Origin: Octopus vulgaris
Lineage: Eukaryota
Reading direction: 5' to 3'
Assembly (NCBI GenBank): GCA_951406725.2
Contig: OX597816.1
Coordinates: 149,978,001-150,042,000 of the forward strand
Length of the DNA stretch: 64,000 bases
Shown: positions 1 through 64,000 of the stretch, one piece after another
How positions within the stretch are numbered: the first letter of the stretch is position 1
How the letters are laid out: each line of letters begins with the position of its first letter
The notes under the pieces: model-generated
Database searches by the model: none
What the model saw: the letters and a program-made list of their open reading frames with translations, nothing else
Told to the model about the DNA's origin: nothing
Translations under genes and position numbers: made by a program

Positions 1-524
1 AAAGTTTTCCCGTAAGTCTTTGAAGAAGATAGAACAGATTCAGCAAAATTTAAACAGAACCAACAACATTTTGTTTTGTATTTAATTTCAGTTTTCTCAA
101 AAACACTGTATATATTCAATCTTTGGATCATAAGTAGAGCAGCATTCATTTGAGATCAGGTACAGGAATAGTCTTGTTATGAAATATTTTGGGATTAAAA
201 ATAAACAAAAGAAAACCCCCCAGAAATTTAAAACTAAAATATAAAAAAAAGCAGTAACAACAATAACAAATTAAGTATAAAATTAAATTAATTTAATACA
301 GTTGACAAAGAAACTTCATGCAACAATGATGCTATTGCCTTAGAATTGAAAGATATATAAAAATCACTGTGTATTTGTATTCTAAAGTAGATTGTAATTC
401 TAAAGGAATATTCTTCAGATTCTGTTAACAAAAATGAAACTTGTGACTGTTAGTTCTCTAAAGAGAAAGACAACTATATATACATAACAGATAGATAGAT
501 AGATAAGATAGAACAGATACTCAC

Positions 525-608
525 ATTAACTTCTGTATAAATGATATCAATGAAACTTCCTAAAACAATAATGAAATCAAAAACGTTCCAGGCATCACCA
601 AAATAGTT
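525..608 (-). CDS. Cav1: Cav1 exon: IVS3 ([28 protein letters not shown])
   Basis: 84 nt, ctacag acceptor, gtgagt donor; DAWNVFD motif. Confidence 0.97.
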
Positions 609-1211
609 CTGTAGAAAAAGAAACAAAGACATTTAAAATTTTAAAAAATTACAAGAAGAAAAATACATTCAAATAAAAGAAAAAGAAAATATGAATAAAA
701 TTCATGTTACCAGGACATCATTACTTATCATTACTATTTAGTGTGTCTTTGTAGTGTCTTTGTCTATACAAGTGGTTGTATATTTTAATTGTTAAGTTGA
801 TACTAGCACATTTAATATAGCGAGGCAAGACATTTTAATAAATTAAAATCATACACATTAATTAATAATTAATTCTGGTTGAGAAAGGCAGGGAAGACAA
901 TTCACAAAAATAAATTAAAGTTAAAAATAGATTATGGGTATGAATTTGGGAGAGGGATGATATTCGGTAATATAGTGACAACTAAAGATGTGTTTCACTT
1001 TTTTTAACCCTCTTCATCAAAGAATAGTCATACCATTATTACCAGATTAAAACAAACTAAATTATCAATATATTTTTTTATTGACTAAATACTGATAGGT
1101 CTTGTTGGTTATCTCTGTTCCAGCAGATTCTACATATAGCATTAAGGTAACTGATCAAATATTTGCTATTTCAATCTGCTCTTATATTACATTTTACTAT
1201 TATGCAAAAAC

Positions 1212-1925
1212 TGTTGTTGTTTAGCCACAGATAAGCCCCAACCAAGAAGATCTATGATCAGAGGCATTCATGCTGTGAACAATCTGCAATTTCTTCAAAC
1301 ATAGTGTTTATAAGACTATACTATCCAATGTGTTATTCCATATTTTTTGTGATTTGAGAGAGATTTGGCTGCTATTCTAAAGGTCAAGCAACCTTGTAGA
1401 AGCTTCTCTTGTGACTCTTCATATAACAGTCATGGTGTATAATCAGGGTATGTTGTGTCATTTCTGCTACAGCTTGTGCATATAACAAGCCAGATGTAAT
1501 TTATTCAGACAGGAGAAAATACAAAAACACATCGCAAAATATTAAAAAAAAATTTTTTTTAACTCATATTGATACCAAGTATAAAAATATAGAAATGATA
1601 CATAATTGGATAATTAGTAAGAACTTTTCTTGGTTGATTAAAACTTTCAAGTCTTTTCAGATTCTGGGGATATTTGACTAGGGAAATCTATCAAATGGTA
1701 ATAAATCTATTTGGCTGTTGTTGTTTGGCTAGCCACACTGACTGTGTAGACCTATTATCAAAAACATTCAAATTATGGGCATCTTTTCTTTTTAGATATA
1801 GTTTATCTCAGACCACACTATCAATATAACCTTTTTTTTTGTATAGACAGAGGGATGTAATTTCAGAGACATTTGGGTGTCATTTCAAGTAGATCAAGAG
1901 ATACTCAGTAACTCTCTCATTGAGT
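1212..1925 (+). repeat. Two diverged copies (about 1212-1410 and 1716-1925) of an unclassified interspersed repeat; further copies near 39040-39260 and 48560-48900
   Basis: Shared blocks ttgttgttt.gc...ctatgatca.aggcattc and gagagatttggctgcta.ttcta...gtcaagcaacc..gtagaggct recur at these loci. Confidence 0.6.
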
Positions 1926-1952
1926 CATTTCAATAGTGAAGTGACCTGTAAG

Positions 1953-2107
1953 CAGGGGCAGACTGAGAGTATTAAGGGCCCTTGGGCATAGCTGTTTACT
2001 GGGCCCTTAGCATTGATATCAGTAGAGTTAACATGTAGAGTGTGGGCCCCTCAGAGGTCCAGGCCCTTGGGCAGTGCTAGATTGATTGATGGCTCAGTCT
2101 GCCCCTG
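1953..2107. mobile_element. hAT-type MITE, 155 bp
   Basis: Perfect 15-bp TIRs CAGGGGCAGACTGAG / CTCAGTCTGCCCCTG and an 8-bp TSD CCTGTAAG (1945-1952, 2108-2115). Confidence 0.9.
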
Positions 2108-2988
2108 CCTGTAAGTTATCTGGAGAAGTAGTAAGATGATACTGTGACAGATTGGTAAATTCTTGTGTGAACTTGTTCTCTGACTAAATTTCAACACTTG
2201 TATTTTACAATTGAATTTTTTACTTTTTCTAGTGGTAGTAAGAAAGAAGTCTAAGTAGCAACACAAGATTAGAATCAAATCAGTTCAGATATACTAAACA
2301 GAAGGAACATAACTGTCTAGCAATTGTAATGAATTTCATATCATATTCGCCCAAATAACATTGTACAAAATGAGAAACTTTAAATCAAGGCTTTTTCACT
2401 GTGTAGCTTTTTGAAAGATACTTGATCACAAGGTCAATGATTTGGTTGTCATTCATTATCTGAATTATATTCTTTGTTGAATGTCAATACTTGATAATAT
2501 GGTATACTGGGGTTTATACCAGTTTTTGTGATGAAGATTGTTTGAAAGATATCGTTCCTTTTCAAGAGGGTACCAGCCTAATTATAAATATTTCCTATAA
2601 GATAGATCTCGATGTAGTATAATAAAGAATGTTAACTATTACACAGCATTTCTGCTGATAATACTGATAATAGTTGTGAACTTTATCTCTTCAAGGTACT
2701 TATTTAGAGTTAGGACAAGAGAGACCAAGAACTGAATCTCTTTACCAAGTGACAAAATACATGTTGTAGACTCTTCTACTGACAGACTGGCAACTGTAAT
2801 ATCACTGTAACAAACTCAAATAATTGTTACAACACTGTAATAGTCTTCTTATTTCACAAATGACCTTCAAAAAGGTATGAATGGTAGCTTTTTATCTTCC
2901 TTACCACGTTACTATCATAAACTTTGATAATCAATGCATAATCAAAAGAGCTTGTTGACAAAGAAACAATGAGTCATGAAATGTTTAC

Positions 2989-3099
2989 CTTAAATCTAAA
3001 AGCAGCCAACTTGAGCATAAATTCCACAGTAAAGAGTCCAGTGAAAATCATATTAAGATAATCCAGCACATTTGAGTAACCTTCATTTTCACCATCATA
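2989..3099 (-). CDS. Cav1: Cav1 exon: IVS2 (YDGENEGYSNVLDYLNMIFTGLFTVEFMLKLAAFRFK)
   Basis: 111 nt, ttgcag acceptor, gtaaac donor. Confidence 0.96.
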
Positions 3100-4466
3100 C
3101 TGCAATTAGAAAACAATTTATAAACTGTAGTGGTAAACAATGATTCAAGCGTAGCGCTGTTCTGTTTTATAAGATGTTTTTATTTACTTATTGGTTATAT
3201 TAATATAGATGAATAACAAAAGTGAAGAAAAAAAGCAACACTGCTGAAAAAACAGAAATAATAAATTTACTTAATATTTTTAGTTTTCATCACTCCTAAA
3301 TGTGTAATGAAAAGTCTTTTATTATAGAGAAATATGTTGGATAACATTAAAAATTAATTATGTATTTCTACATGGCTTATATTCAAATATATTTGATAAA
3401 TATAGAAATGAATAACTGCAGATAATATTGAAAGTAGCTTGTACTTAAAATAAGCTTATAAAAAATTATTGTTTTACCAGAAAAAAACTAATCATTCAAC
3501 TATGGTAGTAGTTGAATAATATTCTTAAGCCTGCAATTTACTCATGCACAGCATCTTTCACTGTTTGTCACTAATTTAGTTCTTAACCAAATGGAAAAAC
3601 CATTAACAGTTTTGAGGAGGACTGGTCCCTAGCTACATTTTGGCATAAAAGAATTGGGATTTGGTCCAGTAGAAAAAAGTTTACATCAAAATTTGTAGCA
3701 ATGTTATTGGAGAGTAAGTAACACCACCAATCAAGTTTAAATCTAAATAACTTTTTTATTCTCAATGATAGAAGAAAGTGTGAAGAATTTCATAGTTTTG
3801 GTCCCATGCAACAAATATTTGTATCAAAAAAGTTTTGAGGTAAAATATGAAAAAGAATATAAGGCAAAAATTGGATTTAAATATAATTAACTTTTTTATT
3901 TTAAAAACAAACTATATTTTAATTAAACTTAAATGATAGAGCTCAATTCGAGGAATTTCATTGTATCTGTCTCATGCAATGAAGTTTAGAAAGAAAAAAG
4001 TTATGAGTGTTTGTTTCTCAAATTTGAGGGTGATAATATAGTTCTATACTTTTTAATGAATATAGTTCTAGGGGACTTTTAATATATGTCACTGGCATCA
4101 TTGAGGTAAAGAAAAAATTATCAACAACCCACTAATTGACACATTATTAATTAGCATAATAGCATAGCCTGGAAAAAACATGGATTGATGTCTTGGAAGA
4201 TTTTGTAGATGGTGACTATGAATTCAAGATATAAGTTGATTTCATCCTTTGTTCTCTGATAATATTTTCCAGTGATCTTGAGCAACTTTAGGCAAGATTC
4301 TATTGTTTGTTGTAGGATCTTAGTCACCTCTAATATAATTCATTTACCTCTGTCCTCCAGTCTAAGAATGATGATCTAATTAAAACTATTAGCATCGACT
4401 ATAAACAATCAATAAATAAAAGTGAATTTTAATGGCAATGGTGAAAAAAAATTCTCAATAGCTTAC

Positions 4467-4625
4467 CTTCATTGCAAGTGTGATTGTATTTATCATAATG
4501 AGAGCAAATACTGCATATTCAAATGGTTGTGATGTAACAAACCACCACACTTTATACTGCCAGCGAGCTTTTGGGATGTACCGACGGGCAGGTTTAACTT
4601 TTAAAGCAAATTCAATACATTTCCT
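4467..4625 (-). CDS. Cav1: Cav1 exon: III-IV linker and IVS1 ([53 protein letters not shown])
   Basis: 159 nt, ttccag acceptor, gtaagc donor. Confidence 0.97.
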
Positions 4626-6859
4626 CTGGAAGGAAAATAAATGATAAATAAAAAATTAAGAATATAAAAGAGAGGTGCATATGCATCAATAAATTATGAT
4701 ATAAGTTAGGTTCTCTTTACTAAATAATTTTGGGTCTCAAGATTTTGTTTGTCAAATGTAATAATATAACTGGAAACACAAAGCCTACATGAAAATTGTT
4801 TCATAATCTAGTGTATATAAATCACAGTATGTGTGTGCATAACACATACATTTCCACAATTCTCAACAGATTTTTACCAAACTTTACATGTGCATTACTT
4901 ATGTCCCAAAGATGATTGTACACTATAACATTTTGCCTAAAGCTCCCGCATAAATAGACACAGTTTTTGGTATGTGGGGTCTTCCATACATTCCATAAAA
5001 GTGAAAGAATTTTGTCTATTTATTTATTTTGACTGCCAATGTGCAACAGTAACACAATATGTGTTATGCCTCCAGTAATTTTCTTTCATATAAATAAATG
5101 TTTATATTAATTTAAGATTTATCCAAAAAATCTTATTTAGCTGTTATTTTTAGCACAACACATGAGTGAAGGTAAAGAATGCGCACATCTGGTGGTTAGG
5201 GTTAGGGCTATGATGAAAACGGATGGTGTGCGTATTCTTTACTTCTGCCCAACAGTGCATTCTTATGCATTCATGCAGTGCATATCCCTCTGTGCATTAT
5301 GCAATTGCCCTTTATGTTTTCCTCTATATAATTGTATGCTTGCACATGTTACATGTATGATTGCATTGTTTGTGTTCAGGTCTATAGCCATAAAAGCGTG
5401 TGCATATGGGTTTATGCATGTAGTTGTGTATTTCAGGTGCAGCCGCGCAAGTGTATTTTTACCAGTGCATTTGAATGTATTTATGTATTGTTTATACTTC
5501 ATGGGCATAGGTGTTTTATGTACTGGTTGTACACACATTTACACACACATATATACATGTGTGTGTATATTCATGTGCTCATATGAGTATTTTTAAAATC
5601 TTGCTCCAGCTTTCATATGTTTACCTCTCTCCTTTCTGACTCTCCCATACCACACATCATCTCCCTATTTCTTATCTGTCTACAATTATATGATACTGCT
5701 GCTCTACACTCTTACTGTACTGCCACTTACACCTCTTCCTTCTTGAACCACTCCTATTTCTTTTGCCAAACCACTCCAACCTGATATTTACTTCAGCCAC
5801 ATTTCCATACTTATTCATAATCCACTACATGTACTTCTACTTCTGTCTCTAATCACCTGCAACTCTCCTCTCAGACTCTTACAAACTCATCTACTGATCC
5901 TTAATCCTATTCCTTCTTATACATTGAGAGTATGCTCTGACAACTCATCATCATCTTCACCTCTACTTCCAGGTACTCCCATTTATAATGCAGCGTAGGA
6001 AATGTATCTCCTCTATCGCAAGACAGTAGGGTTAATCTAAAGATAAACCTCTTGATTCCAAGTTTTGCAATCATACCTGGAATTTTTCTCTAATTTCTCT
6101 ATAGATTCAACAAATAGTATAATAAAGGAACAAATTTCATGTTTAATTAGGGTATCATTAATAACTCTTATGTTGATTACTCTTGTAGTCAGATTAGTAG
6201 ATTGAAGCTCACGAGTACAAAAAAGACAACAATTACTAAATAAACCAACAATATATCAACTTTCAAGAAATACAACTTATATTAGAGTGTATTTTAGATG
6301 AGAAAAAAACTAGATATGAGATTAGTCCACAACTTGATTTTGATTTTCAGTGGAAGATATGAATACTGCAGATTCTAATTTCTCTTCCTTTATAAATCTG
6401 TAGCTATATACCAATGTGAGAAATTAGTTGTATAATAACAAATTGATCTTGCACAAACCCACACATGCATACTAATAAATAGAATAATGAAAAAGAAAAT
6501 TGATAGAATATTTGGTGTAAAACAGTTAACAGTGAAAACCTATCAATGAGCCAGCAAGGTAAGTTCATTACATAACTGACTGACTTGAATAATGTAGTAG
6601 CCAAATCTTGATCAATACACACTCTAAACTAGGACTTTAAATTAAGACTACATGTTTTAAGACTTAAGAGTTAGGATACAATAAAAGGAAGCTAACCATA
6701 GTTTGAACACAGATGTTTGACCCTTGCATATCAAGTAGCAAAGGCATGTAACTGGATCTTTGGGTTTTGCATAAGCATTTGAATCTAATACTACCTAAGA
6801 TCTGCTCATGTAGAGAAGGTCTGGAGGTAGAAGTTAGTCAATAACAAACAACAACATAC

Positions 6860-7061
6860 CTGATTTTTGTCAAGTTCGCAATTTTTGTATTCTTGCTCTC
6901 CCTCGTTCTGGAATGTGACGATCACAAAACCAACGAAGATGTTAACCATAAAGAATGCAATGACGATGATGTAAACAAAATAGAAAATAGCTACTACAGG
7001 ACGATTGTCATAAACCGGTCCCATACCTTCTAGATGGGAATCGATTGAAATGTACAAAAGG
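6860..7061 (-). CDS. Cav1: Cav1 exon: IIIS6 and start of III-IV linker (LLYISIDSH...[32 protein letters not shown])
   Basis: 202 nt, tttcag acceptor, gtatgt donor; overlaps ORF 6806..7057. Confidence 0.97.
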
Positions 7062-7741
7062 CTGAAAAGATAAGAGAAAACAGTTCAATACTTCAAAAGA
7101 AGCTCAAATTTGAAATCAAATATTAAATTCTTCTTCCAGTTTTCAAATAAATATATACAACTTTTGTTAAAAATAGATCTTATTCCCACTCTGATGTGAT
7201 CTCACACTCACTGTTTTACTTGAAGATGAATTAACAAATTAATTTTCAGTGATCTGTGTGCAACAAACCATTATGTAAATATAATACATAATCTTTTTAT
7301 CATATACAATGCTGTGCAAAGAACTTAGCTTTTCATACACATGCTGTCATTAATATAACAGATGTACAATGTATACATGTGTGTGTGCATGTGTGTGTAT
7401 ATGTGCATACATCCACACATAGACTATCAGCATGCTTGTCATAGAACATTGTGTTCACCAAATATTTATGAGTTATTCACAAACTTTGTACTGCATCTTT
7501 TTTTTTCATGGTAGTGAAGGCTAAGATGGTTTACTTAATTAGAAAATAAAAGTTTGCTTATGTATTACATTTATTTATGACACTCAGATTGGTCTTAGTC
7601 AACTACTTGTAGCATGTAGAAAATTTAAACATATTTTTATCACATTTTAGTTCTGAACTTGCATTTTTTCATGCTAGAATATCTTTATTTATGTAACAAA
7701 GAAATACAAAATTAGTATGTTTAGAGGTAGAAAAGTTTTGA

Positions 7742-8230
7742 TCATCATCATCATCATTGTTTAACATCCACTTTCCATGCTGACATGGGTTGGACAGTTT
7801 GACTGGGGACTGGTGAGCCAGATAGCTGCACCAGGCTCCAATCTGATCCGGCAGAGTTTCTACAGCTGGATACCCTTCCTAACGCCAACCACTCCGAGAG
7901 TGTAGTGGGTGCCTTTATGTGCCACCAGCATGAGGGCCAGTCAGGCAGTACTGGCAACAGCCACACTCAAATGGTGTTTTTACATGTCACCTGCACAGGA
8001 ACCAGTCCAGTGGCACTGGCAACGCCCTTGCTTGAATGTTGTTTTTCACGTACCACCGGCACAAGTGCCAGTAAGGCGATGCTGGTAACGATCACACTTG
8101 AATGGTGCTTTTTACGTGCCACCGGCACAGGGGCCAGTCAATGGCTCTGACAATGATCACACTCGGATGGTGCCCTTAGCACTCCACTAGCATGGGTGCC
8201 AGTCATGCAGTGCTGTCATCGAATTTGAAT
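7742..8230 (-). mobile_element. RTE-LINE 3' end / non-autonomous derivative with (GAT)n tail and five 65-nt internal units
   Basis: Begins catcatcat..tttaacatccactttccatgc..catgggttggac, the reverse complement of the 3' end of the RTE at 26797-29583. Confidence 0.8.
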
Positions 8231-8721
8231 AAAAATAACTTGTGAGATTTTTTAGGTTGATTAGATTAATATATGATTAATTAACATTAATTTCTATTTA
8301 CAGACAATAGAAAGAGCAGAAAGTTTTATCATATACTTATATTCTTTCCAACTTTGTTATGGAATTATTTTGAATATTATCTTTGTATTGAGTATATATA
8401 AATATATAATATATTTTTAAAGATTTACTTTTTCTTTCCAAATTTACAACTTAAGAACTATTTGGAAGACCAAGAATCTTCATATTTCTAATTGTGCATA
8501 CTTTTGTATAGTTGCATGTCCTAGATGAGGTTGTCTAGCTATGCTTATCTTTGCAGTAGTTTTGCTGACATGTGTACATAAGGACTACAGTATCTGAATT
8601 TGGAGCAAAGGTTTTACAAAAAAATTATTTTTTTATCGTCATAGCTTCTTTCCTCACTGATTATGACAGTTTTTAATTAAAAAAGTAAAAAATGTTGTTG
8701 TTGCTGTTATGATGATGATGA

Positions 8722-8935
8722 AAGGTTGGCAGAATCATTGCAGCATGGGAGAAAAAAGACTTTTAGCCTTTGTTTCAGATTTTTATGTTTGAGATCAAAT
8801 CCCATTAAGGTCAACTTTGCTTTTTGTCCTTCCAGGGTCAATAAAATAAAGTAACAGTCAAGTACTGAGGTCAATGGTATTCACTAATCTCCTCCCCTCA
8901 AAATTGTGCACTTTATGCTTGAATTAGAAGCTATA
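8722..8935 (+). mobile_element. tRNA-derived SINE (degraded)
   Basis: Core gtcaactttgc.ttt..tccttcc.gggtcaataaaataaagta.cag is shared with 10178-10392, 53605-54025 and 56938-57180. Confidence 0.65.
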
Positions 8936-9354
8936 ATGATGACAATGTAAAGTAATCATTTAAAAATAATATTTGCTTTCTAGATTTTCAAAAGAAACTG
9001 ATGCATGAAATTTAAGTGTATCTAATTTTCAATACTTTGTCAAGAGAATGATTAATTTTAATGAATAGTTGAAGTTTTGGTATTAAATCAACCATTGATG
9101 AAGGGCTATTCATTTTTCTTATTTAACAAATGTTGTAATAAAATCACAAAGCAACACACCTTGCTTAATATTCAGTTTAACAAGTTACCAAAAGAGATTA
9201 TGTTGAAAACCAAGCAATGAATTTAAAAATGGAGTTGATAAATGTTAGAATAACCATACATTTGATAGATTAAGCTGAAGAGATCCATACCAAATGATAT
9301 AGCTATTACAGACATAGCCTTCAATAAACAGGTTAAAGTATGAGAAGGACTTAC

Positions 9355-9501
9355 TTGGGCCAACCTTCAAATGTAGATACTGTGAAGAGTGTCAACATTG
9401 CCTTCCCAACATCATCAAAATTGAAATCATTGTTTGTCCACTCTCTTTCTCTCAGTTCAGGGTAATTTACATCTCCATTTTTATAAACAATGTAATTCCC
9501 C
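9355..9501 (-). CDS. Cav1: Cav1 exon: III P-loop ([48 protein letters not shown])
   Basis: 147 nt, ttacag acceptor, gtaagt donor; TFEGWP selectivity filter. Confidence 0.97.
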
Positions 9502-10177
9502 CTGTAAAAGAAGAAGAAAAAGAAGCAATAATTAAAACATGAGAAGATAAATCAATAATATCCAATATAGTTGTGATCATATAGGATGGTTTTTTTTAGC
9601 TCCTTTTTTCACATCTTCACCAAAACTATAACTTTTTAAGCTAAATATATGCAATTCTAGATGTTGCCTTTTCATTAACTGACATTCCACAGAAGATGAA
9701 GTCATTCTTTACTCTCTGGGTTTATTAAAGTGTCCAACACTAAAAAAGACAGATTGTGTTGTCATACGATTTATCAACATCTGAAATATATCAAATTAAG
9801 CCAATGCTAATAGAATTTAGATATTCCATCAAAAGTCTCAATATCTAAAGTTTTGTCATAAAGCAACCATTTGTTTAGATGTAGATAAAGAATTCAAAGT
9901 TGTAATTAATAACAAAATTATTTTTTCATATAGAAATTGACTGAATGAACTACAAAATATAATTTCTTCATTTGGTATGAATCTATCTACCATGGTAAAT
10001 GAAATGAAATGTATTTTCTGAGAAGACTAAACAATGCATTCAAAATATCTAGATTGAAAGTCAGTAGTCTAGTATCATTTGCTCAATGTATCTTCTTGTA
10101 TCTGAAAAGCAAGTTAGCTATTGATTCAATTAATAACAAAATTTGAAACAACAACTATAACAATATTTTACAAGTGT

Positions 10178-10392
10178 AAGGCAGTGAGCTTGCAGAAACA
10201 TTTGCATGTTTGGCGAAATGCTTAGTGGTATTTCGTCTCTTTACATTCTGAGTTCAAATTCCACCGAGGTCAACTTTGCCTTTCATCCTTTCAGGGTCAA
10301 TAAATTAAGTACCAGTTGCATACTGGGATCAATTTAATCAACTGGCTCCTTCCCCCAAAATTTCAGGCCTTGTGTCTAGAGTAGAAAAGAAT
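10178..10392 (+). mobile_element. tRNA-derived SINE
   Basis: A-box-like head, B-box-like gagttcaaattcc, conserved core gtcaactttgcctttcatcctttcagggtcaataaattaagtaccag. Confidence 0.8.
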
Positions 10393-11383
10393 ATTTTACA
10401 AGTGTGAAACTATTTTCTTAAAAACCTATCCACTTCCAGATATTGTTGACACTACAATAGCATCTCAAAGAAGCTTTACTACAATTGTTTCCCACTAACT
10501 TCAGTAAAAGGTCCCAAATTTTTAGATTCTAGAAGAGGAAATTGATATTGAGATGTTTATGCCATTTCCCCCCCAAATGCATTAGTAATACAACTGAAAC
10601 AAAATATATACAAAGGGAATCAAAACAGGGTTGCTCTCTTGGCTGAGCAGGAAATCACAATAACCCATAAGCCAATGAGGCAGCCTCTTTGCAGTCACTT
10701 AATTCAATAGAAATATCAGCTAAATCTTTTTGGAATTACCTCCCACACTCTTAAAAATGGATAATGAGGTGTAGGATACACAATCTGAAAAAAAAAAAAA
10801 AAAGAAAAAGAAATACATGGGATAATCCCTAATTGAATGTCTTTCATTATAAGTCTGCTGGTTAAACAACAAAAAGAATTTTGAACTTATGATGGGGACA
10901 ACTATATTGAATCTAATTTTGCCTCTCATCAAAATGTACAAAACTTTGAAGGATAATACACTAATTCACTCCTTTGATAAACTTCAGCAATAAAATAACC
11001 ACAAACCCTACATATTGAAAACGAGATATTTCCCATTTTAAGAGATCTACTTTTCCATTAGTATTTGACTGTTGATCTATGATCTCTGACCCTCACCCAG
11101 CCAAACTGCTCATAGTCCCTATCACTTTATATATCAACTGCCTCTTAATAGAATGCCATGGTTAAAAATAGGAATCTGAAATTTATAAAGAAATTTATGA
11201 ACTAAAATTTAAAATAGATAAAACAAGCTGAAAGCTAGACTAAATAAAAATATTTATGTTTGAAAGAAAGTGGAGTGGAATAACCTATAAAATATTTGAA
11301 TTATGTAATATATTCAAGAATTACACTTGACATTTGGAAAAAGTGGGAAACACAAACTGAAAGGGATACAGGTGACAATATAT

Positions 11384-11415
<32 letters not shown>

Positions 11416-12191
11416 TATATCAAGATCACTGATTTAGTGAAAGCAGGTGAACACTAATGGAGGACTAACCAAAAAATAAAAAGAAGTTTTCTCATTAGGA
11501 TTCTCCAAAAGCGAGAACTTATAAAGTGCAAAAGCTTGTAATGTGACATTTGTCATTTGAATAAAAGCAAAGGATTATTCGAAGGGAGTTTTTCACAAGA
11601 ATTGGTGAGCACTTAATATAGCTACTAGTTATTATAGAGAATAAATGAGTTGAAAATGAAGTATATTTTATATTTCAAGACCTTGGAGAAGAAGTTCTTT
11701 TTTATATTTTGGATCAACTGAAAAGATAAAAAGGAACAAAAAGGAAAATACAAACTTGAGAATGAATACCTTCAATATCTCAATATACAAAATAAATATC
11801 TATTTGAGATATGTACTAGAATAAAACCAAAGCTGGTATTTTTAATTACCATCGTGATAAGTGTCTCAGATTCAATATAAACAACATAACTTATAAAAGT
11901 CAAAAACTAATTACTTAATTTTAAACACTAAATCAGACCAAGTTATTTGCATAAAAAACAATTTTATGTTTTCTATATATCCCAAATATAAGGGATATAT
12001 GTTTATATGAATAGGTTGTGGTTACACTCTTTCAGATTTAGCTAAAGGGAAAATTAGAGTCAATGGAAATATGACATATTTAAGAAAATGTAAATAAAAT
12101 TAATAACAATTTCAGAAGGCTTATATGATGACTACATGAACTCTCCTATCTCATATTAACAAGAGAGATGAGGAAATACAATTCAACTTAC

Positions 12192-12244
12192 TGGCATTCT
12201 TCCATGGTTCTTTTTGAGGAATCTGAACAGCTGTGGAATGTTCC
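12192..12244 (-). CDS. Cav1: Cav1 exon: III extracellular loop (GTFHSCSDSSKRTMEEC)
   Basis: 53 nt, ttttag acceptor, gtaagt donor; CSDxSKxTxEEC motif. Confidence 0.95.
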
Positions 12245-12697
12245 CTAAAATGTTAAAAGATATACAGAGAACATGAGTATTTTCACAGACATGTGTAGTA
12301 ACAAAAAGAGTAACAGAAACAACAACAGTAACATCAATGAAACAAACAAATATTATTTCTCATCTGTCACAATAAAAGCCTAACTACAATAATGAACTAT
12401 TTTAATTTTTGTTTACCACTGTTATATGAAAATATTGGTAGAGTAATTATGTCTCACCAGATTTCATGGTGTTAATAAGTTGAGGGACAAATATTTTTGT
12501 GAATAGGATACTAACCTATTTTTGTTTAATAAGTTAGCTATAGGAAGAACTGGAACTGCCCTGTGATCTTTGGAAGACCTCCTAGAGTGTTGAAATCCAT
12601 GTAAGTTGAAGCTTAGTGAGAACAATTCTTTGTCAATGATAGTAAGTAAAGTGTGGGTAGGAAGAAATTTCAGAGGGCAGCAGTGAAAGGAGAGACA

Positions 12698-12728
<31 letters not shown>

Positions 12729-13663
12729 AAAACCCACATATTTTGTAAGTCAGTCGGTCAGGATTTAGGCAGATGGGGATGATTAAAGTTTAGTGCTGCA
12801 ATTTTAAAGAATTTACAACTTGTTTAGCATCAATAGCTAATCAAGGCATATATATTTTCTGGTCCTAGAGATGCAACACCACTCTTGTGACACAGTTTTA
12901 TCAATGTGAAATATGAGAGAGGAAAACAAGAAACCAAAAATTTAAAGAAACTAGTAATACAGTAAGTTGATAAAACAGAGTTAATAAAATTTGTATAACA
13001 ATAAGATTATATATAGTGAGGAGAGTTGAGGATTTTGTCTTATGGAAAGGCACATTCGTTGAAGAAATGAACACACCTCTCCTCATGGCTCGCAAACTTA
13101 TTTTATAGATTTTATGTCAAAAATGAGTAACTTCAGTAAGAAGTCAAAAATTGTTGTTAAGTCTGTAAGAAATGTAATTGTTTTCATTTGAGTATCAGCC
13201 AAATGATGAGAGCGGGGGGGGGGGGGAGATGTATGAAAATGTTTCAGATGCTTACTTTAAGTAATACACTCATCTTTCCAGTCAGCACTACCGTTGTTCT
13301 ATACCTTATCCCTAACACATACCCTCCTATGTTATAAAACTATTACTTAGAGGAGTGGTTCATACAATACTTCAGAAGTGAATTACAGAGTTTCAAAGTA
13401 AAACCATAAATCCAAAACTCATGGAATGCCTTTACACCCCTCTTAAACAAGTACAATGATCCTGAAGGAAAGGATAGTACCATTCACTCAGTTGTACACA
13501 TATAACTGCCTATAACAGCAGACAAAAGGTAGATAATAGGTGTATTAGAGAGAGAAAGAGAGAGAGAGAGGTAGACATACACATGCATGTATGTGCACAC
13601 TTGCACACACACACATAGACATAGCTCACTCATGTTAATGTAAGGGAAAATGTGAGACTTTAC

Positions 13664-13771
13664 CTTAAATAGTTGTACACCAATGACTGCAAACATGAAT
13701 TGCAACAGAAATGTGACCAGCATAATATTACCAATGGTGCGGACAGCAACAATAACACATTGCACCACATG
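13664..13771 (-). CDS. Cav1: Cav1 exon: IIIS5 ([36 protein letters not shown])
   Basis: 108 nt, cacag acceptor, gtaaag donor; overlaps ORF 13484..13768. Confidence 0.97.
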
Positions 13772-14918
13772 CTGTGAAAGAAAAATATATCAGTAATTTA
13801 GATATAATTAGTAGCATATGAATTATCACATGTAACCAGAATACCAACAATATAAGAACATTTATATTTACTTATTAATCTATCTGTCCATCTAGGTATG
13901 TGTCTATACACACACACACTATGTTTTTCATAACAACATGATAAAGCAAACATAAAATGATAAGCATTATGTGTTCATACCCAATAGACATTGCATATCT
14001 ATATCTTTCTTTCTCTGTATATATTGTTTTCCTGTTCACTGTCTAAGTCATAAAGACTTGAATATATATATAATTTTCCTATGATTTATGTTTTGTTCCA
14101 ACTGCGTAACCAACTAGCATCCCTTTCTGAAATTTGCTGGTATCACAGAGCAGGAACAATCCTGTCATAAGGCACTGAAATTGCAAATATTCCTCAACAA
14201 ACAGCTGATGAAGGGAATATTCCACCAGATCACATGATTTTAATATTCTTTGGCCTAGTCAATGCTGGACACTGAACTGCTAGAAATAAAGTGACTCCTC
14301 TCTCTGCCAGCAATATATTAAGAAAATAGTGCCAGGTGCATTTTGCATCAAAAGCCAATATGAGAGTTTGAAATCATGTGATCTGGTGGTCTTAGTACTG
14401 GAGATGATGGGGGATTTGTCTTCCTGATAGCAATATAAACAAGAGTGCATTTGGCACCAAAAGCCAATATGAAAGCTTCTCTCGTGATATCTACTGCAGT
14501 ATAGCTTGTTCTAATAGAACCTCCCCAAAAGATAATACTCTTGGTATTAATACTACCTCTGTCACTAATATATATTTCTTAACAAGCTCACTGGCTAATG
14601 GTGACACCTGCATCTGTTCTGGCACTGTTTTTCTATATAAGGAAAGAGCATTATTAAAATGCTTTTGATCATTAGGTTGTTTAATCAGGACCGACACATG
14701 GGTTAACTAAGAACAATAACAAAACCTTGGTATAATGAAAGTAATATTTCCTGTGTTAGCTCTAGTGTCACAGCTGCTTTTAGTGGTGAACTGTATTCTG
14801 TTGTTGGATTTAAAAACTGAGATAAGGTATAGCTACAAAGCATTAACTGTTTAGTTAGATGACTAGTTCTCTGTCAATTTTCCATCTGTGAAACATAGAC
14901 ACAACAAAACTAGAATCA

Positions 14919-15107
<189 letters not shown>

Positions 15108-17748
15108 TTAAGTTTTTAGGTTGTACGTTCAAGAGTAATTTTACAACATAGTTTTCAACATCTTCACTTAATAAAAGATCCAAGAAACATCATGCATTAT
15201 ATACATCTGTCAAGCTCAATATGTATCATGAAAAATATGTCAGTAAACATTCACTCATACACCTGAAAACACATACACCTATATAAACATCTACATACAC
15301 ACACACGTGTGTGTGTGTGCATAAATACACACATGCATAAATACCCCTACCACAACATACACACACTAGTTTAGCTTTATATTCTCTTTAACATCCATAA
15401 AATTTATAAAAAGTGGCACTTCTTAAAACACTGCACTTTAGTTTTCTTTTTGCAGTAAAATATATTGATTTATTCTTATTTAATTTTGAATACACACATA
15501 TTCAAAATTTTAAATATTAAGACAAGTTATAATTTCGACATTCTAAAGAAATCATATATAGTTATTTCTTCATATATACATTATATTTCAAATTTACTTA
15601 ACTTTATTTTAAAGGCATAGATGTATTATTATGTGTATTACATGGCAGAAATAATACTGTAAAACTAAAAATTTTAGAAACAAGGATCAAATAAAAATTG
15701 GTATTTTCTAGAAACTGTGGTTGATGATATATTGGGATTTATATGAAAAATTTAATATGAATTGCATATTTAAGATATGTTGGTAAACATTCCATCTGAA
15801 ATACACTAATGTATTTAGAATATAGTAGTCTTGTAGATAAGGAATAAAACAGTGTTATGTTTGGAATTAAATGAACAAAATTTTAAAGATGATTATTACT
15901 AAGGTAACAATATTGATAGTTAAGTCAGAAAGACCCTCAGCAACATCAGCTGTAAAAACATACCAGGTTCAGATTACTCATCATTGTAAACAATGGCAGC
16001 ATTGTAAAATATTCAAAATGTTCCATTTACTGTCCTGAAGTTTACTTCTCCTATAAGTATTACTTTGAGAGGGGTGTGTGTTCTACAAAGCTAATGTGCC
16101 CCAGATATATTATATAGAGGCAAGGTTCTCCATGATGGTTTTATTATTCAATCATTGAGTTACAGGATTCATTCTCTCCAGTGTTAAAATAGTAAAGGTT
16201 TTCTGAATCATTAAACCTATCCTTGAGTATCTATCTTCAAGTCATTACAATCAACATATTTTTATGTATGTTTTGATAAACTGGACTATTTCTTCATATT
16301 TAAAGATTTTGTGCAGTACAGGTTAGTTAGGCATATTCATCAGTAAGTCAGAAATAATTGTGTGTGTGTCCACAGGTGTCCTTTTGTCTTTAAATAAAAA
16401 AGACTATCTTTCCTCTAATGCCATGTCAATTCCAGAGAATTCTTGATTTTTGAGATTATTTTCCCTTCTCATTCAGAGTCTATTACAGTTGCTACCAGGC
16501 ATTGGTTTACCATCTCTCAAAGCAAAGCTGAATTTAGTACCAATATTCATCTCTCCATCCTGAAAATACAGGCTGGATTTACCTAATGTTTATATCCTTT
16601 TTGCAAACTGCATCTGCCAACATTACGACGTAATTCCAAGCCCCTAGAGACAGCTGTTGGACCCGTAATACCATATTTTCTCCCTTTCAGTTTTTGCCTT
16701 TACACTCTGTGTAAGTCTGCTCTGTTAATATATAAATAGCAATATATTTATACATGAATTTTCATTTTCTGAATATCTTCAGTCATGTATATGTAGATGC
16801 ATATTTTATATATCTAGCCCATGTGGTTTTATTTGATTATTTGCATCATTATCTCCATATCCGTTCACCTGGATTTCACTTATAGCCACTCTTTACTCTG
16901 CGCTACTGTTTTCTATGTTAAACATCTCTGGATCTTACCTGTTGACTTTCTCTCTCTGTCTGTCTGTCTGAAGTACCCCCACCATTTAAATTTGTTTTCT
17001 CCTACATCCGGTATTTGCATACACCCATGCCATTTTTCTCAGAAAAACCTCCTTCCTCTCCCTTACAATTACATATACAAAAAAATGGGGAGGACTGTTG
17101 CCACTTGAATGCTGACAAGCAGGACAATGTCTTAAAAGACCAATCCAAGGGATATAACACTGATAGAACAAACTAAGAGCCAGCCATCTGTCTATGTGTA
17201 TGTGTTTTTTTCTTTTTGCTGTCTTTCATTCCTAGATTTCTTTACTTTTTTCCACAATGTTTCTGAACTTTGTAAACCAGATGTGCTATTTTCAGACCTT
17301 CAGTACAAAAGTGTCCATTCTCACATACACACACATGCATCTTCTCTTCTTGGGATCACTAGCACTTCATTCAAACCACGTTTTATTATTATTATCTCCC
17401 TTGCTTTCATCCTATTTTTTTCTAATCATTCACCATGCTAAAATCTATAAGTTTTTTTTCATTCTCTCTTATTCCTTTCTGTTAAAGAGCGTAGGCTTGA
17501 AATGTAAAAGACTTTTTCATTTTTCCTGTGTGCCAAACTATTACACTTGCTTGCTGTTCATACACCTGTCTTCATCTTTTGTTTTTCTATAAATTTCAAT
17601 GATATAATGTACACATACACACACACACACACACACAAATATGTACATATACTTTTGGGTGATTTGAGCTTGGAGGGTTTTCTTCTGTACAAAGTGCAAG
17701 AAAACATTAAACATATATTTTTCTTCAAATCTAACCAAGTTTAAGGAT

Positions 17749-17749
<1 letters not shown>

Positions 17750-17799
<50 letters not shown>

Positions 17800-17810
17800 A
17801 TGTATGTGTA
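17750..17810. repeat. Compound (GT)n(ATGT)n microsatellite
   Basis: Directly visible. Confidence 0.9.
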
Positions 17811-20800
17811 TAAACATGAGACTCTTAATGAGTGTAAATAGAAAAACAGAAGGAGAGTGTAAAAGCCTGTAGCATTTAAACTACTTTATATTTGGAAAAG
17901 TGGAATAAAAATTAAAAAATGAAATAGTAGAAAATATCTGTTTGTTTCATGTATAATCATATTTCATAGAAAATTATTTGCACCAAAATGTCAGTTTCAT
18001 CATGTTGTTTTTTCATGAACATTAAAAAAATAGTAATTACTTGAAAGGAACTAGATCAGTTATTCATAATCCGAGGAAAGAATTTACAGTACTCCAGATG
18101 TAAAATTGGATTTTTTAGTGGAAAAATTGTTTTTAGGTTTAAAAATTCTTTATGATTATCCACACTGCTATGGCTAGATTTATTTTCTTTAATATTGATT
18201 TTAAGAGTGTTAATATTAAATTGATATAAAGCTCTTAATATTATGCAAGAAAATGTAATTATCAAAGGGAGTGAAATCAGACAAATGGTGAACTGGTAAA
18301 GCAGGGAAATACAGAAAAGATTAAGAAACACTGTTCTGTACAAAGATAATTCAATACAATTTTGATTAATTTCAATAATTCTTGTATATCATTTTACATA
18401 CACTTGGCAATGAATTTGCATTTTGTTACTGACTGTTGAAACATACTGTATTTTGAAAGTCATACCTGTCACTTATATATATCTTTATTATCTAATAAAA
18501 GTGAAGTCTTCAATAATTTTCTTTTAATATTTTAAAAATCATTACATAAAAAATAACATTTTATTAGTGTATTTTTAAAATAGAAAACATTTTCTTAAGT
18601 TATAAAATATATTTTACTTAAAATAAATACTGTGATACAAGTGATGTAGTCATCATTACTTTATTTGTGTAATTAAAAATACATTTGAAAGCAAAGCACA
18701 TTCAAACAAGTATGTGAAAATATTAAGGATATTTAGGGGAAAAGATTTTAGAAAATATATCTAGATTTATATAATATACATTTATAGATGAGTTGAATTT
18801 TATAAATATTTCATATATTGCATTCAAGAAGTTTTCTAAAATTAGCTCAAATAACATTATCATAGAATAAAAAAGGAGGGGGTTGGAAAAATTGTGTTGT
18901 TTTAAAGTGCTGTTTCAGAGTAAAGTGGGTATAAAAAAAAAGAAAAAAAAAGAATAAAAAGATGAATAAAAAACAATAACAGTATCTTATCCTTATGCTA
19001 CTGTGGTTTTTACTTTACATGCATACATTCAAACTCTGTGGATATAGTGCATATAAATATATATAATTGTGGTTTATTTAACATTTAGAAACCATGCATA
19101 GTTCTAATAAACTTTTAGTTAATTCAAAGAGAATTCACTAAACGTGTCTTGGAATTTACATATATACAAAATGACATAGTAGTTAACATAGCAATGGATG
19201 ATAAGTGCATGGTTATATAAATTAATGTGAAGATCTGAGAAAATTCTAATGATAAATTTTTCTTATCACAAAATCTCTGTGAGGAAGATTAAATCTATTA
19301 TAATTCTTAGAATGTAATATGGAAATTATTTTCAAAATACTCCTATGATTTCTGAAACAAAATTCTAACAAGTACTGTTATTTCTTGAAAACTGCAAGAG
19401 ACATAAATAAAAGGAAAATATAAAGTTGAATAGTAAATAGGGGTTATGGCACTAATACTTTTTTCAACTGAACTTAATGTCATCAAATTCATAGTCAGCC
19501 AATCAATATTTATATAATATAAATGTATATTTATATAATCACCATTATCATTTAACACCCATTTTCCATGCTATCATGGGCTGGATGGTTTGACAGGATT
19601 TGGCAAGCTACAATACTGTGCCAAACTCACACACACACACACACACACACACACTGAAATGTTTTTAACTGTTTGTATAATTTGCAGTTTGTATTTGTTT
19701 GCTCTCCAAATCTCTAGCTAAGCTGATGCATTTCAAATGCCTTGCCAAATATTTCTACTCAATTCATTCTTCTTCTTTGGTATTTAGAATCAATCACTTC
19801 AATCAGTACTGAACTACAAGTTACTGTTTTATCATATTTCTAACATCTAACTTTGCAATGTCTAAATTTAAGCAGCTGTTAAAAGCTATAAATATTATAA
19901 TCCCTAGCCCCATCCACACACACAAACACACATTTTCTCTCTCACATCTGAAAGTATTATGTAACTTTTTATACACAGCACCAAAAATCAATTACACATA
20001 AATATTCTTTGATGCAAACTGAAATATAATTTCTCATTTCTCCATAGTCCCCCACCTTGCAGTCTTTATACATTGTTTATAAAATTATTTCCACAGCAAA
20101 ATTTTGGTAGCAAAACTTAGACAGTTTTATACAATTTAATGATTCTTCAATACATGTCATTATGCAACTATTAAGTCATAATATGTATAAAGAGTTATTG
20201 AAGATTCATCAAAATCCAAGATTGAGATAGCAAAGAAAGAGTTACTTCCTCTTACAAATAATCTCTACATAAAAAAAACCAAAAAGAACCCTAGACAGAA
20301 ATGATTCAAAATTTTTTTCTCAGTTATTTTATAATTTACCCATGCTCTTTGTACATGTAAAGTACACTGCTGAATATATAAAATCATCATTCCTCTTAGC
20401 TAATTGCATCATAGCTCAATGATGTTAGTCTTCCAATGCTCCTGGTGCTATCATAAAATCAGTTTAAAAAGTACAAGATATACAATTGCATATCTCCTTT
20501 TTACTATTTTAAAAGACTATACTGATATACCATGATTAACTCTAAACTTATCCAATACAAAACTTAATAAAATATATATTTTTTGGTTACTGTGTGTTCC
20601 CCAGTAATCTAATGTGTTGTTATTTTATTCTAATAATCTTTTGTCAAGAATAAATCTTTTCAAGGACTACTTACTTCAACATTTTCTACTCAACTTTTCC
20701 ATCATTTAAATTCAGCAGGGATGTGAACGGAAGAATTATTAGAGAACTAAACAAATGCCTAGTGATATTTAGTTACATTCTTTTACATGATATGTTCAGG

Positions 20801-21211
20801 TACTGCTGAGACTAACTTCATTGTTCATTTCTCTAGAGTTGATAAAATAAGTATCAGTCTAGTATTATAGTTGATAAAAATTAATAATACACCTTCTCCA
20901 AAACATTTGTGCTTTGTGAAAAGTAATTATTTAATATCTCCTACATGACATTGGATTTTATAGCTGTACCTATTTTTAATCATCCCTCAGACACTGCAAA
21001 TAATTTAATTATTTTATTATATGATCAGGTCAAATGAAATTTTCATTTTGATTTGAATTCCATTGCCATACTTTTTGAATTCTAGAGTTTAATAATAGTC
21101 TAGTGAAAAGAGATCCTACTCCTTATTTATCTTTATAACTTTGGCATGTTGTGAGCGCAAATTGCCATCATCATGAACTGTGTTATTAATTCATTCTTTT
21201 GCCTATAAAGA

Positions 21212-21216
<5 letters not shown>

Positions 21217-21254
<38 letters not shown>
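21217..21254. repeat. (GA)n microsatellite
   Basis: Directly visible. Confidence 0.9.
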
Positions 21255-21265
<11 letters not shown>

Positions 21266-24200
21266 GCAAGCAAAATATAATAGATGGCAAAAGAGACTGC
21301 AAGTCATGTAAGGCTATCTTGATTTTGATAGTATCAAAGCTATTGTGACACGGCTTTGGCATAAGAATGAGCTGTAAAATGTTTTCAGTAAAACCAAGTC
21401 TACAATCCACAGCATAACATTTAAGATACTTTCTTAGTTCAATAACTAATATATTTGTGATAATTAAATCAAGTATATGGATCTACTAAAGCAAATATCT
21501 ATATTTGAATTTTCTATCATTTGCGACCAACTAACAGTGCTTAAGTGGCTTGATTGTTTTTTTTACCTGCTTCTTCACTTCTATTAACAAAACAAGTATT
21601 AAATGATGCTTTTATAGTTTAAAATAAATCTTCATGAGCTGAGTAGCCTGAAACCTAAGGAAAATAGAGTAGGATAGAAAGTAATTTCTAAACTTTTATT
21701 ATTGTGGTAACATATTATGAATTTTGAAACAAGATGTACTGAAACATTAGTTTAAAAAATACATAATATATGTTTATGTTTCAATTTACTACATCAATGA
21801 ATTTACAGAAAAATGAAGAAAACAGAAATATAGTCGAGATGTATAAGTAGCATATCATGAATATATGTCATCAACTGATACCAGGTGGATCAGTAAAACT
21901 AAAGCATGAGACAAGGTTAAATAAGTACTACTCAGCACAAACACATGACTGAAATAAAGAAGAATTTTTTTATCATCATAGTTTTGTACCTGTTTTTCTA
22001 AGATGGAATGGGTTGGATAGGTCATTACAGAATGTATCAATTCTATGATAGCCAGCTACACAACAATTTTTGATATGAGATTGGATAGAAATAGCACAAG
22101 TGGCATGGTGGTGGAAGAGAGGGTGATGTGAGCCAGAGTGACAAAAGAGGGAGCACTGAAAATGAGAGAGGAAGAGAAATGGATGTCAACAATGAGTGAT
22201 AAAGTAGGGAGTAATATGAGAGAAAGTGATGCACAGCAATGGAGATCAATGATGGTAAAAGAATAGTAGTGATGGATGAGAATAATAAGTAAAAAGGAAG
22301 TGAGTAATGGGGTGAGAGAGAGCAAAACAGAAGGGATGATGGTAAGGGAGGGATTGAACTGGAGGGACCTAATGTAACATCATTCCTCATTACACAGGTG
22401 GTGTGACGAGATAAAGATGAAATTATAATTGGGAGGCACATAAATAGGATAGGGGTGACTGATAAATGTGAGTGTTACAAAGAGAAGGAAAGAGCAGTGG
22501 ATGGCAATTTAACATGAATATAATGGTCAAAGGAAACTCAAAAGTAGACATTATGCATCCAGCATATTGTCATTTTCATATTTTTTTCTTGCATGCATAG
22601 TATGGATATGATCCTCTGACATTTCTTGAGTTTGCATGGTGTTTCAGGTATATACTTGATGAAATTTTAATGAAAATTAGTATTTCTGTTCATTTATTCC
22701 TATTCTTTATTTAAGTTTGTTTGTTTGTTTATGTGTGTGTGTGTGCACGCGCAGACACATGCACATGTGCATTTTTCCATTTATGGATAGGAAATTACTT
22801 TTATTTGAGTATTTTAACAAAACTCATGATAAATTTAGTAATCTTCTCAAGTACAGCATATTGCCAAAGGTCTCGGCCACCTGTCACTACTGGTAACTAC
22901 TTTGTTGAGTCAAAAATTTTACAATAGTTTGGTAACTTATTTCAACAAGTTACAACGAAAGCAGTCAAACATTCAAAGTAGAGGCCACACAGACACACAC
23001 ACACACACAAAACCATCCAACAAAAAACATTTGCCTTCAAATTTAAGGGTCGTATTAGAGTTACTGCTGTATATTTGAGATGACTTGTGACACCATTGAA
23101 TGACCATACATAGACCACGTATAGTCATTCAGTGTATAACAGGAGTGAAACAGAAAATCAACTAAACAATCATGAATTTTACAATGCTACAATTGCTTAC
23201 AGCAGTGAACTATACCATCTTCTTATATTTAATGCCAGGAGGCACTGGATCATGGGTAGCTGAATCATGGATACAATATAAATATATAAATTGAACCATT
23301 ACAGTAGTTACATGATATTAACTACTTTATAACTAAATCTCCTTTACAAACTTTCCGGCTATCATTGAAGATCATGTTTTAATTCTATATATTAAGACAT
23401 GATACACTATAAAAGCAAGAAAGTCTTGGTTAGAGACATTGATTTATGATTTAAGTGATCAATTACATCTGTAGTGTTGTTATTCTGAAGCAAAACTGCC
23501 TATGTCAATTAACAGAAAATGCAAAAGTAAAATATAATAATATAATTAAGTTTACATAACTGTATTTTTATGTCTTATACACATTTGTAGATGCATGCAT
23601 ACATCCTTCAAAGCAGTTTCACACACATGCACATACATCTTTGTGTATGAATGTAGTAGAGAGGTGCAATTTGGAAACAGTCTCTCTCAATCTTCAATAG
23701 AATTAAAGGATTACAGATTCTTAATATCCACATGGATACCAGCAAGAAAATAAGGAAATGATGTAATGATCTAGAGATTAAAGCATAAATATATGTAAGC
23801 TAATCTCTACAAGCTTCCCTAAAAGTGTATATTGAATATTGAGTACTTCAGTATATTTGCATGGATAAACAATATATATGATTATATAATTTTAGATAAT
23901 TATTCTCAACTTTGGAATGTGTCAATGACTGAGTAGACAAGAACATTATTAACCTTAATTCAGAAATAATGATTTCTAGAAGATATCCAGTTTGGTAAAA
24001 TGTAAACATCAAGGAAAAAGATACTGAATAAAGATTGGAGATCCAACTGATCAAAATGTAGTGTAGATGTAAATATAATAAATATATCAGCATCTCTACA
24101 TTGATAGTTAAAGTATTTTATTTACATAAAAAACAACTTATCTTAAACATTTACACATGTAATGTAACCTTATTCACACATACACAGTGAATTACTTCCT

Positions 24201-25548
24201 TTTTTAACAAAATGAGAAGAAAATTTAAAATAAAATGAAACACAAAACAAAATAAAAAACTTGAACTATGAATATTAAAACAAACTGTATGCTGACATTA
24301 TTTTCTTCTTGATGAGGCAAATAAGCCTTATATTTCAAAATGGAAAGAGGAAATTATATTTACCCAAATCTTTTTCTAGTTATTAGCTGAAAGATTTTTA
24401 GAAATCTTCATGAAATCACAGTGATAAATCTAAAGGAGTGTATGTCGGAGGGTGGTCTGCCATTGTGGTTTATAAAAGGAATAACTTGTCTGATATTCAC
24501 ATGATAGTTGAAGAAAGGAGTATTGAAGAAAGACACTAAGGGAATGGTTTCAGTAGTATAGGAACAGGATGTAGGAACAGAATCAAGAGAAAAAAAGACA
24601 AGCACAACTGTTCATCTATATGTAATATGTGAAGTTATACAAGTAAGAATGTAGCAAAAATTGCATCCGAATGCCTGCAATAAGTGCAGAAGGAAAACAA
24701 AATGTATAGACACAGTAATCCACTGGAAGTTTTGTGATAATAATTCGATGGAATTTTTGTAAGGGGTTCAGCTTTGCTTGCACACGAAAGAGATATGACT
24801 ATTGGGCAGGAACAAAAATGGAAGTCTTTGAAAACAATAAAGTGAAGTAGCTATGGGACTTGACTTTACAAACTGAAAGAATAGAGCAGAAGCTAGATAT
24901 TGTAGTCACTGATAATAAGACAGTGTGTCTTGTAACTGACAAGATTTTTGATACCAGAATCAAGAAAAAGTTAAAAGCAGAGTATTATAGAGAGCTGAAG
25001 TATCAGATTATCAAATGGAACTAAGAAGTTAACACAGTTGAGACTTGAATGTAAGATCTTGGCATTAAGTATTAAAATAAGAAATAATGGATTATATGAT
25101 TGAAGAAAAAATAGAAAATAGATAGATAGATAAATAAATAGACTGCAAATTTTTAAAATTATGAATAAAAATAAAAGTATGAATTTAAATGTTAAACTGA
25201 AAGTAAAATGGTAGTTTTTGGCCATGTTCTTACAAACAAGTCTAGAAGAGTTGTTCCCCTTGAACAAGAAAAATTTAATGGCAAAATTTCTTTTGCACCG
25301 ATGACGGTTTTTACTCGCGGTGTTCGCTCTCGTGTTAAACATACTGCAAGTATGCATTAAACTTACATAAACTGATGAAGTGCAACTTTCATTGAATTGT
25401 TGACACGGAAACTCTGAGTCCTGAATGTAAATGTTTCCTACTAGAGTCATTTAATAAATTTAGTCCTCAATTTCTAATGATATTGAGGACTAATTCTTTT
25501 GTTGTCACATGCAGTTTATCCGCGCACGCGTGTGTGCATACGTATATA

Positions 25549-26703
25549 CAAGGTGTTTGGGCTAAATTCGATGATTGTTTTATGTCAACGACAATGGAGA
25601 ACATAGAGATTAAAGTTGTAGTTGAGAAAAAGTTAGATGACATGGAGGACTGGAAGCCATCTAAATATTGGAAAAGAGTTATACACGCTGGGTATCAAAA
25701 TACCAACGTCATATCTATTGCTCAATGTCTGTGAACAATGTAAAGGCTGTAAGACATGACATGGATAACTGTAATGGAAGCTATGAAGCTGTGGCCAGTA
25801 GGAAGGGACACAGCAGGTATTCTGACTGCATCTACATGCCAGGATTCATCCAACAACTGCAGGACAAAGTGATGGAAGATCTGAGCAAGGGAATCTGGGC
25901 ATTGGTGAAAGAAAGATGGATGTCGGAGTTGTCACAATGAAGCTGGGCTTGAATAAGGATCTTTGCTACCACTCATACAAGAGGCACAAAAGACAAATTC
26001 TGACAGCCAAGACCAAGCAGAACTGTTTAATGAAGGCAAAGGAGCTCCTAAACAAGCTGAGGCATCCTGTTGAGCTGGGGATAATCTAGTTCTGAAATGA
26101 AAAGAACTTCTGCCAGGACCAGAAGCACCACACCCAAAACAAGTGGATTGCCTATAATCCATGTGATGTCCCACATATCATGAAAACCAAGTTCCCTCAA
26201 ACTGTGATGGTTTTTGGATGTGTCTCCATTGAGGGTGGCATCATGCTGCCCCACATCCTTGAACAAGGCTTTAGGCTCAATTCAGATGGCTATGTGAATC
26301 CACAAAGAGCCAGCTGTGGCTGTTGGAGAATTTCTACAACAACACCAGCTCAATTTCTGGCCTTCTGCTTTCTACATTTGTAATCCCATGGATTACTATG
26401 TGTGGGACAAGGTTGAGAAAGATACCAACCACACTGCATGCAACATCAAAGTTGAGCTGGTGATCAAGAACAAGGTGTTCAAAGACCTTCTCAGGGACAC
26501 AATGAGGAACACATGTGCCAGGTTATTGAACCATCTTGAGGCCATGATGGAAGCTGAAGGTGGCTACTTTAAGTAAACTGTTATCTCCCATCCATAAACT
26601 AGTTGATATTTTAAAATTTTCTAAGATACTTTTATTTTTTGATGGGATATTGTGTTTTATTTTTACTTCTGTGCAAACAGTCAAATTTAGCCTGAACAAC
26701 CTG
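25549..26703 (+). mobile_element. Tc1/mariner (maT-like) DNA transposon, degenerate
   Basis: Imperfect TIRs CAAGGTGTTTGGGCTAAATT / AATTTAGCCTGAACAACCTG with TA at the left end; transposase fragments KFPQTVMVFGCVS and FWPS...CNPMDYYVW (ORFs 26180, 26316). Confidence 0.85.
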
Positions 26704-26758
26704 TGTGTGTATATATATATTTCTACAGCTTGATACCCTTCTTAACACCAATCAGCCT

Positions 26759-26796
<38 letters not shown>

Positions 26797-26799
<3 letters not shown>

Positions 26800-29583
26800 T
26801 TAGCTTTCGTGGACTTGGAGAAAGCATTTGACAGGTACCCTGATCCCTTATCTGGTGGGTGATGCGGAAACTGGAGATTGATGAATGGTTAACCCTTTCG
26901 TTACCAAACCGCCCGAAAAAAATTTTGGTTAATGTGACCAAGCCGCCCCAAACCGCCCGAATTTACCTATTCATATTTAAATGAGAATATCAGAGTAAAT
27001 CTCTTTAGTACATTCGTGAAAACACGTATTATACTTTGTAAACAGTTCAACTACAGTTTTGTACAAAAATCGAAGTGTAATTTTAATTCCATGAATTATG
27101 GGAGATTTTTTTCCGAAATTTGTTCCTATTGTGTTTTCAAAATTTGTAATTCTGACAAAAAATGGATACGAATTTCATTATATCAAGCAGCGAGTCAGGA
27201 TTCGAAGGATTTTCTACTGAAGACCTTCATAAATCTAACTCTATGACTGAAAAAAAAAAGCATGTGGTATTTGATAATGAATCTGATGTTTCATTTTCCG
27301 AAAGTGAAAACAGTGAATCTGAGAGCTCCGATAGCGATAAAGAAAATGAATTGGCACCTGAATGGAGTGAAAATTTAAAAACTGTTTCTTTCGGTGATTT
27401 TTCTGAAGAAACTGGACCAAGCCACAGACTTTCCCAGAAGAGTAAAGCCTTAAACTATTTCTTTTTACTTTTTCGAATGAGCCTATTTGAAATCATTACG
27501 GCGGAAACGAACCGTTACGCTAAACATAAATAAAACGAAAGAAAGGATAGTTTGTTATTTCCCACAACCTTAAATGAAATTAAGGCCTATTTTGCCATAA
27601 ATATTATTATGGGTATCAGAAAGTTACCCAGAATAACAAATTCTATCGTAAAATTTTGTTGTATACCCAATTGAATATTAGCTAATAACCCATTTTCTAT
27701 AGCGATGTTTGAACAAAATGTTAATAATTTTATATATTGTTGAATTTACCTGTATCTACCTGCAATTAGAGTCACTTTGTGACAAAAATTATAGTATAGA
27801 ATTGGTTGAGAACATTTCATTAAATTATCTTCCAAAATTCATGTTAATATATTGATAAATAAAAAAGTTATAGTTGTTTAATGAAACCAGACTAAATTTA
27901 TGATTACGTTAGAAATTAATTGAAACACATAAGGGGTGTATTTTGGTCAGAAATATAGTAACGAAAGGGTTAATAAGGGCTGTACAGACCCTATACAGAG
28001 AGGCCGTTAGTAAGGTTAGGATTGGCAATGAGTATAGCGAAGAATAATTCCGGGTAGAAGTAGGGGTCCACCAAGGTTCAGCCCTCAGTCTCCTTTTATT
28101 TATCATAGTCCTTCAGGCAATAAAAGAGGAATTCAAGATGGCTTACCCCTGGGAGCTCCTCTAAGCTGATGACCTGGCCCTCATAGCAGAATCACTACTA
28201 GAACTAGAAAAGAAATTCCAGGTGTGGAAGCAAGGTTTAGAATCAAAAGGCCTTAGAGTCAATGTAGCAAAGACCAAAGTTCTATTAAGTAGGAAGGCGA
28301 ACTCATCACACACCCACTCAGGTAGGTAGCCTTGCTCGATCTGCAGAAAAAGTGTAGGTAGAAACTCCATAAGATGTACCCAGTGTAAGCTATGGACACA
28401 TAAGAGGTACAGCAACATCAAAGGAAGATTAACTGAGAAGATAGCTTTCGTGTGCGGCAGATGCACAGGAGCAATAAACTCCACAGATGCTCAGAAAACA
28501 GATTCCATCACACTCCAGGGGGAGAAACTAGAAGTAATTGATAGCTTCTGCTACCTAGGTGACCAAGTTAGTAGTGGGGGTGGAAGCTCAGAGAGTGTTA
28601 CCACTAGAATAAGAATAGCCTGGGCAAAGTTTAGAAAGCTTACTGGTGACAAAGGATCTCTTGCTCAGAGTGAAAGGTAGATTGTACGATGCATGTGTGC
28701 GAACTGCCATGCATCACAGCAATGAAACATGGGCCGTAACTGCAGAGGACATGCATAGGCTCGAAAGAAATGAAGCTAGCATGATCCGTTGGATGTGTAA
28801 TGTCAGTGTGCACACACGACAGAGTGTAAGCGCCCTGAGAGAAATGTTGGACATAAAAAGCATCGGATGTGGCATGTAAGAGAGACGTTTGCACTGGTAT
28901 GATCATGTACTATGGATGGATGAGAAAATATGTGTGAAGAAGTGCCACTCCCAAACAGTTGAAGGTATCTGGGGTAGAGGTAGACCCAGGATGATATGGG
29001 ATGAGGTGGTTAAGCATGACCTTCGAACGTTGGGCCTCACAGAGGCAATGATGAAAGACTGAGACATCTGGAGATATGCTGTGACAGCAAAGACCCGACA
29101 AATAAAGTGAGTACATGGCTGTATCCTACACCAGTTTTGAATAACCAGCCCCAGCCCATTCAAAAGTACCTTGGATCGTAGGACAACCTGCTGAGCTTGA
29201 GGAAACCTATTGAGTCAAGTACATCAACATCAAAATAAAAATCAAATGGAAATTGTAGTTGTGATACCCATGCCGGTGGCATGTAAAAAGCACCATCCGA
29301 ATGTGGCCGATGCCAGTGCTGCCTTGACTGGCTTCCATGCCAGTGGCACGTAAAAAGCACCAACTGATCGTGGCTGTTGCCAGTCTCCTCAGGCCCCTGT
29401 GCTGGTGGCATGTAAGAAGCACCCACTACACTCACAGAGTGGTTGGCATTAGGAAGGGCATCCAGCTGTAGAAACACTGTCAGATCAGACTGGATCCTGG
29501 TGCAGCCTCCTGGCTTCCCAGACCTCGGTTGCATCGTCCAACCCTTGCTAGCATGGAAAATGGATGTTAAATGATGATGATGA
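26797..29583 (+). mobile_element. 5'-truncated RTE-clade LINE, interrupted by a piggyBac element
   Basis: RT motifs YLAFVDLEKAFDR, GVHQGSALS, L*ADDL, FCYLGD and RIRIAWAKFR, a zinc-finger-like CxxC region, and a (GAT)n tail; multiple stops and frameshifts. Confidence 0.92.
26893..27969 (+). mobile_element. piggyBac-superfamily element, internally deleted (1077 bp)
   Basis: TTAA TSD (26889-26892, 27970-27973); perfect 12-bp TIR CCCTTTCGTTAC / GTAACGAAAGGG; ORF 27162-27533 and its continuation (YFFLLF...IITAETNRYA...TTLNEIKAYFAINIIMG) resemble a piggyBac transposase N-terminus. Confidence 0.92.
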
Positions 29584-30679
29584 TATATATATATATGTGG
29601 CTGGTTGGCATTAGGAAGAGCATCCAGCTGTAGTAACAATGCTAAAGCAGACATTGGAGTATGAGGTAGTCTTTGGACTCATCAGATCCTTGTCAATCCA
29701 TCCAACCCATGCCACCATAGAACATGGAAATTAAGTGATGAATATGATATTCTTTTAAAAGCTTCTAAAGTCACTTTGTTCAATAAGTCTCCGGTATGAA
29801 TTACAGCTCTGGAACATTGGCAAGTTAAAGATGCCTAATGATGATTTCTGATGGGATAAAGCCACAATTTCAAAAGTTTAGGTATATAATCAAGATGGAA
29901 TAGTTTCTTCACCATATCTTTAAACAAATGCAATACAATAATGTAAAAGATGGGGAAAATGAATAGCTGCTAAAGATGAGCTCAATTTTCTTTCAAGTAC
30001 ATTGTATTAAACCACTATTTAGCCATAAATTCAACACACAACAAGGTATTGAAGCAAATTCCGATTGGAGATATTGAACTAATTCTTGAATAGTGCTTTT
30101 GTGATTGTCTGTTCAAGGTAAATATAAATTGCATTTACTATCAATGTAATTATAAATTTCTCAATGTTAAACAGTTTATCAGATCTATTAATCACAGTAT
30201 GGATTTGGATTCTATTGGGGAAACATATATATGTATTGAAATATACATCTTCACTGGTGCTGAGAAGAAGGTATAGAAATGCTAGCATAAAAGATTGCTG
30301 TATAACTGAAAAGGCCATTAAGGGTGTGAAAGCAAGGAAATAACTACATCATCATAGATAATGACTGAAATGCTGTAGGACATGCATTACTCAGTTGAAC
30401 AAGGGAGGAGACTTCCAGTGACTGATATTGCAGTATCATCATCATCATCAACTCTTCAAAAGACAAAAGAGATGCTTTAAAGAGAAGTAACTACAGAGGT
30501 GTCAAATTAACTGACAATGTTAAGTAACAGACTGAGTTCTAATGCAGCTAAGGAATTAAGTTAGATGAGATGAAGTCTGGATTTGTATTATGATGCTTCT
30601 TCCTAGTGAGATAATTAAAGAAGGTCTCAGCAAAGGGCAAGTCTCTAGCAGTAACTGAGCTGGAGAAACCTTTTAACAA

Positions 30680-31790
30680 AGTATAATGTTCTGTAGCCTG
30701 GGGGTTGCTAAGAAAATTAAGCATAGATGAACAGGTCGTGAAAGCTGTACAGCAAAGTGAGAGTTGACAAGAGATTTGGAAAGCAGGTTGGTGTCCATCA
30801 GACTCAGTTCTGATCTTCCACCTCTTCAATATAGTTTTTCCATGATATAGTAGAGAAGTATAGGACTGGTTGTCCTTGGGAATTTTTGTAAACCAATGAC
30901 CTAAATCTTATAGCTGAATCTGTTGAAGAATTTGACAAAAATTCCAAAAGAGAGGTTTTAAAGTAAACTGAAAAAAAAAACACATTTTGATTTAGCAAGA
31001 AACTCAAATCTCTACAGACATCTAGGAAGTATGCATGCTTGATATGATGAAAAGGTATAGGTATGAATTCTTAATTGTTAATCCAAAGTAAATTAGTGGT
31101 GAGCAAGAAGTACAACGAGAATACAGGAATATGTAAGCAGCAGGTAAATAAAAGTGGAATACTCAGCAGTAAGAGTATCCATGATATAAACGCTCAGAGG
31201 GATCCCCTAAAGTAGTTGATAGCCTTCATTACCTAAGTGAACTATTTAACAATGGAGAAGGCATTCTGAAAATATAGTAACCAGAGTAAGAACGAGTTGA
31301 AAAAAGTTCAAGGAGCTGAAAAGGATTATTTTTCCAAGTTAAGGGCAGATTGACTGATGTATATGTAAGAAATGTAATGCTGCCTGATAGTAAAATTGAG
31401 TAATCAATGCAGAGGATATATGAAGGCAGGAAAGAAATAAAATTAGCATGCTTAACTTGATGTGTAATGTTAGTGTTTAAGAAAAACAAAGCACAAATGA
31501 GCTGTGGGAAAAATTAGGTATAACTGCAATCAGATGTAATATGCAAGGCAGAAGATTGAGCTGGAATGGGGATGGCATATTGGTAAAGAAGACCGAAACA
31601 ATCCAAGTGGAAGGAATAATAAAAAAGGAAAACCAAGCAAGGTATGGGAAGTAGTGAAAACAGATTTCAGGAGGCTGAACTTCCTGAAGGAGAAGACAAA
31701 GGACAGCAGCAAATGATGAAACACTGTGTTGGAGAAGACCCAGCGAACCCATGCGAATTTGGAAAAATGGATGTAAACTGATTTCAACAC
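30680..31790 (+). mobile_element. Old degraded RTE LINE fragment
   Basis: Diverged match to the RT and 3' region of the 26797-29583 element (ggtgtccatcag, gacctaaatcttatagctgaatc, cccatgc...tggaaaaatggatgtaaa). Confidence 0.7.
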
Positions 31791-32433
31791 AGATTAAATT
31801 ACTACAAGTTGCATTTAGCTAAGCCAACAATATGCTTGAGTATCATTCAAATCTTACTTGGTTTAAACCCTCAGTGGCCTAGCTCCTAGCCATAAAAGAT
31901 ACCAGTACTTCAGACCTCACAATTATAGGAAATTAGAGCAATATAAAATTGACAAGGATCTCATTAGCTTAAAACATTGAGTTAAATTCCCCATTTGGAT
32001 ATTACTTGAATAAAGTGGGAGGAAGAATAACAAGGGAACATTTGCAGACATTTGAGTGACCATATACACAGTACACAGTCACTCGATCTTCAAGAAATAG
32101 TAGCCAAATATTCTTCAAATCATAAAAAAAAATGAATGACACATTGAATAAAGATCGATTAGTTGTGCTTGGAATGCTTTTAATCATAGGTCTATTCTTT
32201 CATCATCAACAACGACAACAACAAAAGGATGCATTTGATAATGTAGTTTTGAAAATGCATTTAGAGAAAGGCCTTTGTTAGAATGGGGTCTGATTGATTA
32301 GGTATCAGTTATGATCTAAGGCTAAACAATATCAAGAATTTAAATGGAGGATGAGCTCCACAGAGTAGTCTTGCTCATGATAGCCATATGAATCATAAAA
32401 CATGCCATCAGTAAAATAAGAATAACAGACATA

Positions 32434-32594
32434 CGCGCAGGCATGGCTGTGTGGTAAGAAGCTTGCTTCCCAACCACATGGTTCTGGGTTCAGTCCCAAT
32501 GCATGGCACCTTGGGTGAGTATCTTCTACAGTAGCCTCAAACCAACCAAAGCCTTGTGAATGAATTTGACAGATAGAAACTGAAAGAAGCCCGT

Positions 32595-32637
<43 letters not shown>

Positions 32638-32850
32638 TTCTCTGTGTGTGTGTGTGTCTTTGTATCTGTATTTGTCCCCCCAGCCCATTGCTTGACAACC
32701 AATGTTGGTGTGTTTATGTCCCCGAAACTTTGTGGTTTGGCAAAAGAGACCGACAGAATAAGTACTGGGTATACAAAGAATAAGTCCTGAGGTCAATTTC
32801 TTCAACTAAAGGCAGTGCTCCAGCATGGCCACAATCAAATGACTGATATG
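32434..32850 (+). mobile_element. tRNA-derived SINE with internal (TA)n/(TG)n microsatellite
   Basis: A box tggctgtgtggtaag, B box gggttcagtccc, body ending gaaagaagccc, then a microsatellite and the tail cttgacaacc...gaataagtac...ctccagcatggcc. Confidence 0.85.
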
Positions 32851-32889
32851 TGTAAATGAGACAATATGAAATAATTATTTAATATATAT

Positions 32890-33620
32890 AGGTACAAGTG
32901 TGGCTGTGTGGTAAGAAGCTTGCTTCCCAAGCACATGGTGCTGGGTTCAGTCCCACTGTTTAGCACCTTAGGCTAATGTCTTCTATTATAGCCTCAGGCT
33001 GACCAAAGACTTGTGAGTAGATTTGGCAGATGAAAACTGAAAGAAGCCCACTGTATATAATATATATATATATATAAGAATGAAGGCACATGGCCTTGTG
33101 GTTAGGGTATTTGGATTAAGATCATAATGTCATGAGTTCAATTCCCAGCAAAGCATTGTGTCCTTGAACAAGACACTTTATTTCATGTTGCTCCAGTCCA
33201 TTCAGCTGGCAAAAATGAGCAGTACCTGTATTTCAGAGGGTCAGCTTTGTCACACTCTGAATCTCCCTGAGAACTATGTTAAGGGTAAATGTGTTTGTGG
33301 AGTGTTTAGCCACTTGCATGTTAATTTCACGTGCAGGATGTTCCATTGATCAGATCAACTGGGACCCTCGCCATTGTAACCAATGAAGTGCCATATATAT
33401 ATACATACACCCATGTGTGTGTTTTGCACCCCCACCACTACTTGACAACTGGTGCTGGCTTGTTTATGTCACAGTAAGGAGTTTAGCAAAAAGAGACTGA
33501 TAGAATAAGTACCAGGCTTTAAAAAAAAGGGCAGGGGTCAATTTGTTCAACTAAACCCTTCAAGGTGGTGTCCCTTCATAGCCTCAATATAATGAGGCTA
33601 AACAAGTAAAAGAAAAGATA
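32890..33620 (+). mobile_element. Second copy of the same SINE family, with a different tRNA-SINE (about 33082-33395) nested in its (TA)n tract
   Basis: Head at 32890-33050 and tail at 33420-33620 match 32434-32850; the insert has its own A/B boxes (tggccttgtggttagg, gagttcaattccc) and a gtgtccttgaacaagacact core. Confidence 0.75.
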
Positions 33621-34112
33621 ATACAAAGTTAAGTCAGTAAGAAACAGCATGTACTTGATAAAGTTGTCCGGGTTTTCAGATGTAACACACATATGGGACA
33701 ATTATATCTTTTAATTACAGTTCACTGGTGTGCCAATATTTCTTGGTTTCTTTGTTATCTCTCTCCCCAGTGACTAATTGAATTGAATAACAGAGAAGTA
33801 ATAGTTATTATTAATATAGATTAATAGACTACCAATTCACCATTCTGATATATTTTAGGGCAAGCAAAAACAGATGAATATTTGATGCCTCGCTTTTATA
33901 CAAACAGAACACACATACATTCATATTCTTTTTTGTTCTGGAAGAAAACCAAATTTTGAATCTATTATTTCACTATCTAGCACTTATGTTATCAACGAAA
34001 GGGTCGAGGGCTGTGTTCAGCACATCACAAACAATAAACTGTTAAAAATAGTCCAACTTGCTATTTGACTGGTAAAGACATACATATATCAAGTGAGATA
34101 GGTCCTGTATCA

Positions 34113-34420
34113 CCATCATCATCATCATCATCATTGTCGTTTAATGTCCACTTTCCATGCAGACATAGGTTGAACTGGCAAGCTGGGAGGCTGCACCAGG
34201 CTCCAATCTGATTTGGCAAGGTTTCTATATTTGGATGCCCTTCCTAACACCAAACACTTTGAGAGTGTAGTGGGTGTTTTTTATGTGCTACCGGCATGGG
34301 AGCCAATTAGGCGGTACTGGCATCGGCCACGCTCATATGGTGCTTTTTATGTGCCACTGGCATGGGTGCCAGTCAAGCAGCACTGGCATCGGCCATGCTT
34401 GAAGGTGTTTTTTATGTGCC
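34113..34420 (-). mobile_element. RTE 3'-end derivative with 65-nt units
   Basis: Same (CAT)n start and ttttatgtgcca units as 7742-8230. Confidence 0.75.
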
Positions 34421-35237
34421 ACATATATGATTATACAAATACACTCATCATCAGCATTTACATCATTTTTATATATTGGAATGTATTGGACAGATTGTCA
34501 TGGTTTGAACCAGTTTCAGTTCTTATTCAGAGTTACTGCCATCCTAGATGGGTTTCACATATAAGCTCCATTTCTGGAAATGGTCTCTGTGGCTGGGTGC
34601 CCTTACTAAAACCCAACTATTTTACAGAATGTACATAACATACAGAAATACATATTAAAGTGATATGATATTGGTAAAAGAAGGAAAGAGAATAAATTAG
34701 TCATTCAACCAAATTAAATAGAGATAGATAAATAATTGATATTTAATCATTAGATGAAAATAGAAAAACTAGTTGTCTAGTTGTCATAAGAAAACAACTT
34801 TGTGTTGCTTTCTTCCAAGCATGAAATGTAGTTCTTTAAATAGCACTCCAGACAGATATTCTAACATGTAACTGTGTTTCATATGTTGTTCTTGTTTTAG
34901 TTAATATTATCATTATATGATTATTATTATTACTTGAAGATATTTTGATTAATATATAAATAAATGATCATCAGATGCGATAAACTCAGTGGTTAACTAA
35001 CTATAAAGAAAAAAATAAGATGGATTCCAGTTGCGATGTATAAACTAATTTTAATTAACAACTTATCGATAAATAGAAATGTGCGTAGGAAAAGAATTAA
35101 ACAAATATGCATCTATCTCAATATCATCATCATTGTCATTTAATGTCTGTTTTCCATATTGGCATGGGTTGGGTGGCTTGACAGGGACTGGTAAGGAGCT
35201 GCACCAGGTTCCATAGTCTGTTTTGGACTTAGTCTTC

Positions 35238-35571
35238 GTAAGCCTAGTACATATTCTATCAGTTCTTTTGCCGAACTGCTAAGTTATGGGGGACATAAAC
35301 ACACCAACATTGGTTGTCAAGCAATGGTGGTGGTGGTGGTGGTGGTGGGGACAAACACAGACATGCACATATAAATATAAATATATGTATATAGATACAT
35401 ACACACACATATGGGCTTCTTTCAGTTTCTGTCTACCAGATCCACTCACAAGGCTTTGGTTGGCCTTGGACTATAGCAGAAGACACTTCCCTAAGGTACC
35501 ATGCAGTGGGACTGAACTTGGAACCATGTGGTTGGGAAGCAAACTTCTTACCCCACAGCCATGCCTGCACC
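35238..35571 (-). mobile_element. tRNA-derived SINE (same family as 32434), inverted
   Basis: Reverse complement of caggcatggctgtg.ggtaagaag.ttgcttcccaaccacatggttc...gaaactgaaagaagccc. Confidence 0.85.
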
Positions 35572-36737
35572 TAATATGCATAATTTTTCTAAAAAAAATA
35601 GCATATTTAATAGATAGATAACTAATTGTTGTGATGTAGAATTTCTATGTTTATTTTTTATTCTTTCGTTATCTACTGATGTCATCAAAAGTTAAATACT
35701 AAACTGGCTTGTCTAAAAATATGATATTTTTTCTTAACATTCTTTTTGTACGTGTTCATCTATTAGAGATATTTTCTGAGTTCACTTTGCATTTAGCCCA
35801 AGTTGGATTGCTTTGATAATGTTTTCATCATCATCATCATCATTTAGCATCCGCTTTCCATGCTAGCATGGGTTGGACGGTTCAACTGGGGTCTGTGAAG
35901 CTGGAAGGCTTCGTCAGGCCCAGTCAGATCTGGCAGTGTTTCTACGGCTGGATGCCCTTCCTTAGTATATATTAATTTGACTGGTATTTTATATCTTTTT
36001 TCTGTCTCTAATATGCTGGTACAACAGAAATGGTCATCAGTAATATATGATTTAATCATCAATTAAAGATGTGAATTTCTCCATTCTTGTTCTTATATAT
36101 ATATATATATATGTTCACACACACACACACACTCCACGCACACGCGCGTGCGCATCTAAAAGTAACCAGAAACGTTCCATGTGGGACAAACCCGTTGAGG
36201 TTCAGGCTTTCACGGCTAGACGCCACTTGATGTGACCCTCAGGCATTAGTCTGCCAATTGGTGGCATTGTGTGATGTCATATGTGTGTCTTTGCTTTGCA
36301 GTGCCTCTCCCCTTTTCAGTCTGTCCTTTATGTCTACTCATTGATGTCAATGGCATTTTGCTGTTAATGCCACCAAAATAAACAATCTCATTGACAATGG
36401 CACAAAACTTTGAGGATTTTTGGTCAATAACTGATGAGGAATGAGCATGTCTACACCTTGTGTGGGTGTTTTTTTTTTCTGTTTTCCAGAAATTTTTTAC
36501 CCCACACACAATCATCATCATCATCACTATCACCATTTAATGTCCATTTTTTATGCTGGCATGGGTTGGATGGTTTGATAGGAGCTGGTAAAGCTAGGAG
36601 CAGCATCAGGCTCCATTGTCTGTTCTGGCATGGTTTCTACAGCAGTATGCCCTTCCTAATGACAACCACATTACAGTGTGGTGGGTGCTGTTTATGTGGT
36701 ACACCAGCATCAATGCTTATATATATATATATATATA

Positions 36738-37485
36738 TCATCATCATCATAATCGTCGTTTAACGTCCGCTTTCCATGCTAGCATGGGTTGGACGGTTCA
36801 ACTGGGGTCTGGGAAGCCCGAAGGCTGCACCAGGCCAGTCAGATCTGGCAGTGTTTCTACAGCTGGATGCCCTTCCTAATGCCAACCACTCCGAGAGTGT
36901 AGTGGGTGATTTTATGTGCCACCGACACTGGTGCCAGACGAGGCTGGCAAATGGCCACGCTCGGATGGTGTTTTTTACGTGCCACCGGCCACATTCGGAT
37001 GGTTTTCGTATGTGCCACCGGCACTGGTACCACAAAACTACAAATTCCATTAATGTTCGAGTTTGCTTTTGATTTTGTCCATTTTCACTTGCCTCAACAG
37101 GTCTTCACAAGTAGAGTTATGTGTCCCAAGAAGGAAGGTATGCATAGGTGCACTGACTACGTTCCAGGTAGGGGCCATGGGTTATGGCCTCACTTGTCCA
37201 GCCAGGTCTTCTCACGCACAGCATACTTCCAAAGGTCTCAGTCTCTGGTCATTTCCTCGGTGAGACCTAAAGAGCGAAGGTCGTTCTTCACCACCTCGTC
37301 CCAGGTTTTCCTGGGTCTGCCTCTTCCACAGGTTCCCTCAACCACCAGGGTGTGGCACTTTTTCACACAACTATCTTCATCCATTCTTACTATGTGTCCA
37401 TACCAGCGTAGACGCCTCTCTTGCACACCACATCTGATGCTTCTTAGGTCCAACTTTTCTCTCAAGGCACTTACACTCTGTCTGT
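36738..37485 (-). mobile_element. 5'-truncated RTE LINE (ORF C-terminus, 3' UTR and tail); shorter tail fragments at 35827-35962 and 36511-36710
   Basis: ORF 37238..37660 contains RRLRWYGHIVRM...RGRPRKTWDEVVKNDL, a typical RTE C-terminus. Confidence 0.9.
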
Positions 37486-39475
37486 GTATATATATATACA
37501 CATATACACATACATACATAATATATATGTGTGTGTGTATTTGTATGTGCCACACACTCTCTCTCTCTCTCTCTCTCTCTCTCCCCATCACATATACAAA
37601 CATAATATAGTCACCTATGCTGACACATAAAAATAAATACACATTATCTGGGGCCAACACTGGTAACAGTTATCGCAAAAATACCTATTGGAACATGAAA
37701 GGTTACCCTTGATATTGGATTCAATCATAATAATATAGAATTTATTACTTAATATATGAGAGGCCACATGGAAATAACAGTGACCATGTCATCAATTAAG
37801 ACATAGAAGAAGACAAAATCTAATTCAGAAATATGACAAAATATACCTAAATATTAATAAATTAAAGGTAAGAGATAGACAGACAGACAGATAGATAGAA
37901 AGATAGATAGAGAGAGAGAGAGGGAGAGAGAAACAACTGATTTTGGGAAGAGAAATTTAAATATTTCTCCAAAATATATTACTTTGCCTTAAAGATATAA
38001 AACAGTTTCAGTTAGTAAGAACATTATTCAAACTACTACACAACATCAAGTTTCTTTAGGTATATTTATAGGGGAGGAAAATTCTCTGTAGAGGTTACTA
38101 AATTATACATGTATATCAGAATTTTGAGAACTGCTAAAACAAAATGGTACATTTTTCATTAACATTCATACAGTAACTAACTACAACTCAGAACATGCTG
38201 TATGCACAAATATTACTAAACTAAACGAAAAAAATCAAAACAAAATAATGAAAGCAACTCTCTCAAAATACCTTACTATTAGATTTTATGATAAATAAAT
38301 ATGAGATTACAAATACATACATGTATGTGTGTGTGCATGTCGAATGCTGGTGTAATGGGAAAATAATTCATGCTGATGTCACTGACACCCAACTTGTTTT
38401 CTCAAATTGAAGTAGTTATACATGTTTGATAATGGACAGCTGGCATACATAACCCTACATGTAGGAAGGAGTAAAATTAATTATACCCCAAAGGATATAT
38501 TCACTAACTCCCTATAAAATATTTGTACTTTACTAAATAAGATGTCTAACAATAAGAGAGAAAGAAAGAAAAGGGAGAGAAAGAGAAAGAAAAGAGAAAG
38601 ACAGAAAGAGAGATATGCAATAGAAGCAGATTGACATGTAAAAGAAAAAAATAGATACTTAAAAATAATGGCAGCAAACTCCATGCAGTTCACAACATCA
38701 TTCAAAATTGACATTACATATATGGGTAAGATAAACAAGTCATCATGCACAATTCTACCAGGATTTCAAATAAAATGAAAAACAGACCAACAAAAAATAA
38801 TAACCTATTAAAATAATAGTTGGACATTTGCAGTCAGAATGAAGATCTGTTTGAGCCAGAGTAAAATAAATTTAGCTTTTAAAATATTAACCAGTTCACT
38901 GCACATATGTCTAATGCATATGTGTTTTAGTACATACACTCTGGCACACATACAAATACACTTGTGAAAGTATAGGTTGGCCACTTACTGGCAAAATCAT
39001 AGAAGAGAAACTTAGGGCAAAAACTGAGTCAGTGATCTAGTTGTTATTACTTAACCCTTGAGTTAACACTGATAGAGTCTTTCTTATGATCAAAGGCATT
39101 CCAGTTATGACTAAACTGTTTTTTATTCAATGTGTTTAGGACTACTTTATCCAGTGTATCCATTTGTTTTGTTCCTTTTTCTTAATACAATAAAGTGTGA
39201 TCCAAGGGAGATTTTGCAGCTAATCTTGGGGCTCAGACAAATACAGAGGTTCCAGTGGCCTGTGACTTAGTTAATGTTCATGGCTTTCGATATCATACAT
39301 CACATGTCATTAATGTTCTTAGAGGAAGACATAAATTATTGGAATTCCAATTTCCAATCCTCTTCCCAAAACTGATAAAATTAAACCTGCATTGAATGCA
39401 TTTGATCAAGAAAAATGAATCAATAAATAGCTGCATGAATACATACATAAACACACACACATACATATATACATA

Positions 39476-40285
39476 CAGGGCATGATGGGTAAATTGTTGT
39501 CATTTTATACTTTTAATTTCTCCTGTGCACATTGTTTTTGATTTTGTCGACTATACCGTATAGTAGAGTCAGTTGGGCACTGTCTGTGAGAAAAACAGCA
39601 CCATGACGCAAATAACTCTGCCAGGAATTTGGAAATAACATGTTTGGGTTTCAATCTGAGGATATGTACCAAGAGTGATAAAAATCAAACATCCAGTCAA
39701 TATTATGGTATTTAGAGTGATTACTAGTGATGGTGACATTATGCCTCCATTCATCTTTCCACATGACCTCAGACTCAACACGGAGGCCTACATCAAGTGC
39801 CTGGAGGAGGAAGTGCTGTCTTGGGTCAAGAGGGTGGTTGCTGGAAGACCCTGTGTCTGGTAACAGGAATCTGCACCATGCCACACAAACAGGAGAACCC
39901 AGTCATGGCTGTCAGCTAATTTCAGCAATCATATCATCCCTAACATCTGGCCACCTAATTCTCCTGACTGCAACCTCCTTGATTATTATGTGTGGGGTGC
40001 AGTTGAGCAAGAGACCAACAAAACTCCTTGTAATACCAAAGATGAACTGAAGGCAAGGATTATGGCAACATTCACCAACTTAAACAAGGAGACCATCCAG
40101 AAGAGTTGCAGAAGATTCCAAAGTCATCTAAGGCTGTGGTTGACGACAATGGCGATTTTACTGAAAAAATTTATTAGTATTTCAAGATATTTTTACGTAA
40201 TTTTGGTAAATATATCTGTTAAAATGAGATGTGAGTGTTATTTTCATTTTTGTGTAATTTGTACGACAGTCTGTTCACTGCACCC

Positions 40286-40287
<2 letters not shown>
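39476..40287 (+). mobile_element. maT (DD37D) Tc1/mariner transposon, internally deleted
   Basis: Starts TA-CAGGG and ends CACCCTATA. The frame reads W*QESAPCH...WPPNSPDCNLLDYYVW, with 37 residues between the second (D changed to E) and third catalytic positions. Confidence 0.88.

Positions 40288-40350
<63 letters not shown>
40287..40350. repeat. (TA)n microsatellite abutting the maT element (other TA tracts at about 11380-11420 and 26763-26797)
   Basis: Directly visible. Confidence 0.9.
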
Positions 40351-42859
40351 CATTCATCATCATTTTTATGCCTGCTCTGGCATAGGCTATATGTCTTGAC
40401 AGGATCTAACAGGTCACAAGGACACATCTGTTCCAGTGTCTCAGCTTTGGATAGCTCATATATATATATATATATATATATATAAATGCATGTAAATTAA
40501 TAAATGACAAAGTTAACACTTCATACTCTATGATATCTTGTACAACTGCGTTAATCTTCAGATGGAACATCTTGCAAGCTTGCAGGTTCCAACCAACCAA
40601 TAAAATCAACTACTATACACTGCTGTTAAACACACTGAATACTTTTTGATTCAAAGACACCATATCCTCATAACTAAGAGTACTTATTTAATACACACAC
40701 ACACACACAATTGACAAGATAAACTACAAAAAAATTTGTGTTACAGTCAAAACTCTGCAATTCACTCATCAGATACACTAACAACATGATAATTTTAAGA
40801 GAAAACAAATAATTACAACTAGGTATGCGAGATGGGGAGATAACTCAGGTAATCATCTGAGGGATTTATCTCCCTGTGTATGTGTATGCTAAGTTTATAT
40901 GCCTATCTGTGCACATACAGGTATGCCCACAAATTATATTTGCTTATGAAGTGACTTGATTTGAAAACCCGTGTTGTATCTGAAACAACTGCATTATAGT
41001 ATAGTCATAGGAGTCATTTAAAATACATGTAGTATATTTTCATCATAATAGGTAATACTGTTATAAAATAAAACAAAAGTGAATATAAACGGTATATAAG
41101 TTTTAAACGTCTACATTGATTATGATAACATTCATAATTTGCTAAACTCTAATATGGTATTATTATTTAGAATCAATTTCTTATAATGGTCTATGGTGTG
41201 TTATACATACTTATATACATACATATATATATATATTCTATGAAGGCAAGCCTCTCAGCATGCCTTTTTCGTCGTACTATTATCAAGTTTTAAATCTCAG
41301 CATTGTTTCATTTTGATGTAACAATGATCCTCTTGGTTCAGCAATAACAACCACAATTTCTCCTTTTCTCTCAGCCTCTCTCTCTATATAAAATAGCTGA
41401 GGGAACATGGAAGTTTTCAAACATCCAAACAAGAGGTTCATACCTGTTAAAAGCAGAGTGTCAAGTCCAGATATAACTCTCAAATGACTTAGTTCACTGA
41501 AATACAAATAAATTTAGTAGGGCAGAATTTAATTTAACATAAGACATAGTTAAACTTTCATGAACTAACAAAGGTGTCTAATTTCATCAACCATAGACAA
41601 AAGCAAGTTTAAAAGTACACATATAAGGGCACACAACCACATAGCTAAAGCATTGAACTACCTACTCATGGAACATGAATTCAAATACACTACAAGCCTT
41701 CCATTATGTTTCTGCACTTTATTCTAGATCGTCTCAGAAAAGAATTGACAAATTGTATCAGTCCACCTTACTATTGTATCAAGGATATGTTCTGATTACA
41801 TGTTATATGAACTTAAGTTAAAATCATAAAACAGGAACAACACAACCTGGCGTATATGTTCGTTGCTTATAAGGAGTTTTGCAGTGTGTATACATACATG
41901 TGAGCACTGTATAGAAAACAAGCTGAGCCTGCAACACACACACATATACATGTGTATTTGCACACACAAACAGACACACACATGTATGCATATATACACA
42001 CACAAATGTGCACACACACACACACACACACATGTATACACTCACACACACACATGCATACATGGACATATACATACAAATATACATGAAAACAGAGACA
42101 AACAGGATAACTGAAATAATGTATATTGATTTCTCACATTGTGACATAGAAATTTGCAGGAGTGTATTATAATTGATTTAAAAGGTTCTCCAAAATAACT
42201 GGTATTCCTTTATCAACCCTACCCCATGCCAATGGATGAGCAGCAAAGTTGAGCATTACAGGATTTGAATTGAGAATACACAGAAATACACCAACTAAAT
42301 GCAAGGCATTTAATCCAACACTCAGCTTTTTCAGCTACTCCAAATACACACAGTAAGCAAACTATTGGAATTTATTGACACAAACTTTTGCATACAAAGC
42401 AGCTTCCAAACAATACAAAACTTCTCAAGAGATAATGCTCTGCAAAAGAACTTTTAAAAACACTTAGCATCAACAATTACTAAAAACCTAAAAGAAAAAA
42501 ATATAATTGTTTGTTGGTTGGTTGGAAATAAACCAAAAGTGAGGAGAGGAGCAATAGCTAAAATAAATTAATAATCAAATAAACAAACATCAGCTAACAA
42601 GGGCACATAAACAGTAAAGGCAAACAAAATACATATATGCACATGATATGTGTGTGTGTGTGTGCGTGTGTGCAATAACTATTTTGTCATGCTAACATGG
42701 CTTAGGAGAAAACTGAGGCAGAAATTTTGACTAGATGCTCTTCCTTTCCCAACCCAAATAGGACTTTCTTTCAACAGGAATATATATATATAAGCTTGTA
42801 TGAATGTGCGCTGGTGTGTGTATACTCATATATTACATACACACATGGAAATTTAATCA

Positions 42860-43680
42860 AAGTAATGTGGTTGCCCTAGACATCAGCAAAGTTCTTGACA
42901 ATGTCTGGTATGCAATTCTATTTAAATGTCCCACCTAAGGGTGACATAAGCCTCCTATCAGTTAAACAGATTTCACCACTGTCAAGTGTTTTGATGAAAA
43001 TCTTTGTTTCACTTTCAATCAACTCTGGCTTGCCCCAGGGTTCAGTTTTATCCCCCACTCTTTTCCTTCCATACATCTATGACCTACTTGTCATCCAACA
43101 ACACCCACTCTTATGCAGAAGGTAAACCCTTTAATCATCCCTAACTTTTCCCAACTAAACATCATCTACACATAGCCAATCTGTACTGATCCCACAAAAG
43201 TAACCTCAAAAATATCCTCTATGGGTACATGCTAGTCTTGTTTTTTTTTCAATAGCAAAAAGACTCAAGCGCTATTTATATTAAATAAATACAATCACAC
43301 CACATTAAACATGAGCAGTACTCAAAGTGTTCACATTTGCTTCAAATGTTAGGCTTCACTATCACTGATAATCTCTCCTGGTGAAAGAACATACTAAACA
43401 TAACTAGACTGTATCCCAAAGATTAACGCTTCTTTTCAGGATCAGAAAATTTTTCATTGTTGCCCTACGAAGCTCATGTGAAACCCATAATGGAGCATTG
43501 CTTCCACATCTAGGATGCTACTGCTGCTACACATACAATCACCTCTAACACATCCAGAGAAAGGCCATTTAAGTGATTGGCATAATATCAGTCATGGACA
43601 TGCTCCAGCATCTGGCCACAGACACACTGTCTCTTCTCTGTTTTATTTCTGCAAGAACTATGTTTACCTCTGTTGGATGG
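42860..43680 (+). mobile_element. Degraded non-LTR (CR1/Jockey-group-like) RT fragment
   Basis: ORF 42895: INSGLPQGSVLSPTLFLPYIYDL, the RT motif GVPQGSVLSPxLF..INDL. Confidence 0.75.
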
Positions 43681-44384
43681 TCTTGAATATTGTGTGTGCA
43701 CATACATGCATACACAAGTGTATTTGGAAGTTTGCTTTGCAACAACATGGCTTTGAGTTCAGACTCAATGCTTGGCATCTTGGGCCAACTAATGCCTTCA
43801 AGTGAAATTAGTAGAAACCATAAGGAAGCCTATTTTGTGTATGTGTGTGTGTGTTTGTGTGTGTGTGCATGACTGTCTTTGATTCTAACATGCTAGGTCT
43901 GACAACACTCATAAAGCAGTGTCTGCATTCATGTCCTATAACTTAGCAGTGCAATAAATAGAAATAATTGAAATAATTAAGATATTAGAAACATAAGTAT
44001 CTTAATTGATATAGTTGATTAAAATCTTCATCAAGACAGTGCCCCAGTATGGACTCAGTCAAATGATTGACACAAATGAAAGAGATAAAAGAAACTATTT
44101 GTCTATATATTCAGAAGATCAAGTCAAAATGAGGTTTACAAGCTCACCTTTATAAGGACATACATATACACATTTATGCTATTCATATATACATATTCTC
44201 ATACATACACATATGTAGTATCCATATATACAATATAGTTGTATATACATGTATTTTCATACAAACACAAATACACTATTCATATATACCTATATATGTT
44301 TATGCAAATATATATTTGCTTATATACACTTGTACATTATTCATATATGTATATATGAATACTTATACATTCACACACACACAC

Positions 44385-44780
44385 ATCATCATCATAATTA
44401 TCATCATCATCGTTTAACGTTCACTTTCCATGCTAGCATGGGTTGGACGATTTGACTAAGGACTGGCAAATCAGATGGCTGCACCAGGCTCCAATTTGAT
44501 CTGGCAGAGTTTCTACAGCTGGATGCCCTTCCTAATGCCCACCACTCCAAGAGTGTAGTGGGTGCTTTTACGTGCAACCGGCATGAGGGCCAATCAGGCA
44601 GTACTGGCAATGGCCATGCTCAAATGGTGTTTTTTACGTGCCACCTGCACAGGAGCCAGTCCAGCGGCACTGGCAATGACCTTGCTCGAATGTTTTTTCA
44701 TGTGTCAGTAAGGCGACACTGGTAACGATCACGCTCAAATGGTGCTTTTTATGTGCCACCAGCACAGAAGCCAGTTTTAT
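44385..44780 (-). mobile_element. RTE 3'-end derivative with 65-nt units
   Basis: Near-colinear with 7742-8230. Confidence 0.8.
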
Positions 44781-45607
44781 ATATATATAGACACACACAC
44801 ACACACACACACATATATATTATAAGTATATATAAATATAAATAGCATTAAGTTTATTGAATTTTCTGTTTTGTTTTGCTTTCTGTGATTGTAGAATTAA
44901 TAATCATTTTGAAAATATGTAGTGAAGTAGCAGCAAACCACTAAAGCAATTTAAGTCAGATAGGAGCATGACAAATATAGAAAGAAAAATTATTGCAGTT
45001 TCCATGTCAAAGTTTTAAAATTGTGATTGTCATATGAAATTTTAATCTAAACTGGTTTACTATATATAACTAAGTACTATGAAAAGAATTTATCATAATT
45101 TAAATCTAAATTACTGAGATAACCTTAATTGTCATCCTAACTCACATATGAAGAAAATAAGTACTTTCCCATCTTCTCTGATTGCACTTTTTTGATTGTT
45201 GATGTCTGCATTTTAACTTAAACATAAGAAATATATAAAGCTGTAAAAAAGATAACCACAAATTGAGTATATAGAAAATTATAGTTTCTTAATCAATATT
45301 AGATATATTTTTTAAAATTCATATATAAAATAACCAATTTGTTACATTACTCAATGTATTCACTCTATGCTGTGACATACTCAGATGTTCTAACACTTCT
45401 GACTAGTTTTGCTGAAAAATCTCTGAAAAGAGATAGTCCTTAGATATTTACCTATTGAAAATAGTTGATAGACAGATTGATTGATATGTTTGGAAGGGCT
45501 GCTCTAAGTAAGTCAAGCACTAGCATACCGATGGCACTGTATTCTAAGGTCATAGTTGACATGCTTAAAGTTAAAATTAAGCACCAATTGATGCTGGTAA
45601 TTCTCAC

Positions 45608-45613
45608 CTGGGG
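45608..45613 (-). CDS. Cav1: Putative 6-nt Cav1 microexon CCCCAG in the IIIS3-S4 linker (adds Pro-Ser)
   Basis: Minus strand reads cttctttttcatcttcctttctttgtccaaccag|CCCCAG|gtgaga. Phase 2 to 2; it gives [16 protein letters not shown] and restores the six-residue linker. Confidence 0.65.
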
Positions 45614-48173
45614 CTGGTTGGACAAAGAAAGGAAGATGAAAAAGAAGTGATGATTTTTTTCTTCATAGATAAAGCAAAAGAAAAAGATAATTTACTAGGC
45701 CGAAACATTTATGGATTTTAACTACTTGTGTAACAATAGGAGCTGTAAGTACTTGAACTATCACTCACACAAACACACTTCTTTACTGCATCTGACATTA
45801 ACCAAATTAAGTACAAACTATATAAAATCATTTTCAGTTAGCAAGCTAATCAAATACATAGCTTTAGAAAGATTTAGTTACAACAATGTGAATTTTTTTC
45901 ATAAACCCATCTATCTGGATATTTGCTCATTGATGTGTAGCAATGATAGATAGGATATTTCTGTAAGCATGGACACAAAACACAGCAACCTGTAATCAGA
46001 TATATTGACATCAAATTGGAAAGAAACAGAGCAACAGTATATATAAAAAAAAACATGTATGAAATATTAAAATTCCCAAGGAATGAAATAATCATTTAAC
46101 ATTTTGCAGGGGTCAACAAGAAGCATACAAGTTGTGGCATTGTTTTCACAGAGTAGAGGACTGTTTCAATATAACTAGTTATAATATTGAGAAACATAAA
46201 TTGAATATTAAAAAAATATCTGGAAATAATATGAATATTGTTTCTCATCAAAAGTACATAAAAAATATGAGTTAATTATTTTGTAAATTTCCAGAGTATC
46301 TCTCTGTTTAGTAATGATGTTTTTTTAACTAGACTTTGATAAAACTAGTTTTTCTGGAACATTTTTCTTTCTTTCTTGTGTTTTAGATATTCATTTTGAA
46401 AATAATTACAAAAGTTCTATTTTGACTTTAATAAGAAAAGAAGGAAGCAGGAAAATTCAGAATATAACAAAAACATAAACAGATGCATATACATATACAT
46501 AGATATATATGGACAAATACTGACTTCTCACACTGATAATAGGTTTCAAGTTTGTTGGGATGAGAAAATGAAGTTGTGTAAAATTGTTGCCTTTCAGAAA
46601 AGCATAAACTGTCCAAGTAAGACAAAGTTTATCACCAGGCTCTCTGAGAAGTTTTGCTGTTCACCAGCTTTTTGAAATCATTGATTTCAGGGACACATAG
46701 ATTCCACAAGCCTGAAAGCAGTGAATTTTAAAGGTCAGTAAAAGTTTAGAGTTCAATAAAACTGAAAACAATTGATACACAGATGAACATCATCATCATC
46801 TGCATTTAATGTCCCTTATTTCATGCTGGTATGGATTGGATGGTTTGACTGGAACTAAGAGGCCAGAGAACAGTGCTAAGCTCAACTGTCTGCTTTGACA
46901 TAGTTTCTAGAGCTGGACACTCTTCCTATGCATGCATACATATTACATATATACCTAAAGAAAGATTTTCTTAAAAGTTATTAACTATGTGAGTGTGTGT
47001 GTAAGAATTGCTTTAATTATGTCAAAGCATAATTAAAAATGAGTTTATTCAACACATTACTACAGTAGAAGCTGTCTGGGTTTGGTGGGGGATTTTAAAT
47101 GGTGAACTACTAATTGGATTTAATGAGTAAGCTCCAGCATATCTTGTTTATAGTGCTATACTTATAATAGAAGTATTCATCATAATGGATGATGTGCAAA
47201 ATTAATGAATACATTTCCTTTGCCGTTAAAGGATACTTGTCAGTTTTAAGGCATGAAAGAGAGAAAATATAATTTCATTCTGTATAGGATGTTGGTCTAT
47301 TGCAGGTAGAATTCCCAGATGATTCTGCATTTATTTCTGAGATCAGAAGAATTAAGTCAGTGTAGAATTATGTTCTTTTCAGAAATACAACAAATCACCA
47401 GCAGCAGTTTTGAACTTGCGACCTTTCAGCAGTTAAGTCAGCACTTTATCCTCTCTGCCACTTTATCTCTGTAGTTGATATGAATTGAAGTTTATCTCAA
47501 CTTTTATAGTTGTAAAAGGTTTGAAAGCCAGACATTGCTTTCTCTCTCTCTTTTCTTGCTCCTTAACTAGGAATGGTAGTCTTTCATAGATTTTGATAAT
47601 GGGAAGATTTTTAACTTCCATCCACCAATCATGTTATCACCTAATTACAATAAGGTGTACTAGGGCATTGTGGGTCATAATACACCACTCATGATGGAAC
47701 TCAAACAGTATACCAGTTGGTTGTTAATGAACTAGCATGGAAATTGAAAGAATATTGAGTGCAAAGGAATACTACTGAGTGTAATATAGATAATCAATAA
47801 GGAAGATGTAGAGTATTATAAAGTAGCTCTAAAAGAATAGAGATGAAGTGTAAAGTAGACATATAGACAACTAGTTTTAAGAGTATGAAATTCAAAGGGA
47901 CACAAAGAAACACATTAACAATATAATTGCTGAAATGTAAAAAAAAAAGGATAAATTTTTAATCATGAAATAAATAAGTGGTACAAATGAACACACACAC
48001 ACAAACATGCACCTACATAAGTACATATATAAACACACATACACATTTACAAACACACACATACTTAGAAAATATAAATACACAAACCTATGTAATCAAT
48101 ATTCACCAAACACACACACAAAACTTATTCGGTCATAACCAATTGCTTAGTGAACAATTAAAGGTAAACTCAC

Positions 48174-48274
48174 TTGATGGATATAAGAGATACTCCAACA
48201 ACTAACAAGTCCAGCAAGTTGAAATAGCTTCGACAAAAGGAGCCTTTGTGAAGAACTAATCCATAACTAATGAG
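48174..48274 (-). CDS. Cav1: Cav1 exon: IIIS2-S3 ([33 protein letters not shown])
   Basis: 101 nt, ttacag acceptor, gtgagt donor, phase 0 to 2; read-through hits TGA immediately, which fixes the donor position. Confidence 0.95.
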
Positions 48275-49174
48275 CTGTAAGTAAAAATAAAGAAATTCTA
48301 TTAAAATTGATTATTCATATTTTCAATGAATCAAGATTATATACTGTTATTATCATTGCTACCATCAACTTATGTCCATTTTCCCAAGCTGCTATGGGTT
48401 GAATGAGCTGCTACATACCACCACTACCATCAGATGTCTGCTTATCAATCCTGGCATGGGTTGGACAGATCTCATAACATCTTGCCCTACAATCCCTTGT
48501 CATTTTTTTCTTATGTCGTTTTCTTTCTAATGTGTCTTCTATTTTTAAGTTAGTAAGTTTTAAGTAAAAAGGTTGCAGTTTAAGAGAGATTTGGTAGCTA
48601 TGTCTAGCAGATTAAATGACCATGTAGAGGTTCCCTAATGGGGTTTTTTTCTTTTAAAAAAAAGCTACTTTGTAAGAACCTTATTTGGATATCAACTTTT
48701 GTATTTTCAATCATCAAAAAGTCAAATTCTGTCACTACTCATACATTAAACCAAAAGACTTCCAACTGTCATCATCCTGTCTTTTTAAGAATATATGTTC
48801 TGACTTAATATCAAATGGCAGGGTGTGAACGTCAGAGAGATTTGACAGCTAGTTCTAGTAGGTTGAGCAACCACATAGAGGCTTCCCTCATTGGCTCACC
48901 TGTCAAAGAAATATTTATCTTATGAATACAATATGATGTCTATGATATTGATGAAGAAACACAAATACATGGATATGTGCATAGAGATACAGAGCTGTAA
49001 AACAACAGACTCATTGAAGACAGGATAGTATTAATAACTATCATTTTTGCTACTGAAAAGCTATGTTTAAAAGCACAATTACTTCACTATTTTTTACTAT
49101 TCTTTAGAACAACCTCTTAGAAAATATATATGTACAAAATTTTAAATATCAAGTTAATTGGCAGTAAAACTTAC

Positions 49175-49234
49175 CTTGATGATGATTTCAATAGTAAATA
49201 CACTCGTAAAAATATAGTCAAAATAATTTAATAT
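49175..49234 (-). CDS. Cav1: Cav1 exon: IIIS2 (ILNYFDYIFTSVFTIEIIIK)
   Basis: 60 nt, ttacag acceptor, gtaagt donor, phase 0 to 0. Confidence 0.96.
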
Positions 49235-50558
49235 CTGTAAGAAAATTGAAATAATATAATTGAGTATAGGAAGGAGAAAGAAATGTATTGTGCTTGAAAG
49301 ATGATAATTTGTCAAAATATAGCTCATCTTACTGTATTTCAATATATTTTGAAATGTACTTTTTTAGCATCATTTTTTATTAAAAAACTTTATATATAAA
49401 ATTATAAACATTGACTACATGAAATTAACCTAACCATCAGTTGATTTCACATTCTGCAACTTCAAAGTAACTTCAGTATACTTAGGACTTGTTACATTCA
49501 TTGAATTCATTGTAAAAATTGTTACAAAAACAAAACGAAACAAGATAAATAGATAAATGAAAACATAGTTGGTTTATGAAACTGATATTGAACTCAGAAT
49601 TCCATCTAAAAATGGTGACTGGTAATGAATTTCATATTAGATTTTAGCAGGTATCACTGAAGTTTCTATCTTCATGTCTTCAAAGCATACCCACAGTGGA
49701 ATTTGAACTAAGTACTTTAAAACTTAAAAGCCAACTGGAAAATTCCAAACGTTCAGTACTGCTTGACGTCAGTATGTTGTTTCCATCTTGTGATATCTAT
49801 TTATAGACATGGATAAAATGACTTAACCATGGATACAATGAACTGTTAGATACAGTTTATGCTCCACTAAGACTTCAGATGGTAGCCTGTAATTCAACTA
49901 TCTGCAACTCTCCTGTCAAAATATATCTGAACAGGTGTTTTTGTTGAGTAGCACTGATTGTATAAAGTAGTTCCGACTGAATAAGAATTCTATGGCATAG
50001 AGCTAAATAAAAACTTAGTCAAATATACATTCAACATACTGAGCATGGGATGCTACTTTTAGAGCACTTATCAGTATGGCAAGTACAACAGCAAAAGTGG
50101 TAAGCTGCAAACAAAATAAGCCTATGACCCAGGTCTAATATTTTTGTTGTAGTTATTTGACTTATTTTCTTAATGCCCTCAAAAAATGTATAGATATTAT
50201 ATTACAATTTCCATTCTCCAATCTCTTGAAATCAATATAGCTGAATGCATACACTCAGTTGTAAACATACAAGTAAAATACACTCAAACTGTTTATTCTA
50301 CTATAGTGTGTGATATTTTTTGTATAATACTGATATTTTAAACCAGGAGGGATGGAAAAGCAAATAAACAATGGGCAGAACTTCAGTTGAGAAACACAAA
50401 CCAGAAGCTTCATATTAACATATTCAATTTTTGCACCTTACTATTCTTCAAAGTTGTCGTTCTGTATTTCAACATCCTTTCACTAGAGCATATCATACTA
50501 ATGAGATTACACTGCAAACAGTAAATATAGTCTTTTTTACTATTGAATTCCTGTATTT

Positions 50559-51150
50559 TTACCTCTGCCAAGGAGGGAGGTTATGTTTTCATCAGTGTTG
50601 GTTTGTCCGTCTGTGTGCAAATTAACACAAAAAAGTTGTGAACCGTATTTGATGAAACTTGCAGGAAAAGTTGGTAATGACACAAGGAACAGATGATGAA
50701 ATTTTGGTAGTGATCTGGGAATTTTTATGAAGGATTTTTCATTTGTTATATTTACTTTACATGAAGTATTACCATGTTAGTTCTTTGATTATCTCCCTTG
50801 AAAACACGTTCATCGTTTCCACATAACCTATGGTGGCGTTGCTGTTTCCAAAGTTTATTTTCGTTTCTCTATTAGTAATTTTACTTGTGTATCTATCTTA
50901 AAATGAGCTGCTTGGCAGAGGTCTGTGGAGCTTGCTGTTGTCATTGATGTAATATAGCTGCTTCAGATGATTCCTGTTTTTAAAGTTTTTTTTTTTATAA
51001 ATCATATGGCTATGTTTTTTTTACTCCTGCCAAGGAAGTTATGTTTTTGCCGGCATTGGTTTGGGAAATAGGGCAATTTTCAGCATGCATGTATATGGGT
51101 GGAAATGAGCTACTTGGCGAAGGTCTGCGCTCTTAAGTACTTTTCTAGTT
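50559..51150 (+). mobile_element. Two Helentron/HINE-like non-autonomous elements (about 50559-50940 and a 130-bp deleted copy at 51021-51150)
   Basis: Subterminal inverted repeat ACCTCTGCCAAG (50561) / CTTGGCAGAGGT (50911); both copies start acc/ctc..gccaagg..gttatgtttt, and the second ends ggtctgcgctct..agtacttttCTAGtt, inserted in T-runs. Confidence 0.65.
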
Positions 51151-51377
51151 TTACTAACTGTAGTATGTGTGAAACTAATATCACTCAAAACACACACCTC
51201 ACAAATATAGAAGGGTTTCAATAGATAGATGAACATGTGTTTTTATCAATAGCAGTCATCATCTGCTTAGATTATTTTGGTTTTTATGATGAAGGGATAT
51301 TAGCAAACTAAAAACTATGGTCTACCTTTTGATTATATTCAATTTATTGTCATTATATATCTTTTACTAGTAGGTAG

Positions 51378-51670
51378 TTTGACTGAGAACTGGCAGGGTG
51401 AGAGGCTGCACCAGGCTCCAATCTGATCTGGCAAGGTTTCTACAGATGGATGCCCTTCCTAAGACCAACCAACACTTTGAGAGTGTAGTGGGGTCTTTTT
51501 ACATGCCACCGGCACAGGTGCCAGTCAGGTGGCACTGGCATCGGCCATACTTGAATGGTACTTTTTACATGCCACCAGCACGGGTGCCAGTCAGGCAGCA
51601 CTGGCATCAGTCATACTTGAATGGTGCTTTTTACGTGCCACCAGTATGGGTGCTTGTCAGGTGGCATTGG
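51378..51670 (-). mobile_element. RTE 3'-end derivative with three 65-nt units
   Basis: Same body (gctgcaccaggctccaatctgatctggca...gatgcccttcctaa) and units as 7742-8230. Confidence 0.75.
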
Positions 51671-53089
51671 TAAAAAAGAATATTGAAAAGTGTAAAAAAA
51701 ATATAGTAAGAATGATATAGATGACTTGCATTTTAATTTTGCAACAGAAACAAACACATAACTAATGCAATTATCTTACTTCAAGTAAAGACAATACTAG
51801 CACTGATTCTGACCAATAGAACGTGTGAGTAAAAATTGGTTTAATATTCAGTACACAAATCCATATATCTGAAAGGGGAATGGATTCTGTGATGTTCATG
51901 ACTATTTCAAGGAAATTTTTTTAGCTAAACTAAGTAAATTAATTTTCAACAGGAATTGAAATTAGAACATATATTCAATTCACTACCAATTTATTTCTTG
52001 CTATACAACACTCACTACAATGAGAATAAAATAGTCTAAGAATCCTAACATATCAACAGCCTCTCAATCCATGTGGAATGAATTAATATGATAATATTGG
52101 ATCCTTTAGATAAAAAAAAAATGCTAATTTGCTCAATGATACAGAGTTTTTTCACTAGAAAAATATGTAAATCAGCATAGCCATTCAAGATCCTTTCATC
52201 AAAGAAATATGTTAATTATCATGACAATGCAGGATGCTTCAATCAAGCAAATATGCTAAAATCAATCATCTAATTTAAAATCAAAAATTTCCTTTAAAAT
52301 CAATATGATCCAAGTCTGTTAAGAATAGGAACTAGAAAATTTCAGAATAATTTTTTTGTAATACAGTCTAATTTCAGTCATGAAAATGAGTTAACAACAA
52401 TAGTAATAATCCTCATTATACAATAATACATCTAGTTAGCATATATGAACTAAACTGTTGCTGCTAGTGATAGTGGTGGCTATTGTTGTCATTATCACCA
52501 TGAAATTAGCATAATTGTTCAAGAATATACACCAGATCTCTAAACCTCTTGGATTAAAATTTAAACAAGCACATACATAATCAGTAACATAGTTTTACCA
52601 ATTTAAATGCTTCAAAACAAGATTTTCAGTCAAAGTGAAAACCTCCTAAGCTGTATGTTAACTAGTGAAGTAACAAGGAAACTATGTCTCAAACATGGAG
52701 CACCACAGAAAAAGGGATCATGATTGAAACAAATGTGAACAGCTTCAAAATTCTAAAGATGACCGATCTTGTGATGTCAAGAACATTTAGATGTATGAGC
52801 CTTCATCAAAAGAACTATGGATAGGTTTCTCGTAACTTTTGCTCTACATATCACACAGCATTCTGAATTCTTTTTGAATAAAGAGGAAACAATTCCTAGT
52901 GAATAAAATTTTAGCTATAGTAGCAATCATATGTCCAAGTGAAAATTGTAATATAGCAGATAACTCTGTGTGACCAAGAAGGATATTCCAAATTCATGCC
53001 TAAACCATAAATATCTGTTCTACCTGAGAATTTCCTACCTTATATAAGTGTTGTTTGAAATACAAGAAATAAATGGTACAAATACTTAC

Positions 53090-53219
53090 TTTACTTCTCT
53101 CAGCAGATTGATCAAGTGGGTCTTCAGCAGCTAACATAGCACTACTGATGAGGATGCAGGCCAAAACAAAGTTTCCAAAATAGTTGTGATTGCAGACAAA
53201 ATGGCAAAAAACTCGGAAT
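53090..53219 (-). CDS. Cav1: Cav1 exon: IIIS1 ([43 protein letters not shown])
   Basis: 130 nt, aatag acceptor, gtaagt donor; LAAEDP motif. Confidence 0.96.
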
Positions 53220-53604
53220 CTATTTAAATAGAAAGAATCATTTGGTTAATTATAAAATTAAGGTGTAATCCTGTAAATTTTCATTCACAAGCCTCTGGTC
53301 CATAACACTTTTCTGTCACTTTGGATCCACACACTTAGCTAACATCCCAATGCACTCTTTTACTGATACGGTCATGCCTGCACTTATACTTTTTCTGAAC
53401 TAGCTTATTGCATCCACTTAAGAAATGGTTGATACTTTTGTTTCCTTCTCCACAGATTGTTCATTTGCTCTTAGACTAAGTTTTATCAGTCTTTGCAGTT
53501 ACCAAGTTCATTCTAATGGCTTGTCCTAAGTGGCTGTAATTAGTGATGTAAGTTCTTACTACTCCTCCTCCTACTACTGGTGGCAGTAATAGTAGTAGTA
53601 TTGT

Positions 53605-54025
53605 GTCAAGCTGGCAGAATAAACTGTCAGTAAAAGTGCTGTGTGGCTCTTTACATTCCGAGTTCAAATCCTGCTGGAGTCAACTTTGTCTTTTATCCTT
53701 CCAGGGTCAAAAAAATAAAGTACCAATTGGGTACTGGGGTTGATGGTATTGGCTAACTGTCTTGAAACTGCTGACCTAGTGCCTAAATTATAAACAATAA
53801 TTATCATTAAAAGGTGATAGATCAGCAGAATTGTTAGTGTTGGACAAAATGCTTTGCGGTATTTATTAATGGCTCTCTAAGTTCTGAGTTTAAATTCTGT
53901 CAAGATTAACTGTACCTTTCATCCCTCTGGGGTTGATAAAATATAGAGCTAAACTGGGTTGATTTAATGAACTATCTCCTTCCTCTTGATAAGTGCGAGA
54001 CATGTGCCTAAATAAGAAACAATTA
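53605..54025 (+). mobile_element. Two tandem degraded tRNA-derived SINEs
   Basis: Two heads (gagttcaaatcc, gagtttaaattc), each followed by the ctttcatcc...ggg.tgataaa core. Confidence 0.65.
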
Positions 54026-54078
54026 TCGTAGAGTATTAAATAAAATGTATAGTTCTATGTTTAAGAGTGGAAGAATTA

Positions 54079-55729
54079 TGTACATTATTTACATTTGATG
54101 GCTATTTGTCCTCATCTTGTTTGTTGTTAACAGGTTTCGGCTGATATACCCGCCAGCCTTCATCAGGTGTCTTGGGGAAATTTCAAATCTGGGTTCTCAT
54201 TCCTAAGGTATTTTTCGATATTATTATTATTATTCAGTCACTGCCTGGAATCGAACTCGGAATCTTGGGGTTAGTAGCCCGTGTTCTTAACTACTATGCC
54301 ATATGCCCATGGGCAATTATGGAGTGAATTTTAGGGCTTATAAATCTAATATTTTCCTATCTTTCCTTAATACCGGTTCCTATATGCTATTCATATCTGC
54401 ACTCGGTCTGCTTAGGAGGTTGTTGTGTCCTAGCATATGTGCTGCTTTTAGTTTTCATATTTTCCAGTGGTGTTCTCTGTCTATTATTTTAACATCATCC
54501 CACAAGGGGATGTGGTCTCCATTTTGCCATACATGATCAGGTATACCTGATTTATCAATATCTCCTCGTGTCACAGCTTTGCAATGTTTCTTTACCCTTA
54601 TTTTGAGGGGGTGGCATGTTTTGCCTTTGTATAACCTACCACAGCTGCATGGGATGGAGTACACGCAGTTTTGGTCATATTCTCTTCTATTGGTGGTTTT
54701 ACCCGAAGGAGATATTTTCAAAGTATTGTATTACTCTTGAATACTGTCCTGATGTCATATGGGTTGCATATCTTTTGTATCTTTTTGGAGAAGCCTTTCA
54801 CATTGGATAGACAGACGGTAGACAGTTTATTGGTTTCATCCTCTCTTTTCTTCATAATTGGAGTAGATAGTATGTTTTTGGGGTAGTTGTTGCTTAATAG
54901 ATTGTTACTGAGCTTTATCATTTCTTCATGGTGGGTATCTTGATTGCTACTTATATTCTTTGCTCGATGTTTTAGGCACTGAGCAATTCCTCTCTTTACA
55001 CTGTATGGCTGGTGGGCATTGAAGTTAAGGTATCATCTAGTGAAGGTCAGCTTGCAGTATACAAATGTCCTGAATGGTGCTTTATTAATACGTCCAGGAA
55101 TGCTAGCTGATTGTCTTTTTCTTTTTCCATTGTGAACTGTATGGATGGCTTTATAAGTTCACATGATCTAATAGCACTTGGACATCTTCCTGGTGGAGCC
55201 AGAGAATAAAGGTGTCATCAACATATCGCAGCCATAGGGTTGGTTTTAGTGGTGTTGATCCTAAAGCCAAATTCTCAAAGTATTCCATGTATATATTGGC
55301 TATTATCGGTGATAATGGTGAACCCATAGCTAAACCATCTTTTTGTCGATATATATATCAGTGTCCATACTGAAATAGGTAGTTTCTACACAGAAGGTCA
55401 ACATTTCCATCAAGTTTCTTATTGGTATACTAGTGCGTCCTTTTAGAAGGGTGTCTGTCACTAGATTTTCTTGAATCACCGATAGTGCTTCACCAATTGG
55501 GCTACTAACCCCCAAGACTCCGAGTTTGATTCAAGGCAGTGACCTGAATAATAATGATGATGATGATGATGGTAACAACAACAACATCGAAAAATATCTT
55601 AGGAACAAGAACCCAGGTTTGAAATTTCCCCAAGACACCTGATGAAGGCTGGAGGGTATATCAGCTGAAACGTATTAACAACAAAGAAGATGAGGACAAA
55701 TATCCATCAAACGTAAATAATGTAAATAA
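54079..55729 (-). mobile_element. Penelope-like retroelement, 5'-truncated, with inverted pseudo-LTRs
   Basis: GIY-YIG endonuclease CVYSIPCSCGRLYKG (ORF 54455..54721), RT fragments (55000-55500), and an approximately 200-bp inverted repeat 54080-54280 / 55499-55725. Confidence 0.9.
54125..54172 (-). ncRNA. Hammerhead ribozyme core in Penelope pLTR (probably damaged); inverted copy on + at 55633-55680
   Basis: CTGATGA-a-ggctg(loop)cagcc-GAAA with stem II intact; the stem III / stem I 3' arm does not pair cleanly. Confidence 0.6.
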
Positions 55730-56937
55730 AATGTATTGTGGGATTTGTTCAGGCTTTTAAAATTTTGATTTGGTGTCAACTTTGCCTTTCATCCTAATAG
55801 GGCCAATAAAATAAAGCAGCAGTCAAGAATCGGAGTTGATGATAACAACAGATCCCATTACATTAAAAAAAAAAAACAATTGCTGGTCTTGTGACTAAAT
55901 TAGTCTGGTTTTGTCAGTGCTACATGAATTCTGCTAATTCCATGCAGGACACTTTTTTTAAACAACAGTTAGCTGCCTGCTAAGCCTATTAAAATGATTC
56001 TAAGACACCAAACATTGAAAAAAAAAAAAGAAACATTATTTCCAGTATAATAACTCGAGAAGCAGTTATGAAGTCATCAAGATAGTAATTAAATTTCATC
56101 CTTCAAAACTCTAATGCCATAACTAATTTGAAGCATTAAATAATAATTTCTAGAGCAAAAGAAGAATTATTGAAAACAGTTATGGAATACCTATTTCAGC
56201 TAAACAAATTAATTCATAATTATATTCATATGGAGCTCAACTGGTTACTTTATCAGTGTAAACTAGATGCTACATTAACAGAGAAAAGAATCAATACCTT
56301 ACTTATGATAATGGAATAATGTTTTCCCTTCTTTTTTTTCTTTTCTTTTCAAAAGCTAGCTAATTAAAGTCTATTAACTTCATCTCTCTGCTCGGTGTAT
56401 TTTCTGAAGGAAACTGCTTAGCTGGATTTAGCTGATAGACAAATGGCTTCATCAATACTTTATCCCTCAGTGTAAAGTGGACAGGTAGAATTTACAGCCA
56501 TCCATGTAATATCATGTAGCCATCCAATTCATCTGACTTTATTTTTACTGGTACTCTATTGTTTCTAATGGATAGTCGTCTGGTATCTTTCTACTAAATT
56601 GCCTTCTAATATAACATTAAGAACCTCTATTTGATACCACTTTAATGGCCATCCATCTGTTAGTTTAACTGCAATCGATATGTAATAAATTTCAATAATT
56701 ATTAGCATCTTTAGCTATCATTCTAATGATGATCCACCTAATATATGTTTTAGTACCCCTTCCTAAAGGAATGAAAGCCTAAATAGATAAGGGCAAGATT
56801 TAACACTGACAAACAGATATAATTAAAAGTTCAAGATATTTCTGGACTTCCACTGTCATAGTAATGATAATAATAATAATTATTTATTCATTTATTAACT
56901 GCTGCTGCTGTTAGTGCCCCCCTCCACTACTATATAT

Positions 56938-57180
56938 AGTGGTAAACTGGAAGAAGTGTTAGTGCATTAGAACTCAGAACATAAAGACAGACAAAATGCT
57001 GCTAAGCATTTTGTCTGTCTTTATGTTCTGAGTTCAAATGCTATTGAGGTTAACTTTGTCATTCATCCTTTTGGAGTCAATAAGATGAGTACCAGTTGAA
57101 CACTGGGGTTGATGTAATAGACTAGACCTTGCACCCAGATTTCGGGCTTTGCACCTATAGTAGAAAGGACTATTATTATT
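56938..57180 (+). mobile_element. tRNA-derived SINE containing a perfect 31-bp hairpin
   Basis: Same core as 10178-10392; arms at 56970-57000 and 57005-57035. Confidence 0.75.
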
Positions 57181-57259
57181 ATTATCATTATGCAATATTG
57201 ATATCTTTCTTAATCAACTTCCTTTCTTTCGATCTTTCAGCTACCATCAATCTTATTAC

Positions 57260-57437
57260 CTGTTATCATGGGAAAACACAAATAATGCACTAGCTTTTGG
57301 AATTGGTTTCACTTTGTCGTTCATTTTTACTTCCGACATTCTCTGTGGTCGAGCAGTTGCTGCAGCATCTGATTCATCGTCCTCCCCTGTCGTCTCTTCA
57401 TCTTCAGTTGCATGCTCTTCATCAGGTATTTCTTCTT
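57260..57437 (-). CDS. Cav1: Cav1 exon: acidic distal II-III loop (EEEIPDEEHATEDEETTGEDDESDAAATARPQRMSEVKMNDKVKPIPKASALFVFSHDN-R)
   Basis: 178 nt, ctttcag acceptor, gtaata donor; the ARPxRxSE...PIPxASxxFxFSxxN motif precedes IIIS1 in Cav1 channels. Confidence 0.93.
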
Positions 57438-58572
57438 CTGAAAGACAAGCAAACAGGTTAGAAAAGAATTATTATTTACTTTGGAAAATGACATAGTGGA
57501 GCAGATGCTGGACCTTAAAAATAAAATTCATGTGCTTCAGTGGAAAATACAAGCTTTAATTTATGGCAGGTTTCTTAAAGGCACAAAATTACACAATTAT
57601 GGAAAAAGTGAAATGTGATTGATTATCATTCCTGTCTTTTTCAAAGCCTATAGACAATATAAGGCAAATTAAAATTTTATAATTACAGATTGGAAATGCT
57701 TACCAAAACCTTAAAAGTTACCTGTTTTCTTAACCATTGTAACTTGTTTTTTTTTTAGATCAAAGTGTTAAGAAGTTGAAATACCATAAATTCAAACCTT
57801 ACAGCTGAAATCACTATATAATGCAGCAGGAGAATTGTGCTAAAGTGACAAATATACAGATGAATACATTTTTTAAGTGTTCTACTAACTTGCTTTGCTA
57901 AACCTAAATCCTCTCATGGACATGAAGAAAACAAAGGGAAACCACTCCAGTGTGTTTTGTTAATTTTTTTTAAGACACAGAGCATTTATGTTCTTAGGGA
58001 ATGGTAAATTTTTGCCTCTCACAAGCTCATTAGAAATGTAAATGAAGTTAAGACTGTTCAATAGTTTCAACAGATATGTAATTGATGGTTTTGTTCAAAT
58101 ATCTAGATCCAACTTCCAGATGGCTTGTTTTTTGTAAAAAATAAATAAATAAATAAATACAAAAATGAAATGGCAAAAATTGCCAGAAAACATATAACAC
58201 ATTATTAGCTTTATCAGTTGTATGCTGAAAAGTATGCATATTTTAAGGCAAAATTATTGCAAGCTTTTAATCAACAGATATATCAGTGGTTGTCTTTTAT
58301 AACAAGATACAGCTCCTACAAAGAATGACTTCCTGATCATACATCAAAAAGAAGTGAGGGAAAACATTTATTCACTTTTTGCAGGATCTACCCTGAGTAT
58401 TTATTTTCCCCACAGCATGCCTTTAGTTATTACTTATATTTCACAAGCTTTAAAACTATAACAAGTAAATAATTCAGTAAACGAAACATATGTAATAAGA
58501 AATGAATAAATAAAATGATTTAATAAAGTATATACAGATGATATTTTTATAAGTTTCTCAGTGTTACGTTAC

Positions 58573-58664
58573 CTTGGCTAGGAATCTGTGTGTTTTCTCG
58601 ATATTCTCCAGCAACTTCATCAGAATTTATGTCTATCCGGATATTATGGTCTTCATGGGGTTCC
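58573..58664 (-). CDS. Cav1: Cav1 II-III loop exon (EPHEDHNIRIDINSDEVAGEYRENTQIPSQ)
   Basis: 92 nt, taacag acceptor, CAAG/gtaacg donor, phase 2 to 1, compatible with both flanking exons. Confidence 0.75.
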
Positions 58665-58919
58665 CTGTTATAATACAATAATACAAATAAACAACACTGT
58701 ATGTATGTGTGAAAGCATATGTATGTATTATTATTACTATTGAGTGAGAGAGTAATGCATGCCATCAAAGTGAGACTGAGATACAAAAATATGAAGCTCA
58801 ATATACATATCATGGCTACCTGTCTGATAAGGGTAGACCAGGCACATGCCTGGTATTATTGATTTGACACAGGTTCTGTCTTATTCCTTGTAGGATTTAT
58901 GTAGGTATCGGGTTACTAC

Positions 58920-59200
58920 CTGTAACCTTAGGTATTCATAAGCTTTCAATAGTCTTTCAAGTCTTTAGAACCCTCCTGATAATCTTTCCTGTCTCTAAGA
59001 GGCAAACTTCCTGTAGAAGCTTTACAAGACATTGTATTTCAATCTCTTTCAACCATTTGTCTACATCTTTGCTTACAGTTCCCAATGCACCAATTATTAT
59101 AAGCACAACCTGTACAGTTTTCACACTCCAAATTCTTGTAATTTCAAATTTTAAGGGATTGTATTCTTTTGTTTTTCATCTTGTATGTTGTCTCCAGTTA
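58920..59200 (-). mobile_element. Fragment of a restriction-like-endonuclease non-LTR retrotransposon (R4/Dong/NeSL-like)
   Basis: Minus strand translates to EYNPLKFEITRIWSVKTVQVVLIIIGALGTVSKDVDKWL, the KYxxL..EI.R.W...IIGALG motif. Confidence 0.7.
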
Positions 59201-60118
59201 CTCTCTCTATTTTTGAAGAGCTTTTTTACAACTAGATTCCTTCATTCGTGTTCTTAGCCCCTGGACCATATCCCTGTTCACCGCTGTTAGGGCAAAGATG
59301 GCTACCCATAAGTGCAAGCCGTTTAGTCAGAGTGGCTATTCCAGCACATCTCCCTTACCATCCTCCAGGGCAATGCCTTTTCCGTCAGTCTGAATTACAG
59401 GAAATTGAGAGAATGCCAGAATTTCGTAGTTTACTACTCGTAGTTTGATTTCCTTCTCTCTCTCTCACTTTATTACTGACCAATCTTAATTCATTTATTG
59501 TGATAAATACTGAATTAAAATATATTTCATAAGCTAACAAGATATTAATAATTTCATTTTCCAAAGTAAGCACCTATTTCTTGACATCAGTCCATGAAGG
59601 AGTAAGTGCCATTCCTTCTTTATATAGGAAAACTAATGTGACTGGTGGTCTCTTCAATCTCAAAACCACAAAATATAAATTATAAATATGAAGGAGTGAG
59701 ATTTAATGAAATTAGAATGTTAAGTAAACACATGTTACTGTAATTTTCAATTTTATACATTTCAAGTATTCCTGTTAAATTAACCTTTCAGAGAAATTAA
59801 TCAACTATCTTGTGGCAAGATTGTTTCTCTTGTATGATTTTATGCAATGATTTGTTTCAATATCATCAATATTCTATTAAATTCCATGTATAAGTCAGTC
59901 ATTGGTAGCTATACACTTCAAAAAACTAAATTTGATGCACATTTTATTTATAATAATTATAATACATTTTTTCCAGAACTGCCAAAACTGAATTTACCAT
60001 ATGTTAGTCATTTTTAGAATGAACTAATATTATCTATTTTTGTAATTTTCTGCAGAGAAATTTAATAGTAGTTAATAAAAGAATCTGTATATTTTGGGAA
60101 GTAGAAAATTATACTAAC

Positions 60119-60165
60119 CGAGAATCTGATTTTTCTGCAAGTTCATTACTTTTTTCTCCTTCATT
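60119..60165 (-). CDS. Cav1: Cav1 small II-III loop exon (NEGEKSNELAEKSDS-R)
   Basis: 47 nt, aatttttaatttcag acceptor, gttagt donor; phase 0 to 2, exactly what is needed to join 61704 to 58664. Not in the ORF track. Confidence 0.75.
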
Positions 60166-60639
60166 CTGAAATTAAAAATTGAACATTTTATCAAAGAGAC
60201 AACTAAGTCAACAAATAATTTAAATATCTTATGATTTCAGATTATTGTTCCTTGAATATTTTCTCTAACATAATTCCTCTCAATTCATGCTTTAGAAAAA
60301 TATCCAAACAATATATTCTTCAAACATTGAAATTGAATAATGTGTATTGTCTCATAAGATCTTATCATACATTATGTAAAGTCCTTTCATATATTAGACA
60401 AATGATAAATGGACAAAACTCCAAATACAAACTAATAAATAAAAATAATAAACCAAGTGTTAATGTTCTGCATATACTTTACATGGAAAAACTTCACTCC
60501 AGGACTGAGGTTTCAATTATGAGAGTGTTAATACATTTAGGATTAATGCAATGATGTTACTATATGCTAACATATGCATATCTACACTGAGAGAGAAATA
60601 AAAGCAACCAACAAGGTGAGGAGATGTATACTGATTAAC

Positions 60640-60900
60640 ATTGCAATGCCTTCTTAAAGAAACACCTGCATGTGAAGTTATAGAGAAACTGAGCAAATAC
60701 AAAAACCTGGAAATCAAAATCAATAAGTTACAGAATAAGATGACCGAAATGATATCCATGTTCATTAGAGCACTAGGAATCATGGAAAAGTTCACCAACC
60801 ATATTTCAGAAAACATCAATATTCATTCGGTGCAGAAGATCAGACAACTTAGAACAGCTCACATACTATGGCGAGTGCTGTCTTCAGACCCATAGTTTGG
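60640..60900 (+). mobile_element. Fragment of an RLE non-LTR retrotransposon (R4/Dong-like)
   Basis: ORF 60641: EKLSKYKNLEIKI...IRALG...VQKI..LRTAHILWRVLS. Confidence 0.75.
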
Positions 60901-60907
60901 GCCCAAC

Positions 60908-61640
60908 TAGTAGTAGTAGTAGACATCCATTGATCTCAAGAGGCCATGGATCTGTGTCCAAAGAAATCATGTTGCTGCTGATGGTGGTGCAGCATCTGTT
61001 GTGGCTGTAGAAGCCCACATGGGAGTGGCAGTCACATATTCAGTGACAGCATTTGAAGGAGCTCTCTGCCAGTGCTACTGATTTTCCTTCCATCGAGTGT
61101 GCTTTTCTTTGGTGATGAGTTCCTGTTTTTCTTTCGCTTGCTTCATCCCCTTTTGCAGTATTTGTCTCCAGCGTGGGGGATCATTTGTGACCCTCACCCA
61201 TCAAGTGACTTCATATCTCTCTTGCATATGTCCTTGAAATGAAGATGAGATTGTCCTTGTGCTTTTGTGCCAGTGGCCAATTCCCCATACAAGTCTTTTG
61301 GTATCTTCCTGTCTGGCATGCAATGTACATGACCAAGCCAGTGCAGATGATGCTGCTGGAGCAAGGTGAGTATACTGTGTATCTTGGCATGGTTGAGGAC
61401 TTTGGTGTTGGTGATGAGGTCAGTTAACTTAATATCCAAGATGCATTTCAAATTATGAAGGTGGAAGACATTGAGACACTGCTATCTGGAGTACAGGCTC
61501 CACATCTCACTGCCTTAAAGTAGCATACTATGGACGCATACCTTATAGTCAGCAATCTTGATGTTTGCAGTCACTTTTCTGTTTTCTCAGACTCTCTTGG
61601 TGAGCCTGGCAAATGTGGATCTCAGGGCCCAACTGTATAG
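60908..61640 (-). mobile_element. RTE (BovB-like) LINE 3' fragment with (CTA)n tail
   Basis: ORF 61194: HLHWLGHVHCMPDRKIPKDLYGELATG..QGQSHLHFKD; tagtagtagtag at 60908-60921. Confidence 0.8.
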
Positions 61641-61703
61641 AATATAAAAAAGTAAGTACAAAAGAAGCAACAATAATAATAATGATAGTAATAACATGCT
61701 TAC

Positions 61704-61864
61704 ATTTTCTTCTCCTTCTTTTGCTTCAGGAGATTTACTCTTAGATCTACGTATAGAGCGGCTTCGTTCTTTTTCTTCTTCTTTCTCTTGCTCAATCTCA
61801 GTGAGGGATTGAGCATCTGCCAAGTTGTCCACAGCGATAGCCAAGAAGACATTCAACAGGATAT
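61704..61864 (-). CDS. Cav1: Cav1 exon: end of IIS6 and start of II-III loop ([54 protein letters not shown])
   Basis: 161 nt, ctaag acceptor, gtaagc donor, phase 1 to 0. Confidence 0.94.
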
Positions 61865-63279
61865 CTTAGATAGTAGTCAAGGACACTTAACATTTAATAA
61901 AGTTTTTTTGCACAACAAAACACAAAATAATGGAAAAAAAAGTAAGCTTTTTTCTAATTAGAATGCATCTTATTTAATGGGTGTACTAACTAAAGTAGCA
62001 GCAACAGGTAGCTATTCTAGATGAGCCCATGATGTTAAAAAGAATTAAAAAATTTTCTGCCAATAAACTTATTTGGACAAGATGGTGTTGGGTGTCAGCA
62101 CAAAACTATGTCAGTAAAGTTTGCTAAGTTTACTTGTTTAGGGTAGCCATAAAACTATGTTCAGCACTTCTCACAAGTAAGGGTGTAGATGATTAGAGCT
62201 TTAGATGAGGGAAAATAGTAGCACAGTTAATGATAAGAGTAATATTGACATTGGTAGTGTTCACAGATACATCATATTGAAAACTGAAATATTAAACCAT
62301 ATCCGAATGAAAATATTTATGCTAACAATCTTCATTGTAATGATTCTAATGTAAGCATATCTTTATACATATAATCAAAACTGTCAGCCCTTCCCCTCAC
62401 CATCTATCACATCCTTTCTAGGATCACCAAGGAACCTCTGCAAATGTTATAGCTTCAGTATATCATTAAGCACAGCATCTAAATCAGTCCATGTGCAGAG
62501 GATGTTTGCAAAAATATGCCATGCAATGGCGGTGGCACATTGTAATCTTTTTCTGGATATGTTAAACTCTTCTTGAAGTACATCATCCTCAAAAAGAAAG
62601 ATGAAGGTGATTCCATTCAGATCACATGGTTTATCTTAGAAAGAGCTACTCTGTTCAGTTATAAGTCAAAACAGTGCAATAGAAATAATATGAGAAATAA
62701 TATATCATTAAGTACCCTACACCAAAAATGAGCAGAAAGAGTGACCTAATTTCAGTTTCTGGGAAAGCACAGGTGATGTCACACAACAGTCTTGGCTTCT
62801 GCTTGAATAATGTGATAGAGATCAATGTGTCCAAATTCCTGGATATGAGCATGAAACTGGAGGGAAGTAACTACATTAAGTATATGTATAAGTGTCTGTG
62901 TTTTAGTTTAGTAATGTAAAAATGGAGTTACGTCAAAAAATGTCACTTAGTAATTTGATGAAATAGGAATTGATAAAATATAGATTGATAAAATCCAAAT
63001 GTATAAAGTACATAACAAAAATATATACTGGGATTAATTTGATTGAATAAATTCCTAAAAGGCAGTGACCCAGTATACTCATGGTCTGATAAATGAAATC
63101 AATAACAGAATATACTACAAAATAAAAAAAAAAAACTATACATGTATATGCATGCGTGTGTGTGTGTGTGTATGTATACACATACACAAATACATACATA
63201 TGTAATATATTTTAGGAAAGAAACCAAATGGTAATTTGGTTCTTATCTTCTTTTCCGTTTCCAAAAGAAAAAAGGATAC
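61865..63279 (-). other. U12-type (minor spliceosome) GT-AG intron
   Basis: 5' splice site GTATCCTTT (63279-63271); branch site TCCTTGAC (61883-61876) about 10 nt before the AG; no polypyrimidine tract. Confidence 0.9.
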
Positions 63280-63400
63280 AGTTACCACATATAAACAGAA
63301 TAACAAAATATAGACAGACAAGAACTCCCACATTGCGGACACCTCCATATGCTTTGATACCATTGTACATCACTTCATTCCAATCCTCACCAGTCAAGAT
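63280..63400 (-). CDS. Cav1: Cav1 exon: domain II P-loop and IIS6 ([40 protein letters not shown])
   Basis: 121 nt, ttcag acceptor, GTATCCTTT donor, phase 0 to 1; contains the selectivity-filter Glu (TGEDW). Confidence 0.96.
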
Positions 63401-64000
63401 CTGAATAGATACAAAATGCCAATATTTATACATGTTTACATAATCTGAAAGATGTATATATCAGTATATGGAGTGAGTTTTACTGGTTTATAAAGATCAA
63501 TTATGAAATCAGTTCTTTAATTTGTATTACATCAAAATATATATTTTTGAATGGAGGAAGTAGTATGTTAATCTGTTTATCAGTTGCTTCATTTAATCCA
63601 AACTCTGAGATTGTAATATATACCAGTATAGATTAATAATCCATTCTATACACAACCCAACGCTATACACTTCCTTTTCAAGTACGTATTAAGTACTCTT
63701 ATTTTTCCAAAGAAAAGCATAAAATTATTTTTATATATCTATATCTGTATATATTTTTATATATCTATATCTGTATATACAAACAGATATGCCCACACTT
63801 TGAAACCTACTCTTATAAACTCTTGCCTTATTATTAAGGTGTTTAAAATGTATGATACACTATATAGGATGTGCATGAATATACATAAATATATATATAT
63901 TTGAATATATGGTATATATACATATAGTTCTTTCCAATGCACAAAGTGACTAATATGAAATTAGAATAGTTATGTTGTAGTGTTAGAGTAATCATCACTT

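Follow-up and report, generated by a model that had tools for sequence, protein, structure and literature searches.

A 6-nt microexon candidate completing the S3-S4 linker of domain III in octopus Cav1, an L-type calcium channel

How does the octopus Cav1 gene encode a voltage-sensor linker whose two flanking exons, when joined directly, leave it two residues short? The question arises from a 64,000-nt stretch of Octopus vulgaris DNA (contig OX597816.1, positions 149,978,001 to 150,042,000, referred to here as the window), the minus strand of which carries a portion of a gene for an L-type calcium channel. Its assignment to the Cav1 (L-type) alpha-1 subunits is based on 99.8% identity to Octopus sinensis Cav1 and on the domain III S3-S4 region, which is closest to Cav1.1-1.3. 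The exons encoding S3 and S4 of domain III are separated by 33,086 nt (Table 1), and it was proposed in the original prediction that this interval hides a microexon of six nucleotides. The sequence at 45613-45608 of the minus strand is indeed as claimed, with a pyrimidine tract, a CAG acceptor, six nucleotides and a GTGAGA donor, and translation of the exon joins agrees with the predicted products, SLIS-INNE-AI upon skipping and SLIS-INPSNE-AI, with six linker residues and an intact reading frame, upon inclusion. The reading preferred here, to which we assign a probability of roughly 0.55 as a whole, is that the site is a coding Cav1 microexon, which is likely included by default and would thereby restore the ancestral six-residue linker, while skipping would be a minor route to a channel whose activation is predicted to shift by a few millivolts.

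Table 1. Features of the Cav1 gene in the window (positions are those of the window)
Feature	Position	Strand	Remarks
Cav1 domain III exon, end of S2 and S3 (LISYG...SLISI and two bases of Asn)	48174..48274	-	donor at 38 nt, counted from the S3 Asp codon start
Upstream intron	45614..48173	-	2,560 nt, GTGAGT donor
Microexon acceptor region	45614..45662	-	TC-rich pyrimidine tract; AG-free zone of 47 nt; three YCAY; without UGC (nearest at -63)
Microexon	45608..45613	-	6 nt, phase 2; supplies the last base of Asn, all of Pro and two bases of Ser; INPSNE replaces INNE
Microexon donor and downstream flank	45516..45607	-	GTGAGA; four YGCY, one GCATG (weak evidence of regulation)
Weaker donor	45446..45454	-	6.7 bits; 162 nt past the microexon acceptor
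Downstream intron	15088..45607	-	30,520 nt; longest of 12 introns measured (others 900-4,040 nt)
Cav1 domain III exon, NEAI and S4	15000..15087	-	acceptor at ancestral position

To score the strength of the splice signals, matrices were built from the octopus Cav1 gene itself, using 13 of its acceptors and 12 of its donors. With 18.1 bits, the microexon ranks first among the 2,816 AG..GT pairs of 3 to 30 nt in the 33-kb interval; the next-best of the 96 pairs enclosing 6 nt reaches 7.8 bits, and 18.1 bits is not attained by any AG..GT pair across the 64 kb of the plus strand. Acceptor (8.1 bits) and donor (10.0 bits) lie within the ranges of the gene's own exons (4.4-15.9 and 7.7-13.1 bits, respectively), so that the site has what is expected of a coding microexon, namely 3 to 27 nt between AG and GT and splice signals like those of its host gene. 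Two further candidates of the same interval, one of 9 nt at 20264-20256 and one of 16 nt at 47929-47914 (both on the minus strand), were set aside, as their peptides are absent from the protein records compared and the latter also has a poor donor. Shuffled intervals yielded an equally good 6-nt site in 5 of 160 shuffles, and an equally good site of any length 0.18 to 0.58 times per interval. The latter frequency speaks for a chance look-alike, that is, for an octopus channel which truly has a four-residue linker and for RefSeq residues originating from elsewhere, as does the lack of the two residues in an O. vulgaris gene model and in cuttlefish records. Since the training set is small, the score by itself is suggestive only, and the protein records decide.

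These records match the site precisely. All five O. sinensis RefSeq isoforms of Cav1, which are members of one protein cluster, contain INPSNE, and the 13 window exons together with the microexon match O. sinensis P0158 at 474 of 475 residues without a gap. The interval contains 71 hexamers able to encode Asn-Pro-Ser at the junction; AG..GY flanks were found for only two of them, and a pyrimidine tract plus a GT donor solely for the one at 45613. Furthermore, Pro-Ser cannot be obtained by extending the flanking exons in the window, as one extension reads into a stop codon and the other gives Asn-Phe-Ser. Thus, the site predicts exactly the residues seen in the sister species, which no other well-flanked hexamer does, and a chance look-alike is very unlikely. 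RNA alignments inform the building of RefSeq models of this type, and we infer that the INPSNE peptide derives both from the exon at 45613-45608 and from RNA data. The microexon is very likely real.

Comparison of the same exons with the O. vulgaris model P0262 gives an exact match except for a gap of two residues, which corresponds to the skip form; the match assigns the window to the O. vulgaris/sinensis group. The skip form is also what a gene model missing a frame-preserving exon gives, and the exon was either missed or skipped in this model. The expectation that annotation pipelines would overlook the microexon therefore holds for P0262; however, it does not for the RefSeq models of O. 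sinensis, which already carry it. The skip form is also found in the Sepia pharaonis model P0399 and in three cuttlefish-like Logan proteins assembled on 5, 8 and 1 contigs (14 in total), which share 98.5-99.2% identity with S. pharaonis records. Their length of 2,006 to 2,085 residues, together with contig sizes of up to 7.6 kb, indicates that these Logan sequences are most likely spliced transcripts. Judged from these sequences and P0399, skipping can apparently dominate in a coleoid; inclusion may occur in cuttlefish as well, because rare variants are dropped from assembled contigs. When both forms are compared, inclusion is confined to the O. sinensis models, and skipping to one O. vulgaris model and the cuttlefish records. 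A search for short protein fragments returned, among the best 120 of 490 matches, no octopus fragment and one further cephalopod record, P0399 in its skip form, and none of 20 sequencing runs containing the S3 exon is recorded as RNA. A literature search, with most subscription journals outside its coverage, found no paper on this octopus Cav1 microexon; a 2026 preprint on tissue-specific splicing, which includes O. bimaculoides, is silent on calcium channels in its main text (10.64898/2026.09.05.749416), and a long-read annotation of octopus has been published (PMC9699675, data S1).

In domain III, the linker from S3 to S4 is nearly invariant in length among animals. In the 468 proteins fetched, six-residue spacing was found in 301 of 328 motif matches, a count that comes from a redundant set and excludes 26 long proteins without a motif match; records of Ceratitis, Anopheles and Topomyia belong to this class. 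As stated in the original prediction, the human Cav1.2 linker has six residues, and SLIS-FGIQSS-AI can be aligned gap-free with the inclusion form. The same applies to the chains of Cav1.1, Cav1.2 and Cav1.3, and the best PDB matches of the inclusion-form peptide are alpha-1D, 1C and 1S, with 62 residues aligned without gaps. Of the 328 matches, 5 show four-residue spacing, and all of these are from coleoids: P0262, P0399 and the three Logan proteins. A scan of metagenomes covering 12 of 64 parts identified 69 loci, none of which matches the octopus linker; 40 contain the S3 motif, five of them contiguous with S4. Counted from the start of the S3 Asp codon, the S3 donor (GT or GC) falls at exactly 44 nt in 34 of the 35 non-contiguous loci of other animals. 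The S4 acceptor AG is located at -19 in 28 of 29 S4 loci. The octopus acceptor is likewise at -19, but the donor is at 38. The octopus S3 exon is hence 6 nt short of the ancestral position, a deficit that the microexon fills to the nucleotide (38+6=44), thereby restoring the ancestral six-residue linker. Two of the scanned loci, L020 and L022, contain the Cav1 S3 exon and its donor in four to five nearly identical tandem copies, all within about 1 kb, which could reflect either tandem duplication or an assembly artefact.

Two routes could have led to this arrangement. Two codons may have been deleted from the S3 exon in the coleoid ancestor and the microexon gained later, or an intron may have been inserted 6 nt inside the old exon. 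We lean slightly towards the first route, because the Ile-Asn at the exon end resembles the common ancestral Leu-Asp/Glu and because the cuttlefish records are short. The second route, which we rate at somewhat below even odds, fits the observation that the microexon also resembles some ancestral S3 exon ends.

An insert at the same spot was found in clams. Six additional residues are present in the S3-S4 linker of domain III in 8 of 10 Mercenaria and 6 of 8 Mya full-length Cav1 records (14 of 18; P0144, P0154 and members of their clusters), and their presence in some and absence from other records points to a separate alternative cassette. The clam insert resembles the octopus microexon in that it affects the same gene, the same linker and apparently the same phase-2 junction; it differs, however, in its unrelated sequence and in extending a linker that already has all six residues, with an exon structure deduced from proteins. 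In addition, an eight-residue insert in this linker was seen in P0430 of Meganyctiphanes, which is a partial gene model.

The clam records raise the possibility that the octopus exon is a cassette too, included in some tissues and skipped in others, so that two Cav1 channels with different behavior of the domain III sensor would be produced. We consider this possibility to be less than probable. The skip form preserves the frame and is found in full-length assembled sequences of cuttlefish-like origin, and the IIIS3-S4 exon of Cav2 is regulated in a cell-type-specific manner in vertebrates and Aplysia (PMC11580629, PMC10657410). On the other hand, none of the five O. sinensis isoforms skips the microexon, even though variation in the domain IV S3-S4 linker (IVS3-S4) is recorded: the isoforms differ there in four ways, with inserts of 0, 16, 20 and 26 residues, and all of them retain INPSNE. 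That IVS3-S4 varies whereas the domain III linker never does favors inclusion by default. A transcript-derived skip form was not found for octopus, and the tissue-specific switch suggested in the original prediction is so far unsupported. An alternative IVS3-S4 exon of 48 nt was located on the minus strand at about 149960076-149960123 of the contig (L072, G000:C3), approximately 18 kb beyond the window start; a search of 20 kb of G000 did not locate the smaller IVS3-S4 pieces. Comparison of P0149 with P0351 revealed that a cuttlefish-like Logan protein carries six extra residues in IVS3-S4, for which no matching peptide was found in the same 20 kb.

In the sequences flanking the microexon, GCATG and YGCY motifs are present as had been described, but their weight is low. 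The single GCATG is not extended to TGCATG, and since one GCATG is found in 14.8% of intron windows, it was rejected as an uninformative Rbfox site. Four YGCY motifs lie at +7 to +106, a number equalled in 2.1% of windows, while 0 to 2 follow the 12 constitutive exons; the three YCAY motifs upstream are equalled in 4.7% of windows. These clusters would suit a tissue-regulated cassette, but they are two modest hits among 36 tests, leaving aside the TCTT of the tract itself. The absence of UGC within 60 nt of the microexon acceptor argues against such a cassette as well. Neural microexons of the eMIC/SRRM4 class are shorter than 27 nt, frame-preserving, preceded by a TC-rich tract and an AG-free zone and found in ion channel genes (PMC8797185), all of which applies to the octopus exon; in contrast to this class, it lacks UGC near the acceptor, has no CTRAY branch motif within 100 nt of it and possesses a strong rather than a weak donor. 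This sets it apart from the gene's own 48-nt IVS3-S4 exon, which has CTAAT and TGC close to its acceptor. In flies, eMIC exons are reported to be enriched for UGC (PMC8797185), and UGC is given as present in 74-79% and absent in 21-26% of SRRM4-dependent microexons (10.1101/2024.09.17.613571). As about a quarter of these exons do without it, the absence of UGC is compatible with neural regulation.

It was also suggested that the site could act as a zero-length recursive splice site, because the exon ends in CAG|GT. Under this explanation, the site would mainly be a ratchet point that shortens the 33-kb interval; use of the distal AG would regenerate a donor and give the skip form, and the 6-nt exon would be a side product. 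A pyrimidine tract precedes the AG|GTGAGA junction, the regenerated donor would score 8.4 bits, and the weaker donor downstream (Table 1) could define a host exon of 162 nt, which would read N-P-R-stop; this resembles an arrangement described for human cells, in which a two-step route to 6-nt exons is known (PMC6224609). However, an AG|GT end was rejected as evidence of recursion, since 7 of the 12 constitutive exons have one. The distal AG, with 4.0 bits compared to 8.1 bits for the proximal one, is weaker than all 13 constitutive acceptors. A donor like the downstream one is present in 19% of 270-nt intron windows; it could aid definition of the microexon, or it may be a chance occurrence. 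Moreover, recursion at this position would remove only 2.6 of the 33 kb. All five O. sinensis RefSeq isoforms keep the six bases. The recursive site thus found no specific support and is very unlikely, whereas inclusion of the microexon as a default coding exon agrees with these isoforms.

S3-S4 linker exons of calcium channels are a well-known kind of exon, and exon 31a of Cav2 also comprises 6 nt. Like the octopus microexon, exon 24a of Cav2.1 and Cav2.2 and the Aplysia Cav2 equivalent, exon 27, contribute to the S3-S4 linker of domain III. These exons, however, belong to Cav2, comprise 12 nt, lengthen a linker that is already longer and are shown to be alternatively spliced, whereas the octopus exon belongs to Cav1, comprises 6 nt and restores the ancestral length when included. 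Exon 24a of Cav2.1 (SSTR) shifts V50 from -11.8 to -15.4 mV, i.e., by about -3.6 mV, while that of Cav2.2 (SFMG) reportedly has no effect (PMC11580629). The Aplysia exon (AFDS) is described as excluded in sensory neurons (PMC10657410), and Nova2 has been named as a regulator of exons 24a and 31a (PMC12149502). Cav2 exon 31a, Cav1.2 exon 33 and Cav1.1 exon 29 are likewise S3-S4 linker exons that tune gating (PMC12149502, PMC5279877); they differ in that they belong to domain IV, for which octopus Cav1 has separate alternative exons. Flexibility of IVS3-S4 is reported to tune Cav1 activation (PMC5279877). For voltage sensor III of Cav1.1, a loop insertion is described to shift excitation-contraction coupling by 60 mV, whereas the activation of the current is not shifted likewise (PMC11358481). 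Skipping of the octopus microexon is predicted to shift activation by a few millivolts.

While the kind of exon is familiar and the peptide is already contained in RefSeq, the coleoid-specific shortening of the linker, its repair by a microexon and the parallel insert in clams are what the octopus exon contributes. In a linker that is otherwise nearly invariant, the deletion of two residues in coleoids and its undoing in octopus provide a clean pair for testing the effect of linker length on voltage sensor III, and the octopus exon offers an accessible example of how a microexon arises in a conserved gene. It also follows that an octopus Cav1 channel cloned from the model without the exon may represent a minor or non-native form. 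It is tempting to speculate that, after coleoids shortened the linker, a newly gained octopus exon came to switch, under tissue control, between the ancestral linker and the shortened one, and that clams gained their cassette separately. We regard this combination as unlikely; if true, it would mean that L-type channels repeatedly acquired a splicing dial on voltage sensor III. Apart from the channel exons, a Cav1 intron contains, at 55357-54458 of the minus strand, disrupted frames that resemble reverse transcriptase and include a YVDD motif, along with a possible GIY-YIG stretch; they may belong to a Penelope-like element.
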